Part shown: positions 1 through 64,000 of the stretch, piece after piece
Position numbering within the stretch: the first letter of the stretch is position 1
How the letters are laid out: the number at the start of each line of letters is the position of its first letter
From: Paramoeba atlantica
Lineage: Eukaryota > Protista > Discosea
Assembly: GCA_977017575.1 (NCBI GenBank)
Contig: CDRNVI010000047.1
Span: 1-64,000 of the forward strand
Length of the DNA: 64,000 bases
Direction: 5' to 3'
Translations under genes and position numbers: made by a program
Notes under the pieces: model-generated
Told to the model about the DNA's origin: nothing
What the model saw: the letters and a program-made list of their open reading frames with translations, nothing else
The model's database searches: none

Positions 1-3000
1 TCTTTCTTCCTCTTTCTTCCTCTTTCTTCCTCTCTTTCTTCCTCTTTCTTCCTCTTTCTTCCTCTTTCTTCCTCTTTCTTCCTCTTTCTTCCTCTTTCTT
101 CCTCTTTCTTCCTCTTTCTTCCTCTTTCTTCCTCTTTCTTCCTCTTTCTTCCTCTTTCCTTCCTCTTTCTTCCTCTTTCTTCCTCTTTCTTCCTCTTTCT
201 TCCTCTTTCTTCCTCTTTCTTCCTCTTTCTCCTCTTTCTTCCTCTTTCTTCCTCTTTCTTCCTCTTTCTTCCTCTTCTTCCTCTTTCTTCCTCTTTCTTC
301 CTCTTTCTTCCTCTTTCTTCCTCTTTCTTCCTCTTTCTTCCTCTTTCTTCCTCTTTCTTCCTCTTTCTTCCTCTTTCTTCCTCTTTCTTCCTCTTTCTTC
401 CTCTTTCTTCCTCTTTCTTCCTCTTTCTTCCTCTTTCTTCCTCTTTCTTCCTCTTTCTTCCTCTTTCTTCCTCTTTCTTCCTCTTTCTTCCTCTTTCTTC
501 CTCTTTCTTCCTCTTTCTTCCTCTTTCTTCCTCTTTCTTCCTCTTTCTTCCTCTTTCTTCCTCTTTCTTCCTCTTTCTTCCTCTTTCTTCCTCTTTCTTC
601 CTCTTTCTTCCTCTTTCTTCCTCTTTCTTCCTCTTTCTTCCTCTTTCTTCCTCTTTCTTCCTCTTTCTTCCTCTTTCTTCCTCTTTCTTCCTCTTTCTTC
701 CTCTTTCTTCCTCTTTCTTCCTCTTTCTTCCTCTTTCTTCCTCTTTCTTCCTCTTTCTTCCTCTTTCTTCCTCTTTCTTCCTCTTTCTTCCTCTTTTCTT
801 CCTCTTTCTTCCTCTTTCTTCCTCTTTCTTCCTCTTTCTTCCTCTTTCTTCCTCTTTCTTCCTCTTTCTTCCTCTTTCTTCCTCTTTCTTTCCTCTTTCT
901 TCCTCTTTCTTCCTCTTTCTTCCTCTTTCTTCCTCTTTCTTCCTCTTTCTTCCTCTTTCTTCCTCTTTCTTCCTCTTTCTTCCTCTTTCTTCCTCTTTCT
1001 TCCTCTTCTCTTTCTTCCTCTTTCTTCCTCTTTCTTCCTCTTTCTTCCTCTTTCTTCCTCTTTCTTCCTCTTTCTTCCTCTTTCTTCCTCTTTCTTCCTC
1101 TTTCTTCCTCTTTCTTCCTCTTTCTTCCTCTTTCTTCCTCTTTCTTCCTCTTTCTTCCTCTTTCTTCCTCTTTCTTCCTCTTCTTTCTTCCTCTTTCTTC
1201 CTCTTTCTCCTCTTTCTTCCTCTTTCTTCCTCTTTCTTCCTCTTTCTTCCTCTTTCTTCCTCTTTCTTCCTCTTTCTTCCTCTTTCTTCCTCTTTCTTCC
1301 TCTTTCTTCCTCTTTCTTCCTCTTTCTTCCTCTTTCTTCCTCTTTCTTCCTCTTTCTTCCTCTTTCTTCCTCTTTCTTCCTCTTTCTTCCTTCTTTCTTC
1401 CTCTTTCTTCCTCTTTCTTCCTCTTTCTTCCTCTTTCTTCCTCTTTCTTCCTCTTTCTTCCTCTTTCTTCCTCTTTCTTCCTCTTTCTTCCTCTTTCTTC
1501 TCTTCTTCTCTTCTTCCTCTTTCTTCCTCTTTCTTCCTCTTTCTTCCTCTTTCTTCCTCTTTCTTCCTCTTTCTTCCTCTTTCTTCCTCTTTCTTCTCTT
1601 TCTTCCTCTTTCTTCCTCTTTCTTCCTCTTTCTTCCTCTTTCTTCCTCTTTCTTCCTCTTTCTTCCTCTTTCTTCCTCTTTCTTCCTCTTTCTTCCTCTT
1701 TCTTCCTCTTTCTTCCTCTTTCTTCCTCTTTCTTCCTCTTTCTTCCTCTTTCTTCCTCTTTCTTCCTCTTTCTTCCTCTTTCTTCCTCTTTCTTCCTCTT
1801 TCTTCCTCTTTCTTCCTCTTTCTTCCTCTTTCTTCCTCTTTCTTCCTCTTTCTTCCTCTTTCTTCCTCTTTCTTCCTCTTTCTTCCTCTTTCTTCCTCTT
1901 TCTTCCTCTTTCTTCCTCTTTCTTCCTCTTTCTTCCTCTTTCTTCCTCTTTCTTCCTCTTTCTTCCCTTCTTCCTCTTTTCCTCTTTCTTCCTCTTTCTT
2001 CCTCTTTCTTCCTCTTTCTTCCTCTTTCTTCCTCTTTCTTCCTCTTTCTTCCTCTTTCTTCCTCTTTCTTCCTCTTTCTTCCTCTTTCTTCCTCTTTCTT
2101 CCTCTTTCTTCCTCTTTCTTCCTCTTTCTTCCTCTTCTCCCTTTCTCCTCTTTCTCCTCTTTCTTCCTCTTTCTTCCTCTTTCATCCTCTTTCTTCCTCT
2201 TTCTTCCTCTTTCTTCCTCTTTCTTCCTCTTTCTTCCTCTTTCTTCCTCTTTCTTCCTCTTTCTTCTCTTTCTTCCTCTTTCTTCCTCTTTCTTCCTCTT
2301 TCTTCCTCTTTCTTCCTCTTTCTTCCTCTTTCTTCCTCTTTCTTCCTCTTTCTTCCTCTTTCTTCCTCTTTCTTCCTCTTTCTTCCTCTTTCTTCCTCTT
2401 TCTTCCTCTTTCTTCCTCTTTCTTCCTCTTTCTTCCTCTTTCTTCCTCTTTCTTCCTCTTTCTTCCTCTTTCTTCCTCTTTCTTCCTCTTTCTTCCTCTT
2501 TCTTCCTCTTTCTTCCTCTTTCTTCCTCTTTCTTCCTCTTTCTTCCTCTTTCTCCTCTTTCTTCCTCTTTCTTCCTCTTTCTTCCTCTTTCTTCCTCTTT
2601 CTTCCTCTTTCTTCCTCTTTCTTCCTCTTTCTTCCTCTTTCTTCCTCTTTCTTCCTCTTTCTTCCTCTTTTCTTCCTCTTTCTTCCTCTTTCTTCCTCTT
2701 TCTTCCTCTTTCTTCCTCTTTCTTCCTCTTTCTTCCCTCTTTCTTCCTCTTTCTTCCTCTTTCTTCCTCTTTCACTTCTTCCTTTCTTCCTCTTTCTTCC
2801 TCTTTCTTCCTCTTTCTTCCTCTTTCTTCCTCTTTCTTCCTCTTTTTCCTCTTTCTTCCTCTTTCTTCCTCTTTCTTCCTCTTTCTTCCTCTCTCTCTCT
2901 CTCTTTCTTCCTCTTTCTTCCTCTTTCTCCTCTTTCTCCTCTTTCTTCCTCTTTCTTCCTCTTTCTTCCTCTTTCTTCCTCTTTCTTCCTCTTTCTTCCT

Positions 3001-3488
3001 CTTTCTTCCTCTTTCTTCCTCTTTCTTCCTCTTTCTCTCTTTCTTCCTCTTTCTTCCTCTTTCTTCCTCTTTCTTCCTCTTTCTTCCTCTTTCTTCCTCT
3101 TTCTTCCTCTTTCTTCCTCTTTCTTCCTCTTTCTTCCTCTTTCTTCCTCTTTCTTCCTCTTTCTTCCTCTTTCTTCCTCTTTCTTCCTCTTTCTTCCTCT
3201 TTCTTCCTCTTTCTTCCTCTTTCTTCCTCTTTCTTCCTCTTTCTTCCTCTTTCTTCCTCTTTCTTCCTCTTTCTTCCTCTTTCTTCCTCTTTCTTCCTCT
3301 TTCTTCCTCTTTCTTCCTCTTTCTTCCTCTTTCTTCCTCTTTCTTCCTCTTTCTTCCTCTTTCTTCCTCTTTCTTCCTCTTTCTTCCTCTTTCTTCCTCT
3401 TTCTTCCTCTTTCTTCCTCTTTCTTCCTCTTTCTTCCTCTTTCTTCCTCTTTCTTCCTCTTTCTTCCTCTTTCTTCCTCTTTCCTTTC
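1..3488. repeat. (CTCTTTCTTC)n 10-bp tandem array, about 3.5 kb, pyrimidine-only on + strand; possible terminal (telomere-like) array
   Basis: Continuous 10-nt unit from base 1 with occasional 1-few nt slips; ends abruptly at a retroelement fragment. Confidence 0.97.
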
Positions 3489-3626
3489 AGGGACTGACCT
3501 GAACAACTGCCGCCCTGAGCATGTCTTCTCATGAATTCCCTTGTTTTCCGGATTCACAGCCACTTTACATGTGGCGCACTTCCAGGAACTGAAGGCCCTA
3601 GGTTCACGTTCGCAAGGTATCCCTGA
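3487..3626 (-). pseudogene. Fragment of RLE retrotransposon (D-like) Zn-finger/endonuclease region
   Basis: Reverse strand translates GIPCEREPRAFSSWKCATCKVAVNPENKGIHEKTCSGRQLFRSVP, homologous to ...EREPRSFSTWSC...HHKTCGGRQFHRSGPD of ORF 55696..59397. Confidence 0.9.
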
Positions 3627-3649
3627 CTTTTGACTTAGGTCAAAAGGGG

Positions 3650-4330
3650 GTTTTTTTTACCTTTTTTTTTACCTTTCATGGGAGTGTTCACACGCTCCAA
3701 AGCAAAAGATTCAGGAGTAGCTCCTGAGATTTTGCCACTCCCTCCTGCCCGGCGGAAAAAGAAGGCCGCGATGCCAACTCCTCCTCCGCCCGCCGTGCCA
3801 ATATCCGCCACCTCCGCATTATCGCCACCACCGCGTGCGCCTTCATTCCCTTCCGCAACGTCGTCCGCCCAAGAAACAGTCAGGAATGGAACACCGCCGT
3901 CATGCCCTCGGCCACCCCCTTCGTTACCGACACCGCTTTCTCCCCCTACATTGCTTTCTTTGCCGACCATCCCACATCCGGAAGCAACACTGTCGCAACC
4001 TCAATCGCACACAAATTCATCTGAATCCCCGCTGTGTCATTCCACCATTTCATCGCGAAAGATTACAATTAGCACATCAACGCGCGATCTTATCAATTTG
4101 CGTCCAGCACGGAAAATAGTCAATGAGCAGTACAATGAAATGCCACAGGTACAAAAACGATAATCAGGAAACTAGTGATCAAAATACAGTCAAAAGATCT
4201 AGGAATTCACCGCGCAACATGACTTCAACTGTATTAAACACAAAAAAGCATAAAAATAAAGATTCTGTCCCCGAGCCTTCACGGACAGTCAGCCCAAATA
4301 CAATTATATTAGAAAAAGCGCGTTCGAATC
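3650..4330 (+). mobile_element. 5' fragment of D-type RLE retrotransposon (ORF 3678..4163, Pro-rich N-terminus)
   Basis: MGVFTRSKAKDSGVAPEILPLPPARRKKK start matches elements at 11223, 34265 and 63388. Confidence 0.8.
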
Positions 4331-4593
4331 ATTTTTTTTTTTTTTGGGGGGGGAACGCGGAACAATCTTGGATCTTCTTTTTTAGAAGGCCACAGTCTGA
4401 GGTGGCCAGAAAAAAAACGATGGTCTTCCCACTTGGGGATTAGCATCCCACACGGGAAAAAAGCAGAAAAGGCCGGATTAAAACTCAAATCAGAATTTTG
4501 AGGTGTAGCATACTTCTTATTCTACATATAAATGCTTCAATTACTTTCACAAGTTCTCATTATCGTATGATGATGATGTATATTTATACGAAG

Positions 4594-5068
4594 ATTTTTT
4601 TTTTTGGGTGTGCACTCCCCTAGGCCCACCGGAAGCCTACCCACTTTTCATATGGATTTTCATCATATAAAAATCCATTTCTAAAGAAAATACCTTTCTT
4701 TCTTAAGAAAAAAGGAAATTTGTCCATTTAATAGCCCTCAGAGTTTAGTGTCCTGTATCTGTGCCCATGTTGTCGTTGTTGGGTCCTGTATTTGTGCCCA
4801 TGTTGAATAATACGAGATAGACTTGACTTTGGAGACTAGAAGATTATTTGGCTTCAAAGGCTTATGCCACCTAGCCATTTTTCACCCTGTATGTGGTTCC
4901 GCAATAGCGATACGATAGTGTAAGCCGCAAACTTTTCATTTTCCAATTGAAAAGCTTCACGTATAACTTTTGGGTCAGAATCCGCTCGTTTTGCAAGGGC
5001 TTTGATCAAGACCTTGGTATCTTCATGTAACATTCCACAATCCGTTAAAGCGATGCAACGAAAATACT
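4594..5068 (-). mobile_element. 3' end (ORF C-terminus, 3'UTR, probable poly(A)) of B-type RLE element B3, split from 9378..11103 by the YR element
   Basis: Reverse strand reads YFRCIALTDCGMLHEDTK...EAFQLENEKFAAYTIVSLLRNHIQGEKWLGGISL*, aligned to the C-terminus of ORF 28812..32417; T-run near 4594-4604. Confidence 0.85.
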
Positions 5069-5241
5069 AAAAGTTTACGAAAAGAATTGTACAATGGAAA
5101 TTTTGATTTCTGAGAATTATATTTACGTTAGTTGGCCGACGGGCATTGTACGTTTGTTATTCATAAACTAGTTTATATAGTGACACAAAGCATTATACAG
5201 TGAACTGGTAATAGAGCGCGTTTTTATCCTTTGAAACTTTT
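5069..5241 (+). repeat. Split direct repeat A1 (second copy 8917..9089)
   Basis: 173-bp identical copies. Confidence 0.95.
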
Positions 5242-5246
5242 CTTTT

Positions 5247-6074
5247 ATGAAACGCCCGTCCATTAATCGCCAGTGTTCCTCGAGTCACATACACGCGTAT
5301 AGATCCAGGAACGAACATCTCGCATATAATACCCGCCAAACGCGGCAGAAGCAAAGCAGTCAAATACAAGAGGATACATCCAGGGGATCAAAGGGAGAGT
5401 GTAGCGAAGAGAACGCGAGTGATACAAGGGGGTGTAAAAAATGTGAAAGACTCGAATGGAAGATCAATTGCTTGTGGAAATTTGTACCAGGGAACATTGA
5501 GCCTGGAATGCAGGAGTGTGGCTCGGAAAAATCTTTTGAGTCTGTTGATGGGGGTAAGCAGGATTACTCCCGAGGTACGCGTGGCATTGGACGCGATGTC
5601 CGGAATGTGGAGCTCGTCGACGTGGGAGACACGAGCAAGGTTGTGGGAAAGGTTCCTGGTATATTGCACCGGGAATCATATAAGACAGACACCCCTTCAC
5701 GCAGTGACGTTCGTGCAACTTCTGCCAGTGTCAATACAAACCAAGGTGTCCTACGGAAGGGCGCTAATGACCTTATTCAACCTGATCGGATTAAATACTG
5801 TCCCAATAAAATTCTTTTGCAAAGCTCTTCAGGCACAAGGAGCAGAGGAGCCAGTACATCAGATGCAGCCGTTGACACCATTCCTACTGAACAAGATACG
5901 AAGAAGGTGCACCCAATCCGAAAGTCAAACATTGCTGATGTGCTGGAAGGCAGCATCCCGTTGGTCCGAAACCGCCAATTTGACCAAGGACAAATTCGTG
6001 GAAATATCACCGCAAAAGGTTGTAATTGCTTGGGGAAGGGGGACAAAGGCTACAAGGTGCAACCCGTGGCGTGA
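5247..6074 (+). CDS. Overlapping ORF1 of YR element, unknown (gag-position) protein
   Basis: ATG 5 nt after repeat A; 275 codons stop-free while overlapping the YR frame; no recognisable motif. Confidence 0.4.
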   Translation: MKRPSINRQCSSSHIHAYRSRNEHLAYNTRQTRQKQSSQIQEDTSRGSKGECSEENASDTRGCKKCERLEWKINCLWKFVPGNIEPGMQECGSEKSFESVDGGKQDYSRGTRGIGRDVRNVELVDVGDTSKVVGKVPGILHRESYKTDTPSRSDVRATSASVNTNQGVLRKGANDLIQPDRIKYCPNKILLQSSSGTRSRGASTSDAAVDTIPTEQDTKKVHPIRKSNIADVLEGSIPLVRNRQFDQGQIRGNITAKGCNCLGKGDKGYKVQPVA

Positions 6075-6414
6075 ATCGATGTACACAGTCATCCAGGGCC
6101 AGGGAACAATCGAATTGGCTCAATACGTACGTACGCTCAGGTCATGGGATCGAATGTGCCGGACAAATGTGAGAGAGATGGACAGGAACATAAAGAGGGT
6201 TCTGGGAGAGGGTTTCGGCACACATTCCGCCAAGAGAGGAGCGGTAACGCAATTATTCCAGGAAGTTGTCAAGGGGACAGTGGGAATCGAAGATGTGAAA
6301 AAATTAGCGAAGCACCAGCAGATCGAGTCCCTGTTGCGTTACAATTCAAACCCAGTTACCACCGCGCTAGCTCTAGGAACGGGGAAGGCGACAGCCAAAC
6401 TGAGGACGCTTTAG
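5419..6414 (+). CDS. Tyrosine recombinase
   Basis: Catalytic pattern WKAASRWSE (R), GTHSAKRG (HxxKR-type), KLAKHQQIESLLRY (H...Y); frame is open from 5251, true start uncertain. Confidence 0.88.
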   Translation: MIQGGVKNVKDSNGRSIACGNLYQGTLSLECRSVARKNLLSLLMGVSRITPEVRVALDAMSGMWSSSTWETRARLWERFLVYCTGNHIRQTPLHAVTFVQLLPVSIQTKVSYGRALMTLFNLIGLNTVPIKFFCKALQAQGAEEPVHQMQPLTPFLLNKIRRRCTQSESQTLLMCWKAASRWSETANLTKDKFVEISPQKVVIAWGRGTKATRCNPWRESMYTVIQGQGTIELAQYVRTLRSWDRMCRTNVREMDRNIKRVLGEGFGTHSAKRGAVTQLFQEVVKGTVGIEDVKKLAKHQQIESLLRYNSNPVTTALALGTGKATAKLRTL

Positions 6415-8063
6415 CAATGAAGGAGTTATTTCGAGAATATTTGCGGGACATGCCGCAGGAAAAGCATCGATACACGATTGTACGTACCAGACGTACGACA
6501 AAATTGGCCACGGAAGAAGATTTAAAGCTACCACTGCACGTAAAGAAAATTCCCAAAATGGATGTCAATGAAATTGAGAACATGATGAATGGAAGTACAA
6601 GAAACCGGTTTAGAGAAACGTTGAATACTTTGTTGGATCGGAGGAAGAAACCCGATAGTGAGCCAAAGGTAAATCCACGATTGAACATGGAAGATATTAG
6701 TCATTTGCTAGACGCACGTATTGTTTCGCGTGTTTCCCCTGAGGAGGAGAACAAAAGACCATCCAATCAATGGGTGATACCGTTCACAGTAGTTGAGCCT
6801 GCGGACGATAAAGGGGAAACGGAGAGGCGGCGCTTCATAGCCTGGACGAAAGAGGATAATGAGCAAATTAAGAACGAGTACATGCCTCACGTCCCGTTAA
6901 AACACGCGGCTTATTATCTCCATCGAGCGCAGGAAGCTTTTGGTGTGAAGCGTGACCTGACATGTGGATTTTATCAAGTACCGATTCCGGTAGCAAGTAG
7001 AACAAAATTTCGATTTCGAGCAGTAAACGGTGAGTTGTTTGAACTTAATGTGATGCCAATGTGGCACCGGTGCGCCCCGGAACTGATGCACACCATTACA
7101 TCCACAATCGCAGGAGATCCGGAGTATTGCAGAGCCGAGACGGCGTATACAGAACAGTTTAAGGTCGATGTATATGTGGATGGATTGAGAAGTGCAGGTT
7201 CACTAGACCAAGTTCAGCAGTATACGGAATTTGTGGAAACTCGCGCGGAGAAAGTTAACGCCACGTTTAAGGATAAAGAAAAGGAGCCCATGAAGCAGTA
7301 TGTTTTTAATGGCGTGGAATACAGCCATACCGAAGGTAAGGTAAGAATGGGACCGAGGATCGTGAAAAAGATGCAAGGCGATACTTTTCGGAATGCAACG
7401 TACGGAAAACTAGAATCAGCTGTGGGTAGATTAGTCCATGCATCAGCAGTACTGGGAGAACCCGTTGCCAATTACCACTTCACCTTAAAATTAGTGCGGC
7501 GCCGTATAAATGCGTTAAACAATGATCCGACATTATTGGATGTGAAGGTTCATCTTCCCCCCAATGTAACCATGGACTTGACGCGATGGAAGAAAAAGTT
7601 GATTTCAAACATATTCGTGGCGCCGCCGCCTCATCCCGACACTGTACCACATAGCCACGTTTTGTATACGGACGCTTCGTCAAAAGGTTGGGGAGGAATA
7701 ATATATTTGGACCACGGTTCCGTGATATGTGTGGGAGGTCGCTGGGAAGATGATTTCGATTATGAAGTCAATCGAGCGGAGACGAGGGCCGTTCGTCTCG
7801 CGTTCGAGAAATTGTCGCACCATTTTCAACGAGGTACCTGCGTAGACCTATTTATTGATAATACATCATGCTTAGCTTCCATATGCAAAAAATCGACCAA
7901 ATCGGATGGAATAAATATCGAATTGATAGGTTTACTTAAGTTTTTAAAGAGACAGGGTATAATAGTACAGCCGCATTACATTCCGTCAAAACTGAACCCT
8001 GCGGATCCAATAAGCCGAGGAGGATGGGATTGCGACAATGTGGCGAAAGGGGTGAAAGATTGA
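6144..8063 (+). CDS. Reverse transcriptase + RNase H of the YR retrotransposon (likely real start ATG 6417)
   Basis: DLTCGFYQVP, FRF, VMPMW(G)H, VYVDG motifs; RNase H LYTDASSKGWG, NRAETRAV, FIDNTS, IPSKLNPADPISR; atypical MPMW and YVDG may mean impaired activity. Confidence 0.9.
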   Translation: MGSNVPDKCERDGQEHKEGSGRGFRHTFRQERSGNAIIPGSCQGDSGNRRCEKISEAPADRVPVALQFKPSYHRASSRNGEGDSQTEDALAMKELFREYLRDMPQEKHRYTIVRTRRTTKLATEEDLKLPLHVKKIPKMDVNEIENMMNGSTRNRFRETLNTLLDRRKKPDSEPKVNPRLNMEDISHLLDARIVSRVSPEEENKRPSNQWVIPFTVVEPADDKGETERRRFIAWTKEDNEQIKNEYMPHVPLKHAAYYLHRAQEAFGVKRDLTCGFYQVPIPVASRTKFRFRAVNGELFELNVMPMWHRCAPELMHTITSTIAGDPEYCRAETAYTEQFKVDVYVDGLRSAGSLDQVQQYTEFVETRAEKVNATFKDKEKEPMKQYVFNGVEYSHTEGKVRMGPRIVKKMQGDTFRNATYGKLESAVGRLVHASAVLGEPVANYHFTLKLVRRRINALNNDPTLLDVKVHLPPNVTMDLTRWKKKLISNIFVAPPPHPDTVPHSHVLYTDASSKGWGGIIYLDHGSVICVGGRWEDDFDYEVNRAETRAVRLAFEKLSHHFQRGTCVDLFIDNTSCLASICKKSTKSDGINIELIGLLKFLKRQGIIVQPHYIPSKLNPADPISRGGWDCDNVAKGVKD

Positions 8064-8078
8064 CTGGCGAAAGGGTGG

Positions 8079-8262
8079 TCCCCGCGTGGACACCCGTTCG
8101 AGAAAGGGAGGGAAGGGAGTTCTCTCCAGGAAAAAGTTCATGAGGTATATAAAATAGATTTGATACTTACTTCGCGAAGTTGATATTACAGTACTGGTGA
8201 AGATAATGTCATTTACTCTGTTGTCCATGATGGATGTTATATTTCGGTAGCTCTGTAGTTCT
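8079..8262 (+). repeat. Split direct repeat B1 (second copy 9117..9300)
   Basis: 184-bp copies, one mismatch seen. Confidence 0.95.
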
Positions 8263-8376
8263 TTTGATGTTCATGCGCTCGTTGGCGCAGAGATACAGCC
8301 CTTGATGCGACAGCCGATATCATCGGCACAATCCGTATTGACGGATGTCGCACCAAGGTGGTTTAGCTCGGACTCT

Positions 8377-8518
8377 GTCGGTAGAGGGGGTCCAGGCAAC
8401 TCGCCCTCTCTTTACGCAGCCGGAGGGGCGCACTGCAACCGACTCGGCCCAGTCGGTAGAGGTGGTCCAGGCAACTCACCACCTCTTTACGCAGCCGGAG
8501 GGGCGCACTGCAACCGAC
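8377..8518. repeat. Two tandem 75-bp structured units inside the YR element
   Basis: Units start 8377 and 8452; each has GTCGGT/ACCGAC outer stem and a 9-bp inner stem around CCAGGCAACTC. Confidence 0.85.
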
Positions 8519-8709
8519 CGCTGCCTCGCGATAAGACGAGGCAGAGCCACGCCCAGTGGTCCTCAAGGGAGGCCACCATGGCGCATGGCTCCCCGGGAAG
8601 AAAAGGGCGCGAAAGGAAGAAAGCCGGGGAGGGAAGAAAACCCACTCAAGGAGTGAGCCGGGGAGGGGTGATGGGGTGGAAGCGCGTCCCCTACTTCGCC
8701 GAGAAAGAG

Positions 8710-8846
8710 GGACAGTTTCGGCCTTAGTGCCGGCCGGCAACGGGCATATAAAACAGTAAGATTATGCCCGTTGCCGGGGAAAGAAAAGATGAACTAAAGG
8801 GAAAATGTACCAAAAAGGTACAGAAACTGTATCTTTATTTTAGATT
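8710..8846 (-). ncRNA. SL-RNA-like minigene (36-nt exon 8846..8811, GT donor, downstream hairpins); 3' end approximate
   Basis: AATCTAAAATAAAGATACAGTTTCTGTACCTTTTTG|GTAC; 24-nt identity to the SL motif; TGTACC/GGTACA stem across the donor; 15-bp perfect hairpin 8734-8748/8763-8777. Confidence 0.65.
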
Positions 8847-8916
8847 AAACATTACAGTTTACATACGCTTACTATATCTGATTGACTATATGTTTTTCTT
8901 CCGGAAGTGCAATTCT
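8842..8916 (+). repeat. Split direct repeat C1 (second copy 9303..9377, right terminus)
   Basis: 75-bp identical copies. Confidence 0.95.
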
Positions 8917-9377
8917 AAAAGTTTACGAAAAGAATTGTACAATGGAAATTTTGATTTCTGAGAATTATATTTACGTTAGTTGGCCGACGGGCATTGTACG
9001 TTTGTTATTCATAAACTAGTTTATATAGTGACACAAAGCATTATACAGTGAACTGGTAATAGAGCGCGTTTTTATCCTTTGAAACTTTTTGCCCCACCCA
9101 CCAACCCGCAAACCACTCCCCGCGTGGACACCCGTTCGAGAAAGGGAGGGAAGGGAGTTCTCTCCAGGAAAAAGTTCATGAGGTATATAAAATAGATTTG
9201 ATACTTACTTCGCGAAGTTGATATTACAGTACTGGTGAAGATAATGTCTTTTACTCTGTTGTCCATGATGGATGTTATATTTCGGTAGCTCTGTAGTTCT
9301 ACAGATTAAACATTACAGTTTACATACGCTTACTATATCTGATTGACTATATGTTTTTCTTCCGGAAGTGCAATTCT

Positions 9378-11103
9378 CTGGTTCTAATCCCTTCTCTACA
9401 ACGTATTTCCGATGTTTTCTTTCTACGGCACTCTCTAACAGGGCTTTGCTGGTCTGTTTCTGGTAACTGCTGCATAGTGTGTGGACAACTGTGACATCAT
9501 ATAGAACTTCTCCAATATCTGGCCACATTATCGCCAGATCTGGGCCAGATCGTATACGACGAGCTCGGCATGGGTGCCTCTCTGCTGCTTCTGGTGATAT
9601 GGAGCACTTGCACTTTGTGCAGAAAAACGAGGAATACAGACGCGGTTCCACGGCACATGGTAGGCCTGCTTTCCCACACAGATTTGATAGGTATCTCACA
9701 ATATGTGAGTGCTTTCTTGTGCAATTCATTCCGGCACATTTCGAGCATCCGGCGACATGAGGAATTATACCAATCGGCGATTCACTGATCCCACAGCCTG
9801 GGCAAGAGATTGTACTTGAAGCATTAGGCAGTCCAATAGCTAATCTCATCTTGAGTGTTTGCTGAAATAAGTACGGGTTTACATAATTGTTTGTCGAGAG
9901 TAGATGATAATTCGCTTCTTTGGAACGTTTTATAACTCCACTGAAACGAGGATTCGATTTCAGCTCCGCTGCTAGCTTTTCGTGCTCAGTATTTGCCATT
10001 TTTTTCATTGCAGTACGTGCGCATTGTGATCCCGTTGTCCTCATACCTTTTCGTTGCTTCTCAAGTTTTTCTACCGGAGCTTCATGTGGTTTGAATTGCT
10101 CATCGATAGATTGACGAGAAGCGTCAAAGAGGTAACGATGTTTTAGGATTGTTGAGGTTATTCCCAGTCCTCCCATTTTGCATGGCAAAGAAGCGAGTGT
10201 TAGAGCATCTTCGTCAGCGTCACACCATTTCACTAAGACCTGCCGGATCTCCTTATCGAATTCCTGTGCTAGAAGAAGGGAAGCTCCCGGTTTGTGTACT
10301 CGCAAGTGATAATCATGACGTGGTAATGTACAGCGTTTGAGAATTGCTAGTGAGAGATTGCTTGGGCCCATGCGACTGAGTCTTCGAAACAAACAGTTGT
10401 GTTTTTCTAATTTTTCAAGGAGCATGCGTTCTACTGCTTTGTTACTCCCTATGTATCCTCCAAGTACTTTGATTGTGTCAACGCAGTCTTGAACCCCTAG
10501 TTCTCGGAGTGTCGAACCTTTGAAGTGCTGTGCCTTAGACCCTTGAAAAATTTCGCATTTCCGGAAGTTTATTTCCAAGTTCAAGTCGTTCGTAAGCTCT
10601 TTAAAGTGCTGAAACGCAACCTCGAGAGAAGCTTCATTTTTGGAGCTCATCGTGACGTCGTCCTGGTATGCTCTTATAGTAACTTCGGGGTATGCTTCTG
10701 CTACTTCCTTCAACGCTCCATGCAGCACAGTGCAGAAATAAACTGATGATAGCGCTGACCCTTGTCGAACTCCTGAAGAGCTTTGGATGACAGAATGTAG
10801 GGAGTTATTTGCAAAGAAGAGAAGTTCCGTTGGCTGACCATATTCCAAGTAAAACATTCGCATGAAGTGCTTGAAAATGGGATACTGTGTCAAAGCTTTT
10901 TCTATCGCTGTGCGGTGAGGTGTGTTATACGCATTTTTGAAATCGATGGTGAGGACAGTATTCCCTGCTTCGTATTCTGAAAGTAACTCATGGACAATTG
11001 ATTCGCAGGCATTTTTCTGTAGAATTCCGCGTTGGATTGGCTGAAAAAGCGACTTCAAAGCACTTTCATGACGCTGGAGAAGGATCGACCCACAAATTTT
11101 AAG
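9378..11103 (-). mobile_element. B-type RLE element B3, RT to endonuclease (ORF 9313..11058), 5'-truncated
   Basis: GVRQGSALSSVYFC, AYQDD, CPGC...HVAGC..C, RSGPDL...YDVTV motifs. Confidence 0.92.
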
Positions 11104-11114
11104 TACAAATTTTA

Positions 11115-12544
11115 AGTTTCTGTACCTTGTTGATTTCTTTTCTATATCGACTTTTTAATGTTCACCAGACAAGCGTACAGAACATGTTGCATTGATTGTT
11201 GTTGCTTTATTCTTACTTTCCCATGGGAGTGGTCACCCGCTCTAAGGCGAAGGAATCGGGAGTAGCTCCCGAAATTTTGCCTCTCCCCTCCACCCGGCGA
11301 AAGAAGAAAGCAACCGAGGTGCGACCTCCGCCGCCAACATCAGACAAATCCCCGCAACCTGAACCATCCTCCTCTGCACTACGCTCGCAACCATCGCCCG
11401 GCCTGCGGCCTTCATCGCCTTCACTGCATTGCGCGTCCACACCTTTTCGGTCGCAGGCGCAATCAGCAGTACTGCCATCGCTATCGTCCCCTCCGGCGAC
11501 GAAGTCCCCTCCAGCAGATTCCTCGTCGGCCGAAAACGCAATAGAGCTTAGGTTCCCCAGTCTACTCCCGCTGCCGACCGGAAACGATGATACAGAAAGA
11601 AATTTTCGCATGTCATTCAGTGAGTTGAAAAAGCAGTTGGACGCACGCGCAGACTCGGAATTGCGCAGACTCGTGCCAAGACTCGGAATTGCGCACCCAC
11701 AGTTACCCGAAAGTATTCTTTGCCCCGGATGCAAAGCTATACTCAATAGCAAGACTGCACTAACACACATACCGGGATGCGTACGCTGTCCGGGATTCAA
11801 CGCCACAGCAAAGCACAACGCCCTAGTTCAATTTGTGTACAAACTGTGTCAAAAAGCCGGTTTACCGAGCGAAAAGGAACCAAGAGCACTCAGCACCTGG
11901 AGTTGTTACACGTGTCATCGAACAGTCGACTTCGAAGCCAGAATACTTCATGAAAAAACTTGCACTGGCAGACGATATCATCGCTCAGGACCGGATATAG
12001 TAATATATTGGAACACTGGTGAAGTTTTTTATGATCCCACAGTTATCCACAATCTCGCACCATCCAATATTCACCGTACGTCCAAGCAACTATTTGCCGA
12101 TGCAATTCAACGCAAACGAGGCACATACGTGGCGACAGGTCTAATCCCAGAAGAAAACTTCATGCGCATTCCCGTACTAGCCTCTGGGTCTTTACATAGC
12201 AACACCAGACTACTGCTACATGCGATTGCCGACGCTACCCTTGCGGTGCGACAGGGCACGGAAATGGAATTCAAGTTGCTTGTTCAAGAACTGGCGGGTA
12301 CTCAGGTATACTCACAGTTACGTCAGCACCTGAGTCACACAAACAAAGAGTGCGAAAGTTTGTATTAAGTATCGCAGAAGGACCCAACTTTACAACTAGA
12401 ATATAACAAAGCTTGCATAGTCGCGTAAGCTTCAAACATAACACCCCCACTATTGGGGGGTAGCGCCATTAACAGGTTAGCTTATTTATTTATTTATCTA
12501 TTTATCTATTTATTTGTAAGTCCTGTTCTAGTTAAAAAAAAAAA
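11115..12544 (+). mobile_element. SL-led, RT-less internally deleted D-type element (ORF 11223..12368), poly(A) tail
   Basis: SL nt 22-39 at 11115..11132; MGVVTRSKAK N-terminus fused in frame to PRLG..CPGC..KHN..RSGPD; no RT; A-tail 12534-12544. Confidence 0.88.
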
Positions 12545-12716
12545 GTAAAGACCTTTCTATAAGTTTACGATAAGAAATTTAGGAGACTTTATTTACAAAA
12601 AAAAAAAAAAAAATATTTGGCAAAAAAAAAATTGGCGCAAAAAAATTGATTGTGTTGTTTTATGCAGGCTTGTTCCACTTTTTGTATTAAGACAAAAAAA
12701 AAAAAAAAAAAAAAAA

Positions 12717-15515
12717 CGCAGAGGAAGAAAAGAAAACAAAAGAGAAAGCAGCTGAAACGTCACGTAGGCAGTGCGAAGACTCAGTGGCCACGGCAATCCC
12801 CTCACGCAAACCTCGCATAAAAGTGATCATTGGAAAACAGCGACAAGAAAATCACACAACGATAAGATCAAGTAATGAAGTTCCCCACTCTGAACCATCT
12901 TCGCGTCTTCAAACACTCGGTAAGGTTGCTGGAGTGGTCGGAAAGACTGTGTGGAATGGGCTGCTGACACTGCACGGTGTTCCTACAGCCGAGGAGCGTG
13001 TGACAAGGGAACGCCAAATTGCAGAAACCGCTCGAGGAAAAGAAAGAAGAACGATATCAAAGTTAGATTGCCTCCAGATCACTACGATAAATACAGAATC
13101 TTCAGCGGAACAAACGGTAGGGATGCAAGACGGCAATACCGAGTCTCAGGCAAGCGTCGTTTGGCCAGGCACTACGACGACTGAGTCGATCACTGCGACG
13201 AAAGATGAAACTTCAGCCGAACAGCCGACGCAGGACGCAGATGTCGAATGTCAGACATACGCCGGCTGTTTAACTCCTGAGGACACCCCATTGAGCACGG
13301 GAAGGGTTGACGGGTCTACGACACTGCACGCGGTAGTTGACGAAAATAATATCACGATGCCGAACTTTGAACTTCCTGCTGAAACAGAGTCTGTCATAGA
13401 AGTTGCCAAGGAGGCCGAGATGATAGAGAAGTTGAATAAGTCGATAAACCCAACGGAGCAGTTTCCACTGGCACCGGATACCATCTGGGATTCATCAAAA
13501 ACGGCGAAACAAGGGGACTCGTGCTTGATGGCATGGTGCTTCAGCGATTCCTCGCAGCTGAATGTATCGAAAGGGGTGGTTAAGTCGGTTAAGAAGCGTT
13601 CCGGAATCGGACGGATGTCTCTCCAGTACGAAGGTATAGAAGGGTACAAATGCGGCGAGCAATTTCGTGGGTTCATTCCTCCAAACTCTAATGTGAGAGT
13701 TTATTCAATACAATGGCTAAATATAAAGGATTCAAAAAGCAGCATTGATGTGGACGCTAAAGGAATTCCCAGTAATCAAGGATTTTCTCATACGGAAGCA
13801 GACTTGGATTTCGATCCAATGCCAACCATGCGGACTGTCAGTGCAGAGTTTGTGCCCTGTGTTGTCTCTATCTATCGTGACATAATGCGGTATTACGCAG
13901 ATTCTTCTTACGACCAACGAAATCAAATCTGGCACAGAACCATGTCGGCAATGAAACATTCGTTAGCTACAGTGCGCCATCTCATTGGAAAAAAGCGTCG
14001 TCGCCGCCCAATTCAAAATCAGGAGACGAACGCAGGAAACAGTGAATTGGAACAAAAGGCTAAAGATCTGAGAGCAGTCAAAAAAGCGACACGACTTGTT
14101 TTGGAAGGAGCGATTAAGAAAGCGACGCGCGTGTTAGATCAAGACATCACCGAAACATCATTAGGGGATGAAGAAAAATTGTCTCAATTACAAAAACTAC
14201 ACCCATCTTTACCGATTTCTTTTGAGCTTCCCACCGACGCCACGAAGGTAGCATGTATCCCGCCCCATGAACTCCGAGAAGCAGGAAAGAGACTCGCAAA
14301 AGGCGCCGCCCCAGGTCCATCCGGTACCACAGAGGCCATCATTCGTCTGCTCTTGGACGATGAGATCTGTTGCACGAGTCTAAGCCACATGATGTGCGAT
14401 TTAATTAACGGACTGCTGTCCAAGGATGTAATGCGCAGACTGCGGAGAGCACGCTTAGTTGCACTCCCTAAAACAGCTCAAGCCGTTCGACCGGTGGCAA
14501 TGGGAGAAATTTTTCTCAAGTTGGCTGGACTAATCCTTCTTCTGCGTAACGAACATAAATTTGAAAAGCTTTTCCTGCCGATGCAGCATGGGGTGATGAG
14601 TCGCGCTGGCTGCGAGACTATTGTTCACGAACTCAATCGACGATATATGGAAGGGTGTGCTATCCTCTCGTTGGATATGAAGAACGCTTTTAATAGCCCT
14701 TCACGCGGCGAGATTGCAAAAGCACTTTTTGCTTTGAGCGCCCTTCGGCCTTTTCAGCGACTATTTGTTGCCGAATATGGGACAGCGTCTGAACTCCTCT
14801 TTTACGGAAAGAACGGGGAACTGTTTTCAACAGTTGAAAGTTCGGCTGGAGTTCGCCAAGGGTCGCCGTTGTCGACTCTATACTTCTGCTCCTTTCTTCA
14901 GCCAATACTGGAGACAATTGCACAAGAATTTCCCATGCTACATATATACGCTTATGTTGATGATATCAATATTGCGTCAACTGAGGAAGATCTTGTTGCA
15001 GCTGCCTATGTTCGCCTCAAAGAACTTCTTCTAAGCAAAAAAATCTGCCTTGCCCCTCAAAAGTGTGTATGGTTTAGCGGTCTGAACAATATTCGCCTAC
15101 CCGAAAGTCTAGCGAATGAAGGCGTTCAGATAGCGGAGAAGGCAGTCAAAACATTAGGAGCCTACGTAGGGGAAGCAACCCGAGTCAGTGAGCTGCTTCT
15201 TGCCAAGCTTGAAAAGCATCTAACCATTTTTCGGCGGCTTTGTGACATGGGAGCAAACAACGTTTCGCTTCTCCTCCTGTCGCGATGTGTTAATGTACGA
15301 CATCGATACCATATAAGGGTGCATCGACCGGGAGAAACTTTTGAAATGGCAAAATCTTTTGACAAGCAAGTGCAAGAAGTTCTTACTGCATGGTTTGGAT
15401 CGATGACACCAAAGCAAATTGCTTGGGCGCGTCTACCTGTGAAGAGCGGAGGATTGGGGTTAACGCCCACTGATCTCTTGCGAAAATCGGCGTATGAAGC
15501 ATCAAGGCACAGTGC
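12717..15515 (+). mobile_element. D-related RLE element, RT-containing, 3'-truncated (ORF 12784..15555 runs into next element's SL)
   Basis: GAAPGPSG, RPVAMGE, DMKNAFNS, GVRQGSPLSTLYFC, AYVDD; ends at EASRHSA. Confidence 0.9.
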
Positions 15516-15554
15516 AATCTTTAACGATAAAGATACAGTTTCTGTACCTTGTTG
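15516..15554 (+). other. Spliced-leader-like 39-nt exon (also 55663..55701; partial 11115..11132, 28764..28779, 40520..40551, 45465..45500)
   Basis: 39 nt, starts AA, contains the CAGTTTCTGTAC core of kinetoplastid/diplonemid SLs, ends TTG; identical at two unrelated sites. Confidence 0.85.
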
Positions 15555-15589
15555 AATTATTTTCTTTTTCTTTGTCTACTCTCTTTTTG

Positions 15590-18500
15590 ATGGTAATGAA
15601 CGAGACACACCCAGACAACCATCCTGAGGACACACCTTTCGACCCTGGAATCATGGATTCTAATCAGAATTCTGTCCACGAAGAAAAATCCCATGAATTG
15701 GGTAGTTGGGACCAGTTTAAGGGCAACGAACATCTTATCCGAAGCGCAAGCACCTATGACGAGAGTTTGTACACTACTGCCATCCCGCAGAATATCCCGC
15801 ACGATTGGATGCGCCGTGCGCACGCTTTAGAAAAGGATATTGAAACGCCCGACATGGGTCACGTACATGACCGAACTGAAGAGGAGATCCATTGTAGTGT
15901 CCAGCGTGATATCGATAAGTCTAATAATGTTGATTTCGAAGGAGCTGATTCGATTTCACACAGCCAACTAAGCACATTTAGCAAGGCTGCGAAGATGACC
16001 GATGAGTGCTCTAATGTCAATTCTGACGGAACCGATTCGACTTCACTCAGCCAATTAAGCACATCTAGCAAGGCTGTGAAGACCACTGATGAGGGTCCTA
16101 ATGTCAACTTCGAGGGAACTGATGCGACTTCACCCAGCCAATTGAGAAAATCTAATAAAGCTGTGAAGGCGAGATTTTTACGACACCTTCGAAACTCAGA
16201 ACACTCTAAGAACTGTTACGAATCCGAAAGCAGTACGGCCACGTTTCCAGACCTCACTCCGACGGACCTCGTTTCTCATTTCTCCGTTTCTAGCAGTCTA
16301 AAGAGGCGCAAGAACAAGAAGTGCTCTAAAAGAAATATTACCTCACAGACATCTTTGAACCAATCAGGCTCCGAAAGCACAGTAGCGACAGAGTCGGGTA
16401 GCGACGGAGTCTCCGTTGAACCGGTATCATCACAAGACAGCTGCGTCACATCGGAAGTAAAGCTTAAGCGGAACCGAGCCACTTTCAAATCCGAGCCTGT
16501 TAAATCACCTAACCTCACGCGGAAGACAAAAACATCGTATAACGCTAGAAAGTGTCCAGTGGAATCATGTTTGTGGCAAACCGGTCCTCATGGAAATCAA
16601 TGGCAGGCGTATTATAATCACGTCTCAAACAGGCACGGGGCGGAAGTAACGGACACGTGGTGGGCAGAGGAAGGAAGATTTCGATGTGCATACTGCAAAA
16701 AACATTACCACTTAGGCAAAAAGGAGTCCCATACGCGACATTGCAAATTTCGCACACACTCATCCGATAACCCTCAGGATCCTTCCCGTGAGGTGAACGA
16801 CTCCCCGAACCCTACCACAAACGCCGCTGTGATGCCTCAACGCCCCCCCGGTACAAACCCTAATGATCAGCCCGATCAGATGGAGGATGTTGACAACTTG
16901 CTGCCGACCTTATCTTCTGTGTGCACACTGCCGGTAATTACGAGCAAGGATATCCCTTATTGCTGCAGGGCTGAATGGGCACGAGTACTCACTTCCTGCT
17001 TGACGGCAGCCACGCTAGATAATACACTCGAGGCGTGGACTCTCCTTGCGATGCTTCCGAAATGTGTCCTTCCGGCCCCCCGCCGTGGAGGCAGTAAGAA
17101 CAAAACCTCTTATGCGTCCTACGTCCGAAAATGTCTTTCCAGATGGAACCAAAAGGAGTACATACCCCTCTGGAGTGAAGCAATCGCCAGTCTACAGCGC
17201 AAACGCAAATCCCCGGCGCAAGCAACCAGCGTAGAAGAAAATGACGACAAGGCAGCTCTACGAGCGGCTAGGCTTGCCCGAGATGGAGAGCTATCGCGTG
17301 CCATGACAGCACTGACCTCGGAGCCACTCGCTCCCCATGACGATGCCACCTACAATAAACTCATAAACAAGCACCCTCCACGACTCTCTGGCGAAGACCC
17401 AGGCGAACAACTTCCTTCATCGTCCGTAACCCCTCTCAAGATCACACAGGAAAATGTAACCGAGGCACTCTCAAGTTTCCACAGAGGATCCTCCGGAGGG
17501 GCGTTCGGCCTTCGGCCAGAACATGTGCAGATAGCCATGGCATATCACAACGATGAGCGCATAGATCCATTGGGAACGCTCACCAAGTTCGTTAACCATC
17601 TTCTTTCCGGAGGCGCGATGGACGAGGTCCAGCCGCACTTCGCTGGCGGACGCTTATGTGCACTTCATAAGGGAGCACACGATGTTCGGCCCATCGCCGC
17701 AGGAGAAACCCTCCGGCGCCTCGCAAGCAAGGTTGCGTGCTTTTCTGTCAAACCAAAGGCCTGTCGGCTCTTCAGAGGACATCAGTACGGGGTTGCAATA
17801 CCCGCTGGAGCCGAGAGGGTAATACATTTATGCAGATTGACCATGGCGGAACACGTTGATGACGAGGACTTTGTCTTATGTAAAGTTGATCTCCGAAATG
17901 CGTTCAACCACGTATCACGCAACAGCTTTATTTCGCTCACCCGTCAATATTTTCCTGAGCTTAGTCCCTATGTCGAATGGTGTTACTCTTCAGACAGCCG
18001 CCTAACCTTCGGAGATCGAACGGTCACCTCTTCTGAAGGAGTTCAGCAGGGAGACCCACTAGGCCCTCTTTTATTTTCTCTCGTCGCGAAGGAACTATTT
18101 ACGGAAATCAAGAAGGCAGCCCCAAGGCTTGACTTAAACATGTGGTTCTTGGACGATGGGGTTCTGTCAGGCAAATCTTCAGACGTCAGGCATGCACTTG
18201 ACGTCATTGCAGTCGAAGGTCCCAAGTGGGGCTTACATCTCAATGTTGCTAAATGTGAACTCATTACGAATCCAGCTGCCTCTGACCGATTTGCTCTTTT
18301 TCCGGACATTCCTGGTTTGAACAAAAACACAGACGGCAATCTTGACATCTTGGGAAGCCCTATTGGATCTACAAGCTTTTGTCACCGATACCTATTGGAA
18401 AATCCAATCAGTCTCGCTGAGGACTCACTAACGGCAATACAAAAGTTGGATGACCCTCAAGTGGCCCTATCGCTCATTCGTCATTGCACAGGATTTTGCA

Positions 18501-19834
18501 AAATGGTGTATGCTCTACGCACGACACCTACCGCGGAGCTACAAGACCTTTGCGAACGCCTGGACCGAGCAGTCCAAAACACGACGGAGCGCTTTATCGG
18601 TCCTTTGGGTGAATCGGCTCGACGACAGGCACAACGAGACAAACGACACGGAGGATTAGGGTTGAGGTCCGCTGCAACACACGCCACATCAGCATACGTA
18701 TCTTCTGTAGCCTTTGCGTCTGCAAATGACCGTTGGGACCCCACGCAAGCTGAGAGTTTTGAATTCGCAGTACTGGACGTCAATAGGCGCGCGGGCTATA
18801 ACTTCGTTTCGAATACAGGGAGAATTCCAAAACCTTCGTCTTCCCCACCTGAACAGTTGAACCCAGAAACAGCAAACTCCGACGATATCATCCCGGACGA
18901 AAGAATCCTAGAAGTTTTGCACCCCGACGACGCAGACCCTGAAGCCTCTCGCCCCGTACTAGTAATCCCGCGACAACGAGAATTAAGCCAGGTGATTTCA
19001 GCATCCCAATACTTGGCAGACTATAAAAACGCAGATGACAAAACCAGAGCCCGATGGGTATCCCAAACGGGAGAAGGGGCATCGGAGTGGGCCTTTGTGA
19101 TTCCATCGAAGACCAGTGGTTTCGCTTTCACTTCCGCCGAGTTTCGCACTCTGACGCGATGGTGGCTAGGGGAAAAAATTTACCCCAAGGCAAGACCCTG
19201 CCCTATGGACAAATGTGGGCTCCCGCTAGGCCCTGAGGGGGACCATGCACTTTCCTGCAAGAGTGGGCATGGTATCATCGCTCGCCACAACGCTCTTGCC
19301 AGACAGTTTGCCCGAGACTGCACAAATGCCGGGCTTACAACGAAGCGGGAAGTAAGCCTGCATAACACGGGCCCTGGCGGCGGTCTGACGCGACCGGCGG
19401 ACGTATTTATCTCAAGTTTTCGAGCGGGCCAGGGCCTTGTAATGGATTTCGCTGTCACACACGTCCAGCAAACAAAATATACGGATCTAGTCCGTGATGC
19501 TAGCGTGGTTTCAGCTGGATCCTTTGCGGAAAGATACGCAACGGAACACAAGCAGAAACAACGGGAAGAAGCCGCCGCAGCCAAACTCCGATTTGCGGCC
19601 ATGGCCGTAGAATCATACGGCTCATGGTGCCCCAGCGCTATGGCGGTGATCCGTGACGTGGCAATTGAGCACTCAATGCACTCCGGTAACCTATCCAAAA
19701 AAGAAGCCTTACATCGACTTCTTGCTGGCTTGAACGTCACTTTAATGCGGTCGCAGGCACGTATGATGGTGCTACGATCCCCACCGACACCTGACCCAGC
19801 CCTGATAGGCTATGGCGATATGGAAGTGGTGTAG
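15590..19834 (+). CDS. LsmAD-like + C2H2/C2HC fingers + RT + CCHC + RLE polyprotein
   Basis: WDQF..YDESLYTT; CPVESC..HVSNRH; RPIAAGETLRRL, DLRNAFN, GVQQGDPLGP, FLDDG; CPMDKC..HALSC, RHN, RPADV..MDFAV. Confidence 0.93.
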   Translation: MVMNETHPDNHPEDTPFDPGIMDSNQNSVHEEKSHELGSWDQFKGNEHLIRSASTYDESLYTTAIPQNIPHDWMRRAHALEKDIETPDMGHVHDRTEEEIHCSVQRDIDKSNNVDFEGADSISHSQLSTFSKAAKMTDECSNVNSDGTDSTSLSQLSTSSKAVKTTDEGPNVNFEGTDATSPSQLRKSNKAVKARFLRHLRNSEHSKNCYESESSTATFPDLTPTDLVSHFSVSSSLKRRKNKKCSKRNITSQTSLNQSGSESTVATESGSDGVSVEPVSSQDSCVTSEVKLKRNRATFKSEPVKSPNLTRKTKTSYNARKCPVESCLWQTGPHGNQWQAYYNHVSNRHGAEVTDTWWAEEGRFRCAYCKKHYHLGKKESHTRHCKFRTHSSDNPQDPSREVNDSPNPTTNAAVMPQRPPGTNPNDQPDQMEDVDNLLPTLSSVCTLPVITSKDIPYCCRAEWARVLTSCLTAATLDNTLEAWTLLAMLPKCVLPAPRRGGSKNKTSYASYVRKCLSRWNQKEYIPLWSEAIASLQRKRKSPAQATSVEENDDKAALRAARLARDGELSRAMTALTSEPLAPHDDATYNKLINKHPPRLSGEDPGEQLPSSSVTPLKITQENVTEALSSFHRGSSGGAFGLRPEHVQIAMAYHNDERIDPLGTLTKFVNHLLSGGAMDEVQPHFAGGRLCALHKGAHDVRPIAAGETLRRLASKVACFSVKPKACRLFRGHQYGVAIPAGAERVIHLCRLTMAEHVDDEDFVLCKVDLRNAFNHVSRNSFISLTRQYFPELSPYVEWCYSSDSRLTFGDRTVTSSEGVQQGDPLGPLLFSLVAKELFTEIKKAAPRLDLNMWFLDDGVLSGKSSDVRHALDVIAVEGPKWGLHLNVAKCELITNPAASDRFALFPDIPGLNKNTDGNLDILGSPIGSTSFCHRYLLENPISLAEDSLTAIQKLDDPQVALSLIRHCTGFCKMVYALRTTPTAELQDLCERLDRAVQNTTERFIGPLGESARRQAQRDKRHGGLGLRSAATHATSAYVSSVAFASANDRWDPTQAESFEFAVLDVNRRAGYNFVSNTGRIPKPSSSPPEQLNPETANSDDIIPDERILEVLHPDDADPEASRPVLVIPRQRELSQVISASQYLADYKNADDKTRARWVSQTGEGASEWAFVIPSKTSGFAFTSAEFRTLTRWWLGEKIYPKARPCPMDKCGLPLGPEGDHALSCKSGHGIIARHNALARQFARDCTNAGLTTKREVSLHNTGPGGGLTRPADVFISSFRAGQGLVMDFAVTHVQQTKYTDLVRDASVVSAGSFAERYATEHKQKQREEAAAAKLRFAAMAVESYGSWCPSAMAVIRDVAIEHSMHSGNLSKKEALHRLLAGLNVTLMRSQARMMVLRSPPTPDPALIGYGDMEVV

Positions 19835-21120
19835 TTCCATCCTCTTTTGCATCCTCTGGTCCGGATGTTGGTCGTGTCGACAGAGTCTATGCTCACGCCT
19901 AGTCCGTCAGGGCTAGGTACCCCAAGTGAGGTAGCACACGGGTAGTGAATCTCCTCCCCGTCGGCCAGCATCCTGTTTCGCGACCGTGTCGCTGTCGACA
20001 CAGGCCCGCGCCTGCGCCCTCCCGTATAGCAAGGGACGGGTTCACAAGTCAGGCCGTGGAGAGGTCGAAAGACCCGGTCCGGAACGCGCGAATGGATTGG
20101 GAATGGATTGCTTGTTTTTATTGTTATTGTTTTTATTGTTCTTATACTTACGGGAGATCGAATTGCTAGTTTTGGGCTCCAAAATATGAAATTGCTAATT
20201 TGATTGCTTGTTTTAAAATCATATACCCCCCCCCCCAATGGACCTACTTGGTTCGTCTAATGGGTCAAAATATAGAGGCAATGCCGCGATTCATACTTCT
20301 CCCCCCCTATTAATTGCAAAAAAAAAAAAAAAAAAAAAAACCTGGTCCTAGGGTTTGGAGGTTGTCCCTATAAAAAAAAAAATAAATAAAATGAAATCCA
20401 GTTCATGCTTTCACGTACATTAACAAAGAATATGAAAAGATATATTAAGAAGAAATATAACTGGAAATGGAACCATTGATTGTAAAACAGAACACGTAGG
20501 GAGGACTTTGAAACTTCGACGCCACAGAACATGGAAGCGAAACAAATGGACATCTGTTCCACTCGAATTGACAAATCCGGAGAAGCACAGGAGCCTCACT
20601 ACAAGAGTGCACAGGAATCCTTTGTGAAGCCGAAGAAAACACCAAGAATTCGGGTTGTCATGCAGAGCTCTGGCAGACCGCTGTCATCAAATTGGGCAGA
20701 TCATGAAATGCATGATTTCGAATCGCGACATATCCCATCTAGCCATCGATCGGCTCGGAATCATGAGAAAAGCTGTGAAGTCGATTCCTCGGAAAGCTGC
20801 GATTCACCGAGTGAAGTTTCTGAGGAAGGACACGACTCGGATACTATGTCGTTGGATGGTGAAAAAGAAGGCATCAATTGCATTGGTTTCTCCAAGGCCC
20901 CAGATCAGGTACACAACATAATAAACGAGTGGGGCAAAGACACAACCGGTGCGATTCAATGGAGCTTTCGAAGAATCAATGAGAAATATAGTTCCGTTGG
21001 AGAAGTCGTTAAGAGGACGGTCCGGAAAGGCATCGTGAAACTCAAAATAGCTTACAAACCTTGCGTCGGACATGAGGGGCCCTCAGGCTTTCTTTTTCTT
21101 CCCCAATCAGAATAAAAAAA

Positions 21121-21266
21121 ATAAATAAAATGAAATCCAGTTCGTGCTTTCACGTACATTAACAAAGAATATGAAAAGATATATTAAGAAGAAATATAAC
21201 TGGAAATAGAACATAACTTTCTCAGGGGAGGCGACATCCTTGTACAAAAAAAAAAAAAAAAAAAAA
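21121..21266 (+). repeat. Short AT-rich poly(A)-tailed repeat G (copies about 22340..22486, partial 20382..20468, inverted partial 50498..50583)
   Basis: Near-identical 125-bp core ATAAATAAAATGAAATCCAG...CATCCTTGTAC followed by an A-run. Confidence 0.8.
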
Positions 21267-21761
21267 TTTATTAAGCTTGTGAATTTTATTAAGCTTGTAA
21301 AAGAATTGCACAATGGAAATTTTGATTTCGAAAAATATCGGAGTGTAACACTTCCTGGACTGTTTTTCTACCCACCCCTCGGCTGTGGCAGATTTGGCCA
21401 GTACAAAGCAATCAGACAAAATAAGAATTTGGTCAATCCGTACGATAAGCGTCAACAAAGTGCCGGCATTAGGGACGGTAACGCTCGAAGAAGATACCGA
21501 TGAAGATCCAGAGGACCTCGGCAATGACCTTAAACGTGACTTAGAACCTCTACCAACGATGGCTCAAATAGATCCCTCTTTTGCGGTACATGTAGTCGCC
21601 ATCTTCCGCGCCATTGTTAAAGAATATCCAAAGTCCTCGTTGGAGTCAGAGAAAACAAGAATTTGGCGTAAACTCCTCAATGCGCCAAGAGATTCTTTAG
21701 CAACAGTACGGAACAAGTTGCAAAGACGTCAGAGCTCCGCAAAAATGCGCAAAAACTTTGA

Positions 21762-22536
21762 TGCAAAGCTTAACAGAGCCATTAAAGAATCGTTGAGTAA
21801 GGACCCGAAAATTGCACCAGTGCTGAGAGCAGCAAGTGAAAAAGGGAACTCCGCGTGGCTTCATTCGACGGCAAAGTTAGTGCCTTCCAAATTCTTCACA
21901 TTAGCTTTGATGCCACGTCTTGGTCTAAGCCACCCCCGTATTCCCGAAAGTCTGCAATGCCCAGGATGCCGCACCCTTCTGGATTCTTCATCAGCCTTTA
22001 GCTGAATACCTTGATGAGAGAGGCCATTACACGCAAGCACAGCACATACGTGGCTTCCGGGATGATACCTCAAGAGCGTTTCGTATGCCTCCCAGTCCTC
22101 TCCGGTGGTGCTATGCATCACGGGCTCCGGCACTTGTTGCATACGTTGGCTGACTGCAGTGGACTTGATAGGGTCCGAACACTGAACGAATTTTCGCTTC
22201 GCCTGCAGGAGTTAAATGGGTCGATTGTTTTCTCTCAGCTGAGAAATTATTTATCTAATGACGATTCACAAAACATGGGCCTCTAGAATTTGACTTTAAA
22301 AACAAAAACCTTGGAAACTTAAAGAAAAAAAAAAAAAAAAATAAATAAAATGAAATCCAGTTCGTGCTTTCACGTACATTAACAAAGAATATGAAAAGAT
22401 ATATTAAGAAGAAATATAACTGGAAATAGAACATAACTTTCTCAGGGGAGGCGACATCCTTGTACAAAAAAAAAAAAACAAAAAAATTTATTAAGCTTGT
22501 GAATTTTATTAAGCTTGTAAAAGAATTGCACAATGG
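21762..22536 (+). mobile_element. 5'-truncated, internally deleted RLE 3' end plus transduced flank, inserted in B2
   Basis: MPRLGLSHPRIPESLQCPGC and FVCLPVLSGG..LQELNG segments; TSD AACTTTGA at 21754-21761 and 22537-22544. Confidence 0.8.
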
Positions 22537-23234
22537 AACTTTGAACACATGGAAGCGGGAGAACATCTTAGTGAGGCACAACGTCTGGAATTGGAAATCG
22601 ACCGTCGCTCGATAAGGAATGCACTACAAGCGGCCAAGGCGGACAACCTCAGCAAGGCAACAAGAATTCTAGACAATATATACAAAGATTCATTCCTCAA
22701 TGCTGATGAGAAGTCGAACAAGCTTAGCGACCTTCACCCCAAAGGTCCCTTACCACAAAACATCGATGGAGAATTCCCTCGAATCGGGGTAGTTGATCAA
22801 TCGGAGTTGCGTCAAGCGACGGCAAGGCTATCAAAAGGATCATCGCCAGGGCCCACAGGATTCAGTGAAAACATGATGAGACTTCTGGTAGAGGATGAGG
22901 AATCGTGTCTCGCACTCTGTCACATCACAACAATTCGTTACACTCCGTGATTGAAAGTTCTTGTGGGGTCAGACAAGGGTCCGCCCTATCCTCGCTCTAC
23001 TTTTGTGCGTTACTGCAGGGTCCTTTGAAGGAAGTCACCAGTCTTTACCCGGAGGTCAAGATAAGAGCATATCAGGACGACGTGACAATGAGTTCAACAA
23101 ATTCGACATCCCTAGCAGCAGCATTCCTCCATTTGCGAGAATCAACTCAGGATTTGAACCTAGAAATCAATTTCAACAAGTGCGAATGGTTTAAGTCTTC
23201 AAAGACACAAGAATTTGACGCTTCACCTCTACGA

Positions 23235-26200
23235 CCTACGATCTTAATTGGAGATTTTAATTCCCCTTTAACGCTGGTCAACAAAACTGCTGAAGACAAA
23301 GCAGCTGTAGCACGATTTCGCGCCTTACTTGTAGACGTTGGTTGCAAGTCTGCCCACACTCTCTCACCAAGCTCTCGAAAGTGGACTTGTAAACTTCCCA
23401 ATGGCGCTGAGAGACAATTAGATCATATTATAATTTCCAATCGATACGCGTCAGCAATACAACATCATAAAGTTTTACTTGCTCCTTTCCCAACGCAGCA
23501 CTGCTCGGTTGTCACCCGTCTCAAGATTAAGTGGAAAGCGCATGAAACACAACCTGGCAATTATTTGCCATGGTACAACCTAAAATCAGAAAATATTTGC
23601 AAGGAATTCAATAAATGTACCCAACAAGCTGTTTTCAAAGTAATCGGAGAGGGAAGACCCGACCCGTGGGAGGTTTTATCAGAGGGGATACTATATGCGG
23701 CACAGAAAACACTTCCGGATTTCGAGGCACCAAGTGACTTAAGTAAATCCAATGGGCAACGAGAAGAAACAAACAAACAAGAGGAAATATTATCACTCAG
23801 CGCCCTGTACAAATCTAGTCGAAATGCGCATACATTCAAAGGTCTTGTAGACAAGAGTCGTGAGCAAATTGAGGAAACAATTGAAGCTGAATGTGCAATT
23901 CTCCAAGAAAAACTACGGAAAAACCATTCCAGCCCTTGGAGATTCATTCGCGAAATATGCGGAATGAGGAAAACAGTTTTTAATTATGGCGCAGGTCAAT
24001 CAAACCGGAAACGACTAGCAGCCGTTAAGGACTTCTTCTCTAAAATTGCTAACCGAGGTGTTGGAGACACAAAAGTTGAATTTGATGAGGCCAAAAACTT
24101 TGAAGGAGAAATCATGGATTCACCTTTCACAGAAGATGAACTTGCATGCGCTGCGCGTAGACTTAAACGAGGAAAAGCTCCAGGACTCGACGAGATACCA
24201 GCGGAAGCGTACATATCCATACTCGAAGAAAATTCTTTACGCCATCTCCTTCTTGGAATCATCAACAAAGCCCTTGAAACGGGAAAGACGCACCATCTCT
24301 GGAAAACCGTTCTGCAAGTCCCCGTACCGAAAAAAGGTGATCTTTCCGAGCTGCGGAATTGGCGCCCAATATGTCTTGTCAACGTTATCCTCAAGCTAAT
24401 TAACGGTATGATTTTGAATCGTATTCGGCCCTCGACAGAGCGAGTTCTACGCGAAAATCAATATGGTTTCCGCCCGGAGAGGTCCACCTGTGGAGCCCAA
24501 ATTATTCTCAATGAAATCCTCACGAAATCAAGACGGAATCGAAGTCACGAAAATGTCATGATTGCTTTCATCGACTTCGCGAGTGCCTTTCCATCGCTTT
24601 CACACTCATCTATCAGGGCAGCGTTACATTCGTTCCACGTAGGACCTCGAATGACAACCCTTGCAATGTCGGCCTACGAGGGCTTAGAGGCCATTGTACG
24701 TACCCCGTTTGGGAAAACCAGCTCCTTTCCTATTACCTCGGGTATTTTGCAAGGGGATGTGCTGGCTCCGTATTTATTTATCATGGTTCTCGATCGCATC
24801 CTTCACGCGGCATTGAAAAATAAAGATGATGGACTAACGCTGAGCTCCGCCGGAACCAGAAAACGTGGATATAAATCAACACGAGTGACTGATATTGATT
24901 ACGCTGATGATTTGATCCTGTTTTCCGACTCCAAACGTTCATTAGAAAGGATGGTCGACAGCGTCGCTACTGAAGCATCCAAAGCTAATTTGAGTATAGC
25001 CGCTGGTGTCAACAAAACGGCATGGATGTCCATCTCGAAGAATGAGAATAAGGATGGCGATCTCCTTTCATCAACTTGTGGGAACATTCCGAAAGTAAAA
25101 TCGTACCGCCATCTGGGGCATGTTCAGCATGAAACCGAGCCTAAATTAACATTAACCGACAGATTACGTTTGACGTGGGCGTATTTTAGCAAACTACGAG
25201 GTATTTGGATCTCGCCTCTTCGCGTAAAGGCTAAGCTTCGAATTTTTGACACCCTTGTCTATCCCATACTAAACTACGGTACGTCATCCATGGTGATATC
25301 GGCATCGCAGGTGAGAAACGTTGAAGTACAGGTAAACAACATGAGGCGCATCGTGTGTGACGCCGTAGGAGTTGATGAGAATGGGCATTGTTATCCTATT
25401 GAATCTCTGTACCACAACACGCTACATTTCAATACAATACATCGTATTAATCGGGCGCGCCTTGTGGGTCACCAAATTAGGCACTCTGAGATCTACCGCT
25501 CTTTAGTAGGATGGGGCTCCCGGGAAAAGGCGAGATTTCCATCGCCTTCCGAAGCATGCGCACAAGACCTTGGGATTGAGATGGAAGAAATGCTTGTATA
25601 TGCCTCTGATCGCGCACACTGGGCCAAATTAATTGAAAACCTCTCAGAGAGACTCGAGCCCTCAGAGTCTTATATTGGCTACAAAAGTCCTAAATGGAAA
25701 CTAGCATACAAAAACGCTTTAAAAGAAACAGTGTGTAATAAATTAGAATTTATCGAAGAAGGGGAAACCCCTTTTCCTGTAAAACCAGAGGAAATGCATG
25801 CGTACGTGGATGCTTCTATCTCCGATGATACGGACACAAGGGTAAAGGTAGCAGTTGGATGTGTAATAGTAAACGCAGAGAAGCATGAAAGTTTTTCGTC
25901 CTCCCTATCCTACCTGGAAACCAAATCTCCTGAAAGAGCCGAAATTCACGCTGCCCTATTTGGTTTGAGTAAACTAAAAGAAGTTGAAAATGTTGTTGTA
26001 CACACAGATTCGTATTATGTGTGGAATTTTGTAAATATGCGCCGAAGGAAAGATCGACTGGTTGGTTTTGAAGGCTCGAATTCCGATCTGCTTAGTTTTC
26101 TGGATAGTTTTATTCGATCAGCGCATTGTCAGGGGAGAACCATCACCTTTATTAAGGTCCGAGGCCATTCAGGGAATAAATGGAATGAAGAAGCGGATAC

Positions 26201-26634
26201 CTTAAGTAAAAAGCTCGTTAGTTCGGAACCTATTTCTAAACGAAGAAAAAACCTGAACCGAGGAAATGAATCGGCCCACTCCGAATATGAGTGGATAGCG
26301 TGCCTTAAAACAATAGAAAAGAAAACCACGAACCCAACCCGTGAGGAGCGTCGGATGCGGCGTAAGAGAAAAGGTAAGTTACTAGACACCGCGTCTTCGC
26401 TTGCTAACGCAGAATTTGAACAAAGCGAAAAGAAACATTTCCGAACATCCAACCTGTAAACTCAGGGGTGTACTCAAAACGAAAGTAATGGAAAAATATA
26501 TCTACCAATAGGGCGCACGATGGTGTGGGAATCAAATTCTATTAGTTCTAGTTTTAGGAGCATATATTTAGTGAAGCTTGAACAGTTTCTCAACTGAAGG
26601 GTAATGCCTTCAGTGTTGTGTGTGTGTGTGTGTG
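23235..26634 (+). mobile_element. 5'-truncated APE-RT-RNase H LINE (family E, ingi-like), (TG)n tail, 12-bp TSD; coding 23235..26459
   Basis: LIGDFNS, LDHIII, WRPICL, QYGFRP, DFASAF, LQGDVLAP, YADD; RNase H YVDAS, RAEIHA, HTDS, GHSGNKWNEEAD; TSD TCACCTCTACGA 23223-23234 / 26635-26646. Confidence 0.93.
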
Positions 26635-27499
26635 TCACCTCTACGAACGCTGGGAGTTAAAAAGTGTGAGGATTTAATCAAAGTTCTAGGGGGATACATC
26701 GGCAGAGATAAAATAGTAGAAGAGAAGCTCCTCGAGAAAATGTCAAAACACGAATGCCTGTTTCGAAGGTTGCGCATCATGGGTCCGAGCAATTTGTCAT
26801 TAGCAATTCTAAAACGATGCACAGTGCCGCGTCAAGATTACCACCTTAGAGTGCACAAACCAGTGGCAACCCTTTCATTGGCAGAAGAGTTCGACAAAGA
26901 AATTCAATCTGTCATGATGAAATGGTGCGGAGCGAACGGTGACTCCTTAAAACTTGCCACTTTGCCATGCAAGTTGGGAGGTTTAGGTATTATTTCGACT
27001 GTTGTGAAGCAACGTTACTTTTTTGAAGCCTCGCGAAAATCTATCGAAGAGCTTTTCAAACCCACTAACGCTCCGGTAGGTTGCACGGGAACTCAGACGA
27101 GTCAGAGCCTCATGAAGAGTCAGAATCAAGCATCACGCACTCAACTAAAGAAACAAATGAAAAGCGAACACGAAACACTGGCAACAAAACTGAACGAAAA
27201 TCCCAGCATTGCTCGCATCACGAAGAGGTCAAAAGAATCCAACGTGCATTTGGACTCGGCGCACAACTACGTAAACCCCTATCTTTTCAAATACACGTTA
27301 ATGATGAGACTAGGTGTCAGCATCACAAAAGCGCCGAAAGATATTGCTTGCCCTGGATGTGGAGTCATGGAAACGCCAAGCAGTATTATGTCCCACGTAG
27401 CAGGATGTTCGCGTTGTTCTGGAATGAATTGCACTCGAAAACATTCTCATATTGTTCGGTACCTGGCCGATTTATGTACGAAAGCAGGCCTTCCGTATG

Positions 27500-28758
27500 C
27501 ACACACACACACACACACAACACTGAAGGCATTACCCTTCAGTTGAGAAACTGTTCAAGCTTCACTAAATATATGCTCCTAAAACTAGAACTAATAGAAT
27601 TTGATTCCCACACCATCGTGCGCCCTATTGGTAGATATATTTTTCCATTACTTTCGTTTTGAGTACACCCCTGAGTTTACAGGTTGGATGTTCGGAAATG
27701 TTTCTTTTCGCTTTGTTCAAATTCTGCGTTAGCAAGCAAAGACGCGGTGTCTAGTAACTTACCTTTTCTCTTACGCCGCATCCGACGCTCCTCACGGGTT
27801 GGGTTCGTGGTTTTCTTTTCTATTGTTTTAAGGCACGCTATCCACTCATATTCGGAGTGGGCCGATTCATTTCCTCGGTTCAGGTTTTTTCTTCGTTTAG
27901 AAATAGGTTCCGAACTAACGAGCTTTTTACTTAAGGTATCCGCTTCTTCATTCCATTTATTCCCACAATGGCCTCGGACCTTAATAAAGGTGATGGTTCT
28001 CCCCTGACAATGCGCTGATCGAATAAAACTATCCAGAAAACTAAGCAGATCGGAATTCGAGCCTTCAAAACCAACCAGTCGATCTTTCCTTCGGCGCATA
28101 TTTACAAAATTCCACACATAATACGAATCTGTGTGTACAACAACATTTTCAACTTCTTTTAGTTTACTCAAACCAAATAGGGCAGCGTGAATTTCGGCTC
28201 TTTCAGGAGATTTGGTTTCCAGGTAGGATAGGGAGGACGAAAAACTTTCATGCTTCTCTGCTTTTACTATTACACATCCAACTGCTACCTTTACCCTTGT
28301 GTCCGTATCATCGGAGATAGAAGCATCCACGTACGCATGCATTTCCTCTGGTTTTACAGGAAAAGGGGTTTCCCCTTCTTCGATAAATTGTAATTTATTA
28401 CACACTGTTTCTTTTAAAGCATTTTTATATGCTAGTTTCCATTTAGGACTTTTGTAGCCAATATAAGACTCTGAGGGCTCGAGTCTCTCTGAGAGGTTTT
28501 CAATTAATTTGGCCCAGTTTGCGCGATCAGAGGCATATACAAGCATTTCTTCCATCTCAATCCCAAGGTCTTGTGCGCATGCTTCGGAAGGCGATGGAAA
28601 TCTCGCCTTTTCCCGGGAGCCCCATCCTACTAAAGAGCGGTAGATCTCAGAGTGCCTAATTTGGTGACCCACAAGGCGCGCCCGATTAATACGATGTATT
28701 GTATTGAAATGTAGCGTGTTGTGGTACAGAGATTCAATAGGATAACAATGCCCATTCT
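27500..28758 (-). mobile_element. 3' part of second family E copy (RNase H, 3'UTR, tail); continues at 32842..32963 and 52129..54567
   Basis: Inverted near-identical copy of about 25379..26634; (CA)n at 27500-27520. Confidence 0.92.
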
Positions 28759-31700
28759 GTACATTTCTGTACCTTGTTGACTTTTTCTTTACTACTACTT
28801 TAACCTCTTTTATGTCAGTTCCTTCCTCGCGGGCGGCGCAACGTACGCCGTCGGAGAATCGGCAGACCACTGCAACTGTTAGGAGCACTGGCGTACAGGA
28901 GAACAACTTGAACTTCACCGAAGAAGCGAATAGACATGAGATTGGTTCATGGGACCAGTTCAAAGCCAACGACAAACTCATTAAAGCAACCAGCAACTAC
29001 GACGAACTCAAGTACACGACCTCCATTCCACAACATATACCCCAGCACTGGGCAGAGAAATCAGAGAAAGCCGCTCTCAGCATCGAGAAAAATCCAACCG
29101 CAGATACCGGCCAACACAAAGAGTACGGCGAAGAGGATACTTTCGCGAGTGTTCAAAGAAACAAAAGCTCAGATCAAGCTCTATCAGACCCCTCCGCATT
29201 TAAAATAAAGATCAGAAAAGAAAATACCACACATAAAAACAAAAAGCAAATTCCAAAGAAAGTCAAAGTTATACTTCGCACTACCAACTCACCAGCTCAT
29301 CAGCAAGCGAAGCATGCAGAAGCAGACATGTCACAGGACGAGCAAGACTCAAGTGACTCATGCACAAGTGGACCAGACATCTCGGACGACGACATGCTGA
29401 CTTTGACCGATCTCGCAGCAAGCACATTAAAGACCCCCGATCAGGTCGTGAAAATTATAAGCCAATGGGGAAAAGGATCTACCTGCGAAGTGCATTGGAA
29501 ATTCAGACACTGCGATGAAGTCTTTCACTCTATCGGAGATGTTGTGTCACGCCATTCCCGGAAAGGCACAGTTAGGGTGAAGATATCCTACACACCGAAA
29601 AATGGTTCAGGTCCATCAGGATTTCTCTACCTACCCGCATCACACAAGATAAATATTTTTCGACTACGCGCAATAAAACTAAATCGTATCGCTACGCAAT
29701 CGACACAGTTAGATCTGGGCGAAGTACAAGATTATGACGCAGGCGGCGACCTAGAACCACTCCCCTCCTTCACCGAAATAGACCCGACATTCGCATCCCA
29801 CGTCGTAGCAATCTTTAGAGAGATCTTACGAGGATATCCCGCGCTGCATCTCGCATCAGAAAAAACCTCTGTCTGGCACAAATTTCTTAACGCACCACGT
29901 GATTCACTCGCTACTGTACGGCAAGCGATCCAGCGAAAGTACAGCAACCCGAAAACCAGATCAACACGCAAGGACGAGTTCCTCACCACACAAGATGAGA
30001 AAATAGAACGTGAGGCCGACCAACGCTCAATACGTTCCGCGCTACGGACAGCTAGAGCTAGAAACTTGATCAAAGCCACCCGCATCCTCGACAACATATA
30101 TCTAGACACGAATCTCAGCATTGACGAAAAGGTAGCAAAGCTTAAGGATCTACACCCGGAGGGAGAACGTCCTAGTCTCACGTCAGCCCAATATCCACGA
30201 ACCGGGATTATCGAAAAACACGAACTCCGAGCAGCAATTGAAAAGTTGGCCCCGGGAGCCTCCCCAGGCCCAACAGGTTTGAGCGAGGCTATGTTGCGTC
30301 TACTAGCAGATGACGAAGAATCTAGCACGGCTCTGTGTCATATGCTGCGAGACATGGTAAACGGAGACATCGCACCGTCGGTACGCGAAAGATTGACTCG
30401 ATGCCGGCTCATGGCAATCAACAAACCAGAAAATGGAATAAGACCAATCGCAATCGGAGAAACTCTGCTAAAGATATGTGGGTCTATTCTATTAAACCGA
30501 AACGAAGAAAAACTCAAGAAATTCTTTGAGCCTGAGCAACGAGGAATTCTGCAAAAGAACGCCTGCGAAGGTATTGTCCACGAACTCATCGATGAATACG
30601 ACAAGGGGCACGCCATTCTAACAGTTGACTACAAAAACGCATACAACACCCCTTCCCGTCAAGCAATATCTGAGGCACTAACTCACAACAACATCTTTAA
30701 ACCATTTATGCGCATCTTCAATTTGGAATACGGAGAGCCTTCTGACCTACTTTTCTTCACCAACAACACACTCCATACAATAGTGAAAAGTTCCTCCGGA
30801 GTTCGGCAAGGCTCTGCCCTCTCGTCTCTATATTTTTGCGCCCTCATTCAAAACTCACTCAAAGAAATCGCGGAATCGTTCCCAGACGTTACAGTGCGCG
30901 CTTACATGGACGACATAACGCTATCATCAACTAATCCCATATCCCTCCAAACGGCTTTCCTTCATTTACACGAGTCTTCAAAACTACTCGGTCTACATGT
31001 GAATTACAGCAAATGTGAATGGTTTCAGAAAGTGGATACCCCCTGTGCTCCTCAAATCCTGCAAACCATGGGAGTGGGACATCCTCAGACAGCAGTAAAA
31101 ATCTTAGGCGCATACATCGGTCAGGATAGAATGGTAAATGAATGCTTATTAAAGAAGTTCGACAAACATAAGTGCCTCTTCCGTCGCTTACGACTAATGG
31201 GACCAAGCAACCTCTCCTTAGCAATTCTGAATCGCTGCACGATCCCCCGTCAGGACTACCATCTACGAGTCCACAAACCTGACGCCACTCTCGAACTAGC
31301 ACAACGCTTTGATGCAGAGGTTACGAGTATCATTGAACTTTGGTTTAATTCGACGGGCCCATCTACAACTCTAACAACTCTACCACAGTATCTTGGGGGA
31401 CTCGGGCTCAAGCCGTCATGCTTGAAACAAAAGTACTTTTTCCTTGCCTCTCGCAAGGCCATTGAAGAGCAATCAAAATCCTACAACGCTCCGGTGGTCA
31501 CTGCGGGATCCAAGCGAATCAGAACCAAAAGCGAACACGCCAACCTGACAAACGATACATCCAAGCGAATGGCCATGAAAGCGATCCGAGCCGAGCAAAA
31601 ACGCACTGCGACCGAGCTCAAAAAGGATAAACGCCTCAGCGAACTGATGGAACGAGGATCATCATCTTTTCAACATCTACATTCAACCAGCAATTACATA

Positions 31701-32430
31701 AATCCATATCTCTTCCGATTTTGTATAATGATGCGCCTAGGAATCGTGCCCAACAATATGCCAAAAACAGTCGTGTGCCCAGGATGCCTGTCAGAACATA
31801 CGTCCGACACGATATTTCAACATATACCTGGATGCACGCAATGCTGTGGAATCAATGCGACAAAGAAACACACAAGATTAGTTCGTTTCTTAGGAGAACT
31901 GTGTGCCAAAGCAGGGTTAGCTCACGTTGTAGAGCCAAGAGTACATTCATCATTCTTCTGCACTAAATGTAAGGCAACAGTCTCTGACGAGCTCTCCGAA
32001 AATCACCCATGCAGAGCCAGGTGCATACGCTCCGGTCCCGACCTAGGCATTATGTGGTCTCATGCAGGAGAAATTCTCTACGACGTCACCGTTGTTCACA
32101 GTTGTGCCCCTAGCTACACCAAGTCCTCCACAGAACAGTTAATGCAGAATGCTCTTGACCGTAAACACAAGAAATACGTCCTGCAAGGAGGAATTCCAGA
32201 AGAAAGTTTCAGCTGCTTGGCAATGACCGAATTAGGGCAGCTACACAAAAACACGAAAACCCTTTTGTCTCTATTGGCCCAACGATCACAACAAGACGTT
32301 AAAGTCGTGAAAGAAGCCTTCCAGCTCGAGATTGAGAAGATGAATGCATATACCATTGCAACGCAACTTCGAAAGTACGTTCCATCAGCACAATGGCTTG
32401 GCGGACTAAATCATTGATCGACTCTAGTAC

Positions 32431-32471
<41 letters not shown>

Positions 32472-32841
32472 CAGTCCGCAAGTGGTCGTAGCAATGCTCT
32501 ACTTGTTATTATTATTATTCTCATTTTATCCTAACACAAAGCTCGCTGCGACAACACTACCCACGCGACTCCATCCACTTTTCCTTCTCGTACCGCCTCT
32601 CTTCAACCTTCTCCTGATTGAAAATATGCTTTGCGAATTCCTCAAATTAAATTAAATATAATTTCATTAAAATTTTTGCCTATTGAAAATTACAATGCAT
32701 TAGGAACAATCATACACATGCCCATTTGACTAATCAAATAAATTGATTGATCTCACAGTAGTCAACGAACTTGAATTTGAGATTTTGATTCACTTTTTTT
32801 TTTATAAAGAAAATGAGTATGTTAAAAAAAAAATGAGTATG
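28759..32841 (+). mobile_element. Full-length B-type RLE retrotransposon inserted into E
   Basis: SL nt 24-39 at 28764..28779; A-tail 32824-32833; TSD TGCCCATTCT 28749-28758 / 32842-32851; (CA)n(TA)n in 3'UTR. Confidence 0.92.
28812..32417 (+). CDS. LsmAD-like + beta-rich domain + RT + Zn fingers + RLE polyprotein
   Basis: WDQFKANDKL..YDELKYTT..EEDTFASVQR; RPIAIGE, DYKNAYN, GVRQGSALSSLYFC, AYMDD; CPGC..HIPGC, KKH, RSGPDL..YDVTV. Confidence 0.93.
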   Translation: MSVPSSRAAQRTPSENRQTTATVRSTGVQENNLNFTEEANRHEIGSWDQFKANDKLIKATSNYDELKYTTSIPQHIPQHWAEKSEKAALSIEKNPTADTGQHKEYGEEDTFASVQRNKSSDQALSDPSAFKIKIRKENTTHKNKKQIPKKVKVILRTTNSPAHQQAKHAEADMSQDEQDSSDSCTSGPDISDDDMLTLTDLAASTLKTPDQVVKIISQWGKGSTCEVHWKFRHCDEVFHSIGDVVSRHSRKGTVRVKISYTPKNGSGPSGFLYLPASHKINIFRLRAIKLNRIATQSTQLDLGEVQDYDAGGDLEPLPSFTEIDPTFASHVVAIFREILRGYPALHLASEKTSVWHKFLNAPRDSLATVRQAIQRKYSNPKTRSTRKDEFLTTQDEKIEREADQRSIRSALRTARARNLIKATRILDNIYLDTNLSIDEKVAKLKDLHPEGERPSLTSAQYPRTGIIEKHELRAAIEKLAPGASPGPTGLSEAMLRLLADDEESSTALCHMLRDMVNGDIAPSVRERLTRCRLMAINKPENGIRPIAIGETLLKICGSILLNRNEEKLKKFFEPEQRGILQKNACEGIVHELIDEYDKGHAILTVDYKNAYNTPSRQAISEALTHNNIFKPFMRIFNLEYGEPSDLLFFTNNTLHTIVKSSSGVRQGSALSSLYFCALIQNSLKEIAESFPDVTVRAYMDDITLSSTNPISLQTAFLHLHESSKLLGLHVNYSKCEWFQKVDTPCAPQILQTMGVGHPQTAVKILGAYIGQDRMVNECLLKKFDKHKCLFRRLRLMGPSNLSLAILNRCTIPRQDYHLRVHKPDATLELAQRFDAEVTSIIELWFNSTGPSTTLTTLPQYLGGLGLKPSCLKQKYFFLASRKAIEEQSKSYNAPVVTAGSKRIRTKSEHANLTNDTSKRMAMKAIRAEQKRTATELKKDKRLSELMERGSSSFQHLHSTSNYINPYLFRFCIMMRLGIVPNNMPKTVVCPGCLSEHTSDTIFQHIPGCTQCCGINATKKHTRLVRFLGELCAKAGLAHVVEPRVHSSFFCTKCKATVSDELSENHPCRARCIRSGPDLGIMWSHAGEILYDVTVVHSCAPSYTKSSTEQLMQNALDRKHKKYVLQGGIPEESFSCLAMTELGQLHKNTKTLLSLLAQRSQQDVKVVKEAFQLEIEKMNAYTIATQLRKYVPSAQWLGGLNH

Positions 32842-32963
32842 TGCCCATTCTCATCAACTCCTACGGCGTCACACACGATGCGCCTCATGTTGTTTACTTG
32901 TACTTCAACGTTTCTCACCTGCGATGCCGATATCACCATGGATGACGTACCGTAGTTTAGTAT

Positions 32964-34223
32964 CCAATCCAATCCAAAAGACCGACATATGTCGGTTAGA
33001 ATGTTAAATGTTTTCCCCCCGAACTTATACTCCCTCGCCTTCCAATTCAGAGTTTAGTAGTGCCTACTATTTTACTTTCACACAATACTTTTCCTTTATC
33101 TTCCTGAACTCTTCCTCAGGGTATTCCGAACCTGCTGGTGGAAACACATCTTCCGCCCAACTCTTACTATGAAGGCGCCCTCTTTCCACCAGTTTTCGCA
33201 ATCTTCCCGCACAGCGTGACTTTAGCCTCGGCGCCACGCTTGGGTGCTGGATTGGTTTTCGTCTTTCCCTTTTCCAAGGTTCTATGTTTTATCAGCTTTT
33301 CCAAGGATTTGTCGATTTGTGATGCGTTGGAATCATTACTTGTTTTTCTCTTTTTCTGCTCAGGCGGTCGAGGAACTTTTCGCGCTGCAATCAGTGCTAA
33401 CCCATCTGCCTCGTCGTTCCATTTATTTCCTGAGTGACCCTTGACTTTGCACATATATATTGAGTACAAATCATGTTTTAAGGACCGTAATTTTCCGTCT
33501 AACTGGGAGAACAAATCTCCATTTAAAACTCCCTTGTAACCAACGATTCGCCGCCGATATCGAAGATTGTGAAAGAAGTCCCATAGATAGTAAGAGTCTG
33601 TATGAAACAGACAAGCGCATGGTTTTGACGGCAGTTGGAGAAGGGCATGCTGAAAAGCTAAGATCTCTACTCGCTCAATAGTGTCTGATTCCAATGGTAT
33701 GGATATCCGTGAGGGTTCGCATCGTGGTTTTAGAACTACGATACCTATGCCACTTCGAATCTCTTTCGTATTTTTCATCGGCAGAACAGAGCCATCGGTA
33801 TAGATTTGTATGGCTTTATAGGCTGGAAAAGGCACATTTGATTCTTCAACGAACTGTAATTCTGAAGGACTTTTTCGTTTTTTAGCTTTGGCAAGAGCAG
33901 TTTTCCACTTTGCTGACCCAATTTTTTCGTATTCTATGAGCGGTTCAAGTTCACGTCGCAATTTTTCTGTCAGACGATACCAGTGTTCACGGTCTGACGC
34001 AAATACCAATGCCTCTTCCAGTGTAATGTTAAGATCCTTGAAGCAAGCCTCGCTTGGAGATAAATTGCGTGCATTCGGGCGTTGTTTCCACTGTACAAGC
34101 TCTTGAAAATCACTGGAGTGCCTCAGCATGTGCCCTACGAGCTTGGCCCTCTGAACCTTGTGTATAGTAGAAAAGCGCTCAGTTTCAAGATACAGAGAAG
34201 CATTCGGGTAGCTCATTCCGTAT
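32964..34223 (-). mobile_element. Family F APE-RT-RNase H LINE, 3' part with (TTGGA)n tail; continues at 38724..39520 and 50905..52128
   Basis: RNase H YTDGS, RVEILA, HTDS, GHSGNKWNDEAD; 12-bp TSD GTAGTTTAGTAT 32952-32963 / 52129-52140. Confidence 0.88.
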
Positions 34224-37200
34224 ATGTTGAATTGTTGGTTGTTGTTTTCCTATTCTTACTTTTCATGGGGATGTTTACCCGCAGCCGGGCGAAAGACACG
34301 GGAGTAGCTCCCGTCGTGCAGCCTCTGCCGCCGTCCCGCCGAAGGAAGAAACCGCCCGAGGAACGATCTCCAGTGGCACCGCCGTCGCCAACGTCGCCGC
34401 CGCCGCCGGCATCGCCGCCACCGCCAAGCGGTAGCCGCCAAGTCACTAATGCAACCCAAACGCCGCATCCCGCCGCCATCTCACCACATTCGCGACTGAC
34501 GTCACATCCCTTGGATGAATCGGTTCACGATCCGATCGCCTCCTCTATGCCACGTTTGTCATCGCCCTTGTCACCTCCTGAGTCACTGTCCAAGCCATCG
34601 GGACTTCCTCCACCACCCGATTCGCCGTCGCCCTCCCCTGGACGAAGCGCGTCAACTCTGTCTACAGGTTTTTCTACACGGCCGTCCTCACCTCAACGAC
34701 CTCCCTCGTCACCTCTTCCGGTAACACCGCCGGACTCCCCGAAAGCGAAACAAAAAACTGCTAAGTCGGAGTGTACAGTCAAAATTAAGAGTGCCATACT
34801 CTCTTCGGATTTCTTCAACCGTCGTCACAAAAAGCTAAATCTTGTCCAACATAGCATGCCACAAGACGACAGCCCAATAATTCGCCACCCACAGGGTTGC
34901 ATCAAGATGAAAAAAAACACAGCTAGAGAAACAGCTTTCACTAAGAGTAGCAAAGAACCGACCTACGCACAAGCAGCCACCCCTCCACCGAAAGAGCCCA
35001 CTACCCTTGACGAGCTCGTGTTAAGACCATTAAATCCATCGGCGGTAGCCAGAGACAATCTCCGCAAGAAAATTATGGAACTGCAAATATCCAACCAGAG
35101 AGGCAAAGAAAACGAAACTAGCGACAAGGAAAATTCAGAACACAGTGTAAGAGCACAAGCCATCGCACTGCACATGCACGGGGGTGATTCGAATAATAAC
35201 GAGCATATCATGCGCCTTGAAAAACTATACGGGGACTCAACGCCTGCGAAGCATACATCAGATAGTCAATCAGCATCACCAACACCATCCCCAGCTCAGG
35301 TTGAATTCCATGAATGCGAGTCTCCTACGCCCAAAGACTACACTCCCCAAGGACTACCCTCGCCACCTATTCCCGTAGACATTGAAGTCTCAAACGAAAG
35401 CAGATCTTCCATCATTTATTGTGAGAAGAGCGACAACGATACATATGTGGAAAACATCCTGAGCGCGATAAAACCAGAAGTGCAATTTCCACTTACATCT
35501 AAAGAAATAATTCAATCGTGCTCGAGTATCAAAAATGGAACAAACTGCACGATCGTTTGGACTTTCGACCGGCAAACCAAACTCAACATCTCTGAAGGAA
35601 CAGTAATGAAAATAAACAGTAGGGCCGGTAAAAAGAAAGTTACAATCCAATACAAAGGCGTTCGAGGACATCGCACTGGAGATACATTTGGTGGCTTTCT
35701 TCCACCACAAGAAAACATTCGAATCTATCAAATACAGTGGCATTGCACACCGATGGGCAAAGAGGCGGGCGAGCACGAAGAGGAGGGAGAACACGGAATA
35801 AACATGGAATCAACGCTTCACTCAAGCAATTGGGGTGAGGACGATGTTGATCATCTGCCCATTCCGACCGCCAAGACAATAAGCACAGATTACATTCCGA
35901 CAGTGATTGCAATATACCGCGATATCATGCAGACCTACGAAAGCAGCGACTATCCTCTAAGAAACAAAATCTGGAATAAAGTTCTTTCTGCCATGAAATT
36001 GTCCTTAGCCGCCGTACGACAGGCCAACGGCAGACGGAGACGACGACGACCGCTGACGCGTGATTCTATGAATCCTAATGGATCTGAAGAACACGAGGAA
36101 AAAGAACGCGAAGAAAAGGAAGATCTGCGAGCCATTAAAAAGGCCACGCGTCTTGCTCTAGAAGGTTGCGTTTCAAAGGCCACAAAGGTATTGGATCGTT
36201 CGTTCAACCGCAGCACCCTCACAGTTCAAGAAACAATGCAAAAATTACGGGAATTACATCCTGAACAATCTTGCGACTTTGCGGTCCCCGACGACGCCCC
36301 CATCATAGCAGCAATCTCCATCTACGAACTTCGAAGCGCTAGCAAGCGATTGGCCAAGGGAGTCAGTCCGGGACCCACAGGTACCACTGATAGCGTTATT
36401 AGGTTGCTCATTGACGATGAACCTTGTTGCAACAGTCTGTGCCACATGATGGGAGACCTTATCAACGGGTTTCTCTCGCGCCAAGTGATGCAGCGACTGA
36501 ATAGGGCTCGTCTCGTAGCAATTGCAAAGCCAGACGGTGGAGTTCGCCCCGTAGCTATCGGCGAAATTTTCGGCAAACTGGCGGGCTTAATACTTCTTCA
36601 AAGATATGAAAAAACGCTTGAGCCGTTATTCTCACCCATGCAACAGGGAGTCTTTTCGCAAGCCGGATGCGAGAGAATTGTACACAAGTTACGCGATCGC
36701 TACCTAGATGGACATACAATATTATCAGTTGATATGAAAAATGCATTTAATACACCATCCAGAAACGAACTGGCAAAAAGCGTTTTCGCTTTTGCAACCC
36801 TAAAACCCTTCCAAAGATTCTTCGCAGCAGAATACTCGGAGCCTTCCGATCTACTCTACTACGGGTCTGATGGGAATTTGGCTGGCATTATTCCGAGTTC
36901 GGCTGGTGTGAGACAGGGCTCTGCTCTGGCAAGTCTGTATTTCTGTGTCTTCTGCCAACCCATACTCGAAACGCTCGCTTCAGAATATCCCGCAGTAGAA
37001 ATAAACGCGTACATCGACGACATTACGCTTGTTTCTCGTGACCCTTCCAATCTGGAGAAGGCGTTCTTCAGATTAAAAGACCTGTTGAAAGATAAACGAG
37101 TACTATTAGCTGAATCAAAATGCGTGTGGTATCAAGGAACTTCAGATCATGGAATCCCAATGGCCCTCCACGAACAGGGAGTCAAGACAGAGACGGAGGC

Positions 37201-38723
37201 CATAAAAATACTGGGAGCTCATATCGGCGACAACGAAACGGTCAGTGAACGTCTGCTTCGGCAAATTAGCAAATACGAAACCGGGTTTCGGCGACTAAAG
37301 AAAATGGGAATAAACAACATCTCCCTGTTGTTGTTATCCAAATGCGTAAACGTTAGGCTACAGTATTTGATGAGGGTGCATGAAGCGAATGCAACGGATA
37401 AAGCATCCTTGCAGTTCGACCACCAGGTTGAAAGTATTGTGGAAGCTTGGGTGGGATCCCTTTCCTCGTCACAGAAGAAAATTATGCGCTTACCAGTCAA
37501 AAAGGGAGGTTTCGGTTTAACGGCGTACAATCCTCATCGTGAGAATGCTTATGCGGCCTCGCGCTTTTCGGTTCTTGAGCACCAAAGTTCATCTTCAGTT
37601 CGGACCGACAAAGACATGGCAACCGCACACCCTTGCATTCCGAAAGCAACTAACCTAAAAATTACACCAGTTGACAACCAGACAGCCAACGCAATTCACC
37701 ACGATGAAGCTCTGAAAGAGTTGCAACAAGACCCTGAACTCAAACTAATCTTGCAAGCGAACTCATTTAAAGGCAATAACGACTGGCTTCTGTCACACGC
37801 CCGATACATACCGTCTCATCTGTTCAAGCTTGCCATTATGCCCAGACTTAATGCTCACCATCAAGACCTTCCCTCAAGCCTTCTATGCCCCGGATGCAGT
37901 ATGATACTGAATAATCGAAGCGCTCTTTTTCATATCTCAGGCTGCTCCCAATGCTCCGGATTTAACACAACGATGAAACACAATTCGCTCGTAACCTTTA
38001 TACAACGTCTTTGCCACAAAGCGGGTTTACCCTGCGAAAAAGAGCCCAGAGCTTTCTCTTCCTGGAAATGTCTGACATGCGGAATTAGCATTAACCCAGA
38101 AAATCGATCAACGCACCAGAAAGTATGCGCTGGAAGGCGTCTATGCCGCTCTGGTCCGGACCTGGTCATTTACTGGAATACTGGCGAAGTCTTTTATGAC
38201 CTTACGGTCATACACGAGCTCTCAGTCACGAATCGCTCCAAAAAGTGCACCCAACTAATGAACGAAGCTATCAAAAAGAAAATCAACACATACGTTAAAA
38301 CCGAACTCATAAGGGAGGAATGCTTCGAGTGTCTGCCAGTGTTGTCCGGGGGTGCTCTCCACCGAAACACTCAAAGACTAATCCAAGTTCTAGCTGATGC
38401 AGCAGGAATTGATCGTCAACTGGCGGAATTGGATTTCAAGCTTTTGGTGCAGGAGTTGAACGGTATCGAAGTATACTCTCAACTTCGAAAATATCTTGAT
38501 GGAAACCGTGACACTCTAGAATTTAGTTTATAATAGATAAAAGACAACATTTCAACTTCCCGCTTTATTGTGGGAGATTACTCCAGAGATTATCGTTACT
38601 TATAATAAAAAGAAAGGTATCCTATTGATGAAGAAAGATATAAAAAATGTATTATTTCGAACGGATGCGTTTCAATGTACCGATTTGCATCGGTTAAGAA
38701 CAAAAAAAAAAAGCATTTCTTTG
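34224..38723 (+). mobile_element. Full-length D-type RLE retrotransposon inserted into F
   Basis: GTAT overlap 34220-34223 / 38724-38727; A-tail 38702-38712. Confidence 0.88.
34265..38533 (+). CDS. Pro-rich N-terminus + beta-rich domain + RT + Zn fingers + RLE polyprotein
   Basis: MGMFTRSRAK start; GVSPGPTG, RPVAIGE, DMKNAFN, GVRQGSALASLYFC, AYIDD; CPGC..HISGC, KHN, RSGPDL..YDLTV. Confidence 0.93.
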   Translation: MGMFTRSRAKDTGVAPVVQPLPPSRRRKKPPEERSPVAPPSPTSPPPPASPPPPSGSRQVTNATQTPHPAAISPHSRLTSHPLDESVHDPIASSMPRLSSPLSPPESLSKPSGLPPPPDSPSPSPGRSASTLSTGFSTRPSSPQRPPSSPLPVTPPDSPKAKQKTAKSECTVKIKSAILSSDFFNRRHKKLNLVQHSMPQDDSPIIRHPQGCIKMKKNTARETAFTKSSKEPTYAQAATPPPKEPTTLDELVLRPLNPSAVARDNLRKKIMELQISNQRGKENETSDKENSEHSVRAQAIALHMHGGDSNNNEHIMRLEKLYGDSTPAKHTSDSQSASPTPSPAQVEFHECESPTPKDYTPQGLPSPPIPVDIEVSNESRSSIIYCEKSDNDTYVENILSAIKPEVQFPLTSKEIIQSCSSIKNGTNCTIVWTFDRQTKLNISEGTVMKINSRAGKKKVTIQYKGVRGHRTGDTFGGFLPPQENIRIYQIQWHCTPMGKEAGEHEEEGEHGINMESTLHSSNWGEDDVDHLPIPTAKTISTDYIPTVIAIYRDIMQTYESSDYPLRNKIWNKVLSAMKLSLAAVRQANGRRRRRRPLTRDSMNPNGSEEHEEKEREEKEDLRAIKKATRLALEGCVSKATKVLDRSFNRSTLTVQETMQKLRELHPEQSCDFAVPDDAPIIAAISIYELRSASKRLAKGVSPGPTGTTDSVIRLLIDDEPCCNSLCHMMGDLINGFLSRQVMQRLNRARLVAIAKPDGGVRPVAIGEIFGKLAGLILLQRYEKTLEPLFSPMQQGVFSQAGCERIVHKLRDRYLDGHTILSVDMKNAFNTPSRNELAKSVFAFATLKPFQRFFAAEYSEPSDLLYYGSDGNLAGIIPSSAGVRQGSALASLYFCVFCQPILETLASEYPAVEINAYIDDITLVSRDPSNLEKAFFRLKDLLKDKRVLLAESKCVWYQGTSDHGIPMALHEQGVKTETEAIKILGAHIGDNETVSERLLRQISKYETGFRRLKKMGINNISLLLLSKCVNVRLQYLMRVHEANATDKASLQFDHQVESIVEAWVGSLSSSQKKIMRLPVKKGGFGLTAYNPHRENAYAASRFSVLEHQSSSSVRTDKDMATAHPCIPKATNLKITPVDNQTANAIHHDEALKELQQDPELKLILQANSFKGNNDWLLSHARYIPSHLFKLAIMPRLNAHHQDLPSSLLCPGCSMILNNRSALFHISGCSQCSGFNTTMKHNSLVTFIQRLCHKAGLPCEKEPRAFSSWKCLTCGISINPENRSTHQKVCAGRRLCRSGPDLVIYWNTGEVFYDLTVIHELSVTNRSKKCTQLMNEAIKKKINTYVKTELIREECFECLPVLSGGALHRNTQRLIQVLADAAGIDRQLAELDFKLLVQELNGIEVYSQLRKYLDGNRDTLEFSL

Positions 38724-39520
38724 GTATTCATCTAATCTGTTGCATTGGCAAACTATTCTTCTCATGTTGTTAACTTCAACGTCAATTCTTCGGAGCATGG
38801 ATTTTGAAATAGAAAGTGCACCTGTCCCAAAGTTTAGCACCGGATATACTATTGAATCGTAGAGGCGCAGCTTAGTCTCCGGGCTAAGTGGTGAAGACCA
38901 AATACCATTCATTCGAAAGAGAGATCCCCAAGCTAGTTTCAATCGATCTTTAACTGTAGATGTAAAATCATTTTCCTGCCGATGCCCTAAGTGTTTGTAA
39001 GACGTAACTTTCGGAATCATCCCCGAGAATTTGCTGTTCAGGCTCTCGCCGCTCATTTGAGATTTACCAAAAGTTAACCAGGCTGTCTTGTTTGCTCCGA
39101 CGGCTAGTTTCAGATTAGCTTTGCGTGACTCTTCAGCTACATTGTCTATCATATTTGTCAAACCACTCTTCGTGTCACTAAATAACGCTATATCGTCCGC
39201 ATACTCAATGTCACTCAGGCGCTTTTCATGAAGACCCCGCTTTCTTGTACCCCTAGAGCTGAGAAGAACCCCGTCTGATTTTCCATCTAGTGCTTTATTG
39301 AGAATTCTATCTAACACCATAACGAACAGATAAGGCGCCAATACATCACCTTGAAGTATTCCTGTAGTGATAGGGAAAGGTTTCGTGATTCCAATAGAAG
39401 TTCGTACAGTGCCTTTCAGCTCATCGTATATAGACATTATCATCTTAGAAAGACATGGACCTACTCGAAATGCATGCAAACTAGCTTTAATAGCAGCGAA
39501 CGATACCGAAGGAAATGCTT
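38724..39520 (-). pseudogene. Family F RT middle segment
   Basis: LQGDVLAPYLF, IEYADD; overlaps 63185..63321 at near identity. Confidence 0.88.
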
Positions 39521-40520
39521 ATCAACATGAAATGTTTTTCAACATGAAAAGGATTGGAAAGAATTGCTTCTAAATCCCGAACTTAAGCCCATACTTCAAG
39601 CCACTTCTTTCAAAGGCAACAACGACTGGCTCACGTCACATGTACGAAGTATACCGTCACACCTATTTAAGCTTGCGGTTATGCCTAGGCTAAATGCTCA
39701 ACATCAAAATCTTCCGACCAACCTTCTTTGCCCGGGATGTGGCATTGTTCTCGACAATCGGAATGCTCTGTCACATATCCCAGGATGCGTTCAATGCTCA
39801 GGATTCAATTCAACGGCGAAGCACAATGCACTTGTTACATTTCTACAGCGACTATGCCACAAAGCTGGATTGCCATGTGAAAAGGAACCCAGAGCTTTCT
39901 CGTCATGGAAATGTCTGCAGTGCGGAGATATAATTAGTCCAAGCAATCACGTAACTCATCAGAAAGTTTGCACTGGAAGACGGCTATGCCGATCCGGACC
40001 GGATCTCGTTATTTATTGGAACAACGGCGAGGTATACTATGACTTAACCGTAATACACGAGCTTTCGCAGAGCAATAGGTCTAAAAAATGCATCCAACTA
40101 ATCAACGACGCGATCAAAAGAAAACACAACACGTACGTGCAGACGAATATTATACGAGAAGAATGCTTCCAATGCTTGCCTGTTCTGTCCGGAGGTTCTT
40201 TACATCGCAACACGCAAAGTCTGATCCATGCGATAGCAGATGCCGCCTTACTAGACCGGCAGGGGGTTGAACAGGAATTTAAACTACTGGTGCAGGAATT
40301 AAATGGTCTAGAAGTTTATTCCCACCTTCGGAAATACCTAAACGAAGAAGGCGCTACGCAGGAATTCAGTCTATAAATCAGCTCATTGGTTTTTATATCA
40401 TAATACGAAATATTACACAGCTTGCAAAGTCGCGCAAGCCTTATATAAGCCTTATCTCTGATCCGTCATTGTGGAAGAATGCAATGACAGGGGTCTTACA
40501 AAAAAAAAAAAAAAAAAAAA
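39521..40520 (+). mobile_element. 5'-truncated D-type element (Zn fingers + RLE, ORF 39564..40376) with poly(A)
   Basis: CPGC..HIPGC, KHN, RSGPDL; A-tail 40500-40521. Confidence 0.88.
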
Positions 40521-43500
40521 ACGATAAAGATACAGTTTCTGTACCTTGTTGAATTATTTTTATTAACCCACTATTTTCCCTAGCAGGGTCTCACCATGCC
40601 ACACGACGACCTCTTCGATGCGAATGCAGTACCCATGGACGACGACTCTTTCCGTCAGGAAGAAATTTCGCACAACACGGGTGCTTGGGACCAATTTGCA
40701 GGAAACGCACATTTAATTCCCGGTCAGAGCTCCTACGATGAACTCTTGTACACAACACCGATTCCCAAACATATCCCCAAACACTGGGCAAAAAGAGCCG
40801 CCAAGATCGCCGGAGAGGCTCCCACGCCGGACACGGGAAGAATGACGGAAGATGAAGAGACGAATCACTCCCTCGTCGTGGAAGCAAGCCCGAGAAACAC
40901 ACCGGAGGTTCCTGACGCCCAAGTACCTTCTCCAAACAAGGCCTCGAAGCGCAAGAACATAAATCCGGTACCGATCCCGCAGCACTGTACTCAGCGCGTA
41001 TGCCCAGCTGAAGGATGCACTTGGAAGACTCCTCCTCACGGTGGGCAATGGCAAGCATTTTACAATCATGTGGCCCACCGACACGGAGAAAGCGTACCAA
41101 CCACTTGGTGGGAGGGGGAGGGAAGATTTCTTTGCAAGGACTGCTGCAGGCACTACGATAAGAACAAGGAGAATTCTCACCCCAAACAGTGCAAAGGCCG
41201 TAACCACCCCGTGCGATCTCAAACCCCACCTAGGCCAACGACAAGTCTCGAAAATGCAACTGAAATTCCTCCAGAAAACATGCTACCAACGTTGAGCTCT
41301 ATCTGCGCGCTGCCCATAAGCACATGCAAAGATGTCCCCCATTCCTGTAGGTTTCTATGGGCGAGCATTTTGACACAGGTCATGACATCTGCTGTGCAAG
41401 AAAACACAGTGGAGGCATGGACGTTACTGGCAATGCTCCCTAAATGCGTCTTACCTGCACCTTACCGAGGCGGTCGCAAAGGACACACGTCATACTCTAC
41501 ATACGTGGAAAAAAGCATGGAACTCTGGCTAGAAGGGGAGTACCTCTTGCTCTGGGAACAGGCCCTAAAGGATCACGCCAAAAAACGCTCCAAGCCTAGA
41601 AGTTCCGAAAATGAAGAAGAAAGAGCGGCAATCAGGGCAGAAATACTGTCACGTCAAGGGGAATACTCTAGGGGAATAGCCGCTCTAACCGCAGCACCCA
41701 TGGCGCCGGACAACGAGGAGACCCTTGCGAAGCTTCTAGAAAAGCACCCAAATCCTCACGAAAACCCACTTGAGAACGATCTTCCACCGATTGAGGGTAA
41801 TCCCCTGCGTCTGGAGGAAGTGGAAGTCAGGAAAGCGGTCGAAAGTTTTCGCAGAGGGTCTTCTGCCGGAACAATGGGTCTACGTCCAGAACACATCCAG
41901 GCCGCCATTTTGGAACACGCCAACAAGAAGGTGGGTCCTCTTTCGTCCCTCACTCGCCTCGTGAACCACATGCTCCAAGGAAAGGCACCGCCAGAGGTAC
42001 AACTGTTCTACGCTGGAGCCCGTCTCTGCGCTCTGGAGAAAGGTGAAGAAGATGTCCGACCCATAGCAGCAGGCGAAACCCTCAGACGTCTAGTAAGCAA
42101 AGCGGCATGCGTCGCCGTAAAGGAGAAGGCTGAAACTTTATTCCGGGGAAGACAGTATGGTGTGACTGCATCCGCGGGGGCCGAACGAGTAATTCATCTG
42201 TGCCGGAAAACAATGCTAAACAACATGGGGAGCGACAGTCTTGTTCTCTGTAAGGTAGACCTCAGAAATGCGTTCAACAACGTCAGCAGACCTGTCTTCA
42301 CTTTGCTCACACGTCTCAATTTTCCAGAACTTTCACCCTGGGTGGAATGGTGCTACACAAACCCGAGTTGTCTTACCTACGGGAATCACTTCCTATCCTC
42401 AGCCGAAGGCGTCCAGCAAGGTGACCCATTGGGTCCGCTTCTCTTCTCTCTAGTCCTTTCTGGGGTAACCGAGGAAATATCATCCCGATCAAACCTAGAT
42501 TCGCAACTATGGTATTTGGACGACGGAGTTCTCATGGGGGAGGCGGCGGAGGTTCGAAAGGCGCTTGATGTTTTTTCCGAGGTTGGTTCACAATGCGGGC
42601 TATTTCTGAATCCGAACAAGTGTGAAATAATAACGCCACCTGCCTCAGCCCATCACACGACTTTATTTCCGGAAATACCTACCGCCAAAATTCGTGTTGA
42701 CGGGAATTTCGATATTCTCGGATCCCCGATTGGGTCTGCGGAGCACTGCGCGGAGTTCCTAATGTCTCACGCCATCGAACCCGCACGCGAGACTCTCGCA
42801 GCAATAGGGCTAATAGGCGATCCACAAGTTGCCATCGCCCTCATCCGCCAGTGCACTGGCTTCTGCCAAATGGTGTACGCTCTCCGCACCACACCCCCCC
42901 AGGCTCTTTTTCAACTTTGTAGCCTACTAGACGAAACCGTTCTTAAAGCTGTCGAGTGGGCACTTTTCCCCCTGGAACCCCACGCACGTGACCAAATCCA
43001 ACGAAGGAAACGCCACGGAGGTTTCGGCCTTAGGTCTGCAACACTCCACGCGACAGCCGCTTACGTTTCTTCCGTCGCGCACGCCGCCGACATAGACGAC
43101 TGGGATCCTACAGAGGCTGATGGATTCGCCATTTCGGTACAAGACGTAAACCGTAAAGCAGGAGTAGCGCTAGTGGATCCCAACACGGGGCGCACACCCA
43201 AGCAGGACAAGCCACTCCCATACTCAGGCCACCATCACAACTTCCTCCCGAAAAGGAAACGCCCACGGAGCACTCAAAACAAAATGGAAGCGGACAGGGC
43301 AACCGCGCCGGAGATGGTCATCCCTCGACAGCAGCAACTCAGCCAGGCTATCTCACAGCAGGAATTCACCACAGCATACGAGCAGGCTGACCCTCGCACT
43401 CGCGCACGGTGGGTTTCAGAGTCGGGTAAGGGAGCAGGTAGCTGGGCTTTCGTGACGCCCTCTAGGAGCAAAGGATACGCCTTCACACCAACAGAGTTCC

Positions 43501-44722
43501 GCACGCTGTCCCGCTGGTGGCTGGGATCCGACATCTATCAAGAAGATCGCCCTTGCCCAGCGAAGGGATGCATATTACCTCTGCAGAAAAATGGGGAACA
43601 TGCATTGTTATGTAAGAACGGACATGGCCTCATCACCCGTCACAACGCGGTCTGTGAGCAATTCACAGCATTCTGCAGAAAAGCCGACATAGCTCCGCAA
43701 AGGGAGAAAAGCCTGGGAAATCGTGGTCCAAGAGGGGGTCTCACCAGACCTGCTGACGTGTTTCTCCCGAATTACACCCTGGGAAGTGGTATGGTGTTAG
43801 ACTTCGCAGTCACCCACGCACAGCAACTAAAGTATTTGGACTCTGTCCGGAATGCTAGCTGGGTGGCTGCGGGATCTTTCGCTGAACACTACTCAGCAAC
43901 GAAGGATAAACAACGCCAGGAAGCGGAGGAAGCGAAATTACTTTTTACGGCCATGGTAGTTGAATCCTTTGGCTCGTGGAGTAAAAGCGCGATGGCTGTT
44001 TTGTGGAAGGTGGGGGCGTTACGCGCAAACGCGTCAAACGGTCTACTCACAGACACTCAAGCCCGAAATGACCTTCTCAAAGAGCTGAACGTGGCTCTCA
44101 TGCGCTCCCAGGCCCGGATGATGGTCTCTAGGATAGTCGTCAGTGACCCTGACGCTCCCCTGGAAGGGGCCTAAGGGATCTCGGGAATACCCACTGGGAC
44201 ATAAACCGCTGGTCCGGATGCTGGTCGGTGCCGACAGGGTCTATGCTCACGCCTAGTCTGTCAGGGCTAGGTACCCCAAGTGAGGTAGGACAAGGGTAGG
44301 GAACTTTGTTCCTCCCCGTCGGCCAGCATCATGCTCCGCGACCGTGCCGCTGTCGGCACAGGCCCATTGCTTGCGCCCTCTCGTACAACAAGAGAAGGGT
44401 TAACAAGGCAAGCTGGGAGTGGTCGAAAGACCCGGTTCGGAACATGCATGAGGAAGATGGGAGCGCGAATGGATTGGAGAAGACCTCGCCTCCCCCCTTC
44501 TTTATCATCAAAAACCCTCTTGTGGCGTAGGTGCGAGGCGAGGCAGAGGGAGACCTTACCCTCCCTGGAAAGGTGGAAGTTCGGTAAGGGGAAGTGGGAA
44601 AGTTGGGAAGTGGGAAAGTTGGGAAGTGGGAAGGTTGGGAAGTGGGAAAGTTGGTTTGCTAGTTTTTATATAGTTGTTAAAAAGAGGAAAAAGATTTAAA
44701 TAAAGAAAAAAAAAAAAAAAAA
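40520..44722 (+). mobile_element. Full-length CRE-like RLE retrotransposon C
   Basis: SL nt 8-39 at 40520..40551; A-tail 44706-44722; 3'UTR structure shared with A. Confidence 0.92.
40596..44174 (+). CDS. LsmAD-like + C2H2/C2HC fingers + RT + CCHC + RLE polyprotein
   Basis: WDQFAGN..YDELLYTT; CPAEGC..HVAHRH; GVQQGDPLGP, YLDDG; CPAKGC..HALLC, RHN, RPADV..LDFAV. Confidence 0.93.
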   Translation: MPHDDLFDANAVPMDDDSFRQEEISHNTGAWDQFAGNAHLIPGQSSYDELLYTTPIPKHIPKHWAKRAAKIAGEAPTPDTGRMTEDEETNHSLVVEASPRNTPEVPDAQVPSPNKASKRKNINPVPIPQHCTQRVCPAEGCTWKTPPHGGQWQAFYNHVAHRHGESVPTTWWEGEGRFLCKDCCRHYDKNKENSHPKQCKGRNHPVRSQTPPRPTTSLENATEIPPENMLPTLSSICALPISTCKDVPHSCRFLWASILTQVMTSAVQENTVEAWTLLAMLPKCVLPAPYRGGRKGHTSYSTYVEKSMELWLEGEYLLLWEQALKDHAKKRSKPRSSENEEERAAIRAEILSRQGEYSRGIAALTAAPMAPDNEETLAKLLEKHPNPHENPLENDLPPIEGNPLRLEEVEVRKAVESFRRGSSAGTMGLRPEHIQAAILEHANKKVGPLSSLTRLVNHMLQGKAPPEVQLFYAGARLCALEKGEEDVRPIAAGETLRRLVSKAACVAVKEKAETLFRGRQYGVTASAGAERVIHLCRKTMLNNMGSDSLVLCKVDLRNAFNNVSRPVFTLLTRLNFPELSPWVEWCYTNPSCLTYGNHFLSSAEGVQQGDPLGPLLFSLVLSGVTEEISSRSNLDSQLWYLDDGVLMGEAAEVRKALDVFSEVGSQCGLFLNPNKCEIITPPASAHHTTLFPEIPTAKIRVDGNFDILGSPIGSAEHCAEFLMSHAIEPARETLAAIGLIGDPQVAIALIRQCTGFCQMVYALRTTPPQALFQLCSLLDETVLKAVEWALFPLEPHARDQIQRRKRHGGFGLRSATLHATAAYVSSVAHAADIDDWDPTEADGFAISVQDVNRKAGVALVDPNTGRTPKQDKPLPYSGHHHNFLPKRKRPRSTQNKMEADRATAPEMVIPRQQQLSQAISQQEFTTAYEQADPRTRARWVSESGKGAGSWAFVTPSRSKGYAFTPTEFRTLSRWWLGSDIYQEDRPCPAKGCILPLQKNGEHALLCKNGHGLITRHNAVCEQFTAFCRKADIAPQREKSLGNRGPRGGLTRPADVFLPNYTLGSGMVLDFAVTHAQQLKYLDSVRNASWVAAGSFAEHYSATKDKQRQEAEEAKLLFTAMVVESFGSWSKSAMAVLWKVGALRANASNGLLTDTQARNDLLKELNVALMRSQARMMVSRIVVSDPDAPLEGA

Positions 44723-45037
44723 TACATCTCCCCCAACCCCCCACAGAACGGACGAGTTCTGTAACCATACGCGATCACAGACACTGAAATGAGTTAGACT
44801 GTGGGTATTAGGGTGCCTTCGGTCCAGCCCAACAGCTGCATACACTATGATTACGATACTAGACTCAGCGATTGGACGAACTAGCGAATAGGGAGGCAAA
44901 AAAAAAAAAAAAAAAAAAAAAAATAATTTGATTGCTTGTTTACAAATCATATACCCCCCCCAATGGACCTTCATGGTTCATGTATTGGGTAATATAGAGG
45001 CAATGCCGCGTTTCATACTTCTCCCCCCTTATTAATC

Positions 45038-45073
<36 letters not shown>

Positions 45074-45464
45074 CTGTTTCGCGACCGTGTCGCTGTCGAC
45101 ACAGGCCCGCGCCTGCGCCCTCCCATATAACAAGGGAAGGGTTCACAAGTCAGGCCGTGGAGAGGTCGAAAGACCCGGTCCGGAACGCGCGAATGGATTG
45201 GGCATGGATTGCTTGTTTTAATTTTTACTGTTTTTCTTGTTTGTAGTATATACTTAGGGGAGACTAAATTGCTAGTTTTGGGCTGAGAAAAAAGGTACAT
45301 CTGTGGACAGAAAAAGAATTGCTAATTTGATTGTTTGTTTTCAATTCGTATACCCCCCCCCCCAATGGACCTACTTGGTTCGTCTACTGGGTCAAAATAT
45401 AGAGGCAATGCCGCGATTCATACTTCTCCCCCCTTATTAATTGCAAAAAAAAAAAAAAAAAAAA
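44723..45464 (+). other. Stack of three short poly(A)-tailed fragments (unknown 44723-44923; A-family 3' ends 44924-45070 and 45071-45464)
   Basis: Each ends in an A-run; the last two match A1/A2 3'UTR sequence. Confidence 0.8.
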
Positions 45465-48400
45465 CTTTAACGATAAAGATACAGTTTCTGTACCTTGTTG
45501 AATTATTTTCTTTTTCTTTGTCTACTCTCTTTTTGATGGTGATGAACGAGACACACCCAGACAACCATCCTGAGGACACACCTTTCGACCCTGGAATCAT
45601 GGATTCTAATCAGAATTCTGTCCACGAAGAAAAATCCCATGAATTGGGTAGTTGGGACCAGTTTAAGGGCAACGAACATCTTATCCGAGGCGCAAGCACC
45701 TATGACGAGAGTTTGTACACTACTGCCATCCCGCAGAATATCCCGCACGATTGGATGCGCCGTGCGCACGCTTTAGAAAAGGATATTGAAACGCCCGACA
45801 TGGGTCACGTACATGACCGAACTGAAGAGGAGATCCATTGTAGTGTCCAGCGTGATATCGATAAGTCTAATAATGTTGATTTCGAAGGAGCTGATTCGAT
45901 TCCACACAGCCAACTAAGCACATTTAGCAAGGCTGCGAAGATGACCGATGAGTGCTCTAATGTCAATCCTGACGGAACCGATTCGACTTCACTCAGCCAA
46001 TTAAGCACATCTAGCAAGGCTGTGAAGACCACTGATGAGGGTCCTAATGTCAACTTCGAGGGAACTGATGCGACTTCACCCAGCCAATTGAGAAAATCTA
46101 ATAAAGCTGTGAAGGCGAGATTTTTACGACACCTTCGAAACTCAGAACACTCTAAGAACTGTTACGAATCCGAAAACAGTACGGCCACGTTCCCAGACCT
46201 CACTCCGACGGACCTCGTTTCTCATTTCTCCGTTTCTAGCAGTCTAAAGAGGCGCAAGAACAAGAAGTGCTCTAAAAGAAATATTACCTCACAGACATCT
46301 TTGAACCAATCAGGCTCCGAAAGCACAGTAGCGACAGAGTCGGGTAGCGACGGAGTCTCCGTTGAACCGGTATCATCACAAGACAGCTGCGTCACATCGG
46401 AAGTAAAGCTTAAGCGGAACCGAGCCACTTTCAAATCCGAGCCTGTTAAATCACCTAACCTCACGCGGAAGACAAAAACATCATATAACGCTAGAAAGTG
46501 CCCAGTGGAATCATGTTTATGGCAAACCGGTCCTCATGGAAATCAATGGCAGGCGTATTATAATCACGTCTCAAACAGGCACGGGGCGGAAGTAACGGAC
46601 ACGTGGTGGGCAGAGGAAGGAAGATTTCGATGTGCATACTGCAAAAAACATTACCACTTAGGCAAAAAGGAGTCCCATACGCGACATTGCAAATTTCGCA
46701 CACACTCATCCGATAACCCTCAGGATCCTTCCCGTGAGGTGAACGACTCCCCGAACCCTACCACAAACGCCGCTGTGATGCCTGAACACCCCCCCGGTAC
46801 GAACCCTAATGATCAGCCCGATCAGATGGAGGATGTTGACAACTTGCTGCCGACCTTATCTTCTGTGTGCACACTTCCGGTGATTACGAGCAAGGATATC
46901 CCTTATTGCTGCAGGGCTGAATGGGCACGAGTACTCACTTCCTGCTTGATGGCAGCCACGCTAGATAATACACTCGAGGCGTGGACTCTCCTTGCGATGC
47001 TTCCGAAATGTGTCCTTCCGGCCCCCCGCCGTGGAGGCAGTAAGAACAAAACCTCTTATGCGTCCTACGTCCGAAAATGTCTTTCCAGATGGAACCAAAA
47101 GGAGTACATACCCCTCTGGAGTGAAGCAATCGCCAGTCTACAGCGCAAACGCAAATCCCCGGCGCAAGCAACCAGCGTAGAAGAAAATGACGACAAGGCA
47201 GCTCTACGAGCGGCTAGGCTTGCCCGAGATGGAGAGCTATCGCGTGCCATGACAGCACTGACCTCGGAGCCACTCGCTCCCCATGACGATGCCATCTACA
47301 ATAAACTCATAAACAAGCACCCTCCACGACTCTCTGGCGAAGACCCAGGCGAACAACTTCCTTCATCGTCCGTAACCCCTCTCAAGATCACACAGGAAAA
47401 TGTAACCGAGGCACTCTCAAGTTTCCACAGAGGATCCTCCGGAGGGGCGTTCGGCCTTCGGCCAGAACATGTGCAGATAGCCATGGCATATCACAACGAT
47501 GAGCGCATAGATCCATTGGGAACGCTCACCAAGTTCGTTAACCATCTTCTTTCCGGAGGCGCGATGGACGAGGTCCAGCCGCACTTCGCTGGCGGACGCT
47601 TATGTGCACTTCATAAGGGAGCACACGATGTTCGGCCCATCGCCGCAGGAGAAACCCTCCGGCGTCTCGCAAGCAAGGTTGCGTGCTTTTCTGTCAAACC
47701 AAAGGCCTGTCGGCTCTTCAGAGGACATCAGTACGGGGTTGCAATACCCGCTGGAGCCGAGAGGGTAATACATTTATGCAGATTGACCATGGCGGAACAC
47801 GTTGATGACGAGGACTTCGTCTTATGTAAAGTTGATCTCCGAAATGCGTTCAACCACGTATCACGCAACAGCTTTATTTCGCTCACCCGTCAATATTTTC
47901 CTGAGCTTAGTCCCTATGTCGAATGGTGTTACTCTTCAGACAGCCGCCTAACATTCGGAGATCGAACGGTCACCTCTTCTGAAGGAGTTCAGCAGGGAGA
48001 CCCACTAGGCCCTCTTTTATTTTCTCTCGTCGCGAAGGAACTATTTACGGAAATCAAGAAGGCAGCCCCAAGGCTTGACTTAAACATGTGGTTCTTGGAC
48101 GATGGGGTTCTGTCAGGCAAATCTTCAGACGTCAGGCACGCACTTGACGTCATTGCAGTCGAAGGTCCCAAGTGGGGCTTACATCTCAATGTTGCTAAAT
48201 GTGAACTCATTACGAATCCAGCTGCCTCTGACCGATTTGCTCTTTTCCCGGACATTCCTGGTTTGAACAAAAACACAGACGGCAATCTTGACATCTTGGG
48301 AAGCCCTATTGGATCTACAAGCTTTTGTCACCGATACCTATTGGAAAATCCAATCAGTCTCGCTGAGGACTCACTAACGGCAATACAAAAGTTGGATGAC

Positions 48401-50217
48401 CCTCAAGTGGCCCTATCGCTCATTCGTCATTGCACAGGATTTTGCAAAATGGTGTATGCTCTACGCACGACACCTACCGCGGAGCTACAAGACCTTTGCG
48501 AACGCCTGGACCGAGCAGTCCAAAACACGACGGAGCGCTTTATCGGTCCTTTGGGTGAATCGGCTCGACGACAGGCACAACGAGACAAACGACACGGAGG
48601 ATTAGGGCTGAGGTCCGCTGCAACACACGCCACGTCAGCATACGTATCTTCTGTAGCCTTTGCGTCTGCAAATGACCGTTGGGACCCCACGCAAGCTGAG
48701 AGTTTTGAATTCGCAGTACGGGACGTCAATAGGCGCGCGGGCTATAACTTCGTTTCAAATACAGGGAGAATTCCAAAACCTTCGTCTTCCCCACCTGAAC
48801 AGTTGAACCCAGAAACAGCAAACTCCGACGATATCATCCCGGACGAAAGAATCCTAGAAGTTTTGCACCCCGACGACGCAGACCCTGAATCCTCTCGCCC
48901 CGTACTAGTAATCCCGCGACAACGAGAATTAAGCCAGGCGATTTCAGCATCCCAATACTTGGCAGACTATAAAAACGCAGATGACAAAACCAGAGCCCGA
49001 TGGGTATCCCAAACGGGAGAAGGGGCATCGGAGTGGGCCTTTGTGATTCCATCGAAGACCAGTGGTTTCGCTTTCACTTCCGCCGAGTTTCGTACTCTGA
49101 CGCGATGGTGGCTAGGGGAAAAAATTTACCCCAAGGCAAGACCCTGCCCCATGGACAAATGTGGGCTTCCGCTAGGCCCTGAGGGGGACCATGCACTTTC
49201 CTGCAAGAGTGGGCATGGTATCATCGCTCGCCACAACGCTCTTGCCAGACAGTTTGCCCGAGACTGCACAAATGCCGGGCTTACAACGAAGCGGGAAGTA
49301 AGCCTGCATAACACGGGCCCTGGCGGCGGTCTGACGCGACCGGCGGACGTATTTATCTCAAGTTTTCGAGCGGGTCAGGGCCTTGTAATGGATTTCGCTG
49401 TCACACACGTCCAGCAAACAAAATATACGGATCTAGTCCGTGATGCTAGCGTGGTTTCAGCTGGATCCTTTGCGGAAAGATACGCAACGGAACACAAGCA
49501 GAAACAACGGGAAGAAGCCGCCGCAGCCAAACTCCGATTTGCGGCCATGGCCGTAGAATCATACGGCTCATGGTGCCCCAGCGCTATGGCTGTGATCCGT
49601 GACGTGGCAATTGAGCACTCAATGCACTCCGGTAAACTATCCAAAAAAGAAGCCTTACATCGACTTCTTGCTGGCTTGAACGTCACTTTAATGCGGTCGC
49701 AGGCACGTATGATGGTGCTACGATCCTCACCGACACCTGACCCAGCCCTGATAGGCTATGGCGATATGGAAGTAGTGTAGTTCCATCCTCTTTTGCATCC
49801 TCTGGTCCGGATGTTGGTCGTGTCGACAGAGTCTATACTCACGCCTAGCCCGCGAGGGCTAGGTACCCCAAGTGAGGTAGTACACGGGTAGTGAATCTCC
49901 TCCCCGTCGGCCAGCATCCTGTTTCGTGACCGTGTCTCTGTCGACACAGGCCCGCGCCTGCGCCCTCCCGTATAGCAAGGGAAGGGTTCACAAGTCAGGC
50001 CGTGGAGAGGTCGAAAGACCCGGTCCGGAACGCGCGAATGGATTGGGCATGGATTGCTTGTTTTAATTTTTACTGTTTTTCTTGTTTGTAGTATATACTT
50101 AGGGGAGACTAAATTGCTAGTTTTGGGCTGAGAAAAAAGGTACATCTGTGGACAGAAAAAGAATTGCTAATTTGATTGTTCGTTTTCAACTCGTATACCC
50201 CCCCAATAAAAAAAAAA
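45465..50217 (+). mobile_element. Full-length CRE-like RLE retrotransposon A2
   Basis: SL nt 4-39 at 45465..45500; intact ORF; A-run 50208-50217. Confidence 0.93.
45536..49780 (+). CDS. Same polyprotein as 15590..19834 (about a dozen aa differences)
   Basis: Near-identical translation in ORF track. Confidence 0.93.
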   Translation: MVMNETHPDNHPEDTPFDPGIMDSNQNSVHEEKSHELGSWDQFKGNEHLIRGASTYDESLYTTAIPQNIPHDWMRRAHALEKDIETPDMGHVHDRTEEEIHCSVQRDIDKSNNVDFEGADSIPHSQLSTFSKAAKMTDECSNVNPDGTDSTSLSQLSTSSKAVKTTDEGPNVNFEGTDATSPSQLRKSNKAVKARFLRHLRNSEHSKNCYESENSTATFPDLTPTDLVSHFSVSSSLKRRKNKKCSKRNITSQTSLNQSGSESTVATESGSDGVSVEPVSSQDSCVTSEVKLKRNRATFKSEPVKSPNLTRKTKTSYNARKCPVESCLWQTGPHGNQWQAYYNHVSNRHGAEVTDTWWAEEGRFRCAYCKKHYHLGKKESHTRHCKFRTHSSDNPQDPSREVNDSPNPTTNAAVMPEHPPGTNPNDQPDQMEDVDNLLPTLSSVCTLPVITSKDIPYCCRAEWARVLTSCLMAATLDNTLEAWTLLAMLPKCVLPAPRRGGSKNKTSYASYVRKCLSRWNQKEYIPLWSEAIASLQRKRKSPAQATSVEENDDKAALRAARLARDGELSRAMTALTSEPLAPHDDAIYNKLINKHPPRLSGEDPGEQLPSSSVTPLKITQENVTEALSSFHRGSSGGAFGLRPEHVQIAMAYHNDERIDPLGTLTKFVNHLLSGGAMDEVQPHFAGGRLCALHKGAHDVRPIAAGETLRRLASKVACFSVKPKACRLFRGHQYGVAIPAGAERVIHLCRLTMAEHVDDEDFVLCKVDLRNAFNHVSRNSFISLTRQYFPELSPYVEWCYSSDSRLTFGDRTVTSSEGVQQGDPLGPLLFSLVAKELFTEIKKAAPRLDLNMWFLDDGVLSGKSSDVRHALDVIAVEGPKWGLHLNVAKCELITNPAASDRFALFPDIPGLNKNTDGNLDILGSPIGSTSFCHRYLLENPISLAEDSLTAIQKLDDPQVALSLIRHCTGFCKMVYALRTTPTAELQDLCERLDRAVQNTTERFIGPLGESARRQAQRDKRHGGLGLRSAATHATSAYVSSVAFASANDRWDPTQAESFEFAVRDVNRRAGYNFVSNTGRIPKPSSSPPEQLNPETANSDDIIPDERILEVLHPDDADPESSRPVLVIPRQRELSQAISASQYLADYKNADDKTRARWVSQTGEGASEWAFVIPSKTSGFAFTSAEFRTLTRWWLGEKIYPKARPCPMDKCGLPLGPEGDHALSCKSGHGIIARHNALARQFARDCTNAGLTTKREVSLHNTGPGGGLTRPADVFISSFRAGQGLVMDFAVTHVQQTKYTDLVRDASVVSAGSFAERYATEHKQKQREEAAAAKLRFAAMAVESYGSWCPSAMAVIRDVAIEHSMHSGKLSKKEALHRLLAGLNVTLMRSQARMMVLRSSPTPDPALIGYGDMEVV

Positions 50218-50904
50218 CTTATTTATATAGAATCATCAGAAAAAAAAAAAAAAAAAAGGGGGGCGGACGAGTCAGTCGGTAGCGAGTAATTGGGTTACTG
50301 ACACGTGCTCGGGTATGAATTACGCGACGTGACGTGTGCTCGGGTTGGTTGGCTGCGAGCTGAGGGGATGGGTCTTCCCGTTCACAAGTTACTTTGATTA
50401 TGGAATTCCGGAATATTGTTTCAAACTGTGCTGATGTGATGAGACTTGTACTCTTTGAGAAACTGATCTACATGTATGACGATTTCAATGAATTTTCGTT
50501 ATGTTCTATTTCCAGTTATATTTCTTCTTAATATATCTTTTCATATTCTTTGTTAATGTACGTGAAAGCACGAACTGGATTTCTAAAAGTTTACGGATTG
50601 AAATTCAGGAGGGATTATATTTGAATAGGGTTTGTTAATAATTATGTACGTGTATGAACTGTATGCATTTTCGCGTGAAATTGATTTTATTCTTATGTGA
50701 CTGTATTAGTGACTATTCTATTTGGGTAAAGCTTCACTCGTAAAAAAAAAAAAAAAAAAAAAAAAAAACGTATTCACGAAATCTACACCTACAACAAGAA
50801 GCCTCATCCGTCGCAGAAACATTTACTTTGCAAGGGAGCCAAAACCGTCTGAACATCAGGTCGTGATAAATCAGCGCACCACACAGTCACCAATGAACAC
50901 CACT

Positions 50905-52128
50905 AAATGCTTTAGCAAAGTCTATAAAAGCTACAGAAAGGCCTTGTCCTCTGAATGCTTTGGTTTTTATTTCGTTCATGATAATCTGAGCTCCAGAAGT
51001 CGCTCGGTTAGGTCGAAACCCATACTGGTTACCCCGAAGAGACTTTTCAATGTTGGGTCTAATGCTGGAGAGTATCATATGATTCATGAGCTTAACTACG
51101 CTATTTACTACGCATATAGGCCGCCAATTCTCAATGTTAGTGAGGTCTCCTTTCTTTGGGATGGGTATTTGAAGAGTGTTGCGCCAGGCTTCCTCTGTGA
51201 CTCCCGTTTCGTGTACCTGGTTGATTATATTCAGGAGATGCGATCTCAGATCAGGGTGGACCGCTATAGCTTGAAGGGCTTCCATTGGTATTCCGTCACT
51301 TCCCGGTGTTTTTCCTCCTCTGAAATGTTCTAGAGATGTGCTTAACTCCTCGCTTGTAAATGCTGCATCGGATATTGGTACTAACAGCGGCGGCAGCAGT
51401 TCAAAGCTAAGATTTGGATCTCCATCATCAGCGCCACTAAATTTCATGAAGTACGATCGAATTTCGTTAAGTTTATCATTTCGTGAGCTTCCGTTCGTGC
51501 TAAAGGTATCACGATATTGCCCGCATATCTTTCGAATCGTTCTCCATGGGTTTGAATGGTTTTTACGAAGCTGTTTTTCAATCTCCAAGCATTCGTCAGA
51601 AATAATCTCTTCAACTTCCCCTTTATTCTCCTTTACGAGGGCGTTGAACACCTTTTTGTTTCTGCTCTTGTGATATAAACCGCGCAAATCATGTATTTTT
51701 GAGTCCTTTACAGCTTCTTTGTTCAAATTTCGTTTCGTCGGTTTTTTGAAAGTTTTTACAGCATTTTTCATATATTGTGCGAGAGCGCCCCATGATCGAC
51801 CAGAGTTCGAAGTTGCTCGATATTGGTCGTGAACTTTATTGATGAAATTCTTCCTATCCTCACTATTTCGAAGAGAAATCCACGAGAGCTGATTCGTATT
51901 CGTTTTGGGATCACTGACTCGCCATTTAATTTTAATTCTGGCTATAACACAACAGTGAGTAGTAGGAATGGGTGCCTTGATCACTTTGTGTCGTTGAACT
52001 GCCGATGCAAATCTGCTACAAATAAATATGTGATCTAACTGCCTTAAAGCTTTGTTTGGTAATTCGCATGTCCATTTCCGACTGCTTGGACAAAGACTGT
52101 GCGCAGACTTACAGTCTATAGAACAAGA
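50905..52128 (-). pseudogene. Family F 5' part (APE C-terminus + RT N-terminus)
   Basis: RQLDHIFI, WRPICVV, QYGFRP, FIDFAKAF; joins 39520 through TSD AAATGCTT. Confidence 0.82.
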
Positions 52129-54567
52129 GTAGTTTAGTATGGGATAGACAAGGGTGTCAAAAATTCGAAGCTTAGCCTTTACGCGAAGAGGCGAGATCCA
52201 AATACCTCGTAGTTTGCTAAAACACGCCCACGTCAAACGTAATCTGTCGGTTAATGTTAATTTAGGCTCGGTTTCATGCTGAACATGCCCCAGATGGCGG
52301 TACGATTTTACTTTCGGAATGTTCCCACAAGTTGATGAAAGGAGATCGCCATCCTTATTCTCATTCTTCGAGATGGACATCCATGCCGTTTTGTTGACAC
52401 CAGCGGCTATACTCAAATTAGCTTTGGATGCTTCAGTAGCGACGCTGTCGACCATCCTTTCTAATGAACGTTTGGAGTCGGAAAACAGGATCAAATCATC
52501 AGCGTAATCAATATCAGTCACTCGTGTTGATTTATATCCACGTTTTCTGGTTCCGGCGGAGCTCAGCGTTAGTCCATCATCTTTATTTTTCAATGCCGCG
52601 TGAAGGATGCGATCGAGAACCATGATAAATAAATACGGAGCTAGCACATCCCCTTGCAAAATACCCGAGGTAATAGGAAAGGAGCTGGTTTTCCCAAACG
52701 GGGTACGTACAATGGCCTCTAAGCCCTCTTAGGCCGACATTGCAAGGGTTGTCATTCGAGGTCCTACGTGGAACGAATGTAACGCTGCCCTGATAGATGA
52801 GTGTGAAAGCGATGGAAAGGCACTCGCGAAGTCGATGAAAGCAATCATGACATTTTCGTGACTTCGATTCCGTCTTGATTTCGTGAGGATTTCATTGAGA
52901 ATAATTTGGGCTCCACAGGTGGACCTCTCCGGGCGGAAACCATATTGATTTTCGCGTAGAACTCGCTCTGTCGAGGGCCGAATACGATTCAAAATCATAC
53001 CGTTAATTAGCTTGAGGATAACTTTGACAAGACATATTGGGCGCCAATTCCGCAGCTCGGAAAGATCACCTTTTTTCGGTACGGGGACTTGCAGAACGGT
53101 TTTCCAGAGATGGTGCGTCTTTCCCGTTTCAAGGGCTTTGTTGATGATTCCAAGAAGGAGATGGCGTAAAGAATTTTCTTCGAGTATGGATATTTACGCT
53201 TCCGCTGGTATCTCGTCGAGTCCTGGAGCTTTTCCTCGTTTAAGTCTACGCGCAGCGCATGCAAGTTCATCTTCTGTGAAAGGTGAATCCATGATTTCTC
53301 CTTCAAAGTTTTTGGCCTCATCAAATTCAACTTTCGTGTCTCCAACACCTCGGTTAGCAATTTTAGAGAAGAAGTCCTTAACGGCTGCTAGTCGTTTCCG
53401 GTTTGATTGACCTGCGCCATAATTAAAAACTGTTTTCCTCATTCCGCATATTTCGCGAATGAATCTCCAAGGGCTGGAATGGTTTTTCCGTAGTTTTTCT
53501 TGGAGAATTGCACATTCAGCTTCAATTGTGTCCTCAATTTGCTCACGACTCTTGTCTACAAGACCTTTGAATGTATGCGCATTTCGACTAGATTTGTACA
53601 GGGCGCTGAGTGATAATATTTCCTCTTGTTTGTTTGTTTCTTCTCGTTGCCCATTGGATTTACTTAAGTCACTTGGTGCCTCGAAATCCGGAAGTGTTTT
53701 CTGTGCCGCATATAGTATCCCCTCTGATAAAACCTCCCACGGGTCGGGTCTTCCCTCTCCGATTACTTTGAAAACAGCTTGTTGGGTACATTTATTGAAT
53801 TCCTTGCAAATATTTTCTGATTTTAGGTTGTACCATGGCAAATGATTGCCAGGTTGTGTTTCATGCGCTTTCCACTTAATCTTGAGACGGGTGACAACCG
53901 AGCAGTGCTGCGTTGGGAAAGGTGCAAGTAAAACTTTATGATGTTGTATTGCTGACGCGTATCGATTGGAAATTATAATATGATCTAATTGTCTCTCAGC
54001 GACATTGGGAAGTTTACAAGTCCACTTTCGAGAGCTTGGTGAGAGAGTGTGGGCAGACTTGCAACCAACGTCTACAAGTAAGGCGCGAAATCGAGCTACA
54101 GCTGCTTTGTCTTCAGCAGTTTTGTTGACTAGCGTTAAAGGGGAATTAAAATCTCCAATTAAGATCGTAGGTCGTTGGGGGTTCGTGGATTCAAGATCGC
54201 GAACGGCCTTTCTTAAAGAAGCGTCGAAGGTAGATTTTATTTCCTTAGAAGAATCCCTAATGGGACCGTACACATTGAATAGTGTAGCGTTCCCGTTTTC
54301 CCAAGGAAACTGTGCAGTCATAATCCGTTCTGAGATAACCCGCACCCTTTCCAATGGAAAAGTACTAACGAGCGCCATTCCGTTGTAAGAACGGTCGGAC
54401 GTTGCTGAGGAAAAATATAAGTAATACGTAACGCCGGTGTCCTCCGTTTGCTGACGTAGAATCTCACCAAAGAGACGAGAATCAAAACGGAACCTCGTTT
54501 CCTGCAACCCCAGTATGTGAATCCTCTTGCTACTCATAAGGTTCAATATTTCGGGGAGGGGGGGCAC
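52129..54567 (-). pseudogene. Family E 5' part (APE + RT) with two TAC>TAA nonsense changes
   Basis: ILGLQETR, NVYGP, LIGDFNS; near-identical to 23235..25281; stops near 52729 and 53194. Confidence 0.88.
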
Positions 54568-54700
54568 TCGATGAATATTCATCGAACGCACTGTCCGTTC
54601 GATGAATATTCATCGAACAGGACATCATGTTCGATGAATGGATTGCAGTACGACCCGTTCGATGAATCATTCATCGAACAGGATGTCCTGTTCGATGAAT
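54568..54700. repeat. Array of eight GTTCGATGAAT half-sites in mixed orientation
   Basis: Includes perfect palindromes 54568-54585 and 54597-54618. Confidence 0.9.
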
Positions 54701-55740
54701 GAAAACGCAATTTTTTTTTGTAAAAAAAAAAGCTCGTTTCGGTCTGCATCATGCTCCTGGCTGCTACCTTGATCCGTAAGACAAAAACAAATCCGAAACG
54801 TTATCAAAAAGCGGAAGGATAATAGTTTACGAGATGAAATTTAGGCGAGGGCTATTTACGTTTAATAACCTGGCCCTTCGGGGCACATAAATATATGAAC
54901 TTATGATATGGCCCTTCGGGGCACATGTATTATTAGTTTCTTCTTTCTCATATTCTTCAGTTTATGACTTTCAAACATCAACATATTTAGTAGACTTTAT
55001 TTCCTTTTTGTAGCTGTACTGCGAGCTTCGAGGCCCACCCACCAACCCCCAGCCTCGGCTGCGGGGTGTGGGGGGCTGAGCCCCTTCACTTCGTACTACT
55101 AGTATTAAATATTTAGGTTATAGCGCGCAAGGCCTTTTTTCAAGATAAAATCATAACTTACAAATACACAAACCTGCGGAAGTGGCAGACACAGGTCCTC
55201 ATTGCGCGAGCCAAAAAATATTGGGTTGGGGTTACGTTCGTTGTACTCAACGAACTGCCGGATTTTCGTTGAGTACTCAACGAACGGAAATTTACGGTGC
55301 AAGTCAAGGACTTTTGCATATGTCAAGGACTTTTGTGGAACACCCAAGAATTTTTTTTGAATTTCATTTTCCGTGCGTTCAGTATCCTACACTTCACTAT
55401 ATACGTTGACAACGCCTGCGTAGCGAAAACTACGAAATTCAGTGAGCTTCGCAAATTGCTTCCCACTAACGACGCACAGGGGAATCCTACGCGGGGTACG
55501 GCTCAGGCCCGCTCACGCGGGCCCTCGCCGTTTCGCGGCCGCGCGCACCCCCGCTCACGCGGGGGCCCCCGCGCGGCCAAAATGGGTACTAAAATTTGTT
55601 ATCAAGGTAGTTGGGCTTCGCAAATTGCTTCCCACGAATCTAGAGAGAAGCACACGTACAATAATCTTTAACGATAAAGATACAGTTTCTGTACCTTGTT
55701 GCTTGTTGACTTTTTCTTTACTACTACTTTAACCTCTTTT

Positions 55741-58700
55741 ATGTCAGTTCCTTCCTCGCGGGCGGCGCAACGTACGCCGTCGGAGAATCGGCAGACCACT
55801 GCAACTGTTAGGAGCACTGGCGTACAGGAGAACAACTTGAACTTCACCGAAGAAGCGAATAGACATGAGATTGGTTCATGGGACCAGTTCAAAGCCAACG
55901 ACAAACTCATTAAAGCAACCAGCAACTACGACGAACTCAAGTACACGACCTCCATTCCACAACATATACCCCAGCACTGGGCAGAGAAATCAGAGAAAGC
56001 CGCTCTCAGCATCGAGAAAAATCCAACCGCAGATACCGGCCAACACAAAGAGTACGGCGAAGAGGATACTTTCGCGAGTGTTCAAAGAAACAAAAGCTCA
56101 GATCAAGCTCTATCAGACCCCTCCGCATTTAAAATAAAGATCAGAAAAGAAAATACCACACATAAAAACAAAAAGCAAATTCCAAAGAAAGTCAAAGTTA
56201 TACTTCGCACTACCAACTCACCAGCTCATCAGCAAGCGAAGCATGCAGAAGCAGACATGTCACAGGACGAGCAAGACTCAAGTGACTCATGCACAAGTGG
56301 ACCAGACATCTCGGACGACGACATGCTGACTTTGACCGATCTCGCAGCAAGCACATTAAAGACCCCCGATCAGGTCGTGAAAATTATAAGCCAATGGGGA
56401 AAAGGATCTACCTGCGAAGTGCATTGGAAATTCAGACACTGCGATGAAGTCTTTCACTCTATCGGAGATGTTGTGTCACGCCATTCCCGGAAAGGCACAG
56501 TTAGGGTGAAGATATCCTACACACCGAAAAATGGTTCAGGTCCATCAGGATTTCTCTACCTACCCGCATCACACAAGATAAATATTTTTCGACTACGCGC
56601 AATAAAACTAAATCGTATCGCTACGCAATCGACACAGTTAGATCTGGGCGAAGTACAAGATTATGACGCAGGCGGCGACCTAGAACCACCCCCCTCCTTC
56701 ACCGACATAGACCCGACATTCGCATCCCACGTCGTAGCAATCTTTAGAGAGATCTTACGAGGATATCCCGCGCTGCATCTCGCATCAGAAAAAACCTCTG
56801 TCTGGCACAAATTTCTTAACGCACCACGTGATTCACTCGCTACTGTACGGCAAGCGATCCAGCGAAAGTACAGCAACCCGAAAACCAGATCAACACGCAA
56901 GGACGAGTTCCTCACCACACAAGATGAGAAAATAGAACGTGAGGCCGACCAACGCTCAATACGTTACGCGCTACGGACAGCTAGAGCTAGAAACTTGAGC
57001 AAAGCCACCCGCATCCTCGACAACATATATCTAGACACGAATCTCAGCATTGACGAAAAGGTAGCAAAGCTTAAGGATCTACACCCGGAGGGAGAACGTC
57101 CTAGTCTCACGTCAGCCCAATATCCACGAACCGGGATTATCGAAAAACACGAACTCCGAGCAGCAATTGAAAAGTTGGCCCCGGGAGCCTCCCCAGGCCC
57201 AACAGGTTTGAGCGAGGCTATGTTGCGTCTACTAGCAGATGACGAAGAATCTAGCACGGCTCTGTGTCATATGCTGCGAGACATGGTAAACGGAGACATC
57301 GCACCGTCGGTACGCGAAAGATTGACTCGATGCCGGCTCATGGCAATCAACAAACCAGAAAATGGAATAAGACCAATCGCAATCGGAGAAACTCTGCTAA
57401 AGATATGTGGGTCTATTCTATTAAACCGAAACGAAGAAAAACTCAAGAAATTCTTTGAGCCTGAGCAACGAGGAATTCTGCAAAAGAACGCCTGCGAAGG
57501 TATTGTCCACGAACTCATCGATGAATACGACAAGGGGCACGCCATTCTAACAGTTGACTACAAAAACGCATACAACACCCCTTCTCGTCAAGCAATATCT
57601 GAGGCACTAACTCACAACAACATCTTTAAACCATTTATGCGCATCGCAACGCTCCGACCCTTCCAAAGGTTTTTTGCGGCTGAATATTCCGAGCAATCTC
57701 AGCTTCTCTTCTACGGCAGCGAAGGTAAATTGGTCGACACAGTATCAAGTTCCTCAGGAGTAAAACAGGGATCGCCACTATCCACGCTGTATTTCTGCAC
57801 ATACCTACAACCTGTATTGGAAACCCTTGCAGAAGAATTTCCTGGCATCAACATACATGCGTACATCGACGATATCAATTTGACATCCGAAGATCCGAAT
57901 CAGCTCACGAACGCTTTTAAAAGGCTGAAGGCACTTGTCGCATCTAGCAATCTTGCACTATCGGCGCATAAATGTGTTTGGTTTGGTGGCATCCTCGGCA
58001 AGTCCATTCCAGAAGCTCTTCAAGCCGAAGGAGTACAAACCGAGAGCCAGGCCACTAAAGTACTGGGGGCTTTTATTGGAGAAGACGACGCCATCAGTCA
58101 AAAACTGCTCCAAAAGATCGGCAAACAAGAAGTAATATTCCGCAGGCTAAAGCTAATGGGCATGAGTAACGTATCCCTCATCCTTTTGACAAAAAGTGTG
58201 AACGTTCGTCAACAGTACTACATGAGGACACACAACCCCAAGGCCACGGATCAAACATGTAAACGTTTTGATAGCGAAATCGAGAGCGTACTTCAAACAT
58301 GGATGGGCCCATTGCAGACTAGACAAATTGACATAGCAAGGTTACCCCTGAAGAAAGGAGGACTTGGTCTCACGGCATGTCACCCAACGCGCGCGGCAGC
58401 TTATGAAGCTTCCCGACACGCAGCTTTTGAGCATATAAAATCTTTTTCAGCTCGAGTTGTGCCGTCACAGTTTCATAGCACTGAACACGCTGGGACAGCA
58501 AATGAACAAGAACTCGCTCGTCAAAAACCACCTACTGACGAAATTACCGCTGCAGCGAAACTTCATGAGGAAGCATGGAACAAACTCGTAAGCGATCCAC
58601 AAATGTCCGGGACGTTAAAAGCAACCTCCAATAAGGGGAGTTATGACTGGCTACTGTCCAATGTAAGATATGTACCACCGCACTTATTCGAGCTAGCAGT

Positions 58701-59397
58701 CATGCCCCGTCTTGGAGTACATCACCCGAGACTTCCTGATGCTATGACTTGCCCTGGATGCCGAACATTGATGGATGCAAACACTGCACTAACTCACATC
58801 CCCGGATGCGTGCAATGTACAGGTTTCAACGCCACAGCGAAGCACAACATGTTGACCAAGTTTCTGTATGATCTTTGCATGAAAGCTGGTATTCCATGCG
58901 AAAGAGAGCCGCGTTCTTTTAGCACGTGGAGTTGTCTAACATGCGGAAATACAGTCGACTACAACAATCAGCATCTCCACCACAAAACATGCGGAGGACG
59001 GCAGTTTCATCGCTCAGGCCCGGATCTTGCGATCTACTGGAACAGTGGCGTGGTGTTCTACGACCTAACTGTGGTGCACGAGCTCGCGCCTTCCCATCGG
59101 AATAAAAAGTGTTCCCAACTCGTGCGAGAAGCTATACAGCGGAAAAATGAAACATACGTCAATAGTGGCATGATTCCGGCGGAAGCTTTTGAGTGCCTTC
59201 CTGTCTTGTCCTGCGGGTCTTTACATAAGAGCACACGGGGCCTAATTAAATCACTGACGGATGTCTGCCTGTTGGATACCCAAAAAACCGAACAGGCATT
59301 CAAGTTGCTACTCCAAGAGCTGAACGGATCCGAAGTATACGCACAGCTCCGACATTTTTTGGAGCCTCAAGACTATCAGAAAAGCACTATTCTTTAA
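55741..59397 (+). CDS. Chimeric B/D polyprotein (LsmAD-like + RT + RLE)
   Basis: In-frame switch at KPFMRI|ATLRPFQRFF; RT motifs GVKQGSPLSTLYFC and AYIDD, and RSGPD, all retained. Confidence 0.85.
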   Translation: MSVPSSRAAQRTPSENRQTTATVRSTGVQENNLNFTEEANRHEIGSWDQFKANDKLIKATSNYDELKYTTSIPQHIPQHWAEKSEKAALSIEKNPTADTGQHKEYGEEDTFASVQRNKSSDQALSDPSAFKIKIRKENTTHKNKKQIPKKVKVILRTTNSPAHQQAKHAEADMSQDEQDSSDSCTSGPDISDDDMLTLTDLAASTLKTPDQVVKIISQWGKGSTCEVHWKFRHCDEVFHSIGDVVSRHSRKGTVRVKISYTPKNGSGPSGFLYLPASHKINIFRLRAIKLNRIATQSTQLDLGEVQDYDAGGDLEPPPSFTDIDPTFASHVVAIFREILRGYPALHLASEKTSVWHKFLNAPRDSLATVRQAIQRKYSNPKTRSTRKDEFLTTQDEKIEREADQRSIRYALRTARARNLSKATRILDNIYLDTNLSIDEKVAKLKDLHPEGERPSLTSAQYPRTGIIEKHELRAAIEKLAPGASPGPTGLSEAMLRLLADDEESSTALCHMLRDMVNGDIAPSVRERLTRCRLMAINKPENGIRPIAIGETLLKICGSILLNRNEEKLKKFFEPEQRGILQKNACEGIVHELIDEYDKGHAILTVDYKNAYNTPSRQAISEALTHNNIFKPFMRIATLRPFQRFFAAEYSEQSQLLFYGSEGKLVDTVSSSSGVKQGSPLSTLYFCTYLQPVLETLAEEFPGINIHAYIDDINLTSEDPNQLTNAFKRLKALVASSNLALSAHKCVWFGGILGKSIPEALQAEGVQTESQATKVLGAFIGEDDAISQKLLQKIGKQEVIFRRLKLMGMSNVSLILLTKSVNVRQQYYMRTHNPKATDQTCKRFDSEIESVLQTWMGPLQTRQIDIARLPLKKGGLGLTACHPTRAAAYEASRHAAFEHIKSFSARVVPSQFHSTEHAGTANEQELARQKPPTDEITAAAKLHEEAWNKLVSDPQMSGTLKATSNKGSYDWLLSNVRYVPPHLFELAVMPRLGVHHPRLPDAMTCPGCRTLMDANTALTHIPGCVQCTGFNATAKHNMLTKFLYDLCMKAGIPCEREPRSFSTWSCLTCGNTVDYNNQHLHHKTCGGRQFHRSGPDLAIYWNSGVVFYDLTVVHELAPSHRNKKCSQLVREAIQRKNETYVNSGMIPAEAFECLPVLSCGSLHKSTRGLIKSLTDVCLLDTQKTEQAFKLLLQELNGSEVYAQLRHFLEPQDYQKSTIL

Positions 59398-59678
59398 GAA
59401 ATCAAAAGTACAGAAAAGATACAAATTGGAATTATAAAGTCTGCGAAGAGATAGACAAAAATCAGCACTAAAAGTTTATGTAAACTTGAGAAAGTTCTTG
59501 GATATCATACGGACTAAACTGCATATTCAAATCATTCTAAATACAAGCGTACAATGCCCGCCGGCCATTTATCGGCGTATAAAAAAAAAAAAAAAAAAAA
59601 AAGTGTTCGCCGGTTCTGTGGGCGACGAGGGTGACTGTTGTGACTCCCGTTTGGGTAAGATTAGTGCGGGCGATGGAA
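57646..59678 (+). mobile_element. 5'-truncated D-type element with poly(A) and 76-nt 3' extension
   Basis: TSD GCGCATC 57639-57645 / 59679-59685; A-tail 59581-59602. Confidence 0.88.
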
Positions 59679-61386
59679 GCGCATCTTCAATTTGGAATAC
59701 GGAGAGCCTTCTGACCTACTTTTCTTCACCAACAACACACTCCATACAATAGTGAAAAGTTCCTCCGGAGTTCGGCAAGGCTCTGCCCTCTCGTCTCTAT
59801 ATTTTTGCGCCCTCATTCAAAACTCACTCAAAGAAATCGCGGAATCGTTCCCAGACGTTACAGTGCGCGCTTACATGGACGACATAACGCTATCATCAAC
59901 TAATCCCATATCCCTCCAAACGGCTTTCCTTCATTTACACGAGTCTTCAAAACTACTCGGTCTACATGTGAATTACAGCAAATGTGAATGGTTTCAGAAA
60001 GTGGATACCCCCTGTGCTCCTCAAATCCTGCAAACCATGGGAGTGGGACATCCTCAGACAGCAGTAAAAATCTTAGGCGCATACATCGGTCAGGATAGAA
60101 TGGTAAATGAATGCTTATTAAAGAAGTTCGACAAACATAAGTGCCTCTTCCGTCGCTTACGACTAATGGGACCAAGCAACCTCTCCTTAGCAATTCTGAA
60201 TCGCTGCACGATCCCCCGTCAGGACTACCATCTACGAGTCCACAAACCTGACGCCACTCTCGAACTAGCACAACGCTTTGATGCAGAGGTTACGAGTATC
60301 ATTGAACTTTGGTTTAATTCGACGGGCCCATCTACAACTCTAACAACTCTACCACAGTATCTTGGGGGACTCGGGCTCAAGCCGTCATGCTTGAAACAAA
60401 AGTACTTTTTCCTTGCCTCTCGCAAGGCCATTGAAGAGCAATCAAAATCCTACAACGCTCCGGTGGTCACTGCGGGATCCAAGCGAATCAGAACCAAAAG
60501 CGAACACGCCAACCTGACAAACGATACATCCAAGCGAATGGCCATGAAAGCGATCCGAGCCGAGCAAAAACGCACTGCGACCGAGCTCAAAAAGGATAAA
60601 CGCCTCAGCGAACTGATGGAACGAGGATCATCATCTTTTCAACATCTACATTCAACCAGCAATTACATAAATCCATATCTCTTCCGATTTTGTATAATGA
60701 TGCGCCTAGGAATCGTGCCCAACAATATGCCAAAAACAGTCGTGTGCCCAGGATGCCTGTCAGAACATACGTCCGACACGATATTTCAACATATACCTGG
60801 ATGCACGCAATGCTGTGGAATCAATGCGACAAAGAAACACACAAGATTAGTTCGTTTCTTAGGAGAACTGTGTGCCAAAGCAGGGTTAGCTCACGTTGTA
60901 GAGCCAAGAGTACATTCATCATTCTTCTGCACTAAATGTAAGGCAACAGTCTCTGACGAGCTCTCCGAAAATCACCCATGCAGAGCCAGGTGCATACGCT
61001 CCGGTCCCGACCTAGGCATTATGTGGTCTCATGCAGGAGAAATTCTCTACGACGTCACCGTTGTTCACAGTTGTGCCCCTAGCTACACCAAGTCCTCCAC
61101 AGAACAGTTAATGCAGAATGCTCTTGACCGTAAACACAAGAAATACGTCCTGCAAGGAGGAATTCCAGAAGAAAGTTTCAGCTGCTTGGCAATGACCGAA
61201 TTAGGGCAGCTACACAAAAACACGAAAACCCTTTTGTCTCTATTGGCCCAACGATCACAACAAGACGTTAAAGTCGTGAAAGAAGCCTTCCAGCTCGAGA
61301 TTGAGAAGATGAATGCATATACCATTGCAACGCAACTTCGAAAGTACGTTCCATCAGCACAATGGCTTGGCGGACTAAATCATTGA
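59679..61386 (+). pseudogene. Displaced 3' half of B ORF
   Basis: Identical in translation to the C-terminal 564 aa of ORF 28812..32417. Confidence 0.9.
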
Positions 61387-61399
61387 TCGACTCTAGTAC

Positions 61400-61436
<37 letters not shown>

Positions 61437-61928
61437 CAGTCCGCAAGTGGTCGTAGCAATGCTCTACTTGTTATTATTATTATTCTCATTTTATCCTAAC
61501 ACAAAGCTCGCTGCGACAACACTACCCACGCGACTCCATCCACTTTTCCTTCTCGTACCGCCTCTCTTCAACCTTCTCCTGATTGAAAATATGCTTTGCG
61601 AATTCCTCAAATTAAATTAAATATAATTTCATTAAAATTTTTGCCTATTGAAAATTACAATGCATTAGGAACAATCATACACATGCCCATTTGACTAATC
61701 AAATAAATTGATTGATCTCACAGTAGTCAACGAACTTGAATTTGAGATTTTGATTCACTTTTTTTTTTATAAAGAAAATGAGTATGTTAAAAAAAAAATG
61801 AGTATGTGCCCATTCTCATCAACTCCTACGGCGTCACACACGATGCGCCTCATGTTGTTTACTTGTACTTCAACGTTTCTCACCTGCGATGCCGATATCA
61901 CCATGGATGACGTACCGTAGTTTAGTAT

Positions 61929-63321
61929 CCAATCCAATCCAAAAGACCGACATATGTCGGTTAGAATGTTAAATGTTTTCCCCCCGAACTTATACTCCCT
62001 CGCCTTCCAATTCAGAGTTTAGTAGTGCCTACTATTTTACTTTCACACAATACTTTTCCTTTATCTTCCTGAACTCTTCCTCAGGGTATTCCGAACCTGC
62101 TGGTGGAAACACATCTTCCGCCCAACTCTTACTATGAAGGCGCCCTCTTTCCACCAGTTTTCGCAATCTTCCCGCACAGCGTGACTTTAGCCTCGGCGCC
62201 ACGCTTGGGTGCTGGATTGGTTTTCGTCTTTCCCTTTTCCAAGGTTCTATGTTTTATCAGCTTTTCCAAGGATTCGTCGATTTGTGATGCGTTGGAATCA
62301 TTACTTGTTTTTCTCTTTTTCTGCTCAGGCGGTCGAGGAACTTTTCGCGCTGCAATCAGTGCTAACCCATCTGCCTCGTCGTTCCATTTATTTCCTGAGT
62401 GACCCTTGACTTTGCACATATATATTGAGTACAAATCATGTTTTAAGGACCGTAATTTTCCGTCTAACTGGGAGAACAAATCTCCATTTAAAACTCCCTT
62501 GTAACCAACGATTCGCCGCCGATATCGAAGATTGTGAAAGAAGTCCCATAGATAGTAAGAGTCTGTATGAAACAGACAAGCGCATGGTTTTGACGGCAGT
62601 TGGAGAAGGGCATGCTGAAAAGCTAAGATCTCTACTCGCTCAATAGTGTCTGATTCCAATGGTATGGATATCCGTGAGGGTTCGCATCGTGGTTTTAGAA
62701 CTACGATACCTATGCCACTTCGAATCTCTTTCGTATTTTTCATCGGCAGAACAGAGCCATCGGTATAGATTTGTATGGCTTTATAGGCTGGAAAAGGCAC
62801 ATTTGATTCTTCAACGAACTGTAATTCTGAAGGACTTTTTCGTTTTTTAGCTTTGGCAAGAGCAGTTTTCCACTTTGCTGACCCAATTTTTTCGTATTCT
62901 ATGAGCGGTTCAAGTTCACGTCGCAATTTTTCTGTCAGACGATACCAGTGTTCACGGTCTGACGCAAATACCAATGCCTCTTCCAGTGTAATGTTAAGAT
63001 CCTTGAAGCAAGCCTCGCTTGGAGATAAATTGCGTGCATTCGGGCGTTGTTTCCACTGTACAAGCTCTTGAAAATCACTGGAGTGCCTCAGCATGTGCCC
63101 TACGAGCTTGGCCCTCTGAACCTTGTGTATAGTAGAAAAGCGCTCAGTTTCAAGATACAGAGAAGCATTCGGGTAGCTCATTCCGTATTCATCTAATCTG
63201 TTGCATTGGCAAACTATTCTTCTCATGTTGTTAACTTCAACGTCAATTCTTCGGAGCATGGATTTTGAAATAGAAAGTGCACCTGTCCCAAAGTTTAGCA
63301 CCGGATATACTATTGAATCGT
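61929..63321 (-). mobile_element. Duplicate of family F 3' part (RNase H), lacking the D insertion
   Basis: Near-identical to 32964..34223 and continues into the sequence found at 38724 onward. Confidence 0.88.
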
Positions 63322-64000
63322 TGTTGTTGTTCGTGTCAATCGTTCGACGCTGTTGTTGTGTTTTTTTTTTTTTTTTTAGTCTTACTGATGGGAATGTTCA
63401 CCCGCAGCCGGGCGAAAGAAAGGGGATTAGCTCCCGTTGTCCAACCGCTACCGCCCACACGCCGAAAGAAAAAGCCGGAGGAACAACCATCGGAAACCCG
63501 TGCCCCCCCACCACCGTCGTCGCCGCCGCCGCCACAACAACAACAGCCACCCCATTCAGCACCACGAAAGACACCCTCACAACGAACTTCTCCTCCGCCG
63601 CTGCCGCGATTGCCTTCTCTGCTGCGCACGCCGTCCGACACATCGCCGCGGGCGCAGATAACAACTCCGCCACTGCCTCGCCCACTCTCCCCCAATTTAG
63701 CTCACGAGGCATACGCGGCGGTAAATTCGTCACGATCGTCCTCAGTTCCTCGGCCGCACGAGCTGATCCACACAGCGACGCGGGCTCAGCCGTCCCGTCC
63801 ACCATTGCCGCGTCCACTCTCTCCCCCTCCCGCCCACAATTCTATCGCGCCAGCGAATCCGCATCCATCGCCCGAAAGCCAAAAAAGTAGCAGTTTGAAA
63901 ATTAAAATCACATCAACTCGAGATCTAATCAAAAGGCGGAGTGGAAAGATGCCAGAGCCAACCCAAAATCAGGCTCAAGCATTAATCAATCAAATGGCGG
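63322..64000 (+). mobile_element. 5' end of D-type element (ATG 63388, MGMFTRSRAKE), runs off window
   Basis: N-terminal motif shared with 34265; Pro/Ser-rich; reading frame may be disrupted. Confidence 0.75.

Follow-up and report, generated by a model that had tools for sequence, protein, structure and literature searches.

An ataxin-2-type LsmAD domain at the N-terminus of retrotransposons from two reverse transcriptase lineages in Paramoeba atlantica

Does a retrotransposon protein that appears to start with a fragment of ataxin-2 really carry that domain, and if so, where did the domain come from and what might it do? The question is raised by the window, the whole stretch of 64,000 nucleotides of Paramoeba atlantica DNA that was analysed. 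A sequence-only reading had noticed five LsmAD-like stretches in three elements (A, 15701-15907 and 45647-45853; B, 28944-29159 and 55873-56088; C, from 40680); their letters were as quoted and all lie inside long + strand open reading frames (ORFs). A 2026 survey of the family describes LSmAD as the unique hallmark of ataxin-2, with practically every LsmAD protein being an ataxin-2 orthologue; the many chimeras that it lists include no reverse transcriptase (RT) (PMC12898128). Elements A and C of the window are composed as follows.

15517..15554, + strand: element A copy 1, 5' end of the element, a copy in DNA of the 38-nt host spliced leader (SL), by sequence reading
15590..19834, + strand: element A copy 1, single ORF of 1414 aa from the first ATG past the SL (Pfam RVT_1 and LsmAD)
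15683..15922, + strand: element A copy 1, LsmAD (PF06741; Pfam core 15749-15913; first alignment row)
15935..16168, + strand: element A copy 1, 87-bp (29-aa) tandem repeat, 2.7 copies (Tandem Repeats Finder)
16553..16759, + strand: element A copy 1, two zinc-finger-like motifs, C-x4-C...H-x5-H and C-x2-C...H-x3-C (motif scan)
17672..18268, + strand: element A copy 1, reverse transcriptase (Pfam RVT_1, 51.8 bits)
19199..19468, + strand: element A copy 1, C-terminal Cys/His motif followed by RHN...RPADV...D, putative restriction-like endonuclease (RLE) region (motif scan and reading by eye)
20318..20340, + strand: element A copy 1, poly(A) tail (sequence)
40522..40551, + strand: element C, SL truncated at its 5' end, after a poly(A) run (sequence)
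40596..44174, + strand: element C, 1192-aa ORF in which LsmAD stands directly before zinc fingers, RT and putative RLE
40662..40901, + strand: element C, LsmAD (PF06741 match; alignment row)
45465..45500, + strand: element A copy 2, SL without its first 2 nt, directly after the poly(A) that ends a 3' fragment upstream (sequence)
45536..49780, + strand: element A copy 2, intact ORF (98.7% DNA identity to copy 1 over 4.67 kb)
45629..45868, + strand: element A copy 2, LsmAD (31.7 bits, six-frame search)

Both copies of element A are intact. Their ORF contains, besides LsmAD, 29-aa repeats, zinc fingers, an RT and a putative RLE, with the tandem repeat placed between LsmAD and the zinc fingers; the 3' end of the element with its poly(A) was seen again at 45040-45070 and 45445-45464. 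Element C belongs to the RT lineage of A (52% identity).

LsmAD was the sole Pfam family matched in the N-terminal region of the A, B and C proteins. Against PF06741 (curated cut-off, 25 bits), the whole 1446-aa frame of element A scored 27.1 bits, its excised N-terminus 31.3 bits (E = 2.9e-7) and an 80-aa piece 32.1 bits. Elements C (19.8 bits, E = 1e-3; 24.1 bits in a six-frame search) and B (14.9 bits, E = 0.04; 20.9 bits in a six-frame search) scored below the cut-off, and these two scores, taken alone, would suit a chance resemblance or a neutral passenger sequence useless to the elements. However, each of 15 N-terminal domains, taken as samples from different element families, matched PF06741 (best E = 5.7e-9). 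Further, a profile built from 15 element domains alone retrieved 1341 proteins at E<=1e-3 from among 1.84 billion. Those ranking beneath the element copies are LsmAD-bearing: of the best-scoring non-element matches ten were scanned, and PF06741 was present in all ten, SM-ATX also in only two of them (P0027 and P0039) and PAM2 in P0027; a near-identical copy of element B, P0010, scored 121 bits against the element profile. The conserved core WDQF..N......S.Y.E.LYTT and the acidic ..S.V.R end were present in the element alignment, in which W9, Q11, F12, N15, L18, S23, Y25, E27, L29, Y30, T31 and T32 were invariant or at least 90% conserved, and 15 columns were invariant across families with just 42-59% identity. 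The dN/dS of the domain was 0.08-0.33 (for example, 0.16 at dS 0.60 and 0.09 at dS 1.19). The family-wide matches, the reciprocal search, the invariant columns and dN/dS together refute the chance or passenger reading, to which we give next to no probability.

Since the profiles matched in both directions, from PF06741 to the elements and from the elements to LsmAD proteins, the N-terminal 80-100 residues of these retrotransposons almost certainly form a true LsmAD domain, as first proposed from the letters. In the Pfam comparison the N-terminus of A lies above the cut-off, and those of B and C lie below it yet fall into the element clade (99/99) of the LsmAD tree described below. A sequence search of the PDB returned no LsmAD there and chance matches only (E>0.6), and an AlphaFold2 model of the isolated element domain consisted of four short helices at low confidence (pLDDT 67.7, pTM 0.27).

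The window contains further elements, with and without the domain.

11117..12368, + strand: internally deleted E-type copy without LsmAD; SL remnant, 5' UTR and N-terminus joined to the putative RLE end
12784..15516, + strand: element D, E-like copy lacking about 290 N-terminal residues, its 3' side cut by the insertion of A copy 1
28764..28779, + strand: element B copy 1, what remains of the SL (its 3' end), at the element 5' end (sequence)
28812..32417, + strand: element B copy 1, intact ORF of 1201 aa, second RT lineage (24% RT identity to A)
28926..29165, + strand: element B copy 1, LsmAD (PF06741 match; inside the element clade)
34082..38533, + strand: element E, 1483-aa frame of B's RT lineage without LsmAD (RVT_1 only; RT tree)
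55664..55701, + strand: element B copy 2, complete SL (sequence)
55855..56094, + strand: element B copy 2, LsmAD (PF06741; alignment)
57646..59678, + strand: 5'-truncated E-type element nested in B copy 2 (a 2033-bp block breaking the collinearity of B copies 1 and 2)

The nested insertion has a poly(A) at 59581-59602, is near-identical to an E-type ORF on another contig, L034, and is followed by the remainder of B copy 2 at 59679-61386. Because an E-type element was inserted into B copy 2, the 1233-aa frame at 55696-59397 is a chance chimera. The N-terminus of element E reads 'MGMFTRSRAK' followed by a proline-rich region, and its first 455 aa gave no Pfam match, even at E<=1. That of the copy at 11117-12368 reads 'MGVVTRSKAK' and is likewise proline-rich; since this SL-headed copy lacks LsmAD, the true 5' end of E-type elements is without the domain. 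The absence of LsmAD from element D had been read as a sign of modular swapping or loss. By itself D is uninformative, as it is truncated at both ends, its frame continuing into the SL of element A, where it is translated as 'DKDTVSVPC'; the full-length E-type relatives of B do, however, lack the domain.

A and B were 24% identical in RT and 44% identical in LsmAD, and a 100* branch separated their lineages in the RT tree, which bears out the view that two clearly different RT lineages are involved. The tree requires at least two changes of LsmAD state, and this distribution points to exchange or loss of LsmAD between RT lineages after its capture.

To what class do these elements belong? RVT_1 scored 51.8-82 bits in the element ORFs, each a single long ORF, and the best matches of the element RT among solved structures (PDB) were R2 retrotransposon proteins (E = 3.5e-5). 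The putative RLE region (C-x3-C..H-x4-C, RHN and RPADV..D, found by eye and by regular expression) is assigned on a motif basis only, and a Pfam search of element A gave no match to an APE domain. Together, the Pfam domains, R2 structure matches and C-terminal motifs agree with the earlier placement of LsmAD at the N-terminus of elements with RT and RLE, the latter by motif. By architecture they appear to be R2/CRE-like single-ORF non-LTR retrotransposons, the label 'CRE' being taken from architecture only. The curated description of CRE comprises RT, RLE, poly(A), internal repeats and one or two zinc fingers (PMC12278014). With CRE1/2, SLACS, CZAR and R2-type elements they share the single ORF, N-terminal zinc fingers, internal tandem repeat, RT and poly(A) tail, and by motif they resemble them in a C-terminal Cys/His motif with a putative endonuclease region. 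In contrast to CRE elements, for which no LsmAD is described in the literature, the present elements carry it. Further, CRE-clade elements of trypanosomatids occupy one fixed position inside spliced-leader RNA genes, whereas here the 5' end of the element itself is formed by the complete SL. Insertion at a fixed site in spliced-leader RNA genes was not seen among the copies here and no SL intron follows; the upstream flanks consist of poly(A) runs, the ORF of another element or unrelated DNA.

The SL heads A copy 1, A copy 2, C and B copy 2 alike, in complete and 5'-truncated forms. Its 3' half had 204 genomic matches, as against 0 for the control, and contigs of a possible RNA run with the same species label contained the exact SL joined to other sequences. 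In that run, the only possible one, no family A transcript was found and coverage of element A was limited to the SL. Because full-length copies begin with the host SL, with poly(A) at the 3' ends, the elements derive from mature mRNAs; as read from these ends, they are copied from ordinary mature trans-spliced, polyadenylated mRNAs. Gene control in the host is almost wholly post-transcriptional, and the elements travel as trans-spliced, polyadenylated mRNAs.

A six-frame search of the whole genome gave at least 151 PF06741 matches, about 100 of them above the cut-off, which is far more than chance gives. About 64 lie in unbroken frames of at least 1150 aa and are potentially intact copies. 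Dozens of element families in this genome carry the N-terminal LsmAD, always 20-40 residues from the N-terminus in all families, and the order within the single ORF is LsmAD, zinc fingers (A and C), reverse transcriptase and putative RLE region. Pfam gave no SM-ATX or LSM match in any element ORF, and a regular-expression scan found no PAM2 motif in any of them. The element sample comprised 20 loci picked by their LsmAD match and gives no share of domain-bearing elements in lineage 1. Judged by its substitution pattern, LsmAD is retained under purifying selection while the elements diversified into many families, and in all likelihood it is useful to the element. It is not indispensable, because the E-type elements, which are of the same class, manage without it.

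We next consider the source of the domain. A host gene on contig C44 encodes SM-ATX (31 bits), LsmAD (48.6 bits) and a PAM2-like LNPNARAFTP. Its LsmAD scored 81.7 bits against the element profile, as compared with 61 bits or less for ordinary ataxin-2 domains, and shares 'EKSH..GSWDQFK.NEHL.R..STYDE.LYTT.IP.N' with element A. A tree was built from 20 element rows, the C44 domain (hostC44), P0026, P0034 and C163, together with seven domains of the PDZ-LsmAD proteins P0015, P0024 and P0025 and a random draw of 32 from the remaining ataxin-2 domains; it did not include the long rows P0144 and P0057 or near-identical fragments of elements. In this tree all element domains, B included, formed one clade (99/99), which was joined to the C44 type at 98/87. 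Thus a capture from the host, suggested earlier, accords with this comparison with host PBP1: the nearest cellular relative of the element domain is the host's own gene with SM-ATX, LsmAD and PAM2. A single capture from the host PBP1/ataxin-2 lineage is very probable on these sequence relationships.

The opposite direction, in which C44 took its LsmAD from an element, or an origin of both from an unsampled LsmAD protein, would fit two observations. The tree has no root within the 23-row clade that unites the element domains with those of C44 type, and in environmental sequences (P0026 and P0034) C44-type LsmADs are fused to unrelated N-termini, so that this subtype is mobile among genes. In contrast, SM-ATX, LsmAD and PAM2 follow one another in the C44 gene in the order canonical for ataxin-2, and the gene shows no retrocopy marks, with neither an SL relic nor poly(A) in its flanks. 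Further, its LsmAD retains the canonical second half (N.QH..DRG...DEE..FSGV.R), where the elements have 'TPDTGH' instead, and thus occupies a position between ordinary ataxin-2 and the elements. We consider a reverse or third-party origin quite improbable. The host C44 protein itself had no match in a 5.8-billion-protein word index. An SM-ATX-like frame of 355 aa lies on C39/C40.

Like the LsmAD of ataxin-2, Pbp1 and trypanosome PBP1, the element domain combines the core WDQF..N...STYDE.LYTT with a helix after it and an acidic '..EE..xS.V.R' end. Unlike in those proteins, it is neither preceded by an Lsm/SM-ATX domain nor followed by PAM2, and stands at the N-terminus of an RT protein with a putative endonuclease region; further, 'FGV' and 'N.H..EERG' of ataxin-2 are replaced by 'I/V.G' and 'TPDTGH'. 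LsmAD is also free of an Lsm domain in two cellular proteins without RT, Diplonema papillatum KAJ9472136.1 (PDZ, two to three LsmADs and RRM) and Tephrocybe rancida KAG6907410.1 (three LsmADs and a kinase), whose LsmADs fall outside the 23-row clade and scored 46-53 bits per domain against the element profile.

Full-text literature searches found no published report of LsmAD in retroelements, in line with the initial impression of novelty. In the ESM Atlas, LsmAD occurred in none of the 100 nearest RT clusters, which include RVT_1 with PHD and RVT_1 with Peptidase_C48. A scan of JGI metagenomes with the domain profile gave 53 LsmAD loci, all of the ordinary type, and none of the 53 had an RT within 5 kb. 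The whole of element A had only four matches in the word index, one of them on L034; because the E-type ORF of that contig is near-identical to the insertion at 57646-59678, these relatives belong to the same or a very close organism and show no wider distribution. Fusions of PHD fingers and Ulp/C48 peptidases to non-LTR RTs are events of the same kind, a cellular module having been joined to an RT polyprotein, and differ in that those modules act in chromatin or proteolysis, whereas the one captured here belongs to mRNA-fate control.

What, then, may LsmAD do for the element? The explanation that we infer, and on balance slightly favor overall, is that it serves as an adaptor. The isolated domain would be poorly folded and without RNA binding, and is most likely a protein-binding adaptor that folds on its partner. 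As the earliest part of the element protein to emerge from the ribosome, it could hook the nascent RT protein to the partners that normally gather on PBP1 at mRNA poly(A) ends; candidates would be the mRNA-stabilizing MKT1-PBP1-LSM12-PABP complex of trypanosomes or DDX6 of animals. Such recruitment might stabilize or activate the element's own mRNA and hold the protein on its encoding RNA (cis-preference) until priming from the poly(A) tail starts reverse transcription. This mechanism of tethering in cis we propose tentatively, at somewhat less than an even chance. The fuller proposal, that LsmAD is an autonomous partner-binding module that seizes the PBP1-partner complex on the SL-capped, polyadenylated element mRNA and thereby confers both mRNA stability and cis-preference, would be less likely still.

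Trypanosome PBP1 is described as binding MKT1, LSM12 and PABP, and tethering of MKT1, LSM12 or PBP1 to a reporter mRNA as raising its level, PBP1 more weakly than the other two (PMC3985637). The LSm/LSmAD region binds DDX6 (PMC12898128). The adaptor's target is a guess, because according to the survey nothing is known of the function and partners of LsmAD in any organism (PMC12898128). Ataxin-2 binds PABP through PAM2, not through LsmAD, and the elements are without PAM2, which speaks against an adaptor. A predicted complex of the host C44 Lsm domain (112 aa) with the element LsmAD had a score of 0.00 and counts neither way, and a six-frame genome search for the LSM12 'AD' domain (PF09793) gave no match, its controls being equally silent.

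Alternatively, free-standing LsmAD could act as a decoy that competes with host PBP1/ataxin-2 for a partner and disables a pathway that restrains or sequesters element RNA. LsmAD alone, lacking the Lsm domain and PAM2, has the usual shape of a dominant-negative fragment, the core residues common to the host domain are conserved, and with the number of potentially intact copies given above expression could be high. A decoy, however, has no need of fusion to RT, and the constant position within the first 100 residues in all families fits a role in cis better. Further, the trypanosome PBP1 complex, as that study presents it, activates and stabilizes mRNAs, and blocking it would be of no obvious help to an mRNA-like element (PMC3985637). 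We regard a decoy as improbable.

We give a similarly small chance to LsmAD as an address label, which would route the element RNP to ataxin-2/PBP1-type granules formed under stress or starvation, in which RNA and RT would be kept or put together out of reach of translation and decay. Trypanosome PBP1 is reported to relocate to granules upon starvation (PMC3985637), and in one model the structured domains of ataxin-2 dock on other RNA-binding proteins in mRNPs (PMC7946432). In flies, however, granule assembly needs the disordered regions of ataxin-2 and not LsmAD, and Lsm with LsmAD alone fails to reach target mRNAs (PMC7946432). No sequence feature of the elements speaks specifically for localization.

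Ataxin-2 is linked with ALS and spinocerebellar ataxia type 2, and it is essential in flies, mice and trypanosomes. Here its LsmAD is freed from the rest of the protein, fused to RT, present in more than 100 copies and dozens of families and held under purifying selection. The elements show that LsmAD can work without an Lsm neighbor, their families provide a deep natural alignment of which LsmAD residues matter, and the element domain offers a simple bait for finding partners. If the adaptor reading is true, the elements would be a natural separation-of-function experiment pointing to the binding partner of the hallmark domain of ataxin-2. For transposon biology, they represent a new case of a mobile element acquiring part of the host machinery that governs mRNA fate.

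The open frame of element A copy 1 (15494-19834, + strand; 1446 aa), which holds the stretch 15701-15907 near its start, matched LsmAD, a domain known from ataxin-2/PBP1 (PF06741), at residues 86-140 with 27.1 bits in a Pfam scan, against a curated cut-off of 25 bits, and RVT_1, a reverse transcriptase (RT) domain, at residues 727-925. The excised N-terminus scored 31.3 bits (E 2.9e-7), and the protein of copy 2 (45335-49780) was 99% identical to that of copy 1. Element C (40596-44174) and element B (28812-32417 and 55696-59397) matched PF06741 with 19.8 bits (E 1e-3) and 14.9 bits (E 0.04), respectively. LsmAD was the sole Pfam match in that region of each of the A, B and C proteins. Thus, the LsmAD that the sequence-only reading had placed in these three elements was real, with A above the cut-off.

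Features of element A copy 1
15517-15554, +: spliced leader (SL), start of the element
35 nt between SL and ATG, +: pyrimidine-rich 5' untranslated region (UTR)
15590, +: initiator ATG
15683-15922, +: LsmAD (PF06741)
15935-16168, +: tandem repeat, 87-bp unit, 2.7 copies
16553-16759, +: two zinc-finger-like motifs (motif scan)
17672-18268, +: RT (RVT_1)
19199-19468, +: C-terminal Cys/His motif, then RHN...RPADV...D; motif-based restriction-like endonuclease (RLE) region
19834, +: stop
20318-20340, +: poly(A)

The Pfam scan detected no APE endonuclease in element A, and the best solved-structure matches of its RT half were R2 retrotransposon proteins (E 3.5e-5). Element A thus appears to have the build of RLE-type non-LTR elements, the endonuclease being assigned by motif. 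LsmAD started 20-40 residues after the initiator methionine in every family, in agreement with the proposed position at the N-terminus of RLE retrotransposons. No Lsm/SM-ATX domain (Pfam scan) or PAM2 motif (motif scan) was detected in the element proteins; the element domain is a member of the LsmAD family, but the protein, lacking Lsm and PAM2, falls outside the ataxin-2 family. Element A agrees with the trypanosomatid CRE clade as described in a curated set, namely RT, RLE and poly(A) together with internal repeats and one or two zinc fingers (PMC12278014). However, the defining insertion of that clade into SL genes was not seen in these CRE/R2-like RLE-type elements.

Other repeats were found in the window. 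The contig starts with a 3.5-kb array (1-3483) of the 10-mer TCTTTCTTCC (350 copies, 97% matches), a strand-pure pyrimidine satellite. Two overlapping frames of 331 and 639 aa at 5419-8063 (+) gave no significant Pfam match; the former resembles a tyrosine recombinase by eye, the latter has a weak RT-RNase H match, and the region may be a DIRS-like element. A different LINE (22905-26459) encodes RT and RNase H, with a weak match to an APE-type endonuclease, and LINE parts occur as 99.4% identical inverted duplicates (25378-26635 and 27501-28758; 23231-25277 and 52129-54175).

Searched in six frames, the genome (45.7 Mb in 248 contigs) yielded at least 151 PF06741 matches, a lower bound because only 150 candidates out of 195 received a score; about 100 exceeded the cut-off and about 64 sat in unbroken frames of at least 1150 aa. 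LsmAD matches in elements thus exceed chance and are genome-wide. Host genes appeared paired on different contigs (C44/C66, also C39/C40, C10/C58 and C37/C39); given the near identity of C44 and C66, the assembly probably holds both haplotypes, and element copy counts could be as much as double the haploid figure.

We then aligned 15 different N-terminal domains drawn from the copies in the window, from 20 further copies and from a single one on contig L034; the further copies were chosen by LsmAD match, so that the sample gives no share of LsmAD carriers among elements of the A/C lineage (lineage 1). The domains were 42-59% identical to that of A, with 15 invariant columns (H4, G7, Q11, F12, N15, L18, S23, Y30, T31, T32, P35, T55, D57, G59 and E66) and six more conserved at 90% or above. 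All 15 matched PF06741 (best E 5.7e-9). Conversely, a profile built from these 15 sequences only gave 1341 matches at E<=1e-3 among 1.84 billion representative proteins. The top 23 were N-terminal pieces of the same elements, and ten of the best-scoring non-element matches, scanned with Pfam, all contained PF06741, two of them with SM-ATX and one of those two with PAM2. Homology was therefore established in both directions.

The two top genomic PF06741 matches (53.4 bits) were a non-element, intronless gene on contig C44 and its copy on C66, which is probably the other haplotype; the aligned blocks of the two loci (L031 and L033), about 8 kb in all, are 99.3-99.5% identical. The C44 product contained SM-ATX (31.1 bits), LsmAD (48.6 bits) and the PAM2-like LNPNARAFTP, identifying it as a PBP1/ataxin-2 homologue. 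Neither SL relic nor poly(A) was found at this gene, indicating that it is not itself a retrocopy. Its LsmAD reads EKSHRAGSWDQFKANEHLVRGKSTYDELLYTTSIPKNL, and that of element A EKSHELGSWDQFKGNEHLIRSASTYDESLYTTAIPQNI. Single domains were scored against the element-only profile.

Scores of individual LsmAD domains with the element-only profile
Element domains: 92 or more bits
P0026 (environmental fusion): 83.6 bits
Host C44: 81.7 bits
P0034 (environmental fusion): 67.4 bits
Ordinary ataxin-2: 61 bits or less

In a maximum-likelihood tree of 62 LsmAD domains, all 20 element domains, including B, formed one clade (ultrafast bootstrap 99, SH-aLRT 99), which joined host C44, P0026 and P0034 at 98/87; a quick tree of 144 LsmAD rows agreed. 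The C44 domain retains the canonical second half N.QH..DRG...DEE..FSGV.R, in place of which the elements have 'TPDTGH' ('TADTGQ' in B). Further, 'IP..IP..W' or 'LPPDPS' is common to all elements and absent from the C44 gene. The capture of a host domain, as had been proposed, is supported by the position of the element clade, and the simplest reading of these sequences is that the domain was captured a single time from the host PBP1 lineage and then diverged within the elements. Contig C163 (locus L032, about 4400-5300, - strand) holds another LsmAD gene, of canonical type (…WDQFSANKELFGVETSF / EEIYTTPLDK… / NVHLQEERG…DEEDLYSGV). This gene has GT-AG introns and lies in a 10-kb stretch of 34% G+C, compared with 45-46% in the other loci and the window; it may derive from a different organism present in the assembly and was set aside from this argument. 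One candidate for an LSM12-like PBP1 partner is a 355-aa open frame with an SM-ATX-like Lsm domain (33.6 bits) and no LsmAD (C39:528980-529195 and C40:320191-320406).

The elements belong to two clearly different RT lineages, as the sequence-only reading had held. The RTs of A and B1 (B copy 1) were 24% identical over 473 aa, whereas their LsmADs were 44% identical; A and C were 52% identical from RT through the C-terminal end (1115 aa), and A and the other LsmAD-selected copies 45-62% over most of the ORF. In an RT-to-RLE tree, lineage 2 (B, the related elements D and E, and relatives) was split from lineage 1 by a 100* branch, and the LsmAD state required at least two changes. The absence of LsmAD from B-like relatives had been argued from element D (12784-15516). 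Its alignment with E-type proteins begins only near their residue 290; the element starts directly behind a poly(A) run without SL and is cut on its 3' side by A copy 1. Since it is truncated at both ends, its missing LsmAD is uninformative. The E type supports the claim instead: its true 5' end (11117-12368) consists of an SL remnant, UTR, 'MGVVTRSKAK' and a proline-rich region, and residues 1-455 encoded by the E frame at 34082-38533 gave no Pfam match even at E<=1.

LsmAD may be ancestral to both RT lineages and have been lost in the E type. However, LsmAD is far more alike than RT across the lineages, and the N-terminal motif 'M(G)..TRSKAK' is common to E-type elements and some lineage-1 families; together these favour exchange of 5' modules, in line with the modular swap or loss originally suggested. 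The 1233-aa frame at 55696-59397 was rejected as a genuine B ORF; it is a chance chimera, in which a 2033-bp 5'-truncated E-type copy (57646-59678) is nested in frame within B copy 2, the remainder of which follows at 59679-61386. Further, B- and D-type elements share a region of about 70 aa between the N-terminus and RT, '..W(G)K(G)..C.V.W.F....G.V..R..RKG.V.VKI.Y.P....GPSGFL(Y/F)LP' (29400-29750 in B, about 13300-13700 in D, and 20531-21115), which had no Pfam match and could be a small beta-barrel targeting domain.

Every full-length copy begins with the 38-nt sequence ATCTTTAACGATAAAGATACAGTTTCTGTACCTTGTTG, which was read at the head of A1, A2, C, B2 and locus L018. Only its 3' part remains in B1 and in the E-type copy at 11117.

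SL sequences other than that of A copy 1
45465-45500, +: start of A2
40522-40551, +: start of C
55664-55701, +: start of B2
28764-28779, +: 3' remnant, B1
11117-11132, +: 3' remnant, E-type copy
8811-8826, -: further match

The 3' half of ATCTTTAACGATAAAGATACAGTTTCTGTACCTTGTTG is the conserved kinetoplastid/diplonemid spliced-leader motif and served as a search lead only. It had 204 matches in the genome (reversed control, 0), and high-depth contigs of a possible RNA run with the same species label carried the exact SL joined to unrelated sequences. We concluded therefore that ATCTTTAACGATAAAGATACAGTTTCTGTACCTTGTTG is the host spliced leader and, from its type, that the host is euglenozoan. 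No SL intron followed the SL at element 5' ends, and upstream lay the poly(A) tail of a different copy, the ORF of another element or unrelated DNA, indicating that the copies arose from trans-spliced, polyadenylated RNA and not by insertion into SL genes. Where upstream frames run into the SL, it reads as 'DKDTVSVPC'.

Between families, dN/dS across 80 LsmAD codons was 0.08-0.33 (for example, 0.16 at dS 0.60, and 0.09-0.11 at dS near 1.0-1.2), and the linker behind LsmAD was unalignable. A1 and A2 were both intact and 98.7% identical over 4.67 kb. The copies are young, and LsmAD is under purifying selection in active elements. Human LSmAD alone is flexible, does not bind RNA and only assists the adjoining LSm domain (PMC11898529). 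Fly Lsm plus LsmAD alone cannot locate target mRNAs, and in those authors' model structured domains dock ataxin-2 onto other RNA-binding proteins (PMC7946432). DDX6 is bound by the LSm/LSmAD region (PMC12898128). In trypanosomes, PBP1 binds MKT1, LSM12 and PABP, and tethering MKT1, LSM12 or PBP1 raises reporter mRNA, PBP1 having the weakest effect (PMC3985637). An AlphaFold2 model of the element LsmAD consisted of four short helices (pLDDT 67.7), and this low-confidence model fits a segment that folds on a partner. The literature and the model together favour a protein adaptor. LsmAD, as the N-terminus of the nascent RT protein, would leave the ribosome first and link that protein to the machinery of PBP1 partners on the SL-capped, polyadenylated mRNA that encodes it; the mRNA would thereby gain stability, and cis-preference would be in place before the poly(A) tail is used for priming. 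We hold this mechanism tentatively, at somewhat below even odds. A rival reading is that the element LsmAD acts as a decoy that titrates the partner away from host PBP1, which we consider unlikely, and use of the domain as an address label directing the protein to granules seems similarly improbable.

In the full-text literature, we found no report of LsmAD in retrotransposons, the only matches being to lettuce 'LsMADS' genes, and nothing relevant linking ataxin-2 to non-LTR retrotransposons, in accordance with the suggestion that the combination was unreported. Lsm and ataxin are nowhere mentioned in a curated trypanosomatid mobilome of 2025 (PMC12278014). Nor do reverse transcriptase or transposons appear in a survey of ataxin-2 chimeras from 2026, which regards practically all LSmAD sequences as ataxin-2 orthologues, with no LSmAD function or partner known (PMC12898128). 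Of the 1341 profile matches, the best 150 included no LsmAD-RT fusion outside this organism, and none was found at 53 environmental LsmAD loci or among the 100 nearest Atlas clusters, which contain RT+PHD and RT+C48 fusions but lack LsmAD. The few 'relatives' of the elements in public assemblies are the same or a very close organism.

LsmAD was also observed away from ataxin-2. PDZ occurs with two or three LsmADs in group P0015 (Diplonema papillatum KAJ9472136.1), P0024, P0025 and P0035, with RRM also present in P0015 and P0024. P0031 (Tephrocybe rancida KAG6907410.1) has three LsmADs and a protein kinase, and in environmental P0026 and P0034 LsmAD is the sole Pfam-recognised domain, behind unrelated N-terminal regions. 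These cellular proteins contradict the published view of LsmAD as a mark of ataxin-2 orthologues only. Non-LTR elements are already known to capture host domains; LsmAD as the captured domain, and the scale of its spread, are new.
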